Part shown: positions 1 to 64,000 of the stretch, piece after piece
Position numbering within the stretch: position 1 is the first letter of the stretch
How the letters are laid out: each line of letters opens with the position of its first letter
Source: Anaerolineales bacterium
GTDB lineage: Bacteria > Chloroflexota > Anaerolineae > Anaerolineales > UBA11579
Direction of reading: 5' to 3'
NCBI GenBank assembly: GCA_035446285.1
Contig: DAOMSJ010000003.1
Coordinates: 164,929 to 228,928, forward strand
Length of the DNA: 64,000 nucleotides
Translations under genes and position numbers: made by a program
The notes under the pieces: generated by a model
Told to the model about the DNA's origin: nothing
The model's database searches: none
The model's input: only the letters and a program-made list of their open reading frames with translations

Positions 1-2165
1 TACGCATGCGACCGCCGCCATAGCACGAACAACAGTGGCCAAGCCAACAGCGTGCTGACCAATCCTAGAGCAAAGGACAGCGGGCGATAAATGAACTCAA
101 CCTCATGTGCGCCCTCGGGTAGCTGCACGGCACGCAACACGCCGTAGGCCGGCACGATCTCCGCGAGTGCGCCGTCTACGCGGGCATGCCAGCCAGGGTA
201 GTACGTATCCGCCAGCAGCAGCCAGTCGCCCGCGTGTGCATCCACCTGCACGCGCACGCGGTTGGCGCTGCTCTGCACAATGGCGGCCGCGTCCAACAGC
301 AGGCATGCGGGCAGATGGCTGGTCAGCTCCTCAGGCGGCTGGCAACTGTAAAGTTGTGCACGCGGCAAAGCCTCCACGCGTTCAAAGCTCACCGCCCCAT
401 CCTGAACATGTTGCACCACGCCGACATTCATCAAGGTCAGCATCATGTCACGGGTCTCGCTATCCGCCGCCTCGAGCGCAGCAATCCATTGCACATAGCG
501 AGCGGGCAGCAACGGGTCAAAGTTGTTGGCGCTGGGCAAGCCTTCGAGCAGGTTGGTATTCGGCAGCAGACTGCGGCGCAACTCAAGGGGATCTGCGCTG
601 TAGAAGGTATCGAAGCGTAGCAAATGCTCAAACTTGAGCGCCTGCTCGTCGTCTGCGGGCATATAAAGGCGTCCGCCGTTAAATTCTGACGCCAGTGCGG
701 CATGCTGTGGTTGCGTGGTGTAGAGTGAGAGAGACGCGCCAGGGTTCAGTCCCCAGCCGGCCAGCAGCAACTCAACCGTTACCAAGCCCGCCAAGAGCCA
801 GTGGCGCAGTGGCTCTGGTAAGTTCCAAGCGCGTAGATTTAAAATAGTAAATAGCAGCAAGGTGATGCCCAAGACGAGCATGGCGCGGATATAGCTGTCA
901 GGAATATCCAAGCGTCCAGTACCTTGCAACAGCACACCAGCCCCCGCGCCCAGCAATACCGCAACGCTGCCCGCCGCGGCCAAACGACTCCAATACAGGC
1001 CACGCCCCTCAGGCTTGCGCCAATACTGCACACCCAAGCCCGCCAGCAGGCTGAGTGCAAGCACCGCCCACAGGCTGAATCGTGTAGGGGCTTGAAACAT
1101 GGCAAAGCTCGGCACGTGCGCAAACAGCCACGGGAACACTGGCGTGTTGTCACCCAGGGCCAACAGCAACGAGACCGCTACCACGCCCAGCAACCACCAC
1201 GCCAAGCGGCGTGCTTGCAGTTTGCGGGCGGCGAGTGCAGCCAGCAGCAGCGGCACCACGCCAACGTAGATGGCATCTTCCCAGAAGTTGCCATAGCCAG
1301 CAAAATTGCCCGCTGCCGGGCTGCCGAACAGCTTGGGCGCTAACAAGGTCAGCAGCCGCCACGGCCAGAACGAGTACGTCATCGCCAGAGCGGGGTCCAC
1401 TTGCGCGGCGCGCTGCGACTGCAACAGATACTCCGCCGTGGGCAACAGCTGCACCGCGCTCAGGGCCAGCGCCAACACGCCCGCTGCAGCCATACCAGCC
1501 ATGGCACGCCAGCGAATCGGCCTGGTCGTCGGCCAAACCCTGAGTAGAAGCCAAGCAGCCGCCAGCAGCAGGCTATACCAGGCCATTTGTGCATGACCGG
1601 CCAGCCATTGCATGGCCATTAACGCGGCCAGGCGCAACACCGTGCGACGTCCGGGCGCATGAGCAAGCTGGTACACGGCCAACAGTATCCACGGCAGCCA
1701 GGCAAGGCTGGCGTTAATACTGAGAAAGTGCGCCCGCGCCACCAGGTAGCCGGAAAGCGAAAAGGCCAGCGCGCCAATCACCTGTCCGAGCTCACTTGTG
1801 CCCAAAGCGCGCAGCAAGCGCTGTGCGCCGACACCGGCCAGCACCAGGTGGGCGGCGACCAGTAGCGCCTGCCCCCAGGCCATCAACGGCAGGCCGCCCA
1901 GCGCGGCCAAGATAAAGTAGATCCAGTGCGGAGGATAGAACAGGGCCGATTGATAGTTGGCTGCCAATGGCGTGCCCATGCCCAGCAGCGGATTCCAAAG
2001 CGGCAACTCGCCAGTTAGCAACGTGCGCCAGGCTTGCCACCACCAAGGCACAAACTGGGTAGCCGGCGTGCCCCAGTACAGCGCCTCGCCACGCAACCAC
2101 ACCGGCGCCAGCAAAACAAAGGGCGCCAGCCAGATCAGGATTCGCGGCGAGAGCTTGAAACGCAT
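1..2165 (-). CDS. YfhO-family (GT-C type) polytopic membrane glycosyltransferase-like protein; its 3' end runs off the left edge of the window
   Basis: Absent from the supplied ORF track because it has no in-window stop. My own minus-strand translation from the ATG at 2165-2163 (MRFKLSPRILIWLAPFVLL...) stays open to position 1 (...LLAWPLLFVLWRRSHA). No other listed minus-strand ORF uses this frame. The N-terminal WNPLLGMGTPLAANYQSALFYPPHW and the C-terminal YYPGWHARVDG...LPEGAHEVEFIYRP match YfhO hallmarks and the paralog at 3710-5698. Confidence 0.6.
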   Translation of the reverse strand, partial: MRFKLSPRILIWLAPFVLLAPVWLRGEALYWGTPATQFVPWWWQAWRTLLTGELPLWNPLLGMGTPLAANYQSALFYPPHWIYFILAALGGLPLMAWGQALLVAAHLVLAGVGAQRLLRALGTSELGQVIGALAFSLSGYLVARAHFLSINASLAWLPWILLAVYQLAHAPGRRTVLRLAALMAMQWLAGHAQMAWYSLLLAAAWLLLRVWPTTRPIRWRAMAGMAAAGVLALALSAVQLLPTAEYLLQSQRAAQVDPALAMTYSFWPWRLLTLLAPKLFGSPAAGNFAGYGNFWEDAIYVGVVPLLLAALAARKLQARRLAWWLLGVVAVSLLLALGDNTPVFPWLFAHVPSFAMFQAPTRFSLWAVLALSLLAGLGVQYWRKPEGRGLYWSRLAAAGSVAVLLGAGAGVLLQGTGRLDIPDSYIRAMLVLGITLLLFTILNLRAWNLPEPLRHWLLAGLVTVELLLAGWGLNPGASLSLYTTQPQHAALASEFNGGRLYMPADDEQALKFEHLLRFDTFYSADPLELRRSLLPNTNLLEGLPSANNFDPLLPARYVQWIAALEAADSETRDMMLTLMNVGVVQHVQDGAVSFERVEALPRAQLYSCQPPEELTSHLPACLLLDAAAIVQSSANRVRVQVDAHAGDWLLLADTYYPGWHARVDGALAEIVPAYGVLRAVQLPEGAHEVEFIYRPLSFALGLVSTLLAWPLLFVLWRRSHA

Positions 2166-2174
2166 CGGCCTATT

Positions 2175-3713
2175 TTAAGGCAGCTGCACACGGAAAAGTT
2201 GGAAATTGCCGTATTCGCTATAGGGCAGCAGGTACTCAGCCAACTCTGGCACCCAGCCACGGCTGTGCACACGCTCCGCCGGGCCCCACAACACGAACTG
2301 CACGTTGTGTTGGTGCAGGAAGGCGGTGCGTTCCGTATCTAAAGTGCCGCGATTATAAAAATAGTCCACCTGCGCCGATAGCTCGTCTAGCCCGACTGTC
2401 TCCGGCCCATGCCCAATCACGACGCGTACTGGCGCCCATGCTGGTGCTGCGTTACCGCTGCTGTAGGCGGCCAGCACCGTCGCTCCCGGCACATCCTGCA
2501 GGCTACTGAACAGCGCCACTTCATCGGCATTGCGAAAAGCAGGAGCCGCAGGATGCAAGGCGCCATTCAGCGCGCCGAGCCAGAGCAAAAGCGTACTGGG
2601 CGCGGCCAGCAGGACCAACATCACTACAAAACGGCGCGTGCGTACTGGCGGCATGTTCTGTAGGCCGCGCAGAGCCAGCGCCAGCAGCAAGACCCATACG
2701 CCTTCAGCAAAGCGACGCTGCAAGCCCAGCGGGAGGTACAGCAAGACTGGCAGCGCCAGCAGCCAGCCCGCGCTCAGCACACGCGCTGCTCCAGCGGCGC
2801 TGCGCCAGCCAAGATACGCCAGCGGCAACAGCCAGCCATAGGCCAGCACATAATGCAGCGGGTGCGGCGCCAGGATTAGGTTCTGCGCTGCCCACCCCTG
2901 CAAATAGGCATCATGCAGATAGACCCAGCCGTTGTAGGCCAGCGGCACGGCTGCACCTGTGAGTGCCAGCATACTGGCGCGCAGCGTTGCCTGCCAGCTG
3001 GGAGTTCGGTGCAGCCAAGCGAGCACCACAAACACGGCCAGCAAGACCGAGCCCAATGCGGCGGTGAGCAAGTGCACCAGCGCCAACACCAACCACAAAG
3101 CAACGAAGCGCCAACCACCTGCTTGCCCGCGCAATACCAGCACCAGCGCATAGAGCAGCAGCGCACGCGACAGCACGAGGTGCGGCAGACTGAACGCGGC
3201 CAGGAAGCCGAAGGTCTCCGGCGAGTAAAAGTCCAGCGGCAGCGAGCCATATAACTCACTGCGGCCAAACAACAGCACCAGCCAACCCAGGCCGCCACCG
3301 AATACGACCAAGGCCAGCCCCACTCGGCGCAAAGAGACGTTGCTGACAAACTCAGACACGAAGGCATATACAGCATGGCAGACCGCCGCCAGGCTGATTA
3401 AGCGAAAGGCGTGAAAGGCCAGCACAAAACTAAGATGGCTGGCCTGCGAACCGAGCAGCTTGCCAAGCAACAAGTAAGGCAAGTACAGCAGAGCCCCTTG
3501 CTGCGGCAGCGTGCTATAGACGCTGCGAAACAGCCACGCACCGGCCGCGCCCTGCTGCATCTGGGCAATGTAGGCGTTGCCATCTTCAACGCCGATCAAG
3601 AATCCGGTAAAGGTGTGCGGCGCGCTCAGCAGTGCAATGGCGTACGGCAGGCTGGTTAACAGCATGGCCATAACGGAAAAGCCCCACACCCAACCTCGTT
3701 CAGCCTTGCTCAT
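2175..3713 (-). CDS. Polytopic membrane protein of unknown family (GT-C-like), paralog of 5688-7196
   Basis: Track ORF 2175-3752. I prefer the start at the ATG at 3713 (MSKAERGWVWGF...), which forms an ATGA overlap with the stop of the upstream gene. It has many hydrophobic segments and an acidic first-loop motif (FLIGVEDGNAYIAQMQQG), similar to LLNPTDGYSYLAKMRQG in the paralog. Confidence 0.6.
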   Translation of the reverse strand: MSKAERGWVWGFSVMAMLLTSLPYAIALLSAPHTFTGFLIGVEDGNAYIAQMQQGAAGAWLFRSVYSTLPQQGALLYLPYLLLGKLLGSQASHLSFVLAFHAFRLISLAAVCHAVYAFVSEFVSNVSLRRVGLALVVFGGGLGWLVLLFGRSELYGSLPLDFYSPETFGFLAAFSLPHLVLSRALLLYALVLVLRGQAGGWRFVALWLVLALVHLLTAALGSVLLAVFVVLAWLHRTPSWQATLRASMLALTGAAVPLAYNGWVYLHDAYLQGWAAQNLILAPHPLHYVLAYGWLLPLAYLGWRSAAGAARVLSAGWLLALPVLLYLPLGLQRRFAEGVWVLLLALALRGLQNMPPVRTRRFVVMLVLLAAPSTLLLWLGALNGALHPAAPAFRNADEVALFSSLQDVPGATVLAAYSSGNAAPAWAPVRVVIGHGPETVGLDELSAQVDYFYNRGTLDTERTAFLHQHNVQFVLWGPAERVHSRGWVPELAEYLLPYSEYGNFQLFRVQLP

Positions 3714-5698
3714 GCCTGCCGCCTGAACACACGCCACAGCATAACCAGCCACGCGAGTGCAGTGACTGGCAGGCCAAAGCGCAGCGCATCAGGCATAAAG
3801 TACAGCTCAATCTCATGCTCGCCCGCGGGCAAAACCACCCTGCGCAGCACGTTGCCCGGCACGGCAAATTCAGCGGGCTGCCTGTCCCGCAACACATGCC
3901 AGCCTGGATACTGAAGCTCAGCAATGTTGAGCTGGCCGGGGCCGTAGGCATGCAGCGTCATCCGATTGGCCTGCACATCTAGTAGAGGAACTCGCTGTGC
4001 TTCCCCCCCCTGCTCCATCCAGGCTCGCGGGCGATAGTGTGAATTGAGATACACATACGGCTCTTCCAGCAATAGCTCAAGGCCTTCTACATTCATAGGC
4101 TGCGCGGCGACAAGGTACTTGATATTGAGCCGACCTAAGAGAACAGCATCGGATTGAGCCGTCACATCAAGAGGAGGTAGCGCAACACTGTAGCCAGATT
4201 GGGAATAGCCCGCGGCCTTAGCCATCAAATCAGAGTAGCCATGCAATTGCAGCGGGTCGACTCCGTTGGCTAACTCCAACCCATACAGCGCCGCGGTTTG
4301 CTGCGGCAGGCTGTGATCGGGCGTATAGACACGGAAGATGTCGTCATCCTGGGCAAGGTACTGCGCCGCCTCGGCCCCCTCAGCCAGTACGCTGTCTGCT
4401 GGGCGGAAGCGCAGTAGACTGCCAGACGCCACTAGCAGGTCGGCCGCCACCAGCACGCTGAGCGCCAGCAGCAGCACGCGGCCGCTGCGCCAGCGCTCGT
4501 GGGCCAGCCAGGCGGCCAGCACCAGCGCGGCGGCGAACATCGCCGGCTGCCCCAACTGTGCGCCCTGCCAGGCAGCCAGCGCCGCAAAACTTAGCAGCCA
4601 AGCCAGCACTGCCGCGTGCAGCAGGCGCAGCGGCTTCTGCGGCCAAGCCGCCGCGGCTAATTGCTGAGCGGCGCCAGCCGCCAGCACCGCCCAGGCCAGG
4701 CTGGCCAGCAGCAGTGCGCGCGGCGGAATTCGCAGCTGGGATGCCCCCGGCAGCTCCGCCAGCCATTGCGCGCCGGGGATGTTGCTGCCCAAAGCCACCA
4801 GCACGCACACAATCAGTAGCGCCATCCAGAAGCGTATCCCGCGTTGCCAGGGGCGCGCCAGCAGCACCAGAAGCAACAGCACGACCCCGGCATAAATGAC
4901 CCACTCATGCGCACTACTCCACTGCGGCAACAATAGACCCAGCAGTTGAGCGGGCGGCAGGGAGAGTTCCAGAACTTCGGCTGGGCTTAGATTGGCACGC
5001 GTGCTAAGCGAGCCGTACTGCAAATAAAGCCAGAGCGCTGGCAAAGCCAGCAAAGCGGCCATGCCTGCCTGTTGCAGCAAGTAGCGCGGGCGGCGTTGCC
5101 ACAGCAGCCAAGCCGCCCATAGCGCGCCAGCATACAGCCCCCAGCGCGGGTCGGCGCCAACGATCAGCGCCAGCACCAGCGCGGCGGGCAGGCGCGGCGA
5201 GCGGCTGGCCCACAGCAGCCAGGGGGTCAAGCACACCGCCATCACCAGCATCAGATGCCCCGCCCCAATATGTGCAAAGAGCCGCGGCGCCAACTGAAAC
5301 ACCAGCCCGCCCAGCAACGCTGCAGCATGAGCGCAGCCTTGCTGGCGCAGGAAAGCATACATGCCCACACCGGCCAGCACCACATGCGCGGCCAATACCA
5401 GATTGAGCCCCAGTGGCAACGGAAACAATAAAGCCAGCCAATACGGCGGATACCACAACCCGGAATAGGGATGCGCGACAAAAGGAAAGCCAGACAGGAT
5501 CTGCGATGACCACAAGGGCACTACGCCCTGGCGCAGCGCGTTTTGAAGAAACAGCGCGTTGGGGTAATGCGTGACAGCCATGTCTGAGAAGGCTGCGCCG
5601 GAGCCGGGGAATATGAAACTAGTCATACCCGGTAGTAAAAGCACGAGTGGCAGCAAGAACACCGCGTAGGGTTTGGCGGCGGTGAGCTTATTCAACAT
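3710..5698 (-). CDS. YfhO-family polytopic membrane glycosyltransferase-like protein
   Basis: Track ORF 3710-5701. N-terminus VVPLWSSQILSGFPFVAHPYSGLWYPPYW and C-terminus QYPGWHVLRDRQP...LPAGEHEIELYFMP fit the YfhO pattern. It overlaps the upstream gene's stop by a few nt. Confidence 0.7.
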   Translation of the reverse strand: MLNKLTAAKPYAVFLLPLVLLLPGMTSFIFPGSGAAFSDMAVTHYPNALFLQNALRQGVVPLWSSQILSGFPFVAHPYSGLWYPPYWLALLFPLPLGLNLVLAAHVVLAGVGMYAFLRQQGCAHAAALLGGLVFQLAPRLFAHIGAGHLMLVMAVCLTPWLLWASRSPRLPAALVLALIVGADPRWGLYAGALWAAWLLWQRRPRYLLQQAGMAALLALPALWLYLQYGSLSTRANLSPAEVLELSLPPAQLLGLLLPQWSSAHEWVIYAGVVLLLLVLLARPWQRGIRFWMALLIVCVLVALGSNIPGAQWLAELPGASQLRIPPRALLLASLAWAVLAAGAAQQLAAAAWPQKPLRLLHAAVLAWLLSFAALAAWQGAQLGQPAMFAAALVLAAWLAHERWRSGRVLLLALSVLVAADLLVASGSLLRFRPADSVLAEGAEAAQYLAQDDDIFRVYTPDHSLPQQTAALYGLELANGVDPLQLHGYSDLMAKAAGYSQSGYSVALPPLDVTAQSDAVLLGRLNIKYLVAAQPMNVEGLELLLEEPYVYLNSHYRPRAWMEQGGEAQRVPLLDVQANRMTLHAYGPGQLNIAELQYPGWHVLRDRQPAEFAVPGNVLRRVVLPAGEHEIELYFMPDALRFGLPVTALAWLVMLWRVFRRQA

Positions 5699-7196
5699 CA
5701 CGCGCCCAAATCAACACCGAGCCATCCGCAAACACCTCATGCCAGCCATGCAGCGTAGTGCCCGGAGCCATGCTCACATCCCAGAGGATGTAGTCGACTG
5801 CATGCGCGGCCAAGAAAGTTTCGCGCGGCAAGTCATCCGCAAAGAAAGCCTCCTGCTCCCCCTTGCGCTGCTCTGCTTGCACGGTCTCGAAGGGATGCGC
5901 ATACCACACGCGCACATCCGCAAAAGCTGGCGCGTGCAAGCTATTGCGCTCAGGCGCCAGCAGCAGCGCACCGGGCGCGGAGTGTGCAGCCAGCCACTGG
6001 TAGGCGGCCACCTCGTCAGCTCGCAGGAAGAGCGCAGCCTCCTGCTCGCGGCTGGCCTGCAGCCCACCCAGTAGAATAAGCAGATTGGTTGGCAAGGCCA
6101 GCAAGAACAACAGCACCAGCGCCAGCCTGCGGCGAGCGGCGGCATTCAGCCAGCGCTGGATAGCAACCACGGCCAGCCCGATGGCAGGGATATATTGCCC
6201 GCTGCTCATGCGCCGCTGTAATCCAAACGGCAAGTAGAGAAAGACCAGGCACACTAGCAGCCAGACCGCCAACAACTGTACAGCGCGCTGGCGTTGCGTT
6301 AGCGCAAAATACACACTCGGCAACGCCAATAAAAGCGCGGGGGCAAGCGAAGTGACCAAATCCCACAGCGGCATAGCCGGCGTGATGTTCTGTACGTTCC
6401 ATCCCGCCAGGGCAGGATGAGTATTGACGATTACCAACGCATACAGCGCATACGGAAGGCCACCGGCAAGCACCCAGGCGGCTTGCTTCCACTGTGCTGC
6501 ACTCTCCTGCTTACGCAGCACAGTCAATAAGGCCGCAGCGCACAACACCGCGGCGGCCACAGCCCATCCGAACGGATACACCACTGCGGCCACAGCCGCC
6601 GCCAACAGCCAAGCTACTGGGCGTGGCGCGTCTGTGGGCGTGATCAGGAAGACTTGCAAGGCCAATCCCAGCGGGAAGTGCGCATTAGCAAAACTGGCTA
6701 GGAACGGGTACATCTCCGCTACCCAAAAATCACTGGTGAAGGCTCCGCTTGCTACCGCCAGCCAGCCGAACCCAGAGCCGAACAGCGCTACAGCCAAAGC
6801 CCAAGTACGCAAACCGGGAACTATTGCGTTGAAAAAACGATACAGCGCAGCACATAAAGCCGCCGCACCAAGCAGCCGTGCGCCGTGAAACGTAAACACC
6901 AAACTCCACCTTAGCACGCGCGCCACATGGCCTAACAGCAGGTAATACAGATTGATGGCCGTAGGCTGCCCGGGCTGAGCGCTATAGGGCAGCGTAAAGC
7001 TCCATGCGCCCTCAAAACCCTGGCGCATTTTTGCGAGATAGCTGTACCCGTCTGTGGGGTTAAGCAGAAAGCCGCCGAATACATGCCCACCGTCGCCAGC
7101 CCGCTCTGCCAGCACATACGGCACGCTTTGCAGCAACAAGAAAACAACACTGAGCAGAGCAGCACTCAAAAACTGGCGGCATACGCTGCGACGCAT
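5688..7196 (-). CDS. Polytopic membrane protein of unknown family (GT-C-like), paralog of 2175-3713
   Basis: Track ORF 5688-7274. The start at the ATG at 7196 (MRRSVCRQFLSAALLSVVFLLL) is preferred because the longer form would overlap the divergent gene and its promoter. The N- and C-terminal regions align by eye with 2175-3713. Confidence 0.6.
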   Translation of the reverse strand: MRRSVCRQFLSAALLSVVFLLLQSVPYVLAERAGDGGHVFGGFLLNPTDGYSYLAKMRQGFEGAWSFTLPYSAQPGQPTAINLYYLLLGHVARVLRWSLVFTFHGARLLGAAALCAALYRFFNAIVPGLRTWALAVALFGSGFGWLAVASGAFTSDFWVAEMYPFLASFANAHFPLGLALQVFLITPTDAPRPVAWLLAAAVAAVVYPFGWAVAAAVLCAAALLTVLRKQESAAQWKQAAWVLAGGLPYALYALVIVNTHPALAGWNVQNITPAMPLWDLVTSLAPALLLALPSVYFALTQRQRAVQLLAVWLLVCLVFLYLPFGLQRRMSSGQYIPAIGLAVVAIQRWLNAAARRRLALVLLFLLALPTNLLILLGGLQASREQEAALFLRADEVAAYQWLAAHSAPGALLLAPERNSLHAPAFADVRVWYAHPFETVQAEQRKGEQEAFFADDLPRETFLAAHAVDYILWDVSMAPGTTLHGWHEVFADGSVLIWARDVE

Positions 7197-7257
7197 GCTG
7201 TATTGTAGCAAAGCCCCACCTGTGCAAGACTCGCCAGCCTTCTCGTATAATACGCAT

Positions 7258-7956
7258 GTGAGCCGCGCCTTCAAACTCTATCGCCTGCAGCAAGTGGACA
7301 CACAAATGGATCAGGCAGCCGCGCGCCTGGCAGAGATCGAGCGCATCCTCAGTGATAACCAGGCGCACCAAGCCGCCAGCCAGGCGCAGCAACAGGCGCA
7401 GGTGGCGCTGCATGCCGCCCACACCGCCCTGCGCAGCGCCGAAGAAGACGTGAGCGCGCAGCAAAAACGCATCGAGCAGAATCAGGCCAGCTTGTACGGC
7501 GGCTCGGTGACCAACCCCAAGGAATTGCAAGACTTGCAAATGGAATCAGAGAGCCTGGCGCGCCGCCTCAGCGACCTTGAGGATGCCCAGCTCGAGGCTA
7601 TGTCTGCTTACGAAACGCAGCAAGCCGCCGCCCAGTTGGCCCAGACCAACCTGGCCGATGTAGAAGCGCAGCTGGCCAGCGAGCATGAAAACTTGTTCAC
7701 CGAGAAGGCAGAGCTGGACCAGGAGCAAGCCAGGCTCAAAGGGGAGCAGGAGACGGCGCTGAGCGCAGTGGAGCCAGCCGACCTGCAGACATACCAGACC
7801 CTGCGCGCCAGTAAAGCTGGTGTGGCCATAGCCAAGGTGCAATCAGGCTCCTGCTCGGCCTGCGGCGCCGAGCTTTCGGCGGCGCGGGCGCAGGCCGCAC
7901 GCTCTGCCGAAGAGCTGACGCGCTGCGATAACTGCAAGCGCATCCTGTACGGATAA
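7258..7956 (+). CDS. COG1579/DUF164-type coiled-coil protein with a C-terminal C4 zinc ribbon
   Basis: Long coiled-coil (LYRLQQVDTQMDQAAARLAEIE...) followed by CSACGAEL...CDNCKRIL. The in-frame GTG at 7258 lies 6 nt after a TATAAT (7246-7251). The track start at 7054 would overlap the divergent gene. Confidence 0.7.
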   Translation: MSRAFKLYRLQQVDTQMDQAAARLAEIERILSDNQAHQAASQAQQQAQVALHAAHTALRSAEEDVSAQQKRIEQNQASLYGGSVTNPKELQDLQMESESLARRLSDLEDAQLEAMSAYETQQAAAQLAQTNLADVEAQLASEHENLFTEKAELDQEQARLKGEQETALSAVEPADLQTYQTLRASKAGVAIAKVQSGSCSACGAELSAARAQAARSAEELTRCDNCKRILYG

Positions 7957-7989
7957 AAAAAGCACGCCGATGGCGTGCTTTAGTTTTTT
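7955..7989. terminator. Bidirectional intrinsic terminator between convergent genes
   Basis: A-run, then stem agcacgcc / ggcgtgct with a 3-nt loop, then a T-run. Confidence 0.7.
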
Positions 7990-7996
7990 CTCCCGG

Positions 7997-8305
7997 CTAA
8001 CTTTCCAATTGCTTAAGAATTAGCTCCTGGGCTTCACTGCTGTCCATATCAAAGATGGTCACCAGCTTGTCGCGCCCCGTCTGCCCAGCCACAATGTCAA
8101 TCCGCGCCTTGGGCACGGAGAGCACCTTGGAGAGGAACTCGATGAGCGCCTCGTTGGCTTTGCCGTCTACCGGCGGCGCGGTCAAGCGAATTTTGATGGT
8201 ATTGTCGGGCAGGATCTCAACGATCTCATTGCGGCTGGCGCGTGGCGTGACGCGGATGGCCAGCGCCGCCCCACCGCGCCCGTCTGAAAGTTTGTGGCGT
8301 GTCAT
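7997..8305 (-). CDS. DUF167 (YggU-like) protein
   Basis: 102 aa. LAIRVTPRASRNEI...IRLTAPPVDGKANEALIEFLSKVL is the typical DUF167 pattern. Confidence 0.8.
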   Translation of the reverse strand: MTRHKLSDGRGGAALAIRVTPRASRNEIVEILPDNTIKIRLTAPPVDGKANEALIEFLSKVLSVPKARIDIVAGQTGRDKLVTIFDMDSSEAQELILKQLES

Positions 8306-8547
8306 TAGCGGAAGGCGTTAATGATAATTGCACTCAGGATCTGCAAAAGGATCAGCAACACCAGCGGGCTGAAGTCAAACATGCCCATCGGCGGCAGAAT
8401 ACGGCGAATGGGAGCCAGCATGGGCTCGACAATGCGGTCCAACGCCTGCCGCAGGGAGTGATACGGAGGCAGGAAGTAGCCCAAAACAATATCAATGATA
8501 ACAATCCAACTCAGAATACGGAAAAACAGACCTATGGCTTGCTCCAT
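8305..8547 (-). CDS. yggT: YggT family membrane protein
   Basis: 80 aa with two hydrophobic segments. Its size and position after yggS are typical of YGGT. Confidence 0.75.
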   Translation of the reverse strand: MEQAIGLFFRILSWIVIIDIVLGYFLPPYHSLRQALDRIVEPMLAPIRRILPPMGMFDFSPLVLLILLQILSAIIINAFR

Positions 8548-8557
8548 CGTCTCCTCT

Positions 8558-9268
8558 TTATTTCGGGCGTGGGCCCATCAGGCCTTCGCCAATCCGCACT
8601 ATGGTGGCGCCCTCCAGAATGGCCGCCTCGTAATCGTTGCTCATCCCCATGGAAAGCTCGGGCAACACAATGCCCAATCGTTCTGCCAATGTATCACGCA
8701 ACTGGCGTGTGCGCTCAAAATATGGGCGCGCCTCTGCCGGGCGGGCGGTGATGGGCGCCATGCTCATCAGGCCGCGTAGCTCCAAGCCGTCCAGGTCGGC
8801 AATCACCTGGGCATCCGCAAAGAATTCGCCGGCATCATCATGGCAGCGCCAGCCCTGCTTGGTAATCTCGCCGCTCACGTTGCATTCCAGCAATACTGGT
8901 AGGCGCAGGCTAAGCTCTTGAGCGAAGCGGTGCAACCTTTCGGCCAGTTTCAAGCTATCCAGCGAATGCACAACGGAGAAGTGCGCGGCCACCTCACGCG
9001 CCTTGCGGCTTTGCACGTGGCCGATCATGTGCCAGCGCAAGTCTGAGCCTTGTAGCACGGTTTGCTTTTCGAGCGCTTCATTCAAGTAGCTCTCGCCAAT
9101 GTCGCTGATGCCTAGGGCCAGCAACGCCTGCAGTGCCTCGGGTGGATGGCCCTTGGTCACCGCCAGCAGGCGCACATCGCCCGCGGCGCGGCCAGCTTGC
9201 TGCGCGGCAGCCTTCATGCGGCCCTGCACCTCGGCCAGGTTGTGCTCCAAACGTTGCGGGTAACTCAT
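8558..9268 (-). CDS. yggS: YggS-family PLP-binding (PLP homeostasis) protein
   Basis: Carries VRLLAVTKGHP (PLP lysine) and has an alanine-racemase N-terminal-like length. The start at the ATG at 9268 (MSYPQRLE) makes an ATGA overlap with the pgeF stop. Confidence 0.85.
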   Translation of the reverse strand: MSYPQRLEHNLAEVQGRMKAAAQQAGRAAGDVRLLAVTKGHPPEALQALLALGISDIGESYLNEALEKQTVLQGSDLRWHMIGHVQSRKAREVAAHFSVVHSLDSLKLAERLHRFAQELSLRLPVLLECNVSGEITKQGWRCHDDAGEFFADAQVIADLDGLELRGLMSMAPITARPAEARPYFERTRQLRDTLAERLGIVLPELSMGMSNDYEAAILEGATIVRIGEGLMGPRPK

Positions 9269-10053
9269 GCACCTAGTGTAATCAATGCACCGAAGCGCCC
9301 GGTGCGCCCGCCCGAACCGCGGTGCGAGAACCAATCAGCCATGTTGCTGGCCGTGCACAGGTTGGCGGTCTCTATCTGCTGTAGTCCCACCTGCTCCAGC
9401 ACGCGCTGATTGGCCAGTTGCAGATCAAAGTGTGTAGCTTCGCCATAGCTGGGCAGCAGCTCGGCCGCCTGAGTGCCAAAGACGGTTTGCACCTCAGCCA
9501 CAACCTCTAGCCCTACCGGATACTTAGCCACGGAGATGCACGGGCCAATGGCGGCGATGAGGTCTTGCGGGCGGCTGCCGTAATGTTGCGACAGGGCCGC
9601 GGCGGCAGCCTCGCCTACACGTGCCACGGTGCCGCGCCACCCGGCATGCGCCAGCGCCACGGCTTTGCGCTGCGGGTCAAACAACAGGATGGGCACGCAA
9701 TCGGCGTAGCGCATGAACAGCGTGACCTGAGGCTGATTGGTGATGATGATGTCTGCTTTGGGTGGGCGCACCCAATCCGATGGGCGCGGGGCGCGGGCTA
9801 CCTGCACATCACGCCCGTGCACCAGCCAACTGTCAAACATACTCTCGCGCCTGCGGCCCAGGGCCTCAAAGGCACGCTGCAGGTTCTGGCGCACATGGGG
9901 CAATTCATCACCCACGGTGCTGCCCACATTGAGCGAATCGTACGGTGCGCTACTTACCCCACCCTGGCGGGTGAAAACAGCATGCCTGACCCCCGCGGCA
10001 GCCAGTTGCTCAAATGTGAAATAGCGAATATCGCCAGACTGCTGAAAGGGCAT
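9265..10053 (-). CDS. pgeF: Peptidoglycan editing factor PgeF (YfiH/DUF152 laccase-domain protein)
   Basis: HAGWRGTVA motif and YADCVPILL. The start at the ATG at 10053 (MPFQQSGDIRYFTF) is preferred. The upstream 84 aa of track ORF 9265-10305 overlap the next gene. Confidence 0.8.
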   Translation of the reverse strand: MPFQQSGDIRYFTFEQLAAAGVRHAVFTRQGGVSSAPYDSLNVGSTVGDELPHVRQNLQRAFEALGRRRESMFDSWLVHGRDVQVARAPRPSDWVRPPKADIIITNQPQVTLFMRYADCVPILLFDPQRKAVALAHAGWRGTVARVGEAAAAALSQHYGSRPQDLIAAIGPCISVAKYPVGLEVVAEVQTVFGTQAAELLPSYGEATHFDLQLANQRVLEQVGLQQIETANLCTASNMADWFSHRGSGGRTGRFGALITLGA

Positions 10054-10058
10054 CAGGA

Positions 10059-11036
10059 TTATTTGCTGCCCTTGAGGCGCGCCGCCTTGGAGGCCACCTG
10101 CACGCGCACATCCTGAAAGGATTCTTCCAAGAGCGGGATACCAAACCAGGCGGTGGTGAAGCCAAAGATGGCGCCGGTGAGGGTGCGTAACAGCGGCGTG
10201 CTCTCGCGGTATTCCCAGAAGGGCCAGTTGGGTATCTGGCTGAGCAGCTGGCTGAACCCATCCAGGCCGATGGGCGCCATGCCAATGGCGATCCACAGCA
10301 TCCAATGCAGCGGCCGGATGCGCCGTCCCGTGGCGGCGTAGAGCAGGCCAAACGCAAGAATAGCGCCGTAGATAGCGACATCACGCTGGCAGAAGGCCAC
10401 CTTGTAGCCCACCTGCTCATTGCCGATAAAGCCACGCGCCGCCAGCATGTCTGCCCCGTTCAAGCCCGTGGCAGCCTCGTAGCTGGCATATTCATCTATC
10501 CCAGCTGCTTCACGCGGGTAGACCGGCTGCTCGCCAAACAGAAACCACGAACGGAAAGCCATCTGGTGGCACACCGCGCCATAGGTAGAGTAGATTGGCC
10601 GCGCCAACGCGGGATAGCCGGCGTTCATCAGCACCGGGGCGAGAAAAGGCAAGCCAACGTATAAAAAGATCAACAGGTTAAGCAGCGCGAGGTAATGCTT
10701 GCCAAAGAATTGTGCCAGTTTGTCAGAGCGGTTGATTTGCGCGCTGCGCGCTTTGCGTTTGTCATACTTGGGGTCCCCTTCAATCTGCTGGGCGCGGTCT
10801 CGGGCTGCAGCCATGGTCATCTCCAGTTTCTGGCGGTCAAACGGGGCTTCCAGCACATACGGGCCCACCTGGGCTACCGGCACGCGTGTGCCATAGGCCG
10901 CCTGTAGATCCTCATCCTCTCCAATATTCACCAGAGCAAGATTGTGCGGGATTTTGGCCTGAAGAGACTGCAAATCCTGCTTGGCTGTCTCACACAGCGA
11001 GCAATTGTCTTTGGTGTAAAGCGTGACAGTGATCAT
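10059..11036 (-). CDS. Fusion of a glutaredoxin-like thioredoxin-fold domain and a DUF2085 membrane domain
   Basis: The N-terminus [22 protein letters not shown] carries a CxxC on a Grx-like fold. The C-terminal half has the DUF2085 signatures CHQMAFRSWF and CQRDVAIYG plus TM segments. ATGA overlap with the upstream tlpA-like gene. Confidence 0.6.
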   Translation of the reverse strand: MITVTLYTKDNCSLCETAKQDLQSLQAKIPHNLALVNIGEDEDLQAAYGTRVPVAQVGPYVLEAPFDRQKLEMTMAAARDRAQQIEGDPKYDKRKARSAQINRSDKLAQFFGKHYLALLNLLIFLYVGLPFLAPVLMNAGYPALARPIYSTYGAVCHQMAFRSWFLFGEQPVYPREAAGIDEYASYEAATGLNGADMLAARGFIGNEQVGYKVAFCQRDVAIYGAILAFGLLYAATGRRIRPLHWMLWIAIGMAPIGLDGFSQLLSQIPNWPFWEYRESTPLLRTLTGAIFGFTTAWFGIPLLEESFQDVRVQVASKAARLKGSK

Positions 11037-11521
11037 TGGCTGGAATCCATTTGACGCAAATAGGTGTCGATATCGGCAGCACTGAGCTCACCGATGTGGA
11101 AGAAACGAATGATGCCTTGGGCATCAATAAAAAACGTACTCGGGTAGCCGCGCACACGATAGAGCTCTTGCACGCTGCCATCACTATCCAGCAGCACGGG
11201 CAGATCCACCCCGATCTCATCGAGAAAGCCCTGCACCTGCTGGCGAGATTCGGCAAAATCCACCGCTAAAACCGCAAAGCCGCCCTGATTATAGCGTGCC
11301 TGGATGGTGGGCATCTCCTGACGGCACGGGCCACACCAGGTGGCCCAAAAGTTGAGCAGCACGGGCTGGCCGCGCAGTTCGCTCAGGCGCACAGGCTCGC
11401 CTTGCAGATTGTTGAGCACAAAGTCCGGCGCGGGCGAACCCACCACGGGCTCCGCCGCGTTCAGCATCGAGCACGCGCTGAGCCAGGTAGCGCACAGCGC
11501 CAGCGCAAACCATCTCACCAA
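11033..11521 (-). CDS. TlpA/ResA-like thiol:disulfide oxidoreductase lipoprotein
   Basis: [15 protein letters not shown] active site. The lipobox-like signal is [10 protein letters not shown]. Confidence 0.8.
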
Positions 11522-12411
11522 CGCAGCACCCCCACCGCATAGAGGAGCACAACGCCCAGTAGCACAATGCCGCTACCAATGAACCACCATTCGCCAAAGC
11601 GCTTGCCGCGCTGGCGCGCCCACAGCCCCACGCCCGCCCCCAGCAGTAAGCTGACCAGGCTGGCCACAAGCATATGCAAACCCACGCGCCCCTCCTCAAC
11701 CAAGTCAAAGAAGAAGCCCAGGCTGGCGAGGGTCTGGAAGCGCCCACTAAGCAACAGAATGCCGAGCGCGATCAGCAGCACGCCAGTAATGCGCTCCACA
11801 TAGTGGCTGAGGTTGGCATAACGCCGCACCATGCCAGTGATCCAGGCCACCTGGGTGGCGGCAATCAGAAACGGGATTGCCAGCCCGGCCGAATACGCAC
11901 CGAGCAATATCGCCCCCTGGCTGAGCTCAGCGCTGTTGAAGGCCAGCGTGAGGATGGAGCCGAGCACCGGGCCTACACAAGGCACCCAGCCTGCCGAGAA
12001 GAACACACCCATCATGGCGGAGGACAGATAGCCGCGCTGTGCCTGCACGCCCGACTGCATACGCAGCTCATAATCCAACCAGCGAATGCGGTAGATGCCG
12101 CTGAGATGCAAGCCAAACAGAATGACGACGATGCCGCCGATCTGCGAGAGCAAACGTGAGAAGGTGAACAGGAACTGGCCTAGCGCGGCCGAGAACAAGC
12201 CCAGCAGAATAAAGATGAGGCTGAAGCCCAGCACGAAGGCCAGGCCGTGCAGAAAGCTTTGCCAGGTGCGCGTGTCGCCCTTGGCTTGGCTGGCTGCGGT
12301 GCGCCCGCTGAGATAGCCAACGTACACGGGCACCAACGCAAATACGCAGGGAGACAGGAAGGAGGCCAACCCAGCCAGGAAGGCTAACCACACGCTGGGC
12401 ACTGGAATCAT
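11515..12411 (-). CDS. ccdA: Cytochrome c biogenesis / thiol-reductant transfer membrane protein CcdA (DsbD family)
   Basis: Polytopic, with the two conserved Cys regions ([11 protein letters not shown] and [11 protein letters not shown]). Confidence 0.8.
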
Positions 12412-12420
12412 GCTGTAGAC

Positions 12421-13545
12421 CTATGCTTGAACTACGCGCACACCGGTGCCGGCGACCTGGTCGATCCTGCCGGGGAAGTAATCCACCTGGGGCGAAGTCC
12501 AACGGAAGATGAACTTGGCATCCTCTTGCGTGGCGTTGATGCAGCCCGCCGAGGTGCGCTCTCCGAAATTGTTATGCCAGTAGCAGGTGTGCACGGCAAT
12601 GCCACCCGTGGCAAAGAAAGTGCACCAACCGATGCCCGCCAGGTCATAGCCAGCGCCAGAGGTGCCGCCAGTCATGGTGGTGGAGATGTACTTCATGAAC
12701 ACACGCAGATAATCGCTGACCGGGGTTAGGCCGACGCCGTCTTCGCCATCACGCCCCGTCGAGACGCGTGAGAAATACACCTCACGCCCGTCTTCGTAGC
12801 ACGACATGGTCTGGCGGGCAATGTTGATCACCAGCTCTTTGTTCTCCACATCAGGAGAAATGGGTGCAATGTCATCTGGATAGATGGGCCTGAAAGCATG
12901 CGCCGGCGCCCAGAAGCGGTCCCCCAGGCTGCCGTAGAGATCAAAGACGTGATACTCGGTTTCGCCAGCCGCATTGGTGCGAATTTCATCCACCCACATC
13001 ACCTGGCCGTAATACAAGCGAATGGGCCAGTTGCTTTCCACCAGGAAACGGATACGGTGGCCGTAGGGCGCGTTGGCGTTAACCAGTTGCACCTCAACAT
13101 ACGGTTGGGTCACTTCCATCCACATGCCAGGGCCGCCGCCAAAATCCGGCAGCGAGGCTAGCGGCTCATTGATAATATTCTTGACGGGCTGCAGGAACGG
13201 CGCCCACACATAGCCTTGCGGGATTTCGATCCAGCGTTGGTTGCGCAGGCCGGAGGCGCTGCCCACCACTTCGCGAATCCAAGGCACTACCGTATCGCCC
13301 ATCAGCTGGCCCACTTCGGGCGCCTCGCGGTTAGGCGCCGAGCGCACATACACGAAGCGGTCGAGCTCCTCTACCACGCGGCCCAAGCGGTCGGCCTGCG
13401 GGAAGGGCTCTTGCAGCAGATAGCGCGGATTGACCTTCATCGCCGGGTTGAAGCTCGCTGGCAGCAGGGCGGCTGCGCCGAGGGCGACGCCGCCCAACTT
13501 CAAGAATTCTCGTCTGTTCAGGTGCGAATTGCCATACATAAACAT
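12421..13545 (-). CDS. L,D-transpeptidase (YkuD domain) with a twin-arginine signal
   Basis: NRREFLKLGGVALGAAALLP is a Tat motif. The C-terminal HTCYWHNNFGERTSAGCIN fits the H...SxGC catalytic motif. The start may be the third codon (ATG at 13539), which sits 7 nt after a TAAAAT. Confidence 0.75.
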   Translation of the reverse strand: MFMYGNSHLNRREFLKLGGVALGAAALLPASFNPAMKVNPRYLLQEPFPQADRLGRVVEELDRFVYVRSAPNREAPEVGQLMGDTVVPWIREVVGSASGLRNQRWIEIPQGYVWAPFLQPVKNIINEPLASLPDFGGGPGMWMEVTQPYVEVQLVNANAPYGHRIRFLVESNWPIRLYYGQVMWVDEIRTNAAGETEYHVFDLYGSLGDRFWAPAHAFRPIYPDDIAPISPDVENKELVINIARQTMSCYEDGREVYFSRVSTGRDGEDGVGLTPVSDYLRVFMKYISTTMTGGTSGAGYDLAGIGWCTFFATGGIAVHTCYWHNNFGERTSAGCINATQEDAKFIFRWTSPQVDYFPGRIDQVAGTGVRVVQA

Positions 13546-13586
13546 AATTTTATCTCAGGCGCATGAAATCAAAATGAGCCAAACCT

Positions 13587-13619
13587 AAAGCCGCGGCGTG
13601 ATTCACGCCGCGGCTTTTT
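13587..13619. terminator. Intrinsic terminator downstream of copA
   Basis: Stem aaagccgcggcg / cgccgcggcttt with a 7-nt loop and a flanking T-run. Confidence 0.7.
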
Positions 13620-13624
13620 GAGTA

Positions 13625-16060
13625 CTAGACCTTGAGCGGCAGCTTGCGCAGGCGCAGACTGTTGCCGATCACGAAGATGTCGCTTAACGCCATGGCGCCT
13701 GCCGCCAGGATCGGGCTGAGGAAGCCCAGTGCTGCCGCCGGAATGAGCAGAATGTTATAAATGAAGGCCCAAAACAGGTTCTGCTTGATGGTGCGCAACG
13801 TGCGCTTGGCAAGTGAGATCGCCTTGGGCACACCGCGCAGATCGCCCGTCATCAGCACCACAGGCGCCGTAGCCATAGCTACATCCGTACCCGTGCCAAT
13901 GGCGATGCCCAGATCAGCTTGGACCAGCGCGGGCGCATCATTGATGCCATCACCCACCATAGCCACTTTGTGGCCAGCCGCCTGCAGCTTGCTGACCTCG
14001 GCCACCTTTTGTTCGGGCAGCACCTCGGCCAGCACATAGTCCAGGCCGAGTTGGCGGCCCACTGCTTCGGCGACGCCGCGCGCATCCCCGGTGATCATGC
14101 CCACTTTGAGGCCCATCTTGTGCAGGCTCTCGATGACTTCATCGGCGTGGTCCTTGAGCGTATCAGCCACACCAAAAACACCAGCCAGCGTGCCATTCAC
14201 CGCAGCAAAGATGGCCGTTTTGCCATCGGCGTGCAGTTGCTCACCAGCGTTGCTGAGGTTGCCCAGGGTTATGTTGTGCTCGTTCATCAGGCGCAAGTTA
14301 CCGATCAGCACCTGCTGGCCGTCCACCTCAGCGGATACGCCGCGGCCGGTCAGCGCTTCAAACTGGCTCGGCGTAACCAAGGCCAGCTCGCGCTCGGTGG
14401 CAGCGGCCACGATGGCCTCGCCCAGCGGATGCTCGCTGGCGTGCTCCACGCTGGCCGCCAGGCGCAGCAACTCGGCTTCGCCAGCCGAGCCGCTGAAGGC
14501 GGCCACCTCGCCCAGCAAGATATCGGTCACGGCGGGCTGGCCGCGGGTCAGCGTGCCGGTCTTATCCAGCAGCACCACTGAGATGTCAGATGCCTGCTCC
14601 AGCGCTTCACCCGATTTAATGAGCACGCCCATCTCAGCACCGCGCCCGCTGCCTACCATTACGGCAGTGGGCGTGGCAAGGCCCATGGCACACGGGCAGG
14701 CGATGAGCAGCACCGCCGCGGTGTTGATGAGTGCACGCGTCAGCGTGGCATCCGGCGCGCTGGCCGGGAAGAAGAAGTACCAGGCGCTAAAAGTGATGGC
14801 AGCGATCACGATCACAGCGGGTACAAAAATTTCGGAAATACGGTCACCCAGCTTTTGGATCGGCGGGCGGCTGCTCTGGGCGTCTTCCACCAGGCGCACG
14901 ATCTGCGCCAGGGCGGTCTCTTTGCCCACCTTGGTGGCCTCGAAGACGATACGCCCCTGCTTGTTGAGCGTAGCGCCGATGACTTCGTCACCTACGCTCT
15001 TGCTCACTGGCAGCGACTCGCCACTGATCATCGATTCATCGGCTGAGCTGTGGCCTTCGATCACACGGCCATCGGCGGGGAACTTTTCGCCGGGGCGCAC
15101 CACTACGTGATCGCCCACCTGCACATCGGCGCTGGGAATTTCAACTTCCTGCCCAGCACGCAGCACACGCGCCTGCTTGGGCTGCAAGCCCACCAGTTTG
15201 CGAATGGCGTCACCGGTGCGCCCGCGCGCATTCACCTCAAGATACTTGCCTACGCGAATGAGGGTGATGATGGTGGCCGAAGTCTCGAAGTAGCCGTGCC
15301 CGCTAAAGAAGCCGAACAAAATCGCCACCGAATAGAAATACGCCACCGAGGAGCCCAGCGCCACCAACACATCCATGTTGGCGCTGCCATTGCGCAGCGA
15401 TTTGAGGCCGTTGACGTAGTAACTCCAGCCGGCGATGAACTGTACGGGCGTGGCGAGAGCGAAGAACAACCAATCCACCCAGGCGGCATGCGCCAACTGG
15501 CCGAACAAACCAAAATCGCGCCCCATCGAGAGGATGAAGAGCGGCAAGGTGAACAGCACGCTGAACCACATCAGGCGGCGCTGCTTCTGGATCTCGCTGC
15601 GGCGCACGCCGGCTTCCACATCTTCGCCTGCGGCGGTGGCCGAGAGCGTGAAACCGGCCACCTTGGCGGCGGCGCGCAAGTCGCTCTCGCTCACGATGGT
15701 GGGCACGTATTCAATACGCGCCTCGCCGCTTACCGGGTTGACCTTGGCCTGCAGCACGCCGTCCAGGCCGCTCCACGCGGCCTGGAGACGGCGTGCATCT
15801 GCCGGGTCACTCAGGTTCTGCACCTGCAAATACGCCTCGCCGCTGGCTACGTCGTAGCCAGCTTTGCGAATGCGCGCCAGCATGCCGTCCAGGGTGGCCT
15901 GCGCCGGGTCAAATTCCACTGCAGCGCGCTCACTGGAAAGGTTGACGCTGGCGTGTGTGATGCCCGGCACCTTCTTCAGATTGCGCTCCACTGTGGAGAC
16001 ACAGTTGGCACAGGTCATCCCCAAAATGGGCAGGTTGTATTGCTTGCTGGCTTCAGACAT
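13625..16060 (-). CDS. copA: Copper-translocating P1B-type ATPase
   Basis: GMTCANCV metal-binding domain, CPC in a TM helix ([11 protein letters not shown]), [16 protein letters not shown] second HMA-like segment (aa ~75-140) has no cysteines. Confidence 0.95.
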
Positions 16061-16084
16061 GAGTGACTTCTTTCTAAGGCTGAA

Positions 16085-16288
16085 CTACTCAGCCGGGTAG
16101 TTGATCTCCGTCAGCAACGCCTTGACGGAATCCTCGGTGGCGGGCTCAGAGAAACGCACCATCACCTTGCGGTCTTCGAGACTGGCTTTGACGGCTTCCA
16201 CACCGGGCAGCTCAGCCAACTCAGTCTCGATGGTCTGCGTGCAATGGCCGCAGTGAATCTTGGGAACGCTATAGACAACCATGTTCAT
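16085..16288 (-). CDS. copZ: Copper chaperone (HMA domain)
   Basis: 67 aa with a CGHCTQTIE metal-binding motif, directly upstream of copA. Confidence 0.85.
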   Translation of the reverse strand: MNMVVYSVPKIHCGHCTQTIETELAELPGVEAVKASLEDRKVMVRFSEPATEDSVKALLTEINYPAE

Positions 16289-16306
16289 AGAAATCTCCTT
16301 TGGTCC

Positions 16307-16576
16307 TTAGACCTTCATCGCTGCTTGATACACTTCGGCAATTTCTGCCAGAACGCGCTCGCGCTCTTCGGCATCTTCACCGCGTACAGCCGTGATCACA
16401 CAGGAGTGCATATGCTCCTCCAGCACCATCTGGCTCACCTTATTGAGCGCCGACTGGGTAGCTTGGATCTGGCGGATGATGTCGATGCAGTACACCCCCT
16501 CATCCACCATGCGTTCAATGCCACGCACATGGCCTTCAATGGTTTTGAGCCGCTTGCTCACTCGCTCTTGGTTCAT
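16307..16576 (-). CDS. csoR: CsoR-family copper-sensing transcriptional repressor
   Basis: 89 aa, DUF156 pattern (RLKTIEGHVRGIERM). The C-H-C ligand set is CIDI...HMHSC. Confidence 0.9.
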   Translation of the reverse strand: MNQERVSKRLKTIEGHVRGIERMVDEGVYCIDIIRQIQATQSALNKVSQMVLEEHMHSCVITAVRGEDAEERERVLAEIAEVYQAAMKV

Positions 16577-16592
16577 AGCATGCCTCCTGCTG

Positions 16593-16617
16593 CCCCACCC
16601 CCTATGGGGGGGGGGTG
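16593..16617 (-). promoter_or_regulatory. Candidate CsoR operator (C-tract / G-tract pseudo-palindrome) between a -10-like element and the csoR SD
   Basis: The plus strand reads ccccaccccctatggggggggggtg, with arms CACCCCC / GGGGGTG and a 10-G run. CsoR operators are known to be GC-tract pseudo-palindromes. The site lies about 20 nt upstream of the AGGAGG of csoR. Confidence 0.4.
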
Positions 16618-16668
16618 TTTGGATAGTGTAGCCCCGTTTCTGGCAAATGACAAGGGTTGAGTATTGCT

Positions 16669-17271
16669 TTAGCTAGTGGGGCTTAACAACTGGTTGAGCG
16701 CCTCAAGAGTTTGCTCGCGGCTCCTAAAATGCACAGCCTGCATACCCACCTGGCGCGCGCCGGCAATATTCTGCTCGAAATCATCCACAAAGACGGCTTC
16801 CCCCGGCTGCACACCGAGGCGCTCGGCGGCCAGCAGATAGATGGCCGGGTGCGGCTTCATCACCCCAACTTCTCCCGAGATGACCAGCTCGTCAAAGGCA
16901 TCCGCAATGGGATACTCCGTCTGCAGCGCCTCGCGCAGATTATTCATGGCGTTGCTAAGCAGGCCCACCTTGTATTGAGGGCGCAGGCCGCGGATATAGG
17001 CCATCAGCGCGTGATCCAAATGGTCATCCCCAAAGAACGAGCTGTTCAGCTCAGCCACGCTGATGCCAAGGTCAGCGGCCACTTCCTGCAGATAAGCCGC
17101 CCCATCCACCGCGCCGGTCTGTGCCTGACGGCGGTTGTCTGCGTCGAAGATACGCGCCTCCAAGGCGGCGCGGCTCAGCTCCACGCGTTGGGCCAATGCG
17201 TCACGCCCGTTGTTTGCATCGGTGCGCACCAGCACACCGCCAAAATCCCAAATGATGGCTTTGATATTCAT
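16669..17271 (-). CDS. HAD-superfamily hydrolase (subfamily IA-like)
   Basis: IIWDFGGVL (motif I), LLSNA (motif II), VFVDDFEQNI (motif IV). Confidence 0.8.
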   Translation of the reverse strand: MNIKAIIWDFGGVLVRTDANNGRDALAQRVELSRAALEARIFDADNRRQAQTGAVDGAAYLQEVAADLGISVAELNSSFFGDDHLDHALMAYIRGLRPQYKVGLLSNAMNNLREALQTEYPIADAFDELVISGEVGVMKPHPAIYLLAAERLGVQPGEAVFVDDFEQNIAGARQVGMQAVHFRSREQTLEALNQLLSPTS

Positions 17272-17303
17272 GCGAGTATTGTACGCGGGTTAGCAGGCAA
17301 ACA

Positions 17304-17326
17304 AAAAGCCCGCGTAGCGGGCTTTT
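17304..17326. terminator. Intrinsic terminator
   Basis: aaaaagcccgc gta gcgggcttttt: a perfect stem flanked by A and T runs. Confidence 0.7.
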
Positions 17327-17333
17327 TGTTGAT

Positions 17334-17882
17334 TTACGGAGTCAGCGCCTCTACCAGCGCACTTTGCAACTCAGGGCCATCAATGTAGCCACGCCACTGC
17401 GCCAACACGGCGCCGTTGGGGTCGATCAGGAAGAAGTGTGGCTGGTAGGTGTAGCCAAGCTGTTCCTGAATTGGCAGAGTCTGGGGATCGTCACGGTCCA
17501 GATACACAAAGTTGACCTGATCGCCATACATGCTCTCTAAGCCATGCACGGTGGGCGCCACTGCCTTGCACACCGCGCACCAGTAGGCAAAGAACTCCAC
17601 CAGCTGCACGCGGCCTGAGGCCAGCACAAACTCCTGCGGCTGGCTGGCATGAAACTCTGGGCTACCCAGGCGGATCGCAGGTAGCCCAGCAGTTTCGACC
17701 GCCTGACTCATGGCCTGCTCAGGCGCCATGCGCGTGCCCGCTTCAAGTTGAATCTCGCCATCGGGCAAGATAGGCGCCTGGCCGCTGCAGGCGGCTAAGG
17801 GAAGACTCACGAGTAGTAAGCCCGCCAGCAGCAGTGTACGGCCAAAAGGTGAAACAGCGAAAGAAGACTGCATTTGCGACAT
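17334..17882 (-). CDS. Thioredoxin-like (TlpA-like) lipoprotein
   Basis: FFAYWCAVCK CxxC motif. Signal with lipobox LPLAAC. The start at the ATG at 17882 (MSQMQSSF) is preferred over the track start. Confidence 0.7.
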   Translation of the reverse strand: MSQMQSSFAVSPFGRTLLLAGLLLVSLPLAACSGQAPILPDGEIQLEAGTRMAPEQAMSQAVETAGLPAIRLGSPEFHASQPQEFVLASGRVQLVEFFAYWCAVCKAVAPTVHGLESMYGDQVNFVYLDRDDPQTLPIQEQLGYTYQPHFFLIDPNGAVLAQWRGYIDGPELQSALVEALTP

Positions 17883-17993
17883 CACGCATATAGTAACCCC
17901 TTGGTTATGGCATCTGTGCGCATTCAAACCCTGCTCTAACTGAAATCTAATCCACCTTAAAGATGCTTGTTCGCTTCACGATAGAATTAGCGC

Positions 17994-18716
17994 ATGACGC
18001 TGGAAGGAAAAAACATCCTCGTTACTGGCGGCGCCGTGCGCGTGGGTGCAGCCTTGGTGCGCGCTATCGCAGCAGCACAGGGTACTGCGCTCATTCACTA
18101 CAACGGTTCCACCGCCCAGGCTGCCGCCTTGAAGGCCGAGCTGGAAAGCCAGGGGGCCACCGCGCACCTGCTGCCAGCTGACCTCAGCCATCCGCAACAA
18201 GTGAGTGAGCTCATGGTGCAGGCACGCCAATACGGGCCGCTGTACGCCCTGGTCAACAATGCCGCGATCTTCGAGAATATTGAGCTGGATAGCACCAAGT
18301 TGAGTGACTGGCAGCGCCACCTGGATATCAATCTCACCGCGCCCTTCCTGCTCAGCCAGGCCTTCTGGCGCGCCGCCGGCGATGCGCCCGGCCGCATCGT
18401 CAACATCCTCGATTGGCGCGCCATGCGCCCTGGGCCAGACCATCTTCCCTACACCGTCAGCAAAGTAGCCTTGGCCGGGCTGACGCGCTCATTGGCGGCC
18501 GCCATGGCGCCCACCATCAGCGTGAACGGCATCGCCCTCGGCGCCATTCTGCCGCCCAGCCGCGGCGCAGCCAAGCAAGACATCCTGAACCACATCCCGG
18601 CGCAGCGCTGGGCCGAGCTCGACGAGGTGGGCCAGACCCTGCTCTTCCTGCTCAACGGGCCGAGCTACATCACCGGAGAGATCATTCACCTGGACGGAGG
18701 ACGCCACCTGGTATAG
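17994..18716 (+). CDS. Short-chain dehydrogenase/reductase, possibly a pteridine or dihydrofolate reductase (FolM-like) given the operon context
   Basis: ILVTGGAVRVGAAL (TGxxxxxG) and YTVSKVAL (YxxxK). Immediately followed by folB-folK. The ATG lies 6 nt after a TAGAAT. Confidence 0.75.
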   Translation: MTLEGKNILVTGGAVRVGAALVRAIAAAQGTALIHYNGSTAQAAALKAELESQGATAHLLPADLSHPQQVSELMVQARQYGPLYALVNNAAIFENIELDSTKLSDWQRHLDINLTAPFLLSQAFWRAAGDAPGRIVNILDWRAMRPGPDHLPYTVSKVALAGLTRSLAAAMAPTISVNGIALGAILPPSRGAAKQDILNHIPAQRWAELDEVGQTLLFLLNGPSYITGEIIHLDGGRHLV

Positions 18717-18718
18717 CT

Positions 18719-19075
18719 ATGGATAAGCTCATCATTAAAGACCTGCTGGTACGCGGCATCATCGGCATCAATGACTGGGAGCGCACGACCCCCCAGGACA
18801 TCCTCATTAATATTGAGATCAAGGCTGATTTAAAACAGGCCGGCCAGACCGATGACCTGAACCACAGCGTCAACTACCGCAGCGTGGCCAAGCAGGTCAT
18901 CGCCCATGCCCAGAGCGCAGAGCGCCTTACGGTAGAAGCGTTGGCCGAGGATATTGCCAAGATTTGCCTGGCGCACCCTGGCGCCAAAGCTGCCAAGGTG
19001 CGTGTGGAAAAACCCGGCGCGGTGCGTTTTGCCGCCTCGGTGGGTGTTGAGATCAAGCGCGAAGCAGGTGACTGA
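18719..19075 (+). CDS. folB: Dihydroneopterin aldolase
   Basis: 118 aa: MDKLIIKDLLVRGIIGINDWERTTPQDILINIEI...VRVEKPGAVRFA. It is the downstream part of track ORF 18413-19075, whose N-terminal part overlaps the SDR gene. Confidence 0.85.
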   Translation: MDKLIIKDLLVRGIIGINDWERTTPQDILINIEIKADLKQAGQTDDLNHSVNYRSVAKQVIAHAQSAERLTVEALAEDIAKICLAHPGAKAAKVRVEKPGAVRFAASVGVEIKREAGD

Positions 19076-19559
19076 GCACATTGCCTACATTGGGCTCGGC
19101 TCAAATATTGAACCGGCCCACAATCTGCAGCAAGCCGTGGCCACGCTGCGCAACGCCGCCTTGCCGGGCCACACACGGCTGCTGGCTGTTTCCAGCGCGT
19201 GGAGCTCACCCGCGCGCGGCACCCAGGGCCCCCAGTTCCTCAACGCCGCCGCCAAACTCACTACGCAGCTAGACCCCGAAGCCCTAAAGCTGCAGGTGCT
19301 GCGCCCGCTGGAAGCGGCGCAGGGCCGCGTACGCACAGCGGACCGCAACGCGCCGCGCACTTTGGATATGGACCTGCTCGTTTACGATGGCCAGGAAATC
19401 GATGCTGAGATTTGGCAGGCAGCCCACATTGCGCTGCCGCTGTCCGAGCTGCTCCCAGAGCTGGCTGCACCCGACAGCCGCGAGACGCTGCTGGCCGCCG
19501 CCGCTCGGCTGGCGGCCAGCCAGCCAAACCAGCGCAGCGAGCTTGTGCTCAAAAAGTAA
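19068..19559 (+). CDS. folK: 2-amino-4-hydroxy-6-hydroxymethyldihydropterin pyrophosphokinase (HPPK)
   Basis: IAYIGLGSNIEP...RTLDMDLLVY fits HPPK. The in-frame GTG at 19068 overlaps the folB stop. Confidence 0.8.
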   Translation: MTEHIAYIGLGSNIEPAHNLQQAVATLRNAALPGHTRLLAVSSAWSSPARGTQGPQFLNAAAKLTTQLDPEALKLQVLRPLEAAQGRVRTADRNAPRTLDMDLLVYDGQEIDAEIWQAAHIALPLSELLPELAAPDSRETLLAAAARLAASQPNQRSELVLKK

Positions 19560-19587
19560 AAAGGCCAGCATTCTGCTGGCCTTTTTG
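19558..19587. terminator. Bidirectional intrinsic terminator between folK and the flp gene
   Basis: aaaaa ggccagca ttc tgctggcc ttttt. Confidence 0.75.
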
Positions 19588-19605
19588 ATACTCAGTTACA
19601 AGGTT

Positions 19606-19752
19606 CTAGAGGTTGCTAATGACGCTATCGTAGAGACTGTTGGTGATGCCGCCTGAAAGAAAGGTCAGAGCAACGATGCTCAGGATGGCCAGAAACACAA
19701 TGATGACTGCGTATTCAACCAACCCTTGCCCAACTTCGCTTTTGCTCCGCAT
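19606..19752 (-). CDS. flp: Flp-family type IVb (Tad) prepilin, 48 aa (below the ORF-track size cut-off)
   Basis: Own translation: MRSKSEVGQGLVEYAVIIVFLAILSIVALTFLSGGITNSLYDSVISNL. It has the Flp G/xxxxEY processing motif and hydrophobic core, and an AGGAGG 6 nt upstream of the ATG. Confidence 0.75.
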   Translation of the reverse strand: MRSKSEVGQGLVEYAVIIVFLAILSIVALTFLSGGITNSLYDSVISNL

Positions 19753-19840
19753 AGAGGCCTCCTGGTGACCAACTTGTCACAAGTACCATAATACTACACA
19801 GGAGCTCCAGCCCACAACGCAGACGGCTAAGCAAAGTTAG

Positions 19841-20470
19841 CTAGAAATTCAGGCGTTCGGCGCCACGCGCCAGGTTATCCATAAACTCCTGACGAGTAGC
19901 CGGATTGTTGCGGAAGCCGCCCACCATCGTAGATGTGGTCATACGCGCATCGTGTTTTTTGACGCCGCGCATCATGGAGCACATATGCAAGGCCTCCACC
20001 ACAACGCCTGCCCCCAAAGGATTGATCGCATCACAGAGGAAATCGGCAATCTGGCGCGTAAGGCGCTCTTGCACCTGCAAACGCCGCGAGAACATATCCA
20101 CGATGCGCGGGATCTTGGAAAGCCCAATGACCTTGCCGCGTGGGATGTAAGCCACATGAGCGCGCCCGATGAAGGGCAGCATGTGGTGCTCACACAGGCT
20201 GAAGAACTCAATATCGCGCACGATAACCATATCGTCGTACTGCACATCGAACAAAGCATCATTGATGAGCTTGACCGGGTCTGTTCGGTAGCCCGAGAGC
20301 AACTCGGTGTAGGCTCGCGCCACGCGGTCAGGCGTGCTGAGCAGGCCCTCGCGCTGTGGGTCTTCACCCACAGCGCTCAGGATCTGCTGCACAGCCTGCT
20401 GGATGGTGGTCTGATCAACCTCGCCATCCAGCAGCTGGGCAGCTTCATAAACTTTTTTCTTGCCAGTCAT
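19841..20470 (-). CDS. folE: GTP cyclohydrolase I
   Basis: [22 protein letters not shown] and the overall FolE pattern. Confidence 0.95.
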
Positions 20471-20472
20471 GC

Positions 20473-21036
20473 TTAGGCAAGCTCCGTATTGATCAAGCCA
20501 TAGTCGCCATCGGCGCGGCGATACAGCACACTCACCCCGCCGGCTTCCATGTCATAGAAGACAAAGAAATCCTGATGCCCCAACAAGCGCATCTGTTCAA
20601 TGGCTTCACTCTCGTTCATGGGGTGCAGCATAAATTTCTTGCGGCGCACCACCTGCTCTTCAACCTCTTCTTCATACAGGGCAGCCACTTCTTCAGTGGC
20701 TTCATCGCTGATCGAGGCGCCATCGCCCTTGCCGCGGTAGCGCTTGCCCTTGTAGCGCTCGATCTGGCGCTGGATGCGCTCCAGCGCATTGTCGAATGCC
20801 GATTGGATCTGGTCACTCTTGTACTCGGAACGCAGCACAAATTTCTTGCCGCGCAACGTGATCTGCGCCTTATAGCGATGGGCAGCTTCACGCGCCGAGG
20901 CGCGGTGGCTCAAATCGATGCGGGCTTCTTCAAGATCATTGATATAGCGGTGAAGCTTAGCGGCGCGCGATTCAACATATTCGTTCAAGGTCTCATCGAT
21001 CTTGAAATCGTGGCCGAAAATGTCTACGTTTAGCAT
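20473..21036 (-). CDS. hpf: Ribosome hibernation promoting factor, long form
   Basis: [28 protein letters not shown]..., plus a C-terminal dimerisation domain ([26 protein letters not shown]). GGAGGA sits upstream of the ATG at 21036. Confidence 0.9.
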
Positions 21037-21117
21037 GGGTTCCTCCTGGGTGAGAATAAGAGAAGTACCTTCAACGCTAGTGTACCAAGTGCCACTGCGC
21101 TTCACATAGGGCAATTG

Positions 21118-21804
21118 TCATAAAGTTCGAGCCAGCGTCAGGACATAGACGCTATGCGCCCCTGCCGCTCGCAAAGCACGGGCGGCAGCATGCAGGGTGG
21201 CGCCAGTGGTCATGATGTCGTCCACCAGCAGCAGGCGGCGCCCGGCCACCTGCGGGCTGGCCACAAAGGCGTCATTTACATTGGCCCAGCGCTGTTCCAG
21301 ACCTAGATCCATCTGCGGCAGCGTATCGCGCTGGCGTTGCAGCAACCCATTCACCAGCGGCAGGCCCAGCCGCTGCGCCAGCGGGCCGGCCAACAGCTCC
21401 ACCTGATTGAAGCCTCGCTGGGTCTCGCGACGCCGGCTGAGCGGCACCGGCAATACACCCTCTACACGCCAGCTGGCCGGGTACAGCGCAGCCAGCGGCT
21501 GGCTGAGGGCTTGGCCCAGACCGCGACTACGCTTATGCTTGAGTTTGAGAATGGCGCGGCGCAAGGTGCCAGCATAGCCACCCCAGGCCCGCGCTGAGAT
21601 AAAGGCGAAGGTCGGCGGCAGACAAGCAGGGCATTCAGCGTGCGGTTCTGGCAGCGGGTAGCCGCAGTGCGCGCACACCGGCTCATGCAAGATCTGCGTA
21701 GCAGCAACACACGCGGCGCACCAATGGCCCCCCAGGCGGCCACATCCTCCGCAGCGCGGGGGAAACAACCAGTCTGCCGCGGCAGACCACATACTTGCTT
21801 TCAT
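21118..21804 (-). CDS. comFC: ComF-family protein (zinc-finger plus phosphoribosyltransferase domain)
   Basis: The N-terminus has four CxxC pairs. The C-terminus has LLLVDDIMTTGATL, a PRT motif. Confidence 0.8.
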   Translation of the reverse strand: MKASMWSAAADWLFPPRCGGCGRLGGHWCAACVAATQILHEPVCAHCGYPLPEPHAECPACLPPTFAFISARAWGGYAGTLRRAILKLKHKRSRGLGQALSQPLAALYPASWRVEGVLPVPLSRRRETQRGFNQVELLAGPLAQRLGLPLVNGLLQRQRDTLPQMDLGLEQRWANVNDAFVASPQVAGRRLLLVDDIMTTGATLHAAARALRAAGAHSVYVLTLARTL

Positions 21805-21810
21805 CGGAGT

Positions 21811-22752
21811 CTAGAAGAACGCGCCGGAGCGTATGATTTGCAAGATGGCTGGCCCCAGCAGAATGATCATGATGGTTGGGAAGATCAAAAAAGCCATCGG
21901 CATGAGCATTTTGACCGGTGCACGCTGGGCATTCTCTTCAGCACGTTGGCGGCGCTTGACACGCATCGCATCCGATTGCACACGCAGTACGCGCGCCATG
22001 CTGACACCCAGTTGCTCGCTCTGAATCACGGCCGCTACGAAGGTGTTGATCTCATCTACGCCCAGACGGTCAGCCATGTCACGCAGCGCTTCACGGCGCA
22101 ACTTGCCCAGTTGGATCTCCTGCAACACGCGCGCAAACGCCCGCGCCAGATCGTTATCCCACTTCTCCACCACTTTGCGCATGGCAGCATCAAAACCCAG
22201 GCCGGCTTCCACACAGATGGTGAGTAGGTCCATGGCGTCTGGCATGGCCTTCATGACCGAAGTCTGGCGGCGGCGTACATTGCGATTGAGCATCATATTC
22301 GGCAGGAAGAAGCCGATAAAGATCGAACCACCGATGATGAGCATCGAGGTGAGTGCAAAAGGCGATGTGGTTGGTGAGAGCGAGAAAACGAAGAACATCA
22401 GCGCGCCGAGGCCAAGACCAAAAATAAGGCGAGAGGCGAGGAAGACGGTGGGCTCCAGCCAGCGCGGTGCGTCAGCCATTTCCAATTGGCGGCGTGTCTC
22501 CGTGATCGCATTCTGCGGAGTGAAGCGCTGCGCAATCTCACCAAAGCGCTGGGCCATCGGGTAGACCACGCGCTCCATCAACGGCTGCGAAAGCTCGATC
22601 TCTTCGAGGCTGGTCACTTCGCCGCGCTCAGCGTACTCAGCCAACCGGCGGGAGAGCGTGTCTCTGCCGCGGCTTTCGCGCAAACCCAGCACCACCAAAG
22701 CAATTGCTCCGGTGATAACAATAAACAACAAGAGCAGGGCAACCCACATCAT
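21811..22752 (-). CDS. tadC: Tad pilus platform protein TadC (T2SS-F family)
   Basis: 313 aa, T2SSF-like with an N-terminal TM and C-terminal TM pairs. Directly follows tadB. Confidence 0.85.
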   Translation of the reverse strand: MMWVALLLLFIVITGAIALVVLGLRESRGRDTLSRRLAEYAERGEVTSLEEIELSQPLMERVVYPMAQRFGEIAQRFTPQNAITETRRQLEMADAPRWLEPTVFLASRLIFGLGLGALMFFVFSLSPTTSPFALTSMLIIGGSIFIGFFLPNMMLNRNVRRRQTSVMKAMPDAMDLLTICVEAGLGFDAAMRKVVEKWDNDLARAFARVLQEIQLGKLRREALRDMADRLGVDEINTFVAAVIQSEQLGVSMARVLRVQSDAMRVKRRQRAEENAQRAPVKMLMPMAFLIFPTIMIILLGPAILQIIRSGAFF

Positions 22753-22754
22753 GG

Positions 22755-23723
22755 CTAGATTTCCACCGTGCTCATCTTATCCAACACAAAATAGCCAATG
22801 ACCAGCATCAGGCCAGCCACGCCCAGCATCAGGTAGCCGCACAACACCGGGGGCTGGAAAAACTCCTGCATGTACTCACGGTTGAGACCCCACAGCGCCA
22901 GGCCCAGCCCCACCGGCATGAGCGCCAGGAAGCGCCCAGAGTATTTGACCTGGGCGGTAATGGCGCGCATCTCCCCTTGAATACGAATACGCTCGCGCAC
23001 GGTGTGCGAGATGGTGTCAAGGATCTCGGCCAGGTTGCCACCCACTTCACGCTGGATGTTGATGGCCGTGATGGCCAGATCCAAGTCTTCGCTGGCGATG
23101 CGGCGCTGCAGATTCTCCAACGCCGTTTCCATCGAAACACCCAGTTGCATTTCCTGCACTACGCGGCGGAACTCGTCACTGATCGGGGATGGCAGCTCGC
23201 GGCTCACCGCTTCCATCGCCTGCAAGGCGGAGAAGCCTGTGCGCAAGCCGTTGACCATCAGGTTGAGCATATCCGGCAACTGGTCACTGAATTTGGCCAG
23301 GCGTTTGTTCTGCTGAAAGCTCACAAAGAAGCGCGGAATAAAAAGGCCAAAAATCAGGCCAATAAATGCAAAGAACCACGAACCATCAAAAAAGAAGAAG
23401 CTGAACAGTCCCATGAACACACTGGCGATCATCATCAGCATGATGTACTCGCCCGATTTCAACTTGAGGTCGGCACGCGCTAACTCACGCGAGATGTTGT
23501 CACCATAGTTGGTGTTGGCCACGCGGTCATTGAGCCAATTGGTAAGCACCGAGTTCTTGGTTTTTGCCTCTTCGGCATACTCAAGGTTGCTCTGCTTCTC
23601 AGCCAGGTAGCCTTCAAGACGCCTGTCTACCAGCGAGCGCTCGCTGCGCAGCGTAACCACTAGCCCCACCACAAACAGAATGATGGCTACTGCAACCCCA
23701 GTCCAAAGGATCCACACAGGCAT
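22755..23723 (-). CDS. tadB: Tad pilus platform protein TadB (T2SS-F family)
   Basis: 322 aa, T2SSF-like. Directly follows the CpaF ATPase gene. Confidence 0.85.
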   Translation of the reverse strand: MPVWILWTGVAVAIILFVVGLVVTLRSERSLVDRRLEGYLAEKQSNLEYAEEAKTKNSVLTNWLNDRVANTNYGDNISRELARADLKLKSGEYIMLMMIASVFMGLFSFFFFDGSWFFAFIGLIFGLFIPRFFVSFQQNKRLAKFSDQLPDMLNLMVNGLRTGFSALQAMEAVSRELPSPISDEFRRVVQEMQLGVSMETALENLQRRIASEDLDLAITAINIQREVGGNLAEILDTISHTVRERIRIQGEMRAITAQVKYSGRFLALMPVGLGLALWGLNREYMQEFFQPPVLCGYLMLGVAGLMLVIGYFVLDKMSTVEI

Positions 23724-23726
23724 GGC

Positions 23727-25172
23727 TTAATACCGTTGGCGTTGGCCGATGCCAAAGATACTGGGCGGCACATGAATACCGGCATCTTCAATGCGTTCAA
23801 GGAAATTGGGACGCAAACCAGTAGAGCGCAGCTGTCCAATCACTTTGCCATCTTCAAAGCCACTCTGCTCGAACTGGAAGATATCGGTGAGGGTAATAAC
23901 ATCGCCCTCCATGCCCACCACCTCAGTGATGTTGACCACCTTGCGGGAGCCATCTCGCTGGCGCTCCACCTGCACCACCAGGTCAATCGCCGAGGCGATC
24001 TGCTCACGAATGGCGCGCACAGGCAGGTCATAGCCGGCCATCAGGGTCATCGTTTCCAGGCGGGCCAGCGTATCGCGCGGCGTATTGGCGTGCGCAGTGG
24101 TCATCGAGCCATCGTGGCCGGTGTTCATCGCCTGGAGCATGTCCAGCGCCTCACCAGCACGAATTTCACCTACGATGATGCGGTCAGGGCGCATACGCAG
24201 TGCGTTGACCACCAGTTGCTGGGCATTGATCTCACCCTTGCCTTCAATGTTGGCCGGGCGTGTCTCCAGCGTGACCACATGCTCTTGACGGAGCTGCAAC
24301 TCTGCCGCATTTTCGATGGTGACAATGCGCTGGTCACTGGGAATAAAGCTGGAGAGCACGTTAAGCAGCGTAGTCTTACCGGAGCCAGTACCGCCTGCGA
24401 TCACTACGTTGAGGTTGGCTTCTACACACGCCTTAAGGAAGATGACTGATTCCGCAGTGAGTGAGCCGTATTCAATCAGCTGCTCCACCGTAATGGGATC
24501 TTTGGAGAACATACGGATGGTGAGCGTTGGCCCCACCAAGGAGATCGGCGGGATGACCGCATTCACGCGGGAGCCATCCGGCAAACGCGCATCCACATAC
24601 GGGCTGGCTTCGTCTACGCGGCGGCCCAGCGGCGCCACAATGCGATCAATGATGCGCATCACATGCGCATCACTTTCAAAGGTGATGGGGGTGCGGTGCA
24701 GCTTGCCTTTGCGCTCTACATATACATTCTTGTAGCCATTGACCATTATTTCAGTCACGCTGCTGTCATCCAGCAGCGGCTGCAGGGGGCCAAAACCAAG
24801 AATCTCAGCAACGATCTGTTCAAACAGGCGCTGGCGCTCCGGGCGTGAGAGCACTGTGTTCTCTTCGATCAGAATCTGCTCAAACAACTCCTGGATGGTG
24901 CGGCGCACCTCATCTTTCTTAATGTCCAGGGTCGGGTCGAGCTCAGACAGCAGGCGGGTCTGCACACGTGTCTTGAGATCCATGTAGCCGCCGCGCGGCG
25001 TGCCGGCGGCGGGCTGGCTGATGCGGCGGGCGCGCAGGTTACCGGGGCGCTGATTGCCGCCGCCGGCCGCGGGCGGATCGGCGGGTGGGCCTTTGCGCTC
25101 CGGTTGTGCGGGGTTTTGGCGCTGTGCTTCTTCGGCCGATTGGCCGCGCTCTAAACGTCTCATCAACGACAT
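23727..25172 (-). CDS. tadA: Tad pilus assembly ATPase CpaF/TadA
   Basis: Walker [13 protein letters not shown], Asp and His boxes ([12 protein letters not shown]), with a Pro/Gly-rich N-terminal extension. Confidence 0.95.
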
Positions 25173-25205
25173 GGCTTACATCTCCTGCTGGCTGCTACGG
25201 GCAAG

Positions 25206-26435
25206 CTAGCCAACCTCGATCTGGTTGGGCACTTGAGCCTTCAAACGGCTCACCAGCATAGCGGCCAGATCAGAGACTGCTTTAGCTGCTGGAGTGGTGC
25301 CGTTGCGCAACACAAAAGGCTCGCCACGGTCCATCGCAGGCACCACCAATTTTTCTTCCAGCGGAATGACAGCAGCCACTTCTTTCTTGAAGTTATCGCG
25401 CACGCGCTCTGGCGTGATGCTGCGGCGTTTGTCAAAGCGGTTCATCACCAGCACGATCTGCTCACGCGAGATGCCCAGCCCCTCGGCCAGGTCCAGGAAC
25501 AAACGTGCATTCTTGATAGACGGGATATCTTGTGTGATCAGCAACACCACGATGCTGGCCGCATCCAGGGCCGCCAGAGTGAGGTCATTCAAAAGGGAGC
25601 CGGTGTCCACCAGTACATACGGATACATGCGGCTAAGATAGCGCACTACCGAGCCGAACTGGTCACCGCTCACCGTATCGGCCTGCTCGGGGCGCATCGG
25701 CGCCGCCAGGATGTGCACGCCGGAGGCTTCGTGGCGCAGCAATACTTCATTCACCACTTCGCGGTCAAGCTCATCGGCGCGGGGCGCCAGGTCAGCCACA
25801 TTGTTGCGCCCCTGCTCATTGAAGAAGAATGAGAGGTCACCAAACTGCAGGTTGCCATCCACCGCCACCACCGCCTGCCCCTGCTGGCGCATGCACACCG
25901 CCATATTGGCGGCCAGGGTGGTCTTGCCCGTGCCGCCCTTGGGGCTGAAGATGGTGATGACGTGACCCTGGTCACCCGGCAGCAAAGTGCCGCTGCCGCT
26001 GCCAGAACCCGAGTTGCCACTGAAGCCGGAGGAAGCCAGCTTCTCCTTCTCATTCCAAGCCACGCGGCCCGCACGGCGAATCGCCGCGGTGAGCTCATCT
26101 ACGTCGATCGGCTTGGTGAGGAAATCACGTGCGCCGGCCAGCATGGCACGGCGCATGTAGTTGGAATCACCCTGTACCGACAGAATGACAATTTGGGTAT
26201 GGGGCACTTTTTTGCGAATGGCTTCGGTGGCGCTGATGCCGTCCATATCCGGCATGTTGATGTCCATCAACACAACGTCCGGCTGGGTCTCAATGGAAAG
26301 GTCTACCCCCTCCAAGCCATTGCGCGAGGCGCCCACCACCTCGATCTGCGCATCGAACTGTAAAAGTTTGCGGATGTTCTCGCGAGTCTCAGCGACATCA
26401 TCCACAATCAGGACGCGTATTTTTTCTTCAGCCAT
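25206..26435 (-). CDS. tadZ: Response-regulator receiver domain fused to a CpaE/TadZ-type ParA/MinD ATPase
   Basis: The N-terminus has a complete receiver signature (VLIVDDV, VVLMDINMPDMDG, ILSVQGD, LTKP). The C-terminus has the deviant Walker A SPKGGTGKTT. Confidence 0.85.
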   Translation of the reverse strand: MAEEKIRVLIVDDVAETRENIRKLLQFDAQIEVVGASRNGLEGVDLSIETQPDVVLMDINMPDMDGISATEAIRKKVPHTQIVILSVQGDSNYMRRAMLAGARDFLTKPIDVDELTAAIRRAGRVAWNEKEKLASSGFSGNSGSGSGSGTLLPGDQGHVITIFSPKGGTGKTTLAANMAVCMRQQGQAVVAVDGNLQFGDLSFFFNEQGRNNVADLAPRADELDREVVNEVLLRHEASGVHILAAPMRPEQADTVSGDQFGSVVRYLSRMYPYVLVDTGSLLNDLTLAALDAASIVVLLITQDIPSIKNARLFLDLAEGLGISREQIVLVMNRFDKRRSITPERVRDNFKKEVAAVIPLEEKLVVPAMDRGEPFVLRNGTTPAAKAVSDLAAMLVSRLKAQVPNQIEVG

Positions 26436-26471
26436 CCTTGTTAACCGTGCGCCTCTCTGCCGGTGTGAAAA

Positions 26472-27620
26472 CTACGGCTGAGCAGGAAGTGTCTGCAGTT
26501 GGTCATTCTGCACCGGCGAGACCAGCGTATCAATACGCGGGGTCAGGCCAAAGGGCAGCTTCGAAGGCACTGGAATGTTGTAGGTGTTCAACAGAAATTC
26601 CAGCGTCACTGCTTCAGTGGTGATGATGCTGTCATCACCAGTGGCACGCAGCGCCAGGTTGAGCTCTGCACCGGTGTAGATCAAATAATTGAGGGTGACC
26701 GCATCTTGCGGAGTAACGATCAATGTGATGATGTCTGGCGGCTCCACCGATGGCGGCACCACGACCTCTGCGCCTGTAGCGGGGTCAATGGTGGTTTCGC
26801 TTTGCGGCAGCACCACCTCGCCATTCGGATCGGTGTAGTAGTGGTTGCCAACGTGCAGCACCACAATATCCTGCAACAGGGTCTGGCTCACCAGGCGTGG
26901 GCGCTGCGACTCAGACGGCACCGCGTAAAAAGGTTGGCCCGTTTGCTCGTCCACAAAGCCGGTGCCTAGCAATGCCGTCGGGCCACCGTTCACCACCTGG
27001 GCCGTGAGCACATTGATGAGCTCGTCGGTCTCTACATCTGAGCTACTTTCATCATCCGCAGTTGCACCGCCGGTCACCAGGGCATTCCCCGGCTCCAGGA
27101 TGCCCGCCGTGCTGTTGGGGGTTTGCGTCTGAAAGCTCTGGTCTAACTCCACCAGCAACAGCGAAGCAATCACGTTCACATGGTCGCCTGCGCGCAGGCC
27201 ATAAGCCAGGCTGGAGAAACGGTCAATCGGGATAGGGAAGGCCACCATGCCAGAAGGAATGAGCAAGGCAGTATCCGAGCCACTCTGCTCCACCACCTCG
27301 CTGTCCTCAGCCAGCATGCTGGCGTTCAGCGGTGTGCCCGGCGTGAGGTCATAGCGAGAGCGGCGGCCTGCCACCTGTGTGATGTCAGTAAACATGCCTT
27401 CAATGGTCTGGTCGGAGGGATAGGCCAGTAGACCCAGATGCTCAGCCGTGATCAGGGCGCCGCGTTCAATCGGCTGCACAACTATGACGATATCCACCGT
27501 GTTGACCGGCTGTTGCGCCTCCGCGCCATTGGCATTATCCAGGTTCAGCACAGCATACAGTGCTACCAAGGCCAAAATGACCAGAATGGCCAGCACAATC
27601 AACAGTCTTCCTACACGCAT
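26472..27620 (-). CDS. cpaB: Flp pilus assembly protein CpaB (RcpC) with a SAF-like domain
   Basis: N-terminal TM, then VVQPIERGALITAEHL (SAF-like). Positioned between flp and tadZ. Confidence 0.75.
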   Translation of the reverse strand: MRVGRLLIVLAILVILALVALYAVLNLDNANGAEAQQPVNTVDIVIVVQPIERGALITAEHLGLLAYPSDQTIEGMFTDITQVAGRRSRYDLTPGTPLNASMLAEDSEVVEQSGSDTALLIPSGMVAFPIPIDRFSSLAYGLRAGDHVNVIASLLLVELDQSFQTQTPNSTAGILEPGNALVTGGATADDESSSDVETDELINVLTAQVVNGGPTALLGTGFVDEQTGQPFYAVPSESQRPRLVSQTLLQDIVVLHVGNHYYTDPNGEVVLPQSETTIDPATGAEVVVPPSVEPPDIITLIVTPQDAVTLNYLIYTGAELNLALRATGDDSIITTEAVTLEFLLNTYNIPVPSKLPFGLTPRIDTLVSPVQNDQLQTLPAQP

Positions 27621-27740
27621 AGTTGAAACCCTTTCAGGCCTACCCTCACATAGTCTGAGGGCAGGATAGAAGTAGTCTACATGAAATCAAGCCAATTTGC
27701 CAATCCCGCTCATGGGCTATCGCTTTTGGCCGCAGACAAA

Positions 27741-27768
27741 TGCAGCCCTGGCAATTGCCAGGGCTGCA
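27741..27768 (-). terminator. Hairpin just downstream of flp (possible partial terminator or attenuator)
   Basis: Perfect 12-bp stem tgcagccctggc / gccagggctgca with an aatt loop, followed by only a weak U-tract. Confidence 0.4.
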
Positions 27769-27790
27769 TTAGGATAAATGGTCGCCAAAA

Positions 27791-27931
27791 TTAGATGTTG
27801 GCGATGATGTTGCTGAACACGTTACCAATAGATCCGCCGAGCAGGGACACGATCACGATGACCACAATGGCGACCAGCACCAAGATCAGCGCGTATTCTA
27901 CGAGCCCTTGACCCTTTTGAGAGTTGAACAT
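27791..27931 (-). CDS. flp: Flp-family type IVb (Tad) prepilin
   Basis: MFNSQKGQGLVEYALILVLVAIVVIVIVSLLGGSIGNVFSNIIANI. AAGGAGG sits upstream of the ATG at 27931. The track start at 27985 is upstream of the SD. Confidence 0.85.
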   Translation of the reverse strand: MFNSQKGQGLVEYALILVLVAIVVIVIVSLLGGSIGNVFSNIIANI

Positions 27932-27987
27932 TAGGAGTTCCTCCTTTCCACCAAAGGTACTCCGCAAAAGTGCAGAGTTATGCATAG

Positions 27988-28016
27988 ATTATAGAAATGG
28001 CTGGTTTTTTGCGCAA
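27988..28016 (-). promoter_or_regulatory. Sigma-70-type promoter for flp
   Basis: On the minus strand: TTGCGC, 17 nt, TATAAT, about 50 nt upstream of the flp ATG. Confidence 0.45.
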
Positions 28017-28042
28017 TAGAATTAGAGTACTAATGGCCAGGT

Positions 28043-29116
28043 TTAGCTACGTGGGGCCTGGGCTTCGCCCGGCACGCTAAACGCAAAGCGCGCTCCCTGC
28101 CCTGGGGCGCTATCCATATCAAAGGTGCCTCCCAGCAGGTCCATACGCTCGCGGATGGCTTTGAGGGTCAGCTCAGCCTCAGCGGGTACGGCATGCAAGT
28201 CAAAGCCACGCCCGTTATCTTCCACACTGGCACGCACCTGGTGCTCGGTGATATCCAGTTGCACTTTAATGCTGCTGGCCTGGCTGTGCAAAGCGGCGTT
28301 GCTCAACAGCTCTTGCACGGCACGGAAAACGACCACCTCAATATATGGCTGCAAGCGGCGCTCAGAGCCGGTCACGCTGACCGGGATCTCGATGCCCATC
28401 TTTTCCGCAAGGTAATCGGCATAGCGTTTGATGGTAGGCACCAAACCGAGATCATCCAGCATCATTGGGCGCAGGTCAAAGATGAAGTCACGCACCTTTT
28501 GAAAGGTGCTCGAGGCGGCCGCTTTCAGGCTGTTGAGCTCCTGGCGCGCCTGCTCCTGATCCACCTCAAATAGGCGCAAGGCGATCTCAGTCTGCAAGAT
28601 AAAGTTGGAGAGCTGCTGGGCTGGCCCATCATGCATCTGGCGTGAGAGGCGCTGGCGCTCCTGCTCCTGCGCTTGGATCATGATCTCGATGGAGTTCTGC
28701 GTGCTGCGGCCGCTCTCCTGCGGGCGCACTTCGCTGGCCTCGGCGTCACGCACTTTCTTGAGCACCTGCAGCTGGCGCTCCAGGCGCGCTTTGTCGCTGT
28801 GCAGTTTTTCAAACTGGCCACGCATCACCACCAGGCGCTGCTGTGCCTCCAGGGCGGCATCGTAAGCTACGCGAATATCCGGCGCGGGGACATCATCAAT
28901 TTGGTTCTGGATCTGTTGCAGATGGGCAGTGATCGTCGCGTTGCGCTGGGTGAGCTTATCCAGCTCGCCTTTGCTTTGCGTCAACAGCAAGTCGATCTCA
29001 CTCAGCTCACGCTGGGTCTGCGTGATTTCCAGCTCCAATTCCTCTGCCGCTGAACCCGCAGAGGTGGCAGACCCAGAGAATACGCTGTCTTGAGATTCAG
29101 CCATCGCTATGCTCAC
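28043..29116 (-). CDS. Soluble (no TM) histidine kinase of the HisKA_3/NarL-partner class with an N-terminal coiled coil
   Basis: H-box RLSRQMHDGPAQQL. HATPase_c signatures NAALHSQA, EDNGRGFD, GGTFDMDSAPGQGARF. No hydrophobic segments. Confidence 0.85.
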   Translation of the reverse strand: MSIAMAESQDSVFSGSATSAGSAAEELELEITQTQRELSEIDLLLTQSKGELDKLTQRNATITAHLQQIQNQIDDVPAPDIRVAYDAALEAQQRLVVMRGQFEKLHSDKARLERQLQVLKKVRDAEASEVRPQESGRSTQNSIEIMIQAQEQERQRLSRQMHDGPAQQLSNFILQTEIALRLFEVDQEQARQELNSLKAAASSTFQKVRDFIFDLRPMMLDDLGLVPTIKRYADYLAEKMGIEIPVSVTGSERRLQPYIEVVVFRAVQELLSNAALHSQASSIKVQLDITEHQVRASVEDNGRGFDLHAVPAEAELTLKAIRERMDLLGGTFDMDSAPGQGARFAFSVPGEAQAPRS

Positions 29117-29814
29117 TCCTCGACGCGTTTTTCATCGTCATACAATCTTACCCAGCCACGGCGCAATGCGTACACGGCGGCCTGGGTGCGGTCCTCAACA
29201 TTCAACTTGCGCAGCACAGCAGTGACGTGATTCTTGACCGTTTGATGGCTGATATCCAGATGGGTGGCGATCTCTTTGTTGCTCATGCCACGCGTAACGC
29301 ACTCCAGCACTTCCATCTCACGGCTGGAGAGCGGCTCAAACGGCTCACCGGGGTCGCTGTAGGCACGGCCGGCCACGCTGCGCTCGCCCAACCAGCGCTG
29401 CAAAGCAGGCTGATCCAGCACCTGGTCCCCGACAACGAAGTTGCCGCTGGCCACAGCACGCACAACTTCGAGGAGCTTGAGTGGGTCTATATCCTTAACG
29501 CAGTAGGCTGCCGCTCCGGCAGCCATGGCGTGGATGACCTGCGAGCTGTCATCATAGGCGGTGAGCAGCACCACACGGGTGCTGGTCTTCTTTTCATTCT
29601 TCAGGGTGCGCGTGAGTTGCTGGCCGTTGATATTGGGCAGGTTCACATCCACCAGGGCCACATCCGGCGCCAGCTTCTTGATAAGTGCCAAGCCTTCATT
29701 GCCCTCAGCAGCCTGCCCTACTACATTGAAATCATCCTCGATCGCAAAAGCGTCAACAAGGCCTTGGCGGAAAATGGGATGGTCTTCTACAACAACTAGG
29801 CTGATCTTTGGCAT
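29113..29814 (-). CDS. NarL/LuxR-family response regulator
   Basis: MPKISLVVVEDHPIFRQGL..., VALVDVNLP phospho-acceptor, C-terminal LuxR HTH (LSSREMEVLECVTRGMSNKEIA). The start at the ATG at 29814 is preferred; the longer track ORF overlaps the next gene. Confidence 0.9.
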   Translation of the reverse strand: MPKISLVVVEDHPIFRQGLVDAFAIEDDFNVVGQAAEGNEGLALIKKLAPDVALVDVNLPNINGQQLTRTLKNEKKTSTRVVLLTAYDDSSQVIHAMAAGAAAYCVKDIDPLKLLEVVRAVASGNFVVGDQVLDQPALQRWLGERSVAGRAYSDPGEPFEPLSSREMEVLECVTRGMSNKEIATHLDISHQTVKNHVTAVLRKLNVEDRTQAAVYALRRGWVRLYDDEKRVEE

Positions 29815-29872
29815 CGTACGTTCACAAAGGGGATAGGTCTTGGCAGTATAGCATAGGCATGCTTTTCCACTG

Positions 29873-31324
29873 CTATGGCGGCGCGCCAACCCAGCGCAAG
29901 ACCTGCATAACGCCCAGAGGGGGCGTGTAGACCAACTCAGCATAGCTGCTGAGTTGTGGATACCAATCCTTGAGTACGATGAGATACTCCACGCCGCGCG
30001 CATCCAAGTAAGCCGCCAGCTGCTCTTCATCCCGAATGAAGGCCACCACCTCTGGCGAGACCAAGCCGGCCAGGTCCACCAGCGGGCGGGGCGCAAAGTA
30101 ACCGATTGCGCCGATGTCATGCACCGCCAATAGCGCATCCGCCGGCAGATTGTCTTGCACCCAGTGGGCCGTCTCCACCATCTGCGTTTCGATGAAGTGC
30201 ACGTCTTGCCCATAGCTGGCCGCACCCAGCACATGGAAGGCCAGCGCCCCAGCCGCCAGCATGCTTGCGCAGGCGATGGTAAAGGTACGGCGTGTTTTCT
30301 GGGCGCGTAGCAACTGCAGCAGCTCAGCCCAGCCAGCCGCGCCCAGTATTAGATACACCGGCACCAATGGCATGGCATAACGGCCGTGCTGGTAGGTGAC
30401 CGGCAAACGCAGCGCGAACAATAAAGCAAAGCCCAATAGCCATACCACCCAGGCCATCTGCCGCCAATCACGGCGGCGCACTGTGATGAAGGTGGCGTAC
30501 AAAAAGCCGGGCAGCACAAACACGCCCGCGCCGATCACAGGCTGCACCAACTGCCCTGCCCAGCGTTGCAACAAAGGCTGCGCCAGCAACTCAGCATACT
30601 CTGCCTGCTTGGCGTAGAAGGTGCTGGGCCACAGATTGCCAGAGGTGGCTTGATTGAATAGAAGATAAGGAAGCAAGAGCAGCGCAAACCCAGCCAGCAG
30701 GCTGCCCGCGGCGCGCAGCTTGCGCTGGTTGCCCAGCCACACGGCAATACCCAGCGGGGCCAACAGGGTGAGCCCTTCGGGCCGCACCAGCATGGCAATC
30801 CCCGCCAACGCTCCAGCAGTAAAAGCCTTCGGCTTTGACTGCACCGAGAGCCACAATGCTGTCAGGCACAGCAGCGCGAATAAGGCCGTCTCCATACCAG
30901 ACAGGGCCGCCCACACCATGTGATGCTCAAGCAGCACCAGCGCGCCCACCCACACCGCTACGCGCGGCAAGCCAGGTTGCACGCGTACAAAGGTGGCTGC
31001 GCCCAGCAAGCCCAAGCCCCACAAGCTCAGCCAGCCCAGCAGCGCCACCCACACTACCGGAGCAATGCCCAGCCCGGCTGCCGGAGCCAGCAGCAGTACC
31101 CACAGCACGCTGGTGGCCGCGCCGGAGGGCTGCCCGGGCATAAAGGCCCACTCACCGTGCAGCGCCAGGTTGCGTGCATAGCTTTGATGAATCCACGAAT
31201 CATCCAGGGGGAAGCCGCGAGTGGAGCTGGAGAGAAGGTAATACGCAATCGCCGCGGCAGCCAGCAGGCCAAGGGCAAGGATGTGCAGCCACTTAAGGGA
31301 AGCGGAAGATGCGCGTGCCATCAA
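29873..31324 (-). CDS. GT-C-like polytopic membrane protein
   Basis: About 12 hydrophobic segments. First-loop motif FPLDDSWIHQSYARNL is shared with 38120-39673 (IDDAFITFRYTRNL). The soluble C-terminal domain ends ...VLKDWYPQL. Confidence 0.55.
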   Translation of the reverse strand: MMARASSASLKWLHILALGLLAAAAIAYYLLSSSTRGFPLDDSWIHQSYARNLALHGEWAFMPGQPSGAATSVLWVLLLAPAAGLGIAPVVWVALLGWLSLWGLGLLGAATFVRVQPGLPRVAVWVGALVLLEHHMVWAALSGMETALFALLCLTALWLSVQSKPKAFTAGALAGIAMLVRPEGLTLLAPLGIAVWLGNQRKLRAAGSLLAGFALLLLPYLLFNQATSGNLWPSTFYAKQAEYAELLAQPLLQRWAGQLVQPVIGAGVFVLPGFLYATFITVRRRDWRQMAWVVWLLGFALLFALRLPVTYQHGRYAMPLVPVYLILGAAGWAELLQLLRAQKTRRTFTIACASMLAAGALAFHVLGAASYGQDVHFIETQMVETAHWVQDNLPADALLAVHDIGAIGYFAPRPLVDLAGLVSPEVVAFIRDEEQLAAYLDARGVEYLIVLKDWYPQLSSYAELVYTPPLGVMQVLRWVGAPP

Positions 31325-32779
31325 CCTCCCCCAGATAGTGCAAACTGCTCAGCAAAGGCCCAGCCTGATATATCTCGCTCCAGCCAGGCTGTGCAGCGTC
31401 AAGCAGCAAGATGCTGACGCCGAACTGGCGCGCCGCCTCACCCGCAGGTTGTGTGCCGCCATGCGGGATCACGATCGCAGGCCGGCCCGAGGCGAGGCTG
31501 AATCCGGGCGGATTGTTGACCATGATGACCTCATCCGCCGCGATGTCTAGTTCAGTGAGCTGCTGGCTTAGCGCAGCATTGTGCGCCGCGGGCGTATCCC
31601 AACCGCCCGTGACTACGCGCTGCTCCACGGCGTAAACGCTCAGCATCGCCGCCAGCAGCAGAATACCTATCGAGAAGATGTGCCCGGCCTTGGTCAGCTC
31701 CCAGCCACGGCGGGCACTGCCCCACTCCAGGGCCGCGTGCAATCCTGCCGCAGCCAGCACCCACACCAGCGGTTGCAGTACCGCCGCAGCGTGAAAGAAG
31801 CCACCGCGTGCACCCGAGAAGGGGAACACTACGCTGAACGCGAAAAGCAAGGCGAGCCAGGCCACAACGCCCACGCGCACCGCAAGCTGCGTGCACAGGC
31901 GCCAGGCACCCCACACCACCAGCGGCGCCAGTGCCACCAGGCCGCCTACGGCCAACGCGCTGGCCAAGTTCTGCCCCAGCGCGCCCAAACGCGCGCTCAA
32001 GATCGCGCTAAGGCCGCTGGCCCACCAGCGCTCAAAAGTGAGCAGGCTGGCCGGATAACTGAACAGCTCATCGTATTGCAACAGCCACAAGGTCTGCCCA
32101 CCACCAGGCGCCAACAGGCTGCCAAAGGCCAGCCAGTTGCGCACGAACCACGGCAGCATGATCACGGCATAGCCCGCCAGCGCCGCAAGGCCGCCGCGCC
32201 AGCCGCTGGCACGCCAAGCAACAAAGCCAGCCAACAGCAACCACAACGGCCCCTCGGCGCGTGCCAGGTGCAACAAACCAGCCAATGCGCCCAAGGCCAC
32301 AAGCTGCCAGCTTGAGGCAGGCCGCAGTATCAATAAAAAGAACAGGCCGCCCAGCAACATGCACAAGGCAAAACTGTCTGTGGTGGTGAGGAAGGGCAAA
32401 TAGAAGCCGGGCAGCACCGCCAGCCAACCGGCCAGGCGCGCCGAGCCACGCCGCCCGGTCAGCTGCATGCTGAGCGCGGCAGCCAGCGGCGGCAGCAGCG
32501 CCCGCCGTTAAAGCCGGCGCCGAACACGGTGGTACTGGCCGCTATAACCAACGAGGGCAGCGGCATCCAATACGTGTGCGAGGGATGCGGCAGGCCTGCC
32601 GGCGTATCCAAATAGTTCCACACTACCGGCTCGCTGAAGCCGCGCCCCGCCGCCAGTTGCTGCCCAGTGAGCAAGTAATACTCGGCATCCATGTAGCCCG
32701 GGCTGTGCTGCAGGCTGGCGACCAATAACAGCACCACCAACCCGGCCAGGAACAAGCTCAGGTAGTCTTTACGCGTCAT
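31293..32779 (-). pseudogene. GT-C (ArnT/PMT_2-like) membrane glycosyltransferase gene interrupted by a single frameshift
   Basis: Track ORFs 32459-32779 (106 aa; GYMDAEYYLLTGQQL...HTYWMPLPS) and 31293-32468 (391 aa) are consecutive parts of one polytopic protein in different frames. The downstream frame is already open from just after the TAA at 32510-32508 (RRALLPPLAAALSMQLTG...). One indel in about 32459-32507 would therefore join them. Confidence 0.55.
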
Positions 32780-34737
32780 GGCTGCAGTGCGTAGAGCACA
32801 TAGTCTCCATTGAAGTCTTGTACTACTGGCAAGCTACTCAGCGCATCTTCCACCAGCGATAGTTCGAAAGCATGGAAGTGCCGCGGATCAGCGTAGACGA
32901 ACTCGGCGGCCAGGCGGTTGTAGAGCACATAGTCATATCCCTCCGCCTGCCAGCTGGCGACAGCTGCCTGCACGGAGCCATAGCGCGCCAGGTCGTGCTG
33001 CCAGCGGTCGATCACTTCGTCTGGGTCGCATTGCGGTACGCAGGCATAGCCGCGCGCTTCCCACAACATCAGCGTGCGCCCATCGCCGGGCAATTCGCTC
33101 ATCACCAGGGCATACAGGCCGAGGTTGCGTTCACTATAGCCCTGCGCGCTCAACTCGCCGGCCCACAGCTGCAGCACGCCGCGCTGTATCAGCGTGAGCC
33201 CACTTTGCAGCGTGTTGAGGGCTAGTGCCAGCACGGTCACCGCAGCGGCAATCCGTCCTACGCGTACGGCGGCGATCTTCAGCGGCTGTGCGGCGGCAAA
33301 GCCGAAAGCCGCCAACACCGCAAAGGCAGGGAAGAGCGCAAAATACAAGTGGCTGCGGATCAGGTGCCCGCTGAGCAGGCCCGCTGTCAGCCAGACCAGT
33401 AAACCGCCGATGCTGACAATCGCTGAGACGCGGCGCAGCGCAGCCGAGTCACTTTTAGTTTTAGCAGGCAATAGCGCCAATACACCGAACAGCAGCAGCA
33501 AGGGGCCAAGCGAGGTCTCGTAGCCAGCCGCATCGCCGATATGGCCCCCCTCAATACCCAGCCAGGTAGCGCGGAATGGTAGGAAGACAACATCCCACAC
33601 GCTGGCTTGCGACGGGAAGCCCTGATAGAAGGCGAGGCGAAAATCATCCATTTCGCCGCCCGGCAACAGTAATGGATAGAAGGGGTTGCCGGTATGCAGC
33701 ACGTTGCGCAGCAGCCACGGCAACGCCACAATAAATGCCGCTGCCAAATAGCGTAGCAAGGCGCGCAGATCTGGTTTGCGCGAGAGGAGGAACACCAATG
33801 CACCCAGAATGGCGAACACGCCAGAGGTGTACTTGGCCCCAAAAGCCAGGCCGCACAGCACGCCAGCCCATACAGCCCACCGCGCCTCACGTGTCCTAAG
33901 CCATTGCTCCAGCACGACCAAGACGCCCCAGCCCATCAGCACCCCAGGCCAATCGACATAGCCTGAGCTGAGCGCATTCACCAGCGAGCTGCCGCTGAGC
34001 AGCGCTGCCAGGCTCACCCAGCCAGCCCGCACGCTGACGCGTGCGGCCACCTGGCCCAGCAACCCCAGCGCCGCCAGCGCCGCCATGCCCCAGCTGACCA
34101 AAGCGCCATGTGCTGACCCCAGTGCGCCTGCCCAGGTCACCAGCATGTGCACAAGCTGCGGAAAACCCCAATGAGTGATCTCAGGCACATAGCCCACCTG
34201 GCCCTGTGCCAAATAGATCGCCGGCAGGCTGAGGTGATAGACCAGCGCGTCAAAGACCAGCGGCGGCGCCAACGCAGTCAATAGGCCCAGTACAAACATC
34301 ACGCCGCTCAATATGGCTATGCCGCGGCCCAGGCGCCCGCTTTGCTGCCACAGCGTGCCGAAAGCGCCAAAGTCGCTAGCCCACTCACACAGCGCGGCAC
34401 GCAAAGGCAGCAGCAGGCCCAGCGCCAGCAGCCACGCTACCCAGGCGGCGGTGCCCAGCAGCGTGCCGGCCAGCAAGTACACCAAGCTCAGCGCGCCAAG
34501 GCCAATCGCAGCGCGCAACGCCAGGCGCGCCAAGGCCGGCAGCGGCGCCTGCGGCAACAGCCGCGTGCCGAGTGCACCCGCCAGCGCAAACAACAGCGCG
34601 GTGCACAGCACATCGCGGGCGGCCAAGATAACCTGCACAGCAAATTCTGGCGTAAAGGGACGATGGAAAGCGTAATAATACGCCAGCGCGATCGCAAACC
34701 ACAGCAGTACACCAGCGGCCAGCACACGCGTTTTCAC
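32776..34737 (-). CDS. Large GT-C-like polytopic membrane protein
   Basis: More than 12 hydrophobic segments plus a C-terminal soluble domain. The GTG at 34737 forms a GTGA overlap with the upstream stop. ATGA overlap with the downstream gene. Confidence 0.55.
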   Translation of the reverse strand: MKTRVLAAGVLLWFAIALAYYYAFHRPFTPEFAVQVILAARDVLCTALLFALAGALGTRLLPQAPLPALARLALRAAIGLGALSLVYLLAGTLLGTAAWVAWLLALGLLLPLRAALCEWASDFGAFGTLWQQSGRLGRGIAILSGVMFVLGLLTALAPPLVFDALVYHLSLPAIYLAQGQVGYVPEITHWGFPQLVHMLVTWAGALGSAHGALVSWGMAALAALGLLGQVAARVSVRAGWVSLAALLSGSSLVNALSSGYVDWPGVLMGWGVLVVLEQWLRTREARWAVWAGVLCGLAFGAKYTSGVFAILGALVFLLSRKPDLRALLRYLAAAFIVALPWLLRNVLHTGNPFYPLLLPGGEMDDFRLAFYQGFPSQASVWDVVFLPFRATWLGIEGGHIGDAAGYETSLGPLLLLFGVLALLPAKTKSDSAALRRVSAIVSIGGLLVWLTAGLLSGHLIRSHLYFALFPAFAVLAAFGFAAAQPLKIAAVRVGRIAAAVTVLALALNTLQSGLTLIQRGVLQLWAGELSAQGYSERNLGLYALVMSELPGDGRTLMLWEARGYACVPQCDPDEVIDRWQHDLARYGSVQAAVASWQAEGYDYVLYNRLAAEFVYADPRHFHAFELSLVEDALSSLPVVQDFNGDYVLYALQP

Positions 34738-35951
34738 ACACTCACCCCGCCGGGGCGCAGCAACCACCAGCGCAGCCAATACAAGTTCGCCAGCAGGAAC
34801 AACGGCGTGGCCAGCAATAAGCTGAGATGCTCGCGGAACTGGCCATCACCCTCGCCCAGCGTGAGCAGGAACAAAGCCCATACGCCCACGAACAGGATCG
34901 GCAGCAGCACCCACACCGCCCGCGGCTGCCCGGTGCGCCGCTGCCACCAGGCCAACAGCCACATCACCACGATCAACAGAATGACATGATTGGAGCTCGT
35001 GGATGGCATGCCTACGAAGGGGCCAAGCACCAAGGTCAGGCACACAGCCCACATAAACCAGTCGAAGCGCTGGCGCATAGCGCTGCCCCATTCAAAGAAG
35101 AGCAGCAGCCCCAACAAGGCACTCAGCACCAGACCCACAGTATGGCCGGTTTGCCCCCACCAGGTGTCCAAGATGCTGATCAGCGTGCCCGGTGGCGCGT
35201 AGCTGCCATAGGCCACCACCTGAGCCAGGTTTTGCGCGGCCCAATCCGGCTGCAGCGCAAAACTGGCACCTATCAGCGCCAGCAGGCTGACAATGAACGA
35301 ACCCACAAGGCTGCGCCGCTTGTGCGAGAGCGCCCAGGCCAGCGTGAACACCAGCACCAGCAGCACCATCTGCGGCTTGATTGTGCTGAGCGCAAAGGCC
35401 ATGCCCGCCAGCCCATCACGGTTGCGGCGCATGGCCAGCACGCCCAACGAGACAAACAGCGCCACCAACACCGCCGCGTTGCCATCCACCAGCGGCTTGG
35501 CGCTGTGGAACCAGATCAAGGCGAACAGCAACAGCGCCACCAGCGGGCCGCGGCTCGGCCGCCACCCAGTAGCCCCCAGACCAGCCAGCACCAGCGCGGC
35601 AATGGCAATCTCCTGCGCCGTGATCCACAAGGCGCGCGCCAAGGGGTAATCCTCCACTAGTGCAAACGGGGCAAACAGCAGCATGGAATAGAAGGGATAG
35701 GCGAACAGGGCTTCGTCTTCACCTTCTTCAGCGTTGCGGCCATACATGCGGTCCTGGATCGCTGCGGTGGTCTCGGCGCTGTAAGGGCTGTAGCGCTCGG
35801 TGATGAACATGCGCGTGCCCATCCAACGCGGCAGGAAATCATTGCCGCCCGGGCTGACGCGCGTGAAACGCAGATTGACCACGGTGAGCGCCCCGGCCAG
35901 CACAGCCACCACTACTAACCCAAACAGTATGCGCGGCCAGGCTGTGCGCAT
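34734..35951 (-). CDS. Polytopic membrane protein, GT87/DUF2029-like mannosyltransferase candidate
   Basis: 405 aa. GGNDFLPRWMG...SPYS...LFAYPFYSMLLFAPFAL resembles the DUF2029 N-terminal pattern. The family assignment comes from memory of the motif only. Confidence 0.45.
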   Translation of the reverse strand: MRTAWPRILFGLVVVAVLAGALTVVNLRFTRVSPGGNDFLPRWMGTRMFITERYSPYSAETTAAIQDRMYGRNAEEGEDEALFAYPFYSMLLFAPFALVEDYPLARALWITAQEIAIAALVLAGLGATGWRPSRGPLVALLLFALIWFHSAKPLVDGNAAVLVALFVSLGVLAMRRNRDGLAGMAFALSTIKPQMVLLVLVFTLAWALSHKRRSLVGSFIVSLLALIGASFALQPDWAAQNLAQVVAYGSYAPPGTLISILDTWWGQTGHTVGLVLSALLGLLLFFEWGSAMRQRFDWFMWAVCLTLVLGPFVGMPSTSSNHVILLIVVMWLLAWWQRRTGQPRAVWVLLPILFVGVWALFLLTLGEGDGQFREHLSLLLATPLFLLANLYWLRWWLLRPGGVSV

Positions 35952-35954
35952 GCG

Positions 35955-36560
35955 CTAGCGCTCGGCCATGGCCCACAGGTTCAGGCCGAACTCAAATGTG
36001 CCTACATGAAATTTGTCGATAGCAAAACCCGCCCGCCCCAGATGCCAGGCCAGCAGCGCTTCGCTGTACTCCATGACGTGCTCATCGATCTCTTCGCGGC
36101 TCACCAGCCCCACGCGGGCCATGAACTTAAGCAAGCCATCCGTCCAACCGTTGGGCGTGGTGAGGATGACGCGCCCGCCGGGTTGCAACACGCGATAGGC
36201 CTCTTTCAATATGGTTGCCAGGCTCACGGGGTGAATGTGCTCGGCCACCGCCAGCAAAGTGATCGCCTTGAGCTCGCCGTCTTTGAATGGCAGACGGGCA
36301 TCTTCATTTACATTGCGCACATGCCAGGTAATGTCGGAGTGCGGCGTGGAAGGCGGCAATTGGTCCATCGCAAACTTTTTCTTGAACTGCGTGTTGCTGA
36401 GGAAATACGGAAAGCTGCCGCAGCCAATATCGAGGATGGCGCCGCGGCGCATTTCATCCGTGATGAGCGAATTGGCCTTGTCAGCACGCAAACGTGAGAG
36501 GAAGGATTCCAGCAGGCCGTGGCCGCGGGTGACAGTGGTGGTGTGGGATTCTGAGCTCAT
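35955..36560 (-). CDS. Class I SAM-dependent methyltransferase
   Basis: ILDIGCGSFPYF (motif I) and VLQPGGRVILTTPN (post-II). Confidence 0.8.
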   Translation of the reverse strand: MSSESHTTTVTRGHGLLESFLSRLRADKANSLITDEMRRGAILDIGCGSFPYFLSNTQFKKKFAMDQLPPSTPHSDITWHVRNVNEDARLPFKDGELKAITLLAVAEHIHPVSLATILKEAYRVLQPGGRVILTTPNGWTDGLLKFMARVGLVSREEIDEHVMEYSEALLAWHLGRAGFAIDKFHVGTFEFGLNLWAMAER

Positions 36561-36563
36561 AGA

Positions 36564-38012
36564 TTAGTCGTGTCCAAACAGCACGCTGTGTTCATCTTGG
36601 TACAACAGCTGCCAGCCCGCGGCCGGCAGCAGCTTGCTGAGCGCCCAGCCGGGCTCGAGCAAAACGAGATCGACCTGGCGCAAATTCAAAGTGCTTTCCC
36701 AGCCAGGCTCGGCGTTGGCCACGTCCAGCCACTCGCCCAACAGCTCATCTCCGTAGAGGTCTGTGCGCCCATCGGCATACACGCGGTACTCAGGCAGCGC
36801 CCAGATCAAATAGCCGCCCCAATTATACGAGTTGAACATTTCGCCTTGTGGATTGCGTGTCTTCATATATTCCACCGCACCCACTGGCAAGCCTGTGCTC
36901 AACGCTTGGCGATTGGCCGCGTCTGGCAGTACGGTGGCCGCTTTGGCGGCCACGGCCACCAGGGCCAGCAGCACCATCACGCTGTGCAGGATCGCCTGCG
37001 TGCGCGTAGGATCGCTGCGATAACTCAGCCGCTGCTCCAGTCGCAGCACACCCTCCGGCAGATTGCGGCTGAGTACGATGGGCGCCGCTAGCGCAAACAG
37101 GGCAATGTTGCGCGCCGCCAGCAAGCTCATCGCCCCCAACACGCCCAACAGCAGAATGTCGTAAAGCGCTGGCCGCCGTGGGGCGAACATCATCGCCAGC
37201 AGGGTCAGGCCAAACAGGGCGGCAAAGGGCCAGATGCGCGCTTCATGAAAATTGGGGGATTGCCATTCTTGAATGTAGCTGCGCAGCACATCCATCTCCA
37301 CCGTGTCGAAGGGATAGCGCAGCATCACTGGGCCGGAGGGGTTGATGCACACCGCCAGCAGCATGCCCAACCCGGCCAGGGTAAGGTACTGGCCCCAATT
37401 GCGCCAAGCCTCTTGCAGGCTGGGGCGCGGCGCAGCCGGCAGCCATTCAGCGGCCTGGGTTGCCGCATAGATGGCCAACAGAATGAAGCCCACGGCGAAG
37501 CCAGGGTGGCTGTTGGCCCACACCAGCATCACCAGCGGCAGCCACAGCAGGCGGCGTGGCTGGCCGCGGCGGGCGGCTTCCAGGAGCCACATGACCAGCG
37601 CGCTGAACACAAAGCTCCACAAATACGGGCGCGCCGCCCAGTACACCGCCGAGCTAGCCGCCGCCAGAAGCAGGATACTGCTGCGCACAAAAATGCCGCC
37701 GCGGCTCAGGGCACGATAGACAAACGCAAAGGCCAGCGTGACCAGCGCCGCCACCCACAGGTTCAGGCCGGCAAAGCTGGCCCCGGTGTACACAAAATAG
37801 AGCTGCGCTTCGCTCAGCCAGGCGGCGCTGGGGTACAGCCATGCCGCGCCTTCACGCGTGTGCGAAAAACTATCCGTAGTTGGCACGCCGCCCTGCAGGA
37901 TGGCTTGGCCGGTGCGCAGATGCCACCAAGTGTCCGTATCGGTGGAGATACGTAAGGCCATGGCAAAGATGGCAATGAAGGTGAGCGCAAGCACCATACG
38001 GCGAAAGGACAT
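36564..38012 (-). CDS. GT-C-like polytopic membrane protein
   Basis: The start at the ATG at 38012 (MSFRRMVLALTFIAIF) is preferred. First-loop motif STDTDTWWHLRTGQ. Many TM segments and a C-terminal soluble domain. Confidence 0.55.
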   Translation of the reverse strand: MSFRRMVLALTFIAIFAMALRISTDTDTWWHLRTGQAILQGGVPTTDSFSHTREGAAWLYPSAAWLSEAQLYFVYTGASFAGLNLWVAALVTLAFAFVYRALSRGGIFVRSSILLLAAASSAVYWAARPYLWSFVFSALVMWLLEAARRGQPRRLLWLPLVMLVWANSHPGFAVGFILLAIYAATQAAEWLPAAPRPSLQEAWRNWGQYLTLAGLGMLLAVCINPSGPVMLRYPFDTVEMDVLRSYIQEWQSPNFHEARIWPFAALFGLTLLAMMFAPRRPALYDILLLGVLGAMSLLAARNIALFALAAPIVLSRNLPEGVLRLEQRLSYRSDPTRTQAILHSVMVLLALVAVAAKAATVLPDAANRQALSTGLPVGAVEYMKTRNPQGEMFNSYNWGGYLIWALPEYRVYADGRTDLYGDELLGEWLDVANAEPGWESTLNLRQVDLVLLEPGWALSKLLPAAGWQLLYQDEHSVLFGHD

Positions 38013-38021
38013 GCAGGAATA

Positions 38022-38071
38022 GTAATTGAGAATGGAGATTAGAGATTGATCTAAGATCAATCTCCATTCTC
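38022..38071. repeat. Heptamer-repeat-derived palindromic element between divergent genes
   Basis: Units TTGAGAA TGGAGAT TAGAGAT, followed by an inverted repeat gagaatggagatt...gatc / gatcaatctccattctc. The same TAGAGAT/TGGAGA units occur at 57711-57766. Confidence 0.7.
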
Positions 38072-38119
38072 TTGTCTTCTAGCCCAACTGCAAAGTGCTA
38101 ATCTCTATACAATCTCTCC

Positions 38120-39673
38120 ATGCTTCGCAAAATCTGGCCCTGCCTGCCGCTGGCCCTGTTCGTGCTTGCTGTGCTGGCGCGGGTACTGCCCGGGCCGCGC
38201 ACCATCGACGATGCGTTCATCACCTTCCGCTATACACGCAACCTTCTTGATGGCCTGGGCTTCGTATACAACCCAGGCCAGGCCGTGCTCGGCACCACTA
38301 CGCCGCTGTTCACCCTGCTGTTGGCGCTGCTGGCTTTGCCCTTTGGCGGCGCGGCAGCCAACTTCCCGGCGCTAGCGTTGGGCGTCTCTGCCGTGGCCGA
38401 CGGGCTCACCACGGTATTGCTCTATACGCTCGGCCAACAGTTGGGCAGCCGCAACGCCGGCCTGGCCGCGGCGCTGGCCTGGGTCATCGCTCCGTTCAGC
38501 GTCACCTTTGCCATCGGCGGGCTGGAGACCAGCGTGTACGTGCTGCTACTGGTGGGCACGATGTGGGCCTATCTGCATGGCCGCGTCGTGCTGGCCGCCG
38601 GCTTGAGCGCTGCGGCCATCCTGACGCGGCCGGACGCGGTGCTGCTGGCCGGGCCGCTGTTGGCCTGGCACGCTCTGCGTTCACAGCCCAACGTCACCCA
38701 CGCTGCCTTCTGGCGTCAAAATGCCAAGGCCATCATCGCATTCCTGCTGCCCCTGCTGGCCTGGACGGCGTGGGCCTGGCTGAGCTTTGGCAGCCCCATC
38801 GCCCAGTCTGTCTCGGCCAAGAGCAACGCGTATCGTGTGGATGCCCTGGGCATGCTGGCCGCTTTGGTCAATTTCTACGCCACGCCATTTCTTGAGCACC
38901 TCACCTTCGGCGGCGCCTGGCTGTACATAGGCTTGTGGCTATACCCGTTTCTATTTATTGCTGGCGCATGGGCGGTCTATAAGCGTCAAGCCCACAGCTT
39001 GCCCTTTGCTTTGTTTCCATGGATCTATTTTGTTGTCTTTGCTATCGGCAACCCGCTGATCTTTCGCTGGTATCTCACGCCCCCGCTGCCGTTTTACATC
39101 CTGTTCATTGCACTCGGTGTGCATGCGCTCGCCGTTCAACTGGCTGCACGCATGCGCTCTGCGGCGCTTTCCGCTGCGCTGGCGGCGCTACTCATCGCGC
39201 TGCCAAGTCTCTGCTTGCTGCGCGGCTGGACCCTGCAGCCCGCCCAGCCGCCGCTGCGCCCTGCGCCCAGTATGGCGTGGGTGGAACTGGAGCATCTGTA
39301 CGAAGAAGCAGCCCGCAGCCTGCAGCCCGCCATCGCGGCCAGCGTCGAGCCCATCAGCGTGGCGGCTGGCGATGTTGGCGTGCTGGGCTATCACCTGCCC
39401 GAAGCGCGCATATTGGACCTGGTGGGCCTGAATTCAAAAGAGACCCTGCCGTACTACCCGCTGGACGCTGCGTACTATGGCGACTTCATCTACGCGGTTG
39501 CACCAAGCCTGATCATGGACGAACGGCCAGACTATGTAGTGATCCTGGAGATCTACGGGCGCTACGGCCTGCTGCAAGACCCGCGCTTCTTACAAAGCTA
39601 TCAGCGTATCCAGCTGCTGCCCACAACCATCTACGGCTCAGACGGGCTCGCTATCTACCAATACCTGCCCTAG
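38120..39673 (+). CDS. GT-C-like polytopic membrane protein, paralogous family to 29873-31324
   Basis: RTIDDAFITFRYTRNLLDGLGFVYNPG first-loop motif, about 12 TM segments, C-terminal soluble domain. The ATG lies 6 nt after a TACAAT. Confidence 0.55.
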   Translation: MLRKIWPCLPLALFVLAVLARVLPGPRTIDDAFITFRYTRNLLDGLGFVYNPGQAVLGTTTPLFTLLLALLALPFGGAAANFPALALGVSAVADGLTTVLLYTLGQQLGSRNAGLAAALAWVIAPFSVTFAIGGLETSVYVLLLVGTMWAYLHGRVVLAAGLSAAAILTRPDAVLLAGPLLAWHALRSQPNVTHAAFWRQNAKAIIAFLLPLLAWTAWAWLSFGSPIAQSVSAKSNAYRVDALGMLAALVNFYATPFLEHLTFGGAWLYIGLWLYPFLFIAGAWAVYKRQAHSLPFALFPWIYFVVFAIGNPLIFRWYLTPPLPFYILFIALGVHALAVQLAARMRSAALSAALAALLIALPSLCLLRGWTLQPAQPPLRPAPSMAWVELEHLYEEAARSLQPAIAASVEPISVAAGDVGVLGYHLPEARILDLVGLNSKETLPYYPLDAAYYGDFIYAVAPSLIMDERPDYVVILEIYGRYGLLQDPRFLQSYQRIQLLPTTIYGSDGLAIYQYLP

Positions 39674-39736
39674 AGCCAAAATTGCCTCTTGACAAACCAT
39701 CCTGCAATATAGTACCTTTCTGAAACAAGGTAGCTT

Positions 39737-40066
39737 ATGACCACATCGCCTAAACTCACTCCCCTACGCAAAGGACTGCTTGAATTCCTGATCCTCGTAA
39801 TCGTGTCCGCGGGCAAGGTCTACGCCGCTGACATCCTGCAGCGCCTCAACCAGACGGACTTTGTCACGCAGGAAGGCACGCTCTATCCCCTGCTGAGCAA
39901 GATGCGCCGCGAGGAGCTGCTGGATTACGAATGGCAGGAGTCAGACTCTGGCCCGCCACGCAAGTACTACACCCTCACCCCTACCGGGCGCAAACAGCTA
40001 GCCGAGTTCCGCGCCTACTGGCAGCACCTCACTCAACTTATTGATCAACTTGGAGATCGTTCATGA
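39737..40066 (+). CDS. PadR-family transcriptional regulator
   Basis: LLEFLILVIVSAGKVYAADIL...GTLYPLLSKMRREELL...RKYYTLTPTGRKQL. Confidence 0.9.
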   Translation: MTTSPKLTPLRKGLLEFLILVIVSAGKVYAADILQRLNQTDFVTQEGTLYPLLSKMRREELLDYEWQESDSGPPRKYYTLTPTGRKQLAEFRAYWQHLTQLIDQLGDRS

Positions 40067-40584
40067 AGAATTTAGTTCTTATCACCCTCAGCGGCCACAC
40101 CGCTAGCTTCAAGGCCGAACAAGACGTCTTCGATGCCCTGCACCGCTACCTGGAGCGCGCCGAGCGCAGCCTGCAAGCCGACCCTGACCATGAAGAAGTC
40201 CTGCGTGACCTTGAGCAGTCCATCGGCGACAAGCTCGCCGCCCTCCAGGCTTCCTCAGATCAGGTGCTGACCCTCGCCGATATTGATGCTGTCTTGGCAG
40301 AAGTTGGCCCCGTGGCTGGCGAACCCACCACAGCTCACACGCCTTCCAAGCGCCAACGCCGTCTGGTGCGCGTTCAGGAAGGCCAGGACATCCTGGGCAT
40401 TTGTCAGGGGCTTTCAGCGTACTCTGATATCCACGTCGATTGGATACGAACCATCTTTACTGGCTTGGCGCTGGTGACCGGTGGTGTCTTCATCCTGGTC
40501 TACTTCATTGCGGCGTTCTTCCTGCCGGTGGTGGCTACCCGCGAAGAATACTTCGCTAAATATGGCAGCAACTCACTGCAGTAA
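40063..40584 (+). CDS. PspC-domain membrane protein, co-transcribed with padR
   Basis: ILGICQGLSAYSDIHVDWIRTIFTGLALVTGGVFILVYFI is a PspC domain. 4-nt overlap with padR. Confidence 0.75.
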   Translation: MKNLVLITLSGHTASFKAEQDVFDALHRYLERAERSLQADPDHEEVLRDLEQSIGDKLAALQASSDQVLTLADIDAVLAEVGPVAGEPTTAHTPSKRQRRLVRVQEGQDILGICQGLSAYSDIHVDWIRTIFTGLALVTGGVFILVYFIAAFFLPVVATREEYFAKYGSNSLQ

Positions 40585-40600
40585 CCAAGTCAGCTCAATA

Positions 40601-40627
40601 AAAAAGGCGCCGGATCGGCGCCTTTTT
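40601..40627. terminator. Bidirectional intrinsic terminator (pspC-like gene / rpoD)
   Basis: aaaaa ggcgccg gat cggcgcc ttttt. Confidence 0.75.
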
Positions 40628-40637
40628 GTTTTCATGT

Positions 40638-41930
40638 TTAGCTCTCGCCCAAATACTCTTTGAGCTTCTTGCTCACCACGGGGTGGCGCAGGCGGCTGAG
40701 CGCCTGGGCCTCGATCTGGCGCACGCGCTCACGCGTCACGCCCATCTTGCTGCCCACTTCTTCCAGCGTGTAGGCCTGGCCGTCGAGCAGGCCATAGCGC
40801 AGCTGGAGGATACGCACTTCGCGCGGCGGCAGGCCATCGAGCACTTCGCCAAGATGCTGGCGCAGCAAGTTATACGTGGCGGAATCATCCGGAGCCGGGG
40901 CTTCGTGATCCTGAATGAAGTCACCCAACACCGAGTCTTCTTCGTCGTCCGTAGGGGTTTCCAGCGAGAGCGGGCGGCGCGCCACCTGGATCATGTTCTC
41001 TACCTTCTTGGCGGGCACCTCCAAGGCGTCAGCCAATTCTTCTACGGATGGTTCGCGCCCGAGGCGCTGGGTGAGCTGGTGCTGCACGCGCAGCAGCTTA
41101 TTGATCTGGTCACCCATGTGCACGGGCACACGGATGGTGCGGCCTTGGTCGGCAATGGCGCGCGTGACCGCCTGGCGGATCCACCAGGTGGCATAGGTAC
41201 TGAACTTGTGGCCGCGGCGGTAATCGAACTTCTTGGCGGCACGGATCAAGCCAATGTTGCCTTCCTGAATAAGATCCTGGAAAGGCACACCACGGCCCAT
41301 ATATTTCTTGGCTACGCTGATGACCAGGCGGCTGTTGGCGGTGATGAGATGCTCACGGGCAGCCCAGCCATCTTCAATATTAAAGCGATACTTGCTGCGC
41401 TGAGCGTCATCCGGGCGGCCGGTGGCCAGCACTTCACGGGCGATGCGGCCCTTTTCGATGCGCTTGGCCAGGCTCACCTCTTCAGCAGCGGTGAGCAGGG
41501 GCACTCGGCCAACCTCTTTGAGGTACAGGCCGATCATGTCATCAGTATCAATATTGGCCAGGTAGTTATCGTCAGCTTCACGCTGGCGGCGGCTCTCGTT
41601 TTCCTCTTCTTCGATATCCTCATCGCCGCTCATATCGGCATCGGCGATGGCCTCCAAGCCCTCGGGGTCATCCACATAGGCCACACCAGCGCCCAACAGG
41701 GCGGCAAAGGCCTCTTCCAGCTTGTCTACGTCACGCTCGGCCTCAGGGAAGAAGTTGAGGATGTCATCAATGGTGACATAGCCCTGCTTACGGCCTAATT
41801 CAATTAAACGGACAACTGCGGGATGATCTCGGTCTTGATCGTGCTCGTTTTCGACGATATCGCTTAAAAGTTTTTCGTTCAGCACTACGGGACGCTCTTT
41901 TCGGTTACAGACCTCACTGGGGACGGGCAT
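40638..41930 (-). CDS. rpoD: Primary RNA polymerase sigma factor (sigma-70)
   Basis: [29 protein letters not shown] (region 2.4/3.0) and a region 4 HTH ([21 protein letters not shown]). The exact start is uncertain (see findings). Confidence 0.93.
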
Positions 41931-42077
41931 AAAAAGCCAGCAACGGGGGTGCTGTTGCTGGTTTTTAACTTCCTAGTGGACAAAAACTATACAGCGAATC
42001 AAAGTGAGGAGTCAACCAGTAAATCATTTTTGCGCCCTGAATTAATGTTGCCCTGACCAGAGAATATAATCAAGGCC

Positions 42078-42380
42078 ATGCACTACGGAATTCATGGGAA
42101 ATTTACGGCCACACCCGGCAACGGCCCCGGCCTGCTCCAGATCCTGCTGCAGGCCGCCGAGGGGCTGCGCCAGAACCCGAATTGCCTGATCTACCTGGTC
42201 AGCAGCCAGCCGGGTGAGCCGGACGCCGTCTGGGTCAGCGAAGTGTGGACCAGCCCGGCCGCCCACCAGGCCTCCCTGGACGACCAGGCCACTCAAGCCC
42301 TGATCACCCAGGCGCGCCCGCTCATCGCTGGCATGTCTGAGCGTGTGGAACTGGCCACCCAGGGCGGCAAAGGCCTGTGA
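42078..42380 (+). CDS. ABM-domain (antibiotic biosynthesis monooxygenase-like) protein
   Basis: 100 aa with an ABM-like pattern (IYLVSSQPGEPDAVWVSEVWTSPAAHQASL). The ATG lies 7 nt after a TATAAT. Confidence 0.65.
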   Translation: MHYGIHGKFTATPGNGPGLLQILLQAAEGLRQNPNCLIYLVSSQPGEPDAVWVSEVWTSPAAHQASLDDQATQALITQARPLIAGMSERVELATQGGKGL

Positions 42381-42397
42381 GCCCGCTGGCGCAACGC

Positions 42398-42427
42398 TTG
42401 ACGCAAAGCCCAGGCTCAAATTACAAT
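42398..42427 (+). promoter_or_regulatory. Candidate sigma-70 promoter for hppA
   Basis: TTGACG, 18 nt, TACAAT, about 88 nt upstream of the hppA ATG, which has an AGGAG SD. Confidence 0.4.
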
Positions 42428-42515
42428 CCATCCTTGCACGCCTAACCAAGCGCCGTCGGCATTTGCCACCGGCGCTTTTTAAGGAAAGAACACTTTTTAC
42501 ACAGGAGTTATTTGC

Positions 42516-44867
42516 ATGTACGAATTAGGTTTGACCGGTTTTGAAGTCGGAGCCATCTGGGCCGTGTTTGGCGTAGCCATCCTCGGCCTGGTGTATGCGC
42601 TCTGGCTGCGCAAGGAAGTGATGGCGGCTGACGCTGGCACTCCCAAGATGCAAGAGGTATGGGGCGCCATCCGTGACGGCGCCAATGCCTACCTGGGGCG
42701 CCAACTGCGCACCATCATCCCCCTGATCGTGATCCTGACGGTGGCCATGTACCTCTCGGTGGCCATCGTGCCCCCCACCCCTGAGGCGATCGAGCGCTTC
42801 CACAACATGAGCCCTGAGCAGGTTCGCACCACCATTGGTGTCGGCCGCGCCGTGGGCTTCGTGCTGGGTGCGGTGTTCTCGCTGCTGGTGGGCCAGATCG
42901 GTATGCGCATGGCCGTGAACGCCAACGTGCGTGTGGCTTCTGAGGCGCGCAACTCCTTCGGTGGCGCGCTCAAGATCGCCTACCGCGCCGGCACCATCAC
43001 TGGCATGCTGACCGACGGCCTGGGACTGTTGGGCGGTACGGTCATCTTCATTTACTTCGGCATTGCTGCGCCGGACGCCCTGCTGGGCTTCGGCTTCGGT
43101 GGCACGCTGCTGGCGCTGTTCATGCGCGTGGGCGGTGGTATCTTCACCAAGGCGGCCGACGTAGGCGCTGACCTGGTGGGCAAAGTCGAGAACGACATCC
43201 CCGAAGACGATCCGCGCAACCCGGCTGTAGTGGCTGACCTGGTGGGTGACAACGTGGGTGACTGCGCCGGTATGGCTGCGGACATCTTCGAGTCATACGA
43301 AGTGACCATCGTCTCCGGCCTGATCCTGGGTGTTGCCCTGCACGCCCTGACCGGCCACATCGAATGGATCATCTACCCGCTGATTGTGCGTGGTATCGGT
43401 GTGCTCTCCTCCATCATCGGCACCTATGCCGTGAAGGCTGGTAAGGAAGGCAACGCTGCCGCCGCCATGAGCGCCATCTTCAGCGGCTTCCTTTCCTCCG
43501 CGGCTATCTCCGTAGTGCTGTTCTTCGCTGCGGCGCTGTTCTACCTGAAGGACGCTGGTCTGCCCGGCGGCTGGTGGCGCACCCCCGCTGCCGTGGCCAT
43601 CGGTGTATTGCTGGCCATCCTGATTGACCGCATGACCGAGTACTTCACCGGCACGCACCAGAAGCCGGTCGACGAGATCAAGAAGGCGGCGGACACTGGC
43701 CCGGCCACCCTGATTCTGCAGGGTCTGTCTGTGGGCTACGAATCCTCCGTGTGGGCTGCGGTAGTCATCGCCGCCACCATCTTCAGCTCCATCCTGCTCT
43801 TCGGCGGCATCGGCACCACCCCTGCTGAGACGATCACCTACATCCTCTACGGCGTCGCCATGACCGGTATCGGCATGCTGACGCTGACCGGCAACAATGT
43901 GGCGATGGACTCCTTCGGCCCCATTGCAGACAACGCCAACGGCATCGGTGAGATGTCGTGGAGCGGCAAGGGCGACGCCAGCACCAAGCGCGCTCAGCGC
44001 ATCATGGCTGACCTGGACGCGGTGGGTAACACCACCAAGGCCATCACCAAGGGTGTGGCCATCGGTTCGGCCGTGATCGCGGCTGTGGCCCTGTTTGGCT
44101 CCTACCTGGTGGATGTAAGCCGTGCCCAGGCCGCCGCTGGCGTGCCGCTGGCCGAGCAGATCCAGTCCATCGGTATTCGCATCGATGTGCCCCAGGTGTT
44201 CGTGGGTATGCTCATCGGTGGCGCCCTGCCCTGGCTGTTCTCCTCCTACGCCATTCAGGCCGTGAGCCGCGCGGCGGCCCTCATCGTTGAGGAATGCCGC
44301 CGCCAGTTCGCTCGTGGCGTGCTCAAGGGCAAGGTCAAGCCGGACTACAAGCAGGCCGTCAACATCTCCACTGGCGCGGCTCAGAAGGAACTGGTGCCCC
44401 TGGCCGTGTTGGCCGTGGTGACCCCGATCCTGGTGGGCTTGCTGCTGGGCGTGAACGCGCTGGGTGGCTTCCTGGCCGGCATCATCCTCTCGGGTCAGTT
44501 GCTGGCGGTGTTCATGAACAACGCCGGTGGCGCCTGGGACAATGCCAAGAAGCTGATCGAAGACGAGCCCAAGACCCCCAAGAAGAATCTGGGCAAGGGC
44601 TCCGAGCGCCACAAGGCCAGCGTGGTGGGTGACACCGTGGGTGACCCGCTGAAGGACACCGCCGGCCCGGCTCTGAACCCGATGATCAAGGTGGTGAACC
44701 TGGTCTCGGTGATCATTGCGCCGGTTGTGGTGCAAATCGATAAGCTCGGCCCCGCCGAGTGGGCGGCTGCAGGCGTGATGGTTGCGCTGCTGGCCTGGTC
44801 GATCCTCTCCAGCAAGAGCACCGGCTCCGTCGGCGCCAAGCCGAAGAAGGCCGCTGCCCGCCGCTAA
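42516..44867 (+). CDS. hppA: Membrane-bound proton-translocating pyrophosphatase (K+-independent type by signature)
   Basis: GDNVGDCAGMAADIFESY and DTVGDPLKDTAGPALNPMIK. The GNTTKA motif has Lys where K+-dependent enzymes have Ala. Confidence 0.95.
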   Translation: MYELGLTGFEVGAIWAVFGVAILGLVYALWLRKEVMAADAGTPKMQEVWGAIRDGANAYLGRQLRTIIPLIVILTVAMYLSVAIVPPTPEAIERFHNMSPEQVRTTIGVGRAVGFVLGAVFSLLVGQIGMRMAVNANVRVASEARNSFGGALKIAYRAGTITGMLTDGLGLLGGTVIFIYFGIAAPDALLGFGFGGTLLALFMRVGGGIFTKAADVGADLVGKVENDIPEDDPRNPAVVADLVGDNVGDCAGMAADIFESYEVTIVSGLILGVALHALTGHIEWIIYPLIVRGIGVLSSIIGTYAVKAGKEGNAAAAMSAIFSGFLSSAAISVVLFFAAALFYLKDAGLPGGWWRTPAAVAIGVLLAILIDRMTEYFTGTHQKPVDEIKKAADTGPATLILQGLSVGYESSVWAAVVIAATIFSSILLFGGIGTTPAETITYILYGVAMTGIGMLTLTGNNVAMDSFGPIADNANGIGEMSWSGKGDASTKRAQRIMADLDAVGNTTKAITKGVAIGSAVIAAVALFGSYLVDVSRAQAAAGVPLAEQIQSIGIRIDVPQVFVGMLIGGALPWLFSSYAIQAVSRAAALIVEECRRQFARGVLKGKVKPDYKQAVNISTGAAQKELVPLAVLAVVTPILVGLLLGVNALGGFLAGIILSGQLLAVFMNNAGGAWDNAKKLIEDEPKTPKKNLGKGSERHKASVVGDTVGDPLKDTAGPALNPMIKVVNLVSVIIAPVVVQIDKLGPAEWAAAGVMVALLAWSILSSKSTGSVGAKPKKAAARR

Positions 44868-44892
44868 GGCGCACAGCTAACCAAAATAAACC

Positions 44893-44925
44893 AAAGCCCC
44901 GCTGCAATGCAGCGGGGCTTTTTTG
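44893..44925 (+). terminator. Intrinsic terminator of hppA
   Basis: aaagccccgctgc aat gcagcggggcttt, followed by a T-run. Confidence 0.8.
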
Positions 44926-44983
44926 TGTACCGTTAACCAGATTGCAAGCTGGCTTAATCGCTATTGTTTGTTATGATTATTGC

Positions 44984-47900
44984 ATGAGGGGGAGAGTACG
45001 TGATCCCAAACTCAGTTTAAGCAATCGACGGGGGAAGACGCTGTGGCCAGCCTTGGTGCTGGCTGGCGCATTCGCACTTGGCTTGGCCATCCCTGCTCTG
45101 GCTGCCTACCTGGGCCCAGACCGTGATTACACGGTAACCGTCACAGAGTCTGAGACGGTTCGTGATTATGATAATGACAGCTGGACGCTCACTGGGCCTG
45201 AGGGAGTGTGCATCATTATCCACTCCTGCGACGAGCACCCTGGCACGAGTAATTACATCCCCGCTTGTGGCTGGAGCGGCCCCGCTGACAATGCAAGTTG
45301 CACGCCTGCCTTTAAAACGATCCAAGTCACACGCACGGAAACTCACTATTACCCAGAGGCCACGGTCTCGGGCGCAATTCAGTGTGCCCAAAACGGCGCC
45401 AACGGCTGGTGCCTTGGCAGCGGCAGCATTGAACTGAGCGCTAATGAACCGCTGGGTAGCTATAGCATTCTAGGCATTGAGGGCAGCTTAGATGGGAACA
45501 ACTTCTTCTGCTCCGGCGCCAGTTGCAGCGTGCCGGGCAGCCCAGGCAGCGCCGAGGCCAATTACTGGGCACTCTCAAGTTATGGTGACAGCTCAAGCAG
45601 CGGAAGCCAAACCCTGAAAATAGATAATGACCTGCCCACAATTGCTGGGCTGGTGAGCGGGGTACAGGGCAACGGTGGCTGGTATGTTGGCACTATTGGG
45701 CTGACTGCGGTGGGCGCAGACGCCACCAGCGGCCTTGCCGCGCAGCAAGTGCAAGTGGATGGCGGCGGTTGGCAGGACACCAGCGCCACGATCAGCAGTG
45801 ATGGCAGCTACAGTGTTGTGTTCCGTGCGGTGGACGAGGCTGGGCAGGAAAGCTACACGGCAGCGCAATCGCTGGGGCGCGATAGTGCTGCGCCAACGAT
45901 CAGCTTGAACATGTACGATGCCCCGGCGCGCGGCAGCGCTTTGGTAGCTGGCGCCGCCAGCGACGCTACCAGTGGCGTGGTAGCGGTGCATTTTTCGCTC
46001 AACGGTTCACTCAATCAGACTATCACCACATCCGGTGGCGCATGGCAACTGCACTGGGATAGCACCGAAGTGCCCAACGGGGACTATACGATACAGGTAT
46101 ACGCTGAGGACCAGGCCGGGCACTACAGCGCGCCGGTGCAGGTGAGTGTGCAGGTAGACAATGCCGTGCCGTATATCAACCTCTCGTCTGGCTGCTGGCC
46201 AATCTGGCAGGCTTTGGATCTTGACGCGGGGCCGGGTGCGGCGCCGATCAGCCTGGTGAGCCTGACGGTGAGCAACGGCAGCCAAAGCCTTACAGAAATC
46301 TTTAGCACGCCCCCACAGGGTTGGGTATGGAACCGCACGTTTAGTGATGGCAGCGTGGCCCCGATTGGTGACTATGGTCTGCAAGTTTATGTAGAGGATG
46401 CATCCGGAAATTCTTCGAGCCGCACGGCGTGCATCAGCATTCCTGAACCGGACGCGGTGGGTCTGAGCACAGAAGACGGTGGAGCACAAGCCAGCCCATT
46501 GCAGTCCTTCGTGCCTTCCAACGAGAGGGATACACCGCCCCCTTCAGCCAGCTTTGCCAATGCGCAACCCTCAGTGAGTGTGATCACAGCATTGCAACCA
46601 CAGCCGGCCTTTGTGCAGCAGCTGCAGCAGGCCACCCCGGCCAATGCGGCGGTGTGGGGGCCAGCGGCGCTGACGCTGGCGGCCGCTGCGACAGCAATTG
46701 CCATGGCGGAGAAAAACCGGCGCGATGAAGAAGAACGCCGCCGCAATGAGCCTGACCCGTTTGCCACACACCCCAACAACCTGCTGGCGGCACATCTGAG
46801 TGACAAAGAAGTGATGGCGCAAGTATTGGCGGCTGGCGCCAACCCGAACATCAGTATCGAGCAAGCGCGCCTAATCACTCACAATGCCCTGAAGGGCAAG
46901 GGGGCTTACAGCCCAACGGGGGGCGAGCTGAACGAGCAGGCGCGCCAGGCGGCCAACGAAACCAACATGGGCGGCGGTGCCAACAACTTGCTGGCGGCGC
47001 ATCTGAGCGACAAAGAAGTGATGGCGCAAGTATTGGCGGCGGGGGCCGACCCAAACATCAGTATCGAGCAGGCGCGCCTGATCACCCACAACGCCCTGAA
47101 GGGCAAGGGGGCTTACAGCCCCACCGGGGGCGAGTTGAACGAGCAGGCGCGCCAGGCGGCCAACGAAACCACAATGGGCGGTGGCGCCTACAGCGTGCAG
47201 GCGGGTGACAATTGGTTCAGCATTGCTGAGAAGATATACGGCAACCAGCGCATGGCGGGCCAACTGATCGACGCCAACGGCGGCGTCTCGATGCTGCAGC
47301 CCGGCCAGACGATTGCGCTGCCGCAGGTATCGGGCAGCGAAGCAGCCAGCCCCAACTTCAACCCCAAGACCTGGGACGAAGTGGCGAAGTTCACGCTGGC
47401 ACAGGAGGCATTGAAGAAGGCCGAGGAAGAGAAAACTAGCACCACTAGAGATCGAAAACACAAAAAGGCCCTAGGGCTCATTGCTGGCGGGGTAACAGCC
47501 GCGGCGCTTTTGTTCGGCTATCTAAGTTCACTAGAGGGCTGCGGCCTCCACCCTCAAACAGGACGCCTGCTGGGATTTCAATGTTCAGTTGCTCAAATCG
47601 ATTCCATGTCTATTTATGAACGCATTGAATGGTTTGATAAAGTTGTAGAACAAACTGGTGCAGGAGATTGGTTCAACAACATCAAAGGTATTTTGAGGTC
47701 CTTTGCTGACAGAAATAGGGCAGAACAAGGAAGTTGGCTCTCTATAGTAGACGCGCATATACTAGTAGGCATTCAAGATGGATATGCTCTCTACCAGTCA
47801 GGGGTTACTCCACGAGAGATGTCTCTCAGCGAAATTGAGTTGGCCAATAAATGGGCTCTATTCTTCGAGGCACTTCACTCCGAAGACCCCGCTCTAAATG

Positions 47901-48241
47901 CACAGACATACCCGCGTTGGGGGGATGCAGAACAAACATTTACTGATCACGGTGTTGAACAGGCAGACGTCAAACCCTCCAACGCTGAAGAGTTCTTTCT
48001 GTGGAGCGGGAATATCTACAGAAGTTGGGTAATCAAACGAGACGTTATTGAGGAAGAGAGACAAGAACTAACTCAATGGTATGCCGATCCAGCATGCGGG
48101 TTACCCCCCTGCCAGGTTTTTATCGCGGGGAAAGCCGCAATAATTTATTTTAAACTTTGGGCGAGCGACCCAAGAGTTCTACTAGACGAAAAGCACCCTG
48201 TTTTCTGGTTTGCAACTAATTTATGGTTGCTTGAACCGTGA
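44984..48241 (+). CDS. Large multi-domain envelope protein: signal-anchor, Cys-rich region, Ig-like repeats, TM, 2 x 69-aa repeats, LysM, TM, and an AT-rich unknown C-terminal module
   Basis: Start at the ATG at 44984 (MRGRVRDPKL...WPALVLAGAFALGLAIPALA), 6 nt after a TATGAT. The track start at 44759 overlaps hppA. Ig-like repeats: APTISL...DATSGVVAV...NGDYTIQVYAEDQAGHYS. LysM: YSVQAGDNWFSIAEKIYGNQRMAGQLIDANGG...GQTIALP. The last ~270 aa are encoded by visibly AT-richer DNA. Confidence 0.8.
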   Translation: MRGRVRDPKLSLSNRRGKTLWPALVLAGAFALGLAIPALAAYLGPDRDYTVTVTESETVRDYDNDSWTLTGPEGVCIIIHSCDEHPGTSNYIPACGWSGPADNASCTPAFKTIQVTRTETHYYPEATVSGAIQCAQNGANGWCLGSGSIELSANEPLGSYSILGIEGSLDGNNFFCSGASCSVPGSPGSAEANYWALSSYGDSSSSGSQTLKIDNDLPTIAGLVSGVQGNGGWYVGTIGLTAVGADATSGLAAQQVQVDGGGWQDTSATISSDGSYSVVFRAVDEAGQESYTAAQSLGRDSAAPTISLNMYDAPARGSALVAGAASDATSGVVAVHFSLNGSLNQTITTSGGAWQLHWDSTEVPNGDYTIQVYAEDQAGHYSAPVQVSVQVDNAVPYINLSSGCWPIWQALDLDAGPGAAPISLVSLTVSNGSQSLTEIFSTPPQGWVWNRTFSDGSVAPIGDYGLQVYVEDASGNSSSRTACISIPEPDAVGLSTEDGGAQASPLQSFVPSNERDTPPPSASFANAQPSVSVITALQPQPAFVQQLQQATPANAAVWGPAALTLAAAATAIAMAEKNRRDEEERRRNEPDPFATHPNNLLAAHLSDKEVMAQVLAAGANPNISIEQARLITHNALKGKGAYSPTGGELNEQARQAANETNMGGGANNLLAAHLSDKEVMAQVLAAGADPNISIEQARLITHNALKGKGAYSPTGGELNEQARQAANETTMGGGAYSVQAGDNWFSIAEKIYGNQRMAGQLIDANGGVSMLQPGQTIALPQVSGSEAASPNFNPKTWDEVAKFTLAQEALKKAEEEKTSTTRDRKHKKALGLIAGGVTAAALLFGYLSSLEGCGLHPQTGRLLGFQCSVAQIDSMSIYERIEWFDKVVEQTGAGDWFNNIKGILRSFADRNRAEQGSWLSIVDAHILVGIQDGYALYQSGVTPREMSLSEIELANKWALFFEALHSEDPALNAQTYPRWGDAEQTFTDHGVEQADVKPSNAEEFFLWSGNIYRSWVIKRDVIEEERQELTQWYADPACGLPPCQVFIAGKAAIIYFKLWASDPRVLLDEKHPVFWFATNLWLLEP
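46775..47188 (+). repeat. Two tandem, near-identical 207-bp (69-aa) coding repeats
   Basis: 46775-46981 and 46982-47188 both encode NNLLAAHLSDKEVMAQVLAAGA(N/D)PNISIEQARLITHNALKGKGAYSPTGGELNEQARQAANET(N/T)MGGGA. Confidence 0.9.
47252..47433 (+). repeat. Direct repeat copy 1 (second half of LysM plus linker), homologous to 49355-49536
   Basis: Visual alignment at a constant offset of 2103 bp. Most positions are identical (for example gcgggccaactgatcgacgccaacggcgg and ccccaacttcaaccccaagacctggga). Confidence 0.85.
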
Positions 48242-48273
48242 TTAATCTAGTTAAAATCAAGAAGGAGAATGCT

Positions 48274-49347
48274 GTGAAGATTAGGCGCCTCCCAGCGATA
48301 TTAGCATTGCTTTTTAGCCAATTGTTACTCATAGCCTGTAGCCAATCAACACAGCATGTAGAGTTGGTAAGCTATAAGGAGCTTGAAATACCGATTTCAC
48401 TACAGAACATCCCCGGATTGCGCTGGTCGTTAATATGGAGTAACGATTTGGGCCTGTCTGCAGTCGTAAGCACATCCGTACTGCGTGATGAACAATTACT
48501 TGTAAACCTTCGGGAACAGACATATGTGCCTCTTTTTTTTGATGACAGTCACATATGTATATGGGGAAGACGCTCTGGGTTTGCCTTGCTGCCTAATGAC
48601 GATATCGGATACGTGCTGTCCTGCAATTCTGGTAACACACCCTACCTAGTGAAGTTTTCAAAAGAGACGAACGAATCGACCAAGCTGGTATCTGTCAACC
48701 TGCCTGGAAGTCCAGCTTTACGTGCATACACTTGGAGTCCTGACATGAGCAGGGGCTTACAAGCCTTCAACGACTCTCTTTCAGGCACAATTTTCTGGCT
48801 CTATCCAGATATGTATGGACCGGTTGAGCTTACGCTACACCAAGGCGGGCGAAGTTGGAATATGGCTCAACCTTTCATAGAACCTGAAGGGGACATACGC
48901 GGCATTGCAGATAGCCCAGCATGGTCTCCCGATGGTTTACAGATACTTTTTTTCGGCGCTGCGTTCCGAGATAGCCTGACGGGTATTGCTAAAATCGGGG
49001 CTGCAATATCCCTATATTCGCTAAATCCCGTAACAAATGAACTATCAGAACTCCAAACAGGCTTTAGAAGTCCGGGTTTTCTGCAGTGGTCACCCAAAGG
49101 TGATTGGGTGGCTTTTGTAGCATTTCAGGATCAATTTAGCACCAAGGCCTCCGATTTGAAGTTATGGCTCTACAAAGTTTCAACTGACCAACTTTTTGAA
49201 ATTGGAAACGGAAGCTTCATGAGGATGGTTTGGGATCCAACCGGCAGCCAAATTGGTACGCTTCTTTGCGCGCCTACGACAAATGATGCTATATGTGGAA
49301 CTGTTGAACTCCGACTCTACGATGTCAGTGAGATTGTAGGCGAGTAA
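48274..49347 (+). CDS. Lipoprotein with WD40-like (PD40/TolB-type) beta-propeller repeats; partner gene of C-terminal module 1
   Basis: The GTG at 48274 is preceded by AAGGAG. Signal VKIRRLPAILALLFSQLLLIAC (lipobox). Repeats WSPDMS, WSPDGLQILFF, WSPKGDWVAF. AT-rich DNA. The track start (48238) would overlap the upstream stop as GTGA. Confidence 0.7.
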   Translation: MKIRRLPAILALLFSQLLLIACSQSTQHVELVSYKELEIPISLQNIPGLRWSLIWSNDLGLSAVVSTSVLRDEQLLVNLREQTYVPLFFDDSHICIWGRRSGFALLPNDDIGYVLSCNSGNTPYLVKFSKETNESTKLVSVNLPGSPALRAYTWSPDMSRGLQAFNDSLSGTIFWLYPDMYGPVELTLHQGGRSWNMAQPFIEPEGDIRGIADSPAWSPDGLQILFFGAAFRDSLTGIAKIGAAISLYSLNPVTNELSELQTGFRSPGFLQWSPKGDWVAFVAFQDQFSTKASDLKLWLYKVSTDQLFEIGNGSFMRMVWDPTGSQIGTLLCAPTTNDAICGTVELRLYDVSEIVGE

Positions 49348-49354
49348 ACAGCAT

Positions 49355-49536
49355 TTGGCGGGCCAACTGATCGACGCCAACGGCGGGGTCTCGATGCTGC
49401 GGCCCGGCCAAACCATCGCCCTACCGGTGGTCTCGGGCAGTGAGGCCGCCAACCCCAACTTCAACCCCAAGACCTGGGATGAGGTGGTGAAATTTACGCT
49501 CGCTCAGGAAGCGCTGCGCAAGGCGGAGGAAAAACC
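49355..49536 (+). repeat. Direct repeat copy 2, homologous to 47252-47433
   Basis: See copy 1. Confidence 0.85.
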
Positions 49537-50644
49537 TGCCGGCCCTCCGTCAACCCCACAACTGCCCGAAGGCCTGGCCGGGCTGGAGCTGGCCTTGCGC
49601 ATGCTGGCCAACGGCACGCTGACGCCGGCCGCGTTCCATGCTCTGTTCCCACATGTGGACCTGGCGAACGCCATCTACGCGGCCAACACAGGCCAGCTGA
49701 CGGCTGGCACGGTGGAATGGCTGTGGCGCGAGAACGTCTACTCGCAGGCCGCCCTGCAGCAGAAGCAAGAGGACATGGCTGCCCTGCGCAAGGCTCTGAT
49801 CGACCTGCAGGCGCGCGATATTACCGATGCCGAGCTGTTGGCTATGTTCCCACACCTGCCGATAGACCAAGCGTTAGGTATGCTAAACAACCCGGAGGGG
49901 CTGTACAACCTGTGGATGACGCATGCCGGCAAGGCCTGGGTGCAAGGCGTGGAGAATCGCAGGGCCGCAGAAGCCAGGCAGGCCAGCTATGAGGCGTGGC
50001 GTGAAGGGGAGTTGGCGGATGCAGCAATTCAGCCAACTTCTCCTCCAATAAATTGGCCTCTAGACTTCATTGATTTTCTCCGCGATTTTCCCATTAGCGG
50101 AAACTTACCAGCGTTTGAAACAAGGCATCTTCCCTATTTTAGATTACCGACCAATTCAGAGGTTGGCCAGTATGCAGAGCTCTCATATACCCCATTTGGG
50201 AATCCAGCAAACTCTATTACTGATCCTGAGGTAACTTTTGTTTCTCATTTAGCTCCGTTTGAATATGTTGTTCGCGTACTTGATGACAAAACCCCGGAAT
50301 TTGGTGTGGGGGTTAATCTCGACTCATTGCCACGAAGTACCCTCTATTTTTCATTTGAGTCCTTGGGCAGCTTTGGCAATGCAACATTGGAAATAAAAGG
50401 AATAGTAGAAAAGGATATACCCCTTGATCCAACAATTGGAACCGTAAGCTCAAGTACTGGTTATTATGTACGAATAGAACAAATTTGGCCAAAGGCCGTT
50501 GCCGCGACCGTGCTCATTGGAGCAGGGATTTTACTAGCCAGCCTATCGGTACCTGCAGCTGTAGTGGTCGGAGCAGCAATTGGTATTATTGCAGTTGCCG
50601 CTGCTGGTTTTGAGTTCTTTTTGAATGGAGGAAATGACACATAA
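49355..50644 (+). CDS. Orphan 3' gene segment: truncated LysM plus linker plus an alternative C-terminal module (ends in a hydrophobic Gly/Ala-rich TM region); no ATG or SD of its own
   Basis: It begins directly after the stop of the upstream gene with the repeat copy, in the same frame as 44984-48241 (offset 2103 = 3 x 701). The track start is a TTG that corresponds to the internal ATG codon of the main gene. The first ~225 aa are high-GC; the last ~200 aa are AT-rich. Confidence 0.5.
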   Translation: MAGQLIDANGGVSMLRPGQTIALPVVSGSEAANPNFNPKTWDEVVKFTLAQEALRKAEEKPAGPPSTPQLPEGLAGLELALRMLANGTLTPAAFHALFPHVDLANAIYAANTGQLTAGTVEWLWRENVYSQAALQQKQEDMAALRKALIDLQARDITDAELLAMFPHLPIDQALGMLNNPEGLYNLWMTHAGKAWVQGVENRRAAEARQASYEAWREGELADAAIQPTSPPINWPLDFIDFLRDFPISGNLPAFETRHLPYFRLPTNSEVGQYAELSYTPFGNPANSITDPEVTFVSHLAPFEYVVRVLDDKTPEFGVGVNLDSLPRSTLYFSFESLGSFGNATLEIKGIVEKDIPLDPTIGTVSSSTGYYVRIEQIWPKAVAATVLIGAGILLASLSVPAAVVVGAAIGIIAVAAAGFEFFLNGGNDT

Positions 50645-51378
50645 TGCCAGCATATGAAAACCTCTTTTCGTCTTACTTAACGCCCCTATTTGATCGCATT
50701 GGCAAGGCATTTTCGACCAAACAGGATTGTGAGAACCTGGTACACGCGGCTCTATATAAGGCAATAAAGGGGGAAACCACAAAGGCGAACGGACTGTATG
50801 CAGAAATTCAGCAGCAATGCACAGGCTATGACTTACAACTTGCGGAGATGCATCTCTTTTTGCTGGCCAAAAAGAAGCGCCCATGGCACACAGAAACCAT
50901 CAAGGCAATCCGTGCAACCATAGAGAAATTCCCCGGAGCCAGTTTTGCAAAAATTCTACTGGTAGAGGGGCTAATTCAAAACAAGAATCTGGCGGAAGCA
51001 CAAACAATAGTACATGCTCTACTTGAAGTCCATCCAGGCGCCAAAGGACTTTATAGATACCTGGTGCAATTTGAAATGTTTAGAAAGAACTATCAGCAAG
51101 CTGCCCTGTATGCAGAAGCATTGCCATCGGGAGTATCACGTTCCTTGCATTTATTTCTGAACAAGTTTGCCTATCCCAAACTAGGGTTGCTTGGTTGCTT
51201 CTCGTATTTTGTGCTCCTGGCTATTGCTTCATTTTTTCCAGACAGCCTGCTTTGGTCAATCACAGGTCTGATGTGGGTTGGAGGTCTCTATGTGTATAGA
51301 CAGATGCGAGATCGCGTATTGTTGCTCTGGCTCTTTATGGCTGGTCTATTAGTGCTTGTCTTCAGCTTGTTGTTCTGA
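50644..51378 (+). CDS. Small protein with a helical-repeat (TPR-like) N-terminus and C-terminal TM segments; partner gene of C-terminal module 2
   Basis: TAATG overlap with the orphan ORF. AT-rich. AEAQTIVHALLEVHPGAKGLYRYLVQFEMFRKNYQQAALYAEAL looks TPR-like. The C-terminus has 3 hydrophobic helices. Confidence 0.6.
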   Translation: MPAYENLFSSYLTPLFDRIGKAFSTKQDCENLVHAALYKAIKGETTKANGLYAEIQQQCTGYDLQLAEMHLFLLAKKKRPWHTETIKAIRATIEKFPGASFAKILLVEGLIQNKNLAEAQTIVHALLEVHPGAKGLYRYLVQFEMFRKNYQQAALYAEALPSGVSRSLHLFLNKFAYPKLGLLGCFSYFVLLAIASFFPDSLLWSITGLMWVGGLYVYRQMRDRVLLLWLFMAGLLVLVFSLLF

Positions 51379-51500
51379 ACCCAGACGAGTCGCGAAGTAG
51401 AGGCAACAATAAAAGGTTATGTGTTTTACAAGAATTCAAGCCGCCATGGTACAACGAACTCAACTTAAATACATGTTTTCATTTGTTGCAGGAGGGAAAC

Positions 51501-51971
51501 ATGAAATCACACATCCGCATACTTGCACTCAGCGCCGCAACTGGCACCCTCGCCGCCTGGCTGCTAGCCGCCTTTGGCGGCCCGGCACCTAGCACGCATC
51601 TGGCGCAGCAGCTCGGGCTGCGTAGTGGCTACCTGCTGGCCGCTATTCTGGGCGGCGGGTTGGGCCTGTGGCTGGCGATGGGCGGCAGCAAGCGCATCGC
51701 TGGCTTTGGCGGCTGGCTGCTGGGCGTGCTGGCCGGCTGGCTGCTGTGGCGCTTTGGCAGCCCGCACATGGGCCTGATCGAGCTCATACTGAGCTCGGCG
51801 TTCGGTGAGGCGGCCGCCGCCTACACCAGCGTGGTGGCGCTGGCGCTGTTCTTCGCGGCGATGCGCATCGGGGGCGCGTGGGGACAGAAGGCGCTGGCCG
51901 CCCTGCTGGACCTGGCGCAGCGCGTGCGTGCCCGCCGCCAGGCCGCGGCGGCGCTGGCTGCGGCGGGTTGA
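51501..51971 (+). CDS. Small high-GC membrane protein (Gly/Ala/Leu-rich, about 4 TM)
   Basis: The ATG at 51501 is preceded by AGGAGG. MKSHIRILALSAATGTLAAWLLAAF.... Its last ~30 codons are duplicated at 52887-52977. Confidence 0.6.
   Translation: MKSHIRILALSAATGTLAAWLLAAFGGPAPSTHLAQQLGLRSGYLLAAILGGGLGLWLAMGGSKRIAGFGGWLLGVLAGWLLWRFGSPHMGLIELILSSAFGEAAAAYTSVVALALFFAAMRIGGAWGQKALAALLDLAQRVRARRQAAAALAAAG
51863..51953 (+). repeat. Direct repeat copy 1 (3' end of 51501-51971), homologous to 52887-52977
   Basis: 91 bp at a constant offset of 1024 bp, with only about 2 mismatches seen by eye. Confidence 0.9.
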
Positions 51972-52118
51972 GCACCAATGGATCATCATGTTGCAGGCGT
52001 TATAGAGAGGCGCGCTAACAAGATTTATATCTAGACAGTAAAGGGTGCGACCCATAAAACATGGAACTTTGCGGAGATTCTCTACGGGATATACTCTACA
52101 ATCTTTAAATCCAATGCG

Positions 52119-52838
52119 ATGACTAAACCAAGCCAAGAAGCTATCCGCAAAGTCGCGGCAGAATATGACGCGACTTTAAAGAACAATCACATCAGGTCCG
52201 CGCTAGATTCTTTGTTTGTACTTATCACCTTCTGGATACTCTCAGTTCTAGTTTCCCGCACAAGCTTTACAAGCTCGCTAAACATCCTACCTGGACTCCT
52301 GATTACTTCTAGTTGCCTCTTAGCAGTGATTAGTCTGAAATGGATTGACAAATCTATAGCGCGCAGAAAGAGGCGAATGCAGAAAATGATTGTCTCTGCC
52401 ACCCTTGGCACTCTGTTCTTGAACTGTCTGACCATTCTTTTGCTGAAAATCTCACTGGAAGTGCTATTTACTTTTAGAAGCACTCCGCGGGGTGATTTAC
52501 TGGTTGTTATTTACATCATAAGTCTCCCTCTTTTCGCTCTTCTGGCACTATATTTCTCGCCTAAATCGTACTCAGTTACAAGAAATCAACTTGAAGAATT
52601 CTCAACCAAAATGAAACTTCCCCTCCTTGGTGGGTTAATCCAATCCTTTCTAGTTGGCGCAGGCATTCTGGGTGGTGCGCTAATAGTACGTTCAGGTTCT
52701 AATGCCCCTATTTATCTAGCATCATTTACTTTTTATGTTGGAGCTGTTCTATTCCTATTACTAGGCGTCATGGGCACACACAGATACTTCACAATCTTAA
52801 AAGCACTAAGAGAGGGTGAACTAACAGTGGCTTCGTAA
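52119..52838 (+). CDS. AT-rich polytopic membrane protein of unknown function
   Basis: 239 aa, about 6 hydrophobic segments, no motif recognised. It lies between the 91-bp direct repeats. Confidence 0.55.
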   Translation: MTKPSQEAIRKVAAEYDATLKNNHIRSALDSLFVLITFWILSVLVSRTSFTSSLNILPGLLITSSCLLAVISLKWIDKSIARRKRRMQKMIVSATLGTLFLNCLTILLLKISLEVLFTFRSTPRGDLLVVIYIISLPLFALLALYFSPKSYSVTRNQLEEFSTKMKLPLLGGLIQSFLVGAGILGGALIVRSGSNAPIYLASFTFYVGAVLFLLLGVMGTHRYFTILKALREGELTVAS

Positions 52839-52886
52839 CCCAGAATCACTAAGCATCAGGAACTAGCAGTTGACAAATTCTTCACA

Positions 52887-52995
52887 GCGCATCGGGGGCG
52901 CGTGGGGGCAGAAGGCGCTGGCCGCCCTGCTGGACCTGGCGCAGCGCGTGCGTGCCCGGCGCCAGGCCGCGGCGGCGAGCAGCCAAGCGCACTAG
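52887..52995 (+). pseudogene. Displaced original 3' end of the 51501-51971 gene (fragment with its own stop and terminator)
   Basis: Reads RIGGAWGQKALAALLDLAQRVRARRQAAAASSQAH-stop, with no upstream start, and is immediately followed by the terminator at 53005-53032. Confidence 0.6.
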
Positions 52996-53004
52996 TACTA
53001 AAAC

Positions 53005-53032
53005 AAAGAGCCCGCCAATTGGCGGGCTCTTT
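53005..53032. terminator. Bidirectional intrinsic terminator
   Basis: aaagagcccgcc aatt ggcgggctcttt. Confidence 0.8.
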
Positions 53033-53050
53033 GTTTCTTTTGCTTTCAGG

Positions 53051-53476
53051 CTACTTGGCGTGCTGCTGCCAGCCGTCCCAGTAACCGGGGCCGCTGGTGA
53101 AGTAGTCGTAGTTAGCCTGGATGTCGTCACGGAGGTTAAGCGTCTCGCCTGCGGTGAGGGTCTTAACCGTGTCCATCACCACGGCGTGGCCGTGGTGGTT
53201 GCTGCCTTCGTAGTGCTCAGCAAAACCAGGGGTGCCGGCCGGCTTGGCCTGCTTCTGGTCCGCCTTGGCTTCGTACGCATCAGGCACTTCATCCTCGGTG
53301 TAGATGGCCTCAAAGGGGCACTCGGGGATGCAGGCACCGCAGTCAATGCAGGTGTTAGGGTCAATGTAGTACCAGGGGTGTTGATCCTGGGGCATACCGG
53401 GAACGATACATTCAACCGGGCAAACCTCTACGCAACCACCGTCGCGCAGGCACAAGCTAGTGATGATGTGGGTCAT
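53051..53476 (-). CDS. Ferredoxin (iron-sulfur clusters) with a C-terminal extension
   Basis: CLRDGGCVEVCP and CIDCGACIPECP cluster motifs. The ATG at 53476 is preceded by GGAG. Confidence 0.85.
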   Translation of the reverse strand: MTHIITSLCLRDGGCVEVCPVECIVPGMPQDQHPWYYIDPNTCIDCGACIPECPFEAIYTEDEVPDAYEAKADQKQAKPAGTPGFAEHYEGSNHHGHAVVMDTVKTLTAGETLNLRDDIQANYDYFTSGPGYWDGWQQHAK

Positions 53477-53547
53477 TTGCAAATCTCCGTTGAGGCAATT
53501 CTACACCCTGGTTGTTATTTTTGCTAGCCCTCTTTTAGCGGAAAGTA

Positions 53548-53577
53548 CATGGGCCAGTAAAAATTTACTGGCCCATG
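53548..53577 (-). terminator. Hairpin downstream of the SOD gene
   Basis: Perfect palindrome catgggccagtaaa / tttactggcccatg. The U-tract is weak. Confidence 0.45.
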
Positions 53578-53619
53578 TCTTTTGCGTATTGCTGTGTACG
53601 CCCTCAGGCGAGGAAGCGC

Positions 53620-54222
<603 letters not shown>

Positions 54223-54332
54223 TTAGGACTCCTTTCAAGTGAGAAAACGGCCAAAAGTAGGTTAAGTTACAATGCCAGAGGCGATTGTAGTCTCTGCCTT
54301 TCCCCTTTGTCAAGAAAAGTACACATTCGGCC

Positions 54333-55280
54333 GTGAGCGACCCCACCCACCCCAAACTTCCGCCGCATGTGGTGTTGTTGCTGGGCATATTTGCCGTGGC
54401 ATCGTCCTCGTTGCTGATCCGCTATGCGCAGCAAGAGGTAGGCTCGCTGGTGATCGCCGCCTACCGCATGGCGCTGTCTGCGCTGATCCTGATCCCGCTG
54501 ACCTTGCCGCGCCACAGCGGCGAGCTGCGTGGGCTCAACCGCAAGGGTTACGCCCTGGCGGCGTTGAGCGGCGTGCTGCTGGCGGTGCACTTTGCCAGCT
54601 GGATCCTCTCGTTGGAATATACGAGCGTAGCCAGCTCGGTGGTGCTGGTGACCACCAACCCGCTGTGGGTAGCGCTGCTGGCGCCGCTGGTGCTGAAGGA
54701 GAGGCTGGGCCGCGGCGTGCTGCTGGGCATGCTGGTGGCACTGGCGGGCGGCGTGGTGGTGGCGCTGAGTGATAGCTGCAGCCTGGCAGCCGGCAGCCTG
54801 AGCTGCCCGCCGCTGAGCGAATTTGTAGCCGGGCGCGCGTTTTATGGCAACTTTCTGGCGCTGGTGGGCGCGTGGGCCGGGGCAGGCTATATCCTCATCG
54901 GGCGCAAGCTGCGGCCGCAGCTCTCGCTGACGGCGTATATCTTCCTTGTATATGGTGTGGCGGCGGTGGTGCTGGTGGCGCTGGTGCCATTCTCCGGGCA
55001 GCCCGCCTTCGGCTTTGCGCCGATGACCTATGTGTATCTGCTGCTGCTGGCCGTGCTGCCACAGCTTGTCGGCCACTCCAGCTTCAACTGGGCGCTGGCG
55101 CACCTGCCCGCCTCCTATGTTTCGATTGCGCTGCTGGGTGAGCCGGTGAGCTCCACGATCCTGGCGGTGCTGCTGCTGGGCGAGATGCCGGGCGGGCTGA
55201 AGCTGGCCGGCGCGGTCTTGATCCTTATAGGAATCTTAATTGCAACGCTGAAGCCTGCGGCGCAAACGCCAGATGTATAA
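54333..55280 (+). CDS. EamA/DMT-family transporter
   Basis: 10-TM pattern with two EamA-like halves. GTG start. Confidence 0.8.
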   Translation: MSDPTHPKLPPHVVLLLGIFAVASSSLLIRYAQQEVGSLVIAAYRMALSALILIPLTLPRHSGELRGLNRKGYALAALSGVLLAVHFASWILSLEYTSVASSVVLVTTNPLWVALLAPLVLKERLGRGVLLGMLVALAGGVVVALSDSCSLAAGSLSCPPLSEFVAGRAFYGNFLALVGAWAGAGYILIGRKLRPQLSLTAYIFLVYGVAAVVLVALVPFSGQPAFGFAPMTYVYLLLLAVLPQLVGHSSFNWALAHLPASYVSIALLGEPVSSTILAVLLLGEMPGGLKLAGAVLILIGILIATLKPAAQTPDV

Positions 55281-55306
55281 TTGCCATACCGACAAAGGAG
55301 TTAACC

Positions 55307-55921
55307 ATGCTTGTACGCTGTACGCATTGCCACACCCCTTTCACCCTGAACCAGGAAACGATCCACGCCGCGCTCGACCAGATCGAGGCCAAGGGCTGGA
55401 AGCATTACAACGCTTATTGCCCGCGCTGCGCCCGCACCAATGTGGTGCCGCGTGACCAGCTGATGCGCTTCGCCCCGGAATGGTCCCCTGCGGGGTCCCC
55501 TTCGGGGTCGCCTTCCGGCGCAGCCAAGCCAGCTGCCAGCGCCCCGGCGCCCGTAGCGCCCAAGCCCGCACCGGTAACGCCTGCCCCGGCAGCCCCCACC
55601 CCCAAGGCGGAGGCGCCGAAGCCCGTGGCTAAACCAGTAGCCAAGAAGGCAGCGCCCGTGAAGAAAGCAGCGCCTAAGAAGGCTGCACCTGCGAAGAAGG
55701 CTGCTGCGGTCAAGAAGACCGCGGCGAAGAAGGCAACGCCTGCGAAGAAGACGGCGGCCAAGAAGGCAGCGGCTAAAAAGCCGGCGGCCAAGAAAGCCCC
55801 CGCAAAGAAGGCGGCCAAGCCCGCAGCCAAGAAAGCTGCGCCTGCCAAGAAGGCGCCTGCTAAAAAGGCGGCGGCCAAGAAAGCTGAGGTCAAGAAGACC
55901 GCGGCCAAGAAAAAGAAGTAG
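55307..55921 (+). CDS. Zinc-ribbon domain fused to a histone H1-like Lys/Ala/Pro repeat tail
   Basis: N-terminus CTHCHTPF...YCPRCARTN. The C-terminal ~120 aa consist of (A/P)AKKAA-type repeats. AAGGAG SD with a TATAAT upstream. Confidence 0.75.
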   Translation: MLVRCTHCHTPFTLNQETIHAALDQIEAKGWKHYNAYCPRCARTNVVPRDQLMRFAPEWSPAGSPSGSPSGAAKPAASAPAPVAPKPAPVTPAPAAPTPKAEAPKPVAKPVAKKAAPVKKAAPKKAAPAKKAAAVKKTAAKKATPAKKTAAKKAAAKKPAAKKAPAKKAAKPAAKKAAPAKKAPAKKAAAKKAEVKKTAAKKKK

Positions 55922-55923
55922 CT

Positions 55924-55953
55924 AAAAAACGACCCCTAACGGGGTCGTTTTTT
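55924..55953 (+). terminator. Intrinsic terminator
   Basis: aaaaaacgacccc taac ggggtcgtttttt. Confidence 0.8.
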
Positions 55954-56097
55954 CTATACTGGGGGCAAGTTGCACGGATATTAACCTTTCCCGTGCACTT
56001 CTCCTTAGTGGGTTGGCGCTGCCAAACCACAGCTGCCCGGAATGACAGTTCCCCGAAGGCTGTTATTCTGGGCAGCGCTTTGTCAGGCAGCAAACCT

Positions 56098-56175
56098 CAC
56101 CACAAAGACACAGCAGGGAATTTTCGACAGATGAACACAGATAAAAAAACTTTGTGCTCTTTGTGTCTTGTGGTG
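56098..56175. repeat. Long-loop inverted repeat (REP-like) just downstream of malQ
   Basis: Arms caccacaaagacaca / tgtgtcttgtggtg separated by about 50 nt. Confidence 0.5.
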
Positions 56176-56182
56176 AAGAATA

Positions 56183-57673
56183 TTAAGCCGTACGGTGATT
56201 GCGCGCGTTGAGGTCGGCGATTCGTTGAGCCAAAGCAGATGTGAGCGCGGCGCCATCCACGCGCCAGTGCCAGTTGCCCAACGGCGTGCCGGGCACATTC
56301 ATGCGCGCCGGGCTGCCAAGCTCCAGAAAATCCTGAATGGGCGCTACGGTGAGCGCGGCCTGCGAACTCCACAGCATGCGCAGCATATCCCAGGCCAGAT
56401 GCTTTTCATCCGTGCCGATGTACTCCAGGCAAAACTGGCGCTGCACTTGCGGGGCGTGCGCATACCAGCCGAGGAAGGTGTCATTGTCATGCGTGCCAGA
56501 GTAGGCCACGCAGTTGACCGGATAGTTGTGCGGCAAGAAGGGATGCTCTCGATCTGACTCAAAGCCAAACTGGAATACTTTCATGCCAGGCAGATGAAAG
56601 TGATCACGCAGAGCGATGACCTCAGGCGCGGCCTCGCCACCGAGGTCTTCGGCGATCAGTGGCAAATGGCCGAGCTGGTGCTCGACGGTGTTGAAGAAAT
56701 CTGCGCCCGGGCCAAATTCCCAGGTGCCCTGCATGGCGGTGTCTTCACTGGCAGGGATGGCGTAGTAGGTGGCGAAGCCGCGGAAATGATCGAGGCGGAT
56801 GATATCGGAAAGCGACAGGGTGGCGCGCAGGCGATTGAGCCACCAAGCGTAGCCATCCTTCTTATGTAAATCCCAACGATAGAGCGGATTGCCCCACAAT
56901 TGGCCGGTGGCGCTGAACATATCGGGCGGCACACCGGCGACACGCAGCGGCGCACCGGTTGCGTCCAACTCGAACAGGTCTGGGCGGCACCACACATCGG
57001 CGCTGTCATGCGCCACGTAGATGGGCAGATCGCCGATCACGCCCACGCCGCGGGCGGCCATGTGGGCGCGCAGGCGATTCCATTGGCGAAAGAGCAAGAA
57101 TTGCTGAAAGGCATAGAAGCGGTACGGCTCGGCAAACTGCTGGCGGGCGGCAGCCAAAGCCGCCGGCTGGCGGCCGCGCAGGGCGGCGGGCCAATGCGGC
57201 CAGGCTTGCTGGCCGTATTGATCTTTGAGAGTCATGAACAGACTGTAGTCATCCAGCCAGTTGACCTGGGCGCTGCAAAAAGCATCGAACTCAGTTTGCA
57301 AGGCGGGCGCGTACTCAACGCGCGCGTAGGCGGTCTGGTATAGGCTGTGTTTCCAGTCAGTGACGGCGGCGAAGTCTACATAGTGGCTGGGGAAGTTGGG
57401 GGCAGCGTGCAGATGTGCAACGTCGAGCAGGCCCTCTTGGGCGAGCAGCTCGGGGCTGATGAGCAGGGGGTTGAGAGCAAACGAGGAGTAGGACTGATAC
57501 GGCGATTCGCCGTAGCCGGTGGGGCCAAGCGGCAGGGTCTGCCACCAGCGCGTGTGGCTGGCGGCGAGGAAATCTACCCAGGCATATGCCTGTGGCCCAA
57601 GGTCACCGACGCCGAAGCGGCCGGGCAGGCTGGTGATGTGCAGCAGGATGCCGGAGCGGTGCTGGACGTCCAT
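56183..57673 (-). CDS. malQ: 4-alpha-glucanotransferase (amylomaltase, GH77)
   Basis: MDVQHRSGILLHITSLPGRFGVGDLG... and the GH77 pattern throughout. The start at the ATG at 57673 is preferred, because the track extension runs through the heptamer repeats. Confidence 0.9.
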   Translation of the reverse strand: MDVQHRSGILLHITSLPGRFGVGDLGPQAYAWVDFLAASHTRWWQTLPLGPTGYGESPYQSYSSFALNPLLISPELLAQEGLLDVAHLHAAPNFPSHYVDFAAVTDWKHSLYQTAYARVEYAPALQTEFDAFCSAQVNWLDDYSLFMTLKDQYGQQAWPHWPAALRGRQPAALAAARQQFAEPYRFYAFQQFLLFRQWNRLRAHMAARGVGVIGDLPIYVAHDSADVWCRPDLFELDATGAPLRVAGVPPDMFSATGQLWGNPLYRWDLHKKDGYAWWLNRLRATLSLSDIIRLDHFRGFATYYAIPASEDTAMQGTWEFGPGADFFNTVEHQLGHLPLIAEDLGGEAAPEVIALRDHFHLPGMKVFQFGFESDREHPFLPHNYPVNCVAYSGTHDNDTFLGWYAHAPQVQRQFCLEYIGTDEKHLAWDMLRMLWSSQAALTVAPIQDFLELGSPARMNVPGTPLGNWHWRVDGAALTSALAQRIADLNARNHRTA

Positions 57674-57710
57674 TGGGCTGTGGTGGATTCTATCAAGGGA
57701 TGGGAAGGAG

Positions 57711-57766
57711 TAGAGATTGGGAATTGGAGGATTAGTAATTGGTAATTGGAGATTAGAGATTAGAGC
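57711..57766. repeat. Array of eight tandem heptanucleotide repeats
   Basis: TAGAGAT TGGGAAT TGGAGGA TTAGTAA TTGGTAA TTGGAGA TTAGAGA TTAGAGC. Confidence 0.85.
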
Positions 57767-57779
57767 TTGACCAGCCATG

Positions 57780-58025
57780 TTTTCGAGGCTACTACATTCC
57801 CTCACCCCACTCCCTGCGGGAGTATCCCCTCTCCCTAAGGAAGAGGGCGCTGGCAAATCATCTGGTATTGAGTTCACCGGGGTGAGGGCTGCATAGTTTG
57901 AGGGCTGCGCAGTTCCGCATTTCAGTCATTCCGAACGAAGTGAGGAATCCTTTAGGGCATTTCAAGAACCAGCCTGGTTTAGCTTGGGGATTGCTTCGCC
58001 TCGCTATCGCTCGGTTCGCAAAGAC
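57780..58025. repeat. Composite block of REP-like hairpin elements
   Basis: ccctcacccc...ggggtgaggg; cccctctccctaaggaagaggg; attccgaacgaagtgaggaat; ggggattgcttcg...tcgcaaagac. The last shares its core with 63888-63964. Confidence 0.55.
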
Positions 58026-58041
58026 ATAATGGCGGTGTAGG

Positions 58042-58076
58042 CTGACAGCTAATTGCTAACAGCTAACCGCTATTTG
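58042..58076. repeat. Five tandem heptanucleotide repeats
   Basis: CTGACAG CTAATTG CTAACAG CTAACCG CTATTTG. Confidence 0.8.
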
Positions 58077-58091
58077 GTACACTCAGCAGAT

Positions 58092-59432
58092 ATGCACGCT
58101 ACCGCTGAAAACCCCGCTTCACCGCTTACCCAAAAACGAATTTTGTTGACCTGGCTGCCCCTGGCGGCCAGTTGGCTTTTGATGGCGCTCGAGATGCCCT
58201 ACATCAACGCCGCCTTGGCGCGCCTGCCGGAGAGCGTGCACATGATCGCCGCCTTCGGCATTGCCGCCTCGCTAAGCATCACCATCGAGAGCCCGGTGAT
58301 CTCGCTGCTGGCCACCAGCACGGCGCTGGCGCGCAGCCCGCAAAACTATGCCATGCTGCGCCGCTTCACGGTGCAATTGATGGTGGCCACCACCCTGCTG
58401 CAGGCACTGCTGGCCTGGTCGCCCTTGTTTGATATTGTCGTCAAGGGTTGGATGGGCACACCGGAGAGCCTGCTGGCCTCGGTCAAGCTGGGCTTGCAGC
58501 TCATGCTGCTGTGGAGCGCAGCCATCGCCTGGCGGCGCTTCCGCCAGGGCATCCTCATTCGCTTTGGCAACAGCGCCTCGGTGGGCAAAGGCACGCTAGT
58601 GCGCTTGCTGGTCTCTTTGGGCGTGGCGACTGTCATGGCCGTGTTCACGGAGGCGCCTGGCATCGCCACCGGAGCGCTGGCGCTGAGCCTGGGCGTTATC
58701 GCCGAGGCGATCTACGCCCACATGGCCTCGGCCGAGTTGGTCCGCGAAAAGTTCGGCGCGGCCAGCACGCTGAGTGCTCCCGACCTGAGCTACGGCGCAC
58801 TGGTCAATTTCCACTGGCCGCTGGCGATGAGCAATCTCTTGTTCCTGCTCACCCAACCGTTGATCGCGGCGGCGTTGGCGCGTGGCACGGACCCGGAGAC
58901 GGCGCTGGCCGCCTGGCCGGTGCTGAATGGCTTGTTCTTCATCAGCCGCGCCGTGGTGGTGGCCATTCCCGAAGTGGTCATCGCCCATCACGAGATCGCC
59001 GGCAGCCAACCCGCCTTGCGGCGCTTCAGCTACAACGTAGGCTGGGCGTGCACGCTGCTGCTGGCGCTGGTGGCCTTCACGCCACTCTCGGATGTGTATT
59101 TCCATACGCTGATTGGCGTAGATACGCAGCTCTCGCTGGTGGCGGAGGCAGGCGCACGCCTGGGCGTGCTGCTGCCGCTGATGGTGGCAGCGGTGATGCT
59201 CTCACGCGGCTTGCTGACCGCGCAGCGCAACACGCGGCCACTGGCGCTCTCGATGGTGCTGGAGCTGGTGGTGCTGAGCACGGTGCTGATCGGCGGCACG
59301 GCTCTGGGCTTGCCCGGCGTTCCGCTGGCCGCGGCCGGACTAACGCTCTCGCTGGCAACAGAAGCGCTGTACCTGAACACGCTGACGCAAAAATCTCACT
59401 CTCAACCGGCCGCTGTGCCGGCGCAGAACTAA
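58092..59432 (+). CDS. Polytopic membrane protein, possibly MATE/MOP-superfamily-like
   Basis: About 12 TM segments. The start at the ATG at 58092 (MHATAENP) is preferred. The family assignment is weak. Confidence 0.4.
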   Translation: MHATAENPASPLTQKRILLTWLPLAASWLLMALEMPYINAALARLPESVHMIAAFGIAASLSITIESPVISLLATSTALARSPQNYAMLRRFTVQLMVATTLLQALLAWSPLFDIVVKGWMGTPESLLASVKLGLQLMLLWSAAIAWRRFRQGILIRFGNSASVGKGTLVRLLVSLGVATVMAVFTEAPGIATGALALSLGVIAEAIYAHMASAELVREKFGAASTLSAPDLSYGALVNFHWPLAMSNLLFLLTQPLIAAALARGTDPETALAAWPVLNGLFFISRAVVVAIPEVVIAHHEIAGSQPALRRFSYNVGWACTLLLALVAFTPLSDVYFHTLIGVDTQLSLVAEAGARLGVLLPLMVAAVMLSRGLLTAQRNTRPLALSMVLELVVLSTVLIGGTALGLPGVPLAAAGLTLSLATEALYLNTLTQKSHSQPAAVPAQN

Positions 59433-59442
59433 CGGAGCTGCT

Positions 59443-60420
59443 ATGGATATGCAATATACCTATTTAGGACGAACCGGTCTGCAAGTCAGCCGCCTGTGCC
59501 TGGGCACAATGAATTTTGGCCCCAAGACCACTGAGGACGATAGCTTCGCCATCATGGACCGCGCCCTGGAGCTGGGCATCAACTTCTTCGACACCGCCAA
59601 TGTATACGGCTGGAAGAAGGGCGAAGGCGTTACCGAGAACATCATTGGGCGCTGGTTCGCCCAGGGCGGCGGCCGGCGCGAGAAGGTGGTGCTGGCCACC
59701 AAAGCCTATGGCGAGATGGGCGATTGGCCCAACCAGAAGCGCCTGTCTGCCCTGCACATTCGCCAGGCGTGTGACGCCAGCCTGAAGCGCTTGCAGACTG
59801 ATTACATTGACCTGTACCAGATGCACCACATCGACCGCAACACGCCGTGGGAGGAGATCTGGCAGGCGATGGAAGTGCTGGTGCAGCAAGGCAAGGTGAT
59901 CTACGTGGGCAGCAGCAACTTTGCCGGCTTCCACATTGCCCAGGCGCAAGCCGAGGCCAAGGCGCGCAACTTCATGGGTCTGGTGTGCGAGCAGAGCTTG
60001 TACAACCTGGCCGCCCGCCGCATTGAGCAGGAACTCATCCCGGCCTGCCGCGAATACGGCCTGGGCCTGATCCCTTACAGCCCGCTGGCGGCGGGCACGC
60101 TGGCCGGCGCCTTCGAGAAGGTGAAGGACAGCCGCCGCACGGATGACCGCAACCAGGAGCAGATCAAGCGCCGCGAGCAGCAGCACAAGGATTATGAAGC
60201 GCTGTGCAAGCAACTGGGCGCCAGCCCGGCCACAGTAGCGATGGCATGGCTGCTGGCCAACCCGGTGGTGACCGCACCGATCATTGGGCCGCGCACGCTG
60301 GAACAGTTAGAGACGGCGCTGGAGCCGCTGGCCTTCACGTTGGATGCAGAGGCGATGAAGAAGCTGGACGAGGTTTGGCCTGGCCCGGGTGGTGAAGCGC
60401 CTGAGGCTTACGCTTGGTAG
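59443..60420 (+). CDS. Aldo/keto reductase
   Basis: LGTMNFG...INFFDTANVYG...DLYQMHHIDR...GSSNF is the AKR pattern. Confidence 0.9.
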   Translation: MDMQYTYLGRTGLQVSRLCLGTMNFGPKTTEDDSFAIMDRALELGINFFDTANVYGWKKGEGVTENIIGRWFAQGGGRREKVVLATKAYGEMGDWPNQKRLSALHIRQACDASLKRLQTDYIDLYQMHHIDRNTPWEEIWQAMEVLVQQGKVIYVGSSNFAGFHIAQAQAEAKARNFMGLVCEQSLYNLAARRIEQELIPACREYGLGLIPYSPLAAGTLAGAFEKVKDSRRTDDRNQEQIKRREQQHKDYEALCKQLGASPATVAMAWLLANPVVTAPIIGPRTLEQLETALEPLAFTLDAEAMKKLDEVWPGPGGEAPEAYAW

Positions 60421-60431
60421 GAGCAAACCAG

Positions 60432-60466
60432 TAATTGGCAATTGGTAATTACCAGTTGCTAATTAC
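60432..60466. repeat. Five tandem heptanucleotide repeats forming an imperfect palindrome
   Basis: TAATTGG CAATTGG TAATTAC CAGTTGC TAATTAC, centred on the palindrome GGTAATTACC. Confidence 0.8.
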
Positions 60467-60487
60467 CAAGTAGCAATCGGAGTTCAT

Positions 60488-61669
60488 ATGGCAACACTCG
60501 TACAAGAGAAAACACAGCAAGCGGTGAGCATTCTGCAGGAGAAGGGCGTGGATATGTGGCTGACCTTCGTACGCGAGACGCGTGCGGCAGGCGACCCCAT
60601 GCTGCCGATCATCTTTGGCGCCGACCTGACCTGGCAGAGTGCTTTGATCATGACGCGCAGCGGGGAGCGCATTGCCATCCTGGGCAACCTGGAAGCAGAC
60701 ACGGCGCACAACACCGGCGCATATGACACCATTGTGGGCTATGACCAATCGGTGCGCCAGGCGCTGCAGGACACCATCCAGCGGCTAAATCCAAAAGAGA
60801 TCGCCGTCAACATCTCACGCAATGACCCGTTCGCCGATGGCTTGAGCAGCGGCCTCGGCGAGCTACTGCGTGAGTACTTGGGCAGCTATGCCGAGCGCAT
60901 CGTCTCGGCCGAGCCGGTCATCAACGCCGTGCGCGGGCGCAAGACGGCCGAGGAGCAGCGCCGCATCCGTGCAGCGATCGCCAGCACCGCCGAGATCTAC
61001 ACCGCCACCTACCCCTTCGTCAAAGTGGGCCAGACCGAGCGCGACATCTCGGCTCATATGCATGCCGAGACGCTCGCACGCGGGCTGGGCTTTGCCTGGG
61101 AGCAGAAGTTCTGCCCGGCGGTCAACTCCGGCCCCGACAGCCCTATCGGCCACGCCGCGCCCACGGATATCAAAGTGGAGCCCGGCCATATCCTGCATTT
61201 TGATTTTGGCGTACTGCAGGAAGACTACACCTCAGATATTCAGCGGGTGATGTATGTCCTGCGCCCGGGCGAGAGCCAAGCGCCCAAAGAAGTGCAGCAC
61301 GGCTTCGATACGGCGCGTGCCGCGCTGGAGGCGGCCGTGGCGATGATCAAGCCGGGCGTGCGCGGCGTAGAGATCGATAGCGTGGCGCGCAAGATCGTGA
61401 TAGACGGCGGCTTCATTGAGTTCAAGCACGCCCTCGGCCACCAGATGGGCCGCAGCGTACATGACGGCGGGGGCCTGATCGGCCCGCTGTGGGAGAAGTA
61501 CGGTGAAACCCCCACCCTGCCGCTGGAAGTGGGCCAGGTGTATACGATCGAGCCGACCTTGATGGTGCCAGGCTACGGCTGCGTTGGCCTGGAAGAAGAC
61601 ATCGTGGTGACCGAGAGCGGCTGTGAGTTCCTGGGCGCGCCGCAAACCGAATTGATCTACGCGGGTTAA
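60488..61669 (+). CDS. M24-family Xaa-Pro aminopeptidase/dipeptidase
   Basis: Creatinase-like N-terminal domain plus the M24 metal ligands pattern (HFDFGV...DIQR...HALGHQMG...YTIEP...GLEEDIVV). Confidence 0.85.
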   Translation: MATLVQEKTQQAVSILQEKGVDMWLTFVRETRAAGDPMLPIIFGADLTWQSALIMTRSGERIAILGNLEADTAHNTGAYDTIVGYDQSVRQALQDTIQRLNPKEIAVNISRNDPFADGLSSGLGELLREYLGSYAERIVSAEPVINAVRGRKTAEEQRRIRAAIASTAEIYTATYPFVKVGQTERDISAHMHAETLARGLGFAWEQKFCPAVNSGPDSPIGHAAPTDIKVEPGHILHFDFGVLQEDYTSDIQRVMYVLRPGESQAPKEVQHGFDTARAALEAAVAMIKPGVRGVEIDSVARKIVIDGGFIEFKHALGHQMGRSVHDGGGLIGPLWEKYGETPTLPLEVGQVYTIEPTLMVPGYGCVGLEEDIVVTESGCEFLGAPQTELIYAG

Positions 61670-61671
61670 CT

Positions 61672-62139
61672 ATGCCAATCCACACACTACCTGCCAAAAA
61701 ACGCATTGCCTTGGTGGCGCATGACGGCCGCAAGAAAGATCTGATCAAATGGGTGCTATATAACAAAGACACGCTGGTCAATCACGAGCTGTATGGCACC
61801 GGCGGCACCGGCACACGCATTGGCGAGGCGACCGGGCTGCACGTCACACGCTTCCTGAGCGGCCCGTTGGGCGGTGACCAGCAGTTGGGCGCGGCAATCG
61901 CCGTGGCCGAGATCGATGTGCTCATCTTTTTTTGGGACCCGTTGGAGCCGCAGCCGCACGACCCGGATGTGAAGGCCTTGCTGCGTCTGGCGGTGCTGCA
62001 CAACATTCCCACCGCCTCGAACAGGGCTACGGCGGACTTCATCATCAGCTCCCCCCTGTTGGCACACGAGTACGGGCGCAAGGTGCCGGATCTCTCGCGG
62101 CGTATGCAAGAGATCCGTGAGGATGAGAGTGACGATTAG
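61672..62139 (+). CDS. mgsA: Methylglyoxal synthase
   Basis: IALVAHDGRKKDL...LYGTGGTG...GPLGGDQQLGA...FWDPLEPQPHDPDVKALLRLA. Confidence 0.9.
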   Translation: MPIHTLPAKKRIALVAHDGRKKDLIKWVLYNKDTLVNHELYGTGGTGTRIGEATGLHVTRFLSGPLGGDQQLGAAIAVAEIDVLIFFWDPLEPQPHDPDVKALLRLAVLHNIPTASNRATADFIISSPLLAHEYGRKVPDLSRRMQEIREDESDD

Positions 62140-62220
62140 CGGCTGTCGATTTTGGGTGATCCTGTTCGACGTGATAGTAGCAGGCCGCAACGGGCGGCCT
62201 CGCACGAGAGGAGAACTGCC

Positions 62221-62634
62221 ATGAAGTACATGCTGATCATGCGCGACACCCAAGAGGCATTCGAAGCCAGCCAGAAGGTTGACTTTGAAGAGATCATCAA
62301 TGCCATGGGGGCATACAACGAATCGCTCGCCAAGGCGGGCGTACTGGCTGGCGTTGAGGGATTGGCGCCTGCCAGCGAAGGATTTGTAGTGGATTTCGCC
62401 AGCGAGCCGCCCATTGTGACGGACGGGCCTTACGGCGAAACGCACGAGCTGTTCAACGGCTTTTGGATCCTGGAAGTCTCCAGCAAGGAAGAGGCGATTG
62501 AATGGGCGAGCCGCGCCCCGCTTGGGCCGGGCTCCAAGCTTGAAGTGCGCCGGATCCCCACGGCTGAAGAAGCCTTCGCTGATTATGCCGACAACGAGTA
62601 CGTCAAGAAGAGCCGCCCTAGCGACGCAAGCTAA
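62221..62634 (+). CDS. YciI-family (DGPF-domain) protein
   Basis: MKYMLIMRD...ITDGPYGETHELFNGFWILEV. The ATG at 62221 is preceded by GAGAGGAG. Confidence 0.8.
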   Translation: MKYMLIMRDTQEAFEASQKVDFEEIINAMGAYNESLAKAGVLAGVEGLAPASEGFVVDFASEPPIVTDGPYGETHELFNGFWILEVSSKEEAIEWASRAPLGPGSKLEVRRIPTAEEAFADYADNEYVKKSRPSDAS

Positions 62635-62657
62635 GACCGCTCACAGGTGATCGCAGG

Positions 62658-63884
62658 GTGAGCGACTTGCAGCGAACCATTGAGGCGGTGTGGCGCATTG
62701 AGAGTGCGCGCATCGTTGCCAGCCTGGCCAAGATGACCGGCGACCTGGGCCAGGCCGAAGACCTGGCTCAGGAGGCGCTGGTGGATGCGCTGAACCAATG
62801 GCCTGAGGCTAGCGTGCCGCACAACGCGGCCGCCTGGCTTACGGCGGTAGCCAAGCGCAAAGCCATAGATGGCTGGCGACGAAAAGAGCGGCTGGACCAG
62901 CGCTACCGCGCGATTGCCCACGCACTAGCGGAGAGCACCCAAGACGATTGGCAACCAATCGATGATGATGTGGTGCGCCTGGTCTTCACCGCGTGTCACC
63001 CTGTGCTCTCGCGCGAAGTGCAAGTAACGCTGACCTTGCGTGTGGTGGCGGGCTTGACCACGCAGGAGATCGCCCGCTTGCTGCTGCTCCCCGTGACGAC
63101 GGTGCAACAACGCATTGTGCGCGCCAAGAAAACACTCTCGGCGGCGCAGGTGCCTTTTGAAACGCCAGAGCCGAATGAGTGGGGTGCGCGTCTCAGTGCG
63201 GTATTGGGCGTGGTGTATCTACTCTTCACCGAAGGCTACGCAGCCACATCCGGTGAGCGATGGATACGCACTGAGCTCGCCAACGAGGCCCTGCGCCTGG
63301 GGCGCGTGCTGGCTGGGCTGCTGCCTCACGAGCCGGAGGTACATGGCCTGGTGGCGCTGATGGAGCTGCAAGCATCACGCTTTGCTGCGCGAGTGGCTGC
63401 GGACGGCACCCCTATTCTGCTAACGAACCAGAACCGAGCCGAGTGGGACCACATGCAGATCCAGCGCGGCCGTGCCGCATTGCAGCGGGCAGACAGGCTG
63501 GGCCGTGGCCGCGGGAATTACGTGCTGCAGGCGGCGATTGCCGAGTGCCACACCATTGCGCCAAGTGTTGAGGAGACGGATTGGGAGCAGATCGTGCTGT
63601 TGTATGAGACGCTCGGCCGGCTGGCTCCTAACCCGGTGGTTGAGCTCAACCGCGCGGTGGCGGTATCTATGGCGAGTGGCCCGGCCGCGGCGCTAACCAT
63701 CGTCGATCAGTTGTCCACGCAGGGAGAGTTGCACAGCTCGCACTTGCTCCCGAGTGTACGCGGCGAGCTGCTGGCCCAACTCGGCCGCCTGGACGAGGCG
63801 CGTTCTGAGTTGATGCGTGCGGCCAGCATGGCTGGCAATGCGCGTGAAGGCGAGGTGCTGCGCGCCAAGGCCGCCGCGCTCTGA
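62658..63884 (+). CDS. ECF-type sigma factor with a long C-terminal helical extension (COG4941-like)
   Basis: Region 2 (AEDLAQEALVDALNQWP...AWLTAVAKRKAID), region 4 (LTLRVVAGLTTQEIARLLLLPVTTVQQRIVRAKK), and a C-terminal domain of about 230 aa. A YciI-like neighbour is typical for this group. Confidence 0.8.
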   Translation: MSDLQRTIEAVWRIESARIVASLAKMTGDLGQAEDLAQEALVDALNQWPEASVPHNAAAWLTAVAKRKAIDGWRRKERLDQRYRAIAHALAESTQDDWQPIDDDVVRLVFTACHPVLSREVQVTLTLRVVAGLTTQEIARLLLLPVTTVQQRIVRAKKTLSAAQVPFETPEPNEWGARLSAVLGVVYLLFTEGYAATSGERWIRTELANEALRLGRVLAGLLPHEPEVHGLVALMELQASRFAARVAADGTPILLTNQNRAEWDHMQIQRGRAALQRADRLGRGRGNYVLQAAIAECHTIAPSVEETDWEQIVLLYETLGRLAPNPVVELNRAVAVSMASGPAAALTIVDQLSTQGELHSSHLLPSVRGELLAQLGRLDEARSELMRAASMAGNAREGEVLRAKAAAL

Positions 63885-63887
63885 AGG

Positions 63888-63964
63888 CGGGGATTGCTTC
63901 GTTCGTTCCACTTGATCGCAAGACAGAAGGGACAACGTCATTTTTGCGAGCCCAGCGAAGCAAT
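63888..63964. repeat. REP-like nested hairpin element
   Basis: Outer arms gattgcttcg / cgaagcaatc, inner arms tcgcaa / ttgcga. The core GGGGATTGCTTCG...TCGCAAGAC also occurs at 57986-58025. Confidence 0.6.
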
Positions 63965-64000
63965 CTGAGTTTAAATCAGCGCGCAAAGCTAGGTTGCTTC

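Follow-up and report, generated by a model that had tools for sequence, protein, structure and literature searches.

Known systems and their relation to the locus

C-terminal displacement is known from Rhs toxin loci, where old tips remain as orphans (PMC2935791, PMC3150448, PMC3967940), and the model proposed for rhs genes has C-termini displaced by homologous recombination that involves circular intermediates, so that arrays of dissociated tips arise (PMC2935791). Within a 64-kb stretch of DNA (the window), we found a locus that is probably of the polymorphic-toxin type, on a previously unrecognised carrier, and for which we infer toxicity, immunity, topology, delivery route and a circular intermediate. 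As in Rhs loci, a GC-rich conserved body is followed by an AT-rich variable tip with a predicted cognate gene directly downstream, and the old tip persists further downstream; it retains part of the conserved region, is in frame and lacks initiation signals of its own. The duplication is, again as in Rhs loci, consistent with the integration of a circular intermediate. By analogy, architecture and history match the circular-intermediate model, and the Rhs tip/immunity pairs include the very CT1 domain and propeller partner described below. However, the window's carrier lacks RHS/YD repeats, a shell and the DPxG autoproteolysis motif, its junction lies in a LysM-linker, its tip has its own TM anchor, and it has no evident T6SS or other delivery partner.

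CdiA/CdiI systems likewise combine a cell-surface carrier, a polymorphic C-terminus and an adjoining immunity gene, and their orphan cdiA-CT/cdiI modules still carry part of the conserved pre-CT region (PMC3150448). Unlike them, the window has no TPS domain, FHA repeats, VENN motif or CdiB, and its host is a monoderm-type Chloroflexota bacterium. Zhang et al. (2012) defined a 'T2SS/Sec' class of Sec-dependent polymorphic toxins with adhesion domains, and explicitly named LysM among the upstream domains (PMC3482391). In this class, as in the window, a signal peptide is the sole export device, and adhesion or peptidoglycan-binding domains precede the variable toxin tip. Bacillus subtilis WapA is an example of a Sec-dependent polymorphic toxin, but WapA-type proteins still have RHS repeats. 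The window's carrier differs from the class in being a multi-pass membrane protein with a probably cytoplasmic LysM region and a membrane-tethered tip. The CT1-type cassette swap on this carrier would extend Rhs/CDI-style exchange of toxin cassettes beyond known delivery proteins, to a carrier without a known delivery domain. Finally, immunity proteins that are lipoproteins or have TM segments are taken as a sign that the toxin acts in the periplasm or membrane, and in TelC/TipC, as in the window, anchored immunity implies extracytoplasmic action on envelope targets (PMC12419801). However, CT1 has no detectable similarity to TelC or any solved structure, and a candidate assignment of CT1 to the Lipocone superfamily is not supported.

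Displacement of an ancestral C-terminus

In agreement with the original prediction, ORF calling yielded a main gene (44984-48241, 1085 aa), an orphan ORF (49355-50644, 429 aa, TTG start) and a TPR/TM gene (50644-51378, 244 aa), all on the forward strand, as are the features below unless stated otherwise. The upstream edge of the unit is a bidirectional terminator hairpin between an H+-PPase gene and the main gene (44893..44921; 13-bp stem, 9 GC pairs, T runs on both strands), and the downstream edge is a strong terminator hairpin 3′ of the old end of the m162 gene (53001..53036; 16-bp stem, a perfect 36-nt palindrome). AT-rich islands of the window are confined to 47.4-52.9 kb. The abrupt switch to AT-rich DNA that had been placed at ~47436 is seen in windowed GC, which falls from 0.647 (47100-47399) to 0.473 (47400-47699), and in GC3, which changes at ~47435 from 0.69 in the body of the main gene to 0.42 in its CT1 part. 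GC recovers to 0.66 at 49350-49650 and drops a second time from ~50000; GC3 is 0.44 in the partner 1 gene, 0.47 in the TPR/TM gene, and 0.80 and 0.32 in the N- and C-parts of the orphan.

Self-alignment revealed a direct repeat that comprises the second LysM half and the linker. Copy 1 is at 47243..47428 and copy 2 at 49346..49531, where its start overlaps the final bases of the partner 1 stop codon. The copies are 83% identical over 186 nt (by BLAST, 84% over 176 nt, E = 7e-50), and by eye the longest perfect runs in the alignment are 31 and 27 nt. They are offset by exactly 2103 nt (3 × 701), and the orphan is therefore in frame with the main gene, as was predicted from a ~180-bp repeat at this offset. 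Also as predicted, the orphan has no ATG: the alignment places a TTG opposite the main gene's internal ATG ('CGCATGGCGGGCC' versus 'CATTTGGCGGGCC'), and this TTG start has a poor SD. The orphan frame is nevertheless open throughout, with a high-GC helical domain to ~50000 and then an AT-rich part, CT2, that ends in a TM hairpin (orphan aa 377-417). A simulated deletion between the repeats gives one uninterrupted ORF of 1185 aa, so the arithmetic of the proposed excision of module 1 is right, but a maintained switch is doubtful in view of decay in a related genome (L003, below). The proposal that module 2 is an effector found no support: the homology search detected no relatives of CT2 or of the module, and AF2 gave low confidence and no usable structure model.

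A related genome, L001, retains the ancestral state, in which the body is fused to an orphan-type helical C-terminus. Its body is 84% identical to that of the window in nucleotides (80% in amino acids), is syntenic 3′ of the H+-PPase gene, and runs uninterrupted into this C-terminus as one ORF without internal repeats. The orphan is 62% identical to L001 over 283 residues (72.6% in nucleotides) and matches the native C-terminal half of the orthologue P0002; it is the displaced ancestral C-terminus, in line with the displacement originally proposed. Repeat copy 1 is like L001 in its left part and different at its right end. At informative sites, the main copy agrees with L001 in 8/8 in the left part and the orphan copy agrees in 5/5 at the right end, with a mixed pattern in the middle, which would loosely fit the hybrid copies expected from a single crossover.

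A separate assembly, L003, whose upstream 9.4 kb is 95% identical to the window, contains both junctions, which are therefore not an assembly artefact; the junction between the partner 1 stop and repeat copy 2 is identical. Of repeat copy 2, 31 nt are left in L003, and ~260 nt of the 5′ part of the orphan are gone, so the orphan looks like a decaying relic and not a maintained switch. Past ~50016, the orphan region is entirely different in the window and L003 despite the upstream identity, so cassettes in the orphan position are still being exchanged. Junctions between relatives are sharp: bodies are 80-95% identical, while C-termini are unrelated or below 40%. The C-terminal end of L001 and its TM191 gene match an L003 orphan pair at 74-83%; behind every hairpin-type C-terminus lies a multi-TM ORF of 187-206 aa, and the two co-vary. 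AT-rich islands of L001 lie at the same relative positions with different content, and each of the four related genomes, the distant L002 among them, combines the body with a multi-TM ORF and an m160 homologue.

The CT1 domain and its lipoprotein partner

The imported AT-rich module 1 (47435..48241) consists of a basic cluster, TM3 (aa 829-847) and CT1 (aa ~852-1085, beginning 'CG'). The original prediction had recognised no motif in this ~250-aa domain, and indeed CT1 had no match among PDB, viral and Pfam models; its AF2 model (pLDDT 95.7) gave a best Foldseek match of E = 0.66 and TM ~0.2, with no recognisable catalytic fold. A family search assigned CT1 to an uncharacterised all-alpha family (205 representatives at E < 1e-3, 66 at E < 1e-10) that is also found as Rhs toxin tips. 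The domain is always C-terminal. Its carriers include RHS-repeat proteins of up to 3232 aa, which account for eight of the nine long carriers scanned (611-3145 aa; body-family proteins were left out). The Rhs 'NxPxxxxDPxG' motif lies directly upstream of CT1 in at least 49 of 150 members, and the domain boundary is exactly the Cys after Rhs 'DPxGH'. The remaining members are TM-anchored, have a signal peptide only or have T7SS-like N-termini, and stand-alone members consist of a signal-anchor plus CT1 (e.g. P0124). CT1 carries a conserved Cys pair, and TM2 and TM3 have basic clusters on their inner side. By homology, then, module 1 is a toxin tip and would be toxic, and we infer that CT1 is an extracytoplasmic antibacterial toxin domain acting on the cell envelope. 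Since the CT1 cassette includes its own signal-anchor (TM3), its fusion to the body could be a passive outcome of the recombination site, and is no proof that the body delivers CT1.

Partner 1 (48274..49347) is a TolB/PD40-type beta-propeller lipoprotein of 357 aa (Pfam PD40, 22.4 bits; family profile against TolB and S9-peptidase propellers in the PDB, E = 5e-9 to 1e-7) with conserved Cys pairs and a lipobox, LLIAC, whose Cys is invariant in the family. This identity had been predicted correctly, but the start is corrected: it is most likely GTG 48274, which has a strong AAGGAG SD at 48262-48267 and is called likewise in L003, so that the stop-overlapping GTG 48238 was rejected. A homologous TolB-like propeller lipoprotein lies downstream of the CT1-like tip in 7/7 other loci with downstream sequence (L005-L011), immediately 3′ of it in L005-L010 (tblastn; 24-28% identity, E = 1e-7 to 8e-29); that of L011 was identified by inspecting and aligning ORFs. 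One of these loci, L010 from a Nitrospiraceae genome, is a classical Rhs orphan array, and CT/partner modules in other genomes are likewise AT-rich compared with their flanks. Partner 1 is thus a putative cognate immunity protein of CT1. The logic of orphan CT/immunity arrays (Rhs, CdiA) that had been suggested for the locus holds for module 1, with its RHS tips and constant lipoprotein partner, but finds no support for module 2, which has no detectable relatives; partner 1 accompanies CT1-type tips, whereas the TPR/TM gene is a locus-wide member.

The carrier

The domain scan and comparison with L001 and L003 delimit a conserved high-GC body, aa 1-817 of the main gene (44984..47434). A signal peptide/anchor ('ALAAYLGP') and a Cys-rich region form its N-terminus, and Ig-like/OmpL47-type domains were detected. 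A probable TM2, a third TM segment (aa 556-574, hydropathy 1.58), is followed by a basic cluster and kept across the body family. Two 69-aa repeats (46773-46979 and 46980-47186) are 91% identical. LysM (aa 736-780) scores 17.7 bits, under the Pfam cut-off of 20.9, but clears it in P0002 (24.1 bits), and 3′ of it is the linker 'PNFNPKTWDEV.KFTLAQEAL'. The predicted signal-anchor, Cys-rich region, TM and 69-aa repeats are thus all present, as are the Ig-like and LysM domains. However, TM2 would probably put the LysM region in the cytoplasm, and since this is the likeliest topology, the label 'wall-associated' is doubtful. Also as predicted, the domain scan found no RHS, FHA, VENN, LXG or WXG domains in the carrier, no delivery or release device (RHS shell, TPS, LXG, PAAR, HINT, protease) and no releasing peptidase for it. 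The best explanation is that the carrier would be a Sec-exported multi-pass envelope protein of Anaerolineales, with a Cys-rich/Ig-like ectodomain, a TM segment, repeats and LysM inside, and a variable C-terminus.

Relatives of the body are few (L001-L003, P0125 and L013-L015 besides the window). In the distant relatives L013 and L015, the body is joined to different soluble domains with a small cytosolic ORF behind each, an arrangement that by analogy is typical of toxin/immunity pairs. The body family may not primarily be a toxin carrier, because the ancestral-type C-termini (membrane hairpins, then multi-TM ORFs) showed no link to known toxins in similarity scans, and nor did CT2.

Proposed history and alternative explanations

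In the history that we propose, the ancestral gene, as L001 shows, consisted of the body, a helical domain and, at the C-terminus, a variable AT-rich membrane hairpin. Before the window genome and L003 diverged from each other, a ~2.1-kb AT-rich cassette would then have integrated in the LysM-linker by homologous recombination, with a circular intermediate entering by a Campbell-type crossover as the best-fitting route. The cassette would have carried ~186 nt of LysM-linker homology, the signal-anchor (TM3) with CT1, and the propeller lipoprotein gene, so that its integration left two copies of the linker, placed CT1 at the end of the body and moved the old C-terminus downstream, where it became an in-frame orphan. 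CT1 would act outside the cytoplasm on the envelope, with the propeller lipoprotein as its cognate immunity protein. The same cassette exchange probably also acts at a second junction, at the helical domain end (~50000), and behind m162, which would make 47.4-52.9 kb a hypervariable cassette array.

The abrupt GC switches, together with the fact that the related records are all metagenome-assembled genomes, could point to a chimera of high-GC and low-GC organisms. This is effectively refuted: every junction is crossed by an open reading frame, the repeats are diverged copies and not assembly duplicates, L003 independently has both island-1 junctions at 95% identity, and L001 has its own islands at the same relative positions. 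A different concern is whether the locus is a toxin system at all. The body, TPR/TM, m162 and multi-TM proteins might form a conserved membrane complex whose membrane-embedded and C-terminal parts diversify horizontally, for example in filament kin recognition or phage evasion, with CT1 and the propeller as an envelope enzyme and regulator captured by chance. The joint occurrence of body, multi-TM ORF and m160 homologue, the co-variation of hairpin C-termini with multi-TM ORFs, the lack of toxin similarity of CT2 and these hairpins, and the carrier's lack of a delivery domain would all suit such a hypervariable envelope or cell-cell recognition locus. We nevertheless consider it unlikely, because a housekeeping enzyme would hardly be expected to recur right behind the Rhs tip-cleavage motif of many unrelated carriers, CT1 is in a fixed pair with a lipoprotein inside Rhs orphan arrays, and the soluble ends of L013 and L015 have a toxin/immunity layout.

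Evenly balanced in our judgement is whether, within a toxin/immunity locus, the orphan is just a decaying relic of one horizontal transfer, with no programmed or recurrent switching and with the in-frame offset as a by-product of homologous integration within coding sequence. The losses in L003, the modest identity and short perfect runs of the repeats and the poorly initiated TTG start argue for a relic; the fully open 429-aa frame, the continuing exchange past ~50016, and the reactivation of orphan Rhs tips in Salmonella by just such recombination (PMC3967940) argue against it. A relic would be compatible with, and refines, the cassette integration proposed above.

Neighbouring genes and a second displacement

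The product of the AT-rich TPR/TM gene (50644..51378) is a TPR protein that has three TM segments at its C-terminus. The gene is coupled to the orphan by the predicted TAATG overlap and has a GGAGG SD at 50629-50633. Because homologues occupy the same position in two related genomes (L001 14210-14956 and L003 12082-12825; 28-51% identity), it is not demonstrably module-2-specific, and is a fast-evolving member of the locus that is conserved in position. Downstream, the high-GC gene m162 (51483..51971) encodes a Gly/Ala-rich membrane protein of 162 aa and is conserved in all four related genomes (L001 90% and L002 55% in amino acids, fragments in L003). Behind it lies cassette 3 (52119..52838), an AT-rich ORF (GC3 0.40) whose 239-aa product has about seven TM segments; the related loci contain no relatives of it. 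On sequence grounds, a second repeat around cassette 3 shows the same displacement logic at m162: self-alignment found two 91-nt copies, 98% identical and offset by 1024, at the current 3′ end of m162 (51863..51953) and at its apparently displaced old 3′ end (52887..52977), the latter being 91% identical to L001 15337-15423.

An in-frame displaced C-terminus

The main gene (44984-48241, 1085 aa) is followed by a gene for a beta-propeller lipoprotein, hereafter partner 1 (48238-49347 as mapped, 369 aa), an orphan ORF with a TTG start (49355-50644, 429 aa) and an ORF encoding a TPR/TM protein (50644-51378, 244 aa). The main gene, the orphan and the 244-aa ORF were recovered with the layout of the original prediction, and the TAATG overlap at 50644 was confirmed, with a GGAGG Shine-Dalgarno (SD) sequence ahead of it. 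The most likely start of partner 1 is a GTG at 48274 behind an AAGGAG SD sequence.

The GC content falls from 0.647 to 0.473 across position ~47400, returns to 0.66 at 49350-49650 and drops anew from ~50000. GC at third codon positions (GC3) is 0.69 in the conserved body of the main gene, 0.42 in the part encoding its C-terminal domain (CT1), 0.44 in partner 1, 0.80 in the N-terminal part of the orphan, 0.32 in the orphan's C-terminal part (CT2) and 0.47 in the TPR/TM gene. The two profiles agree on an abrupt switch inside the 1085-aa ORF, and a composition scan found no comparable mosaic in the rest of the 64-kb window. As to the domains proposed for the body, the Ig-like/OmpL47-type domains stand in Pfam and NCBIfam searches, whereas the LysM match (PF01476) is sub-threshold in the window protein (17.7 bits vs a cut-off of 20.9). 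The orthologue P0002 scores 24.1 bits, and the LysM pattern Y.V..GD....IA...L...N....L..GQ.I.LP is found in the window protein.

A direct repeat of 186 nt (47243-47428 and 49346-49531) is 83% identical between its copies (BLAST E = 7e-50), with perfect runs of 31 and 27 nt, and is offset by 2103 nt (3 x 701). The second copy, which is the piece of the conserved region that the orphan retains, begins at the final bases of the stop codon of partner 1. The orphan's TTG, 8 nt past that stop and with a poor SD sequence, pairs in the alignment with an internal ATG of the main gene. Repeat search and alignment agree with the original prediction on the offset and on the pairing of the TTG with the ATG, and a simulated repeat-mediated deletion produced the in-frame fusion that it had foreseen, an open frame of 1185 aa. 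Because a hairpin scan found strong terminators solely at the flanks of the whole 45.0-53.0 kb block, the orphan is probably transcribed; its translation would require re-initiation at the TTG. A sigma-70 promoter scan returned 6 matches, against 5.7 in shuffled sequence, and says nothing about whether the orphan is expressed in this phylum.

Related genomes record the displacement

The locus L001 (GCA_026129255.1) is syntenic with the window, with sigma factor and H+-PPase genes upstream, and its body is 84% identical at the nucleotide level. In its product, P0002 (1105 aa), the LysM-linker region runs uninterrupted into a helical domain that corresponds to the window's orphan (62% amino acid identity over 283 residues; 72.6% nucleotide identity). 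Since the body reads straight into the orphan-type domain, and self-comparison detected no internal repeats, L001 is, judged by its sequence, the undisrupted state.

L003 (GCA_964623375.1), from an independent co-assembly, is 95.2% identical to window positions 40000-49386, a match that runs across the boundary between body and CT1, through partner 1 and past the point where its stop codon meets the repeat. The presence of both junctions indicates that the insertion predates the split of the window and L003 lineages and is no assembly artefact; a metagenome assembly chimera, the rival account of the junctions, is rejected on this evidence. The second repeat copy is reduced to 31 nt in L003, the orphan has lost ~260 nt from its 5' part, and further orphan fragments occur elsewhere in this locus. 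Downstream of window position ~50016 there is no sequence in common with L003, against 95% identity upstream.

Among the window, L001 and L003 the body is 80-95% identical in amino acids, whereas their C-termini, past the junctions at ~47435 and ~50000, show either no relationship or less than 40% identity. A conserved body whose C-terminal domain differs between close relatives at a sharp junction is what is expected of a polymorphic toxin, and the proposed search of relatives for the same body with other C-termini was in this respect successful. AT-rich islands lie at matching relative positions in L001 and L003 with different contents, a pattern indicating that the positions of these segments are conserved and their content is exchanged. 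In the three related genomes the stages before and after the event can, unusually, be seen side by side: an undisrupted locus, a displaced one, and one in which the displaced orphan is decaying. A more distant relative, L002 (49-55% amino acid identity), carries the body, a 6-TM ORF and a homologue, m160, of a small membrane protein of the window (m162, described below).

We also observed a tandem 207-nt (69-aa) duplication within the main gene (46773-47186), whose copies are 91% identical. The unit is single-copy in L001 and L002, and L003's two copies are just 77% identical, which suggests gene conversion of the duplication in the window lineage.

A model for the displacement

The repeat is the homology that an incoming element would need. 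With L001 as a proxy for the recipient, the main copy matches L001 at 8/8 informative sites on the left of the repeat and the orphan copy at 5/5 on its right end, the middle being mixed. Such a hybrid pattern would arise if a 2103-bp circle, holding linker homology, a transmembrane segment (TM3), CT1 and the propeller gene, had entered the chromosome by a single crossover. Homologous recombination with circular intermediates has been proposed for rhs tip displacement (PMC2935791). Repeat-mediated switching between modules is possible, given the perfect runs in the repeat and a precedent (PMC3967940), but the decaying orphan of L003 counts against it. Together with a second displacement between 98%-identical repeats (below), the hybrid repeats make the circular-intermediate model testable in metagenomic long reads.

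CT1 is a widespread tip shared with Rhs proteins

An exhaustive HMMER search with residues 801-1085 of the main protein retrieved 205 cluster representatives (E < 1e-3), and the match is C-terminal in every carrier. RHS-repeat proteins account for 8 of the 9 long carriers scanned (611-3145 aa; proteins of the body family left out), and the Rhs motif 'NxPxxxxDPxG' lies directly upstream of CT1 in at least 49 of 150 members. Nine members have a TM helix immediately N-terminal to the domain, and others have signal peptides or T7SS-like helical N-termini. P0125 is distantly related to the window's body (35% identity in the ectodomain) and has the same TM-plus-'CG' junction. CT1 is therefore found on RHS, TM-anchored, signal-peptide-only, T7SS-like and Ig-body proteins, the variety of carriers described for polymorphic toxin domains (PMC3482391).

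In the family alignment, CT1 (residues ~852-1085 of the main protein) starts exactly at the Cys that follows 'DPxGH' in the Rhs members. Residues D73, E133, E152 and R163, numbered along the translation of 47534-48238, are invariant. The DPxGH site is the known boundary of Rhs tips. The 'LEGC' before CT1 in the window was considered as a lipobox and rejected, because its Cys aligns with the one after DPxGH and belongs to the CT1 domain.

A genome scan with an 11-sequence alignment found 8 further CT1-like loci in Chloroflexota, Nitrospiraceae and Limnocylindrales genomes. L010, in a Nitrospiraceae MAG (1217-9121), is a classical Rhs orphan array with four near-identical 3' fragments of the Rhs core, each with a different tip and a small ORF downstream; the third bears a CT1-like tip followed by a propeller lipoprotein. 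The parallel drawn by the original prediction with orphan arrays of the Rhs and CdiA kind holds for module 1, whose tip and partner are literally shared with Rhs loci.

The AlphaFold2 model of CT1 from the family alignment, obtained together with Foldseek searches as had been suggested for module 1 (the part of the main gene that encodes CT1), is all-alpha, with ~12 helices, a pLDDT of 95.7 and a pTM of 0.91. Foldseek found nothing meaningful for it in the PDB (best E = 0.66, TM ~0.2) or among viral structures, and these empty results argue against TelC/Lipocone, colicin and lysozyme-like identities. A single-sequence search of the PDB gave no match, and a CT1 profile matched merely the end of the Rhs shell upstream of the domain. 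No shared Pfam family emerged in 61 family members at E <= 1, PADLOC defence models did not match, and no recognisable catalytic fold appeared in Pfam, Foldseek or profile searches. Viral contigs yielded no CT1 relatives and so give no sign of transport by phage. What the locus brings to light is a widespread family of putative toxin tips, with no Pfam model and with a confidently predicted fold for which no relative has been solved.

A lipoprotein partner accompanies CT1

A homologue of partner 1 lies directly behind the CT1-like tip in 7/7 loci with downstream sequence (L005-L011), six detected by tblastn (E = 1e-7 to 8e-29) and the seventh by ORF inspection and alignment. This bears out the proposal that the partner gene is specific to module 1. 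For CT1 the adjacent downstream gene is co-inherited, as a putative immunity gene would be. The lipobox Cys is invariant in 7/7 sequences of the partner family, which also has conserved Cys pairs and W-S-P-D-G blades. Partner 1 itself matches PD40 (PF07676, 22.4 bits vs a cut-off of 20.9), and the family profile matches TolB and S9-peptidase propellers in the PDB (E = 5e-9 to 1e-7); the single sequence had no PDB match, the family profile alone succeeding. With both the propeller/PD40 match and the lipobox Cys, partner 1 is a TolB/PD40-type beta-propeller lipoprotein. In other high-GC genomes, too, CT1/partner modules are richer in AT than the sequence on either side of them.

At the genomic level, a toxin/immunity module is defined by a conserved pair of tip and neighbour that moves among unrelated carriers (PMC3482391). 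On these sequence relationships, module 1 is a putative Rhs-type toxin tip with a cognate lipoprotein partner, and the pair is a concrete new candidate for toxin and immunity protein.

CT2 and other C-termini

CT2 (orphan residues ~215-429) has no detectable relatives: a search with the orphan returned only itself and P0122, a protein with a hairpin-type C-terminus, and a single-sequence PDB search gave no match. The AlphaFold2 model of the whole orphan (4-sequence alignment) has a pLDDT of 43.9, below 50 throughout CT2, and is unusable. A search with the C-terminal 226 aa of P0002 returned zero matches, missing P0002 itself, which was also missed by the 62%-identical orphan query; we read this as a failed positive control and not as a sign that relatives are absent. 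Low-complexity hydrophobic words crowding the candidate list are probably the cause of this failure, and negatives of the word-indexed search are unreliable for Ala/Gly/Leu-rich membrane segments.

The C-termini of P0002, P0003 and P0122, all of the hairpin type, are related to one another, and each is followed by a multi-TM ORF of 187-206 aa. By analogy, these pairs resemble pore-former/immunity or membrane recognition pairs, with no tie to toxins. The TPR/TM gene was found at the same position in three genomes (28-51% identity), and it is not obviously tied to module 2 in particular.

Three distant body relatives (31-33% identity) on metagenome contigs of ~45-52% GC (L013, 535-6195; L014, 2668-6339; L015, 166-4768) share the 'ALAAYLGP' signal, the Cys-rich/Ig ectodomain and the 'LWG..AAA' TM motif. 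Their C-termini are other soluble domains without Pfam matches, each followed by a small cytosolic ORF, a layout that is toxin/immunity-like by analogy.

Predicted topology and site of action

The main protein has three conserved hydrophobic segments: the N-terminal signal/anchor, an Ala-rich segment at residues 556-574 (TM2; hydropathy 1.58) and TM3 at residues 829-847. The Ala-rich segment 'LWG..AAA....A.A' and its trailing basic cluster are kept even in the relatives at 31-33% identity. From these segments and the placement of basic clusters after TM2 ('EKNRRDEEERRR') and before TM3 ('RDRKHKK'), we infer an out-in-out topology: the Ig-like ectodomain and CT1 would face the exterior, and the repeats, LysM and linker would lie on the cytoplasmic side, an unusual place for a LysM domain. 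In agreement with this topology, CT1 would act outside the cytoplasm, because its partner is a lipoprotein, both have conserved Cys pairs, and stand-alone members such as P0124 consist only of a signal-anchor and CT1. Since the cassette brings its own export signal, the body may be dispensable for CT1 export.

Relation to known polymorphic toxins

In function and evolution the locus behaves like Rhs and CdiA orphan-tip loci and shares tip and partner with the former, but its carrier falls outside the Rhs, CdiA, LXG and MafB families, since their defining carrier domains are absent. Pfam and NCBIfam searches of the main protein found the Ig-like/OmpL47 domains and LysM only, with no TPS, PAAR/VgrG, LXG/WXG, RHS shell, HINT or peptidase, leaving a Sec signal alone; the usual delivery and pre-toxin domains are absent, as had been noted. 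No PF05593 or TEN_YD-shell match was obtained at E <= 0.1 in the 1085-aa protein, and the Rhs autoproteolysis motif PxxxxDPxG(H/L) has no counterpart, CT1 being preceded by TM3 and 'SSLEG|CG' in the window and by 'DPSGH|C' in Rhs members. CdiA/CdiB features (TPS, FHA repeats, VENN) had no Pfam matches, and the VENN motif is missing from the translation. LXG/WXG and MafB-N (DUF1020) gave no Pfam or NCBIfam matches; the protein begins with a signal peptide or anchor of the Sec type. Formally it comes nearest to the Sec-only polymorphic toxins that bear adhesion domains, a recognised class for which LysM is mentioned as an accessory domain (PMC3482391).

In a literature search, neither such a carrier architecture nor the CT1/propeller pair turned up. 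To our knowledge, earlier descriptions of C-terminal displacement with orphan tips concern Rhs, CdiA, MafB and LXG carriers, all of which have a known route of delivery. The present locus shows this evolutionary process on a carrier in which no delivery device is recognisable, and in a phylum that is little studied and largely uncultured.

The architecture and the family relationships follow directly from these comparisons; from them we infer toxicity, immunity, topology and delivery. We tentatively suggest, giving it a little less than an even chance with all four of its features taken together, that the locus represents an unrecognised polymorphic effector class in filamentous Anaerolineales. 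Its carrier would be a multi-pass envelope protein (Ig-like ectodomain, TM and cytoplasmic LysM/helical region) with no RHS, T5SS, T6SS or T7SS device. Two nested junctions would receive self-exporting cassettes of signal-anchor, toxin and immunity gene by recombination with small circular intermediates. CT1 would be an envelope-targeting toxin of a new all-alpha fold, neutralised by the TolB-like propeller lipoprotein. The hairpin-C-terminus/multi-TM pairs and the m162-linked cassettes would be further toxin/immunity or kin-recognition pairs, acting within the membrane between neighbouring filament cells.

A second displacement and an array of cassettes

A second displacement lies 2.5 kb downstream of the first, where a 91-nt direct repeat of the m162 3' end (51863-51953 at the current end of the gene, and 52887-52977; 98% identical) brackets an AT-rich 7-TM ORF (52119-52838, 239 aa). 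The offset of 1024 is not a multiple of 3, and the old gene end retains the original m162 terminator (53001-53036). GC3 is 0.83 in m162 and 0.40 in the 239-aa ORF. The m162 gene (51483-51971) encodes a 162-aa Gly/Ala-rich, glycine-zipper-like protein that belongs to no Pfam family. It adjoins the big gene in all four genomes, always with variable AT-rich multi-TM genes behind it, and may form a second carrier/partner pair.

Synteny with L001 and L003 stops at window position ~53040, next to a ferredoxin-like ORF (53051-53482, minus strand). The array in L001 and L003 ends at a minus-strand ABC-2 transporter operon, which is absent from the compared downstream region of the window. In L003, positions 10900-19000 form an AT-rich array of ~12 small ORFs, mostly multi-TM, with 3-4 scattered 5' fragments of m160 and an orphan copy (82.6% nucleotide identity) of L001's C-terminal end with a 191-aa TM neighbour. 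The whole has the look of a graveyard in which cassettes accumulated, or else of a poly-immunity array. The intergenic region upstream of the main gene, corresponding to window positions 44765-44977 and including its terminator hairpin, is duplicated by a rearrangement in L003 (5232-5418 and 15286-15474, 95% identity), and the copy inside the downstream array abuts an m160 5' fragment.
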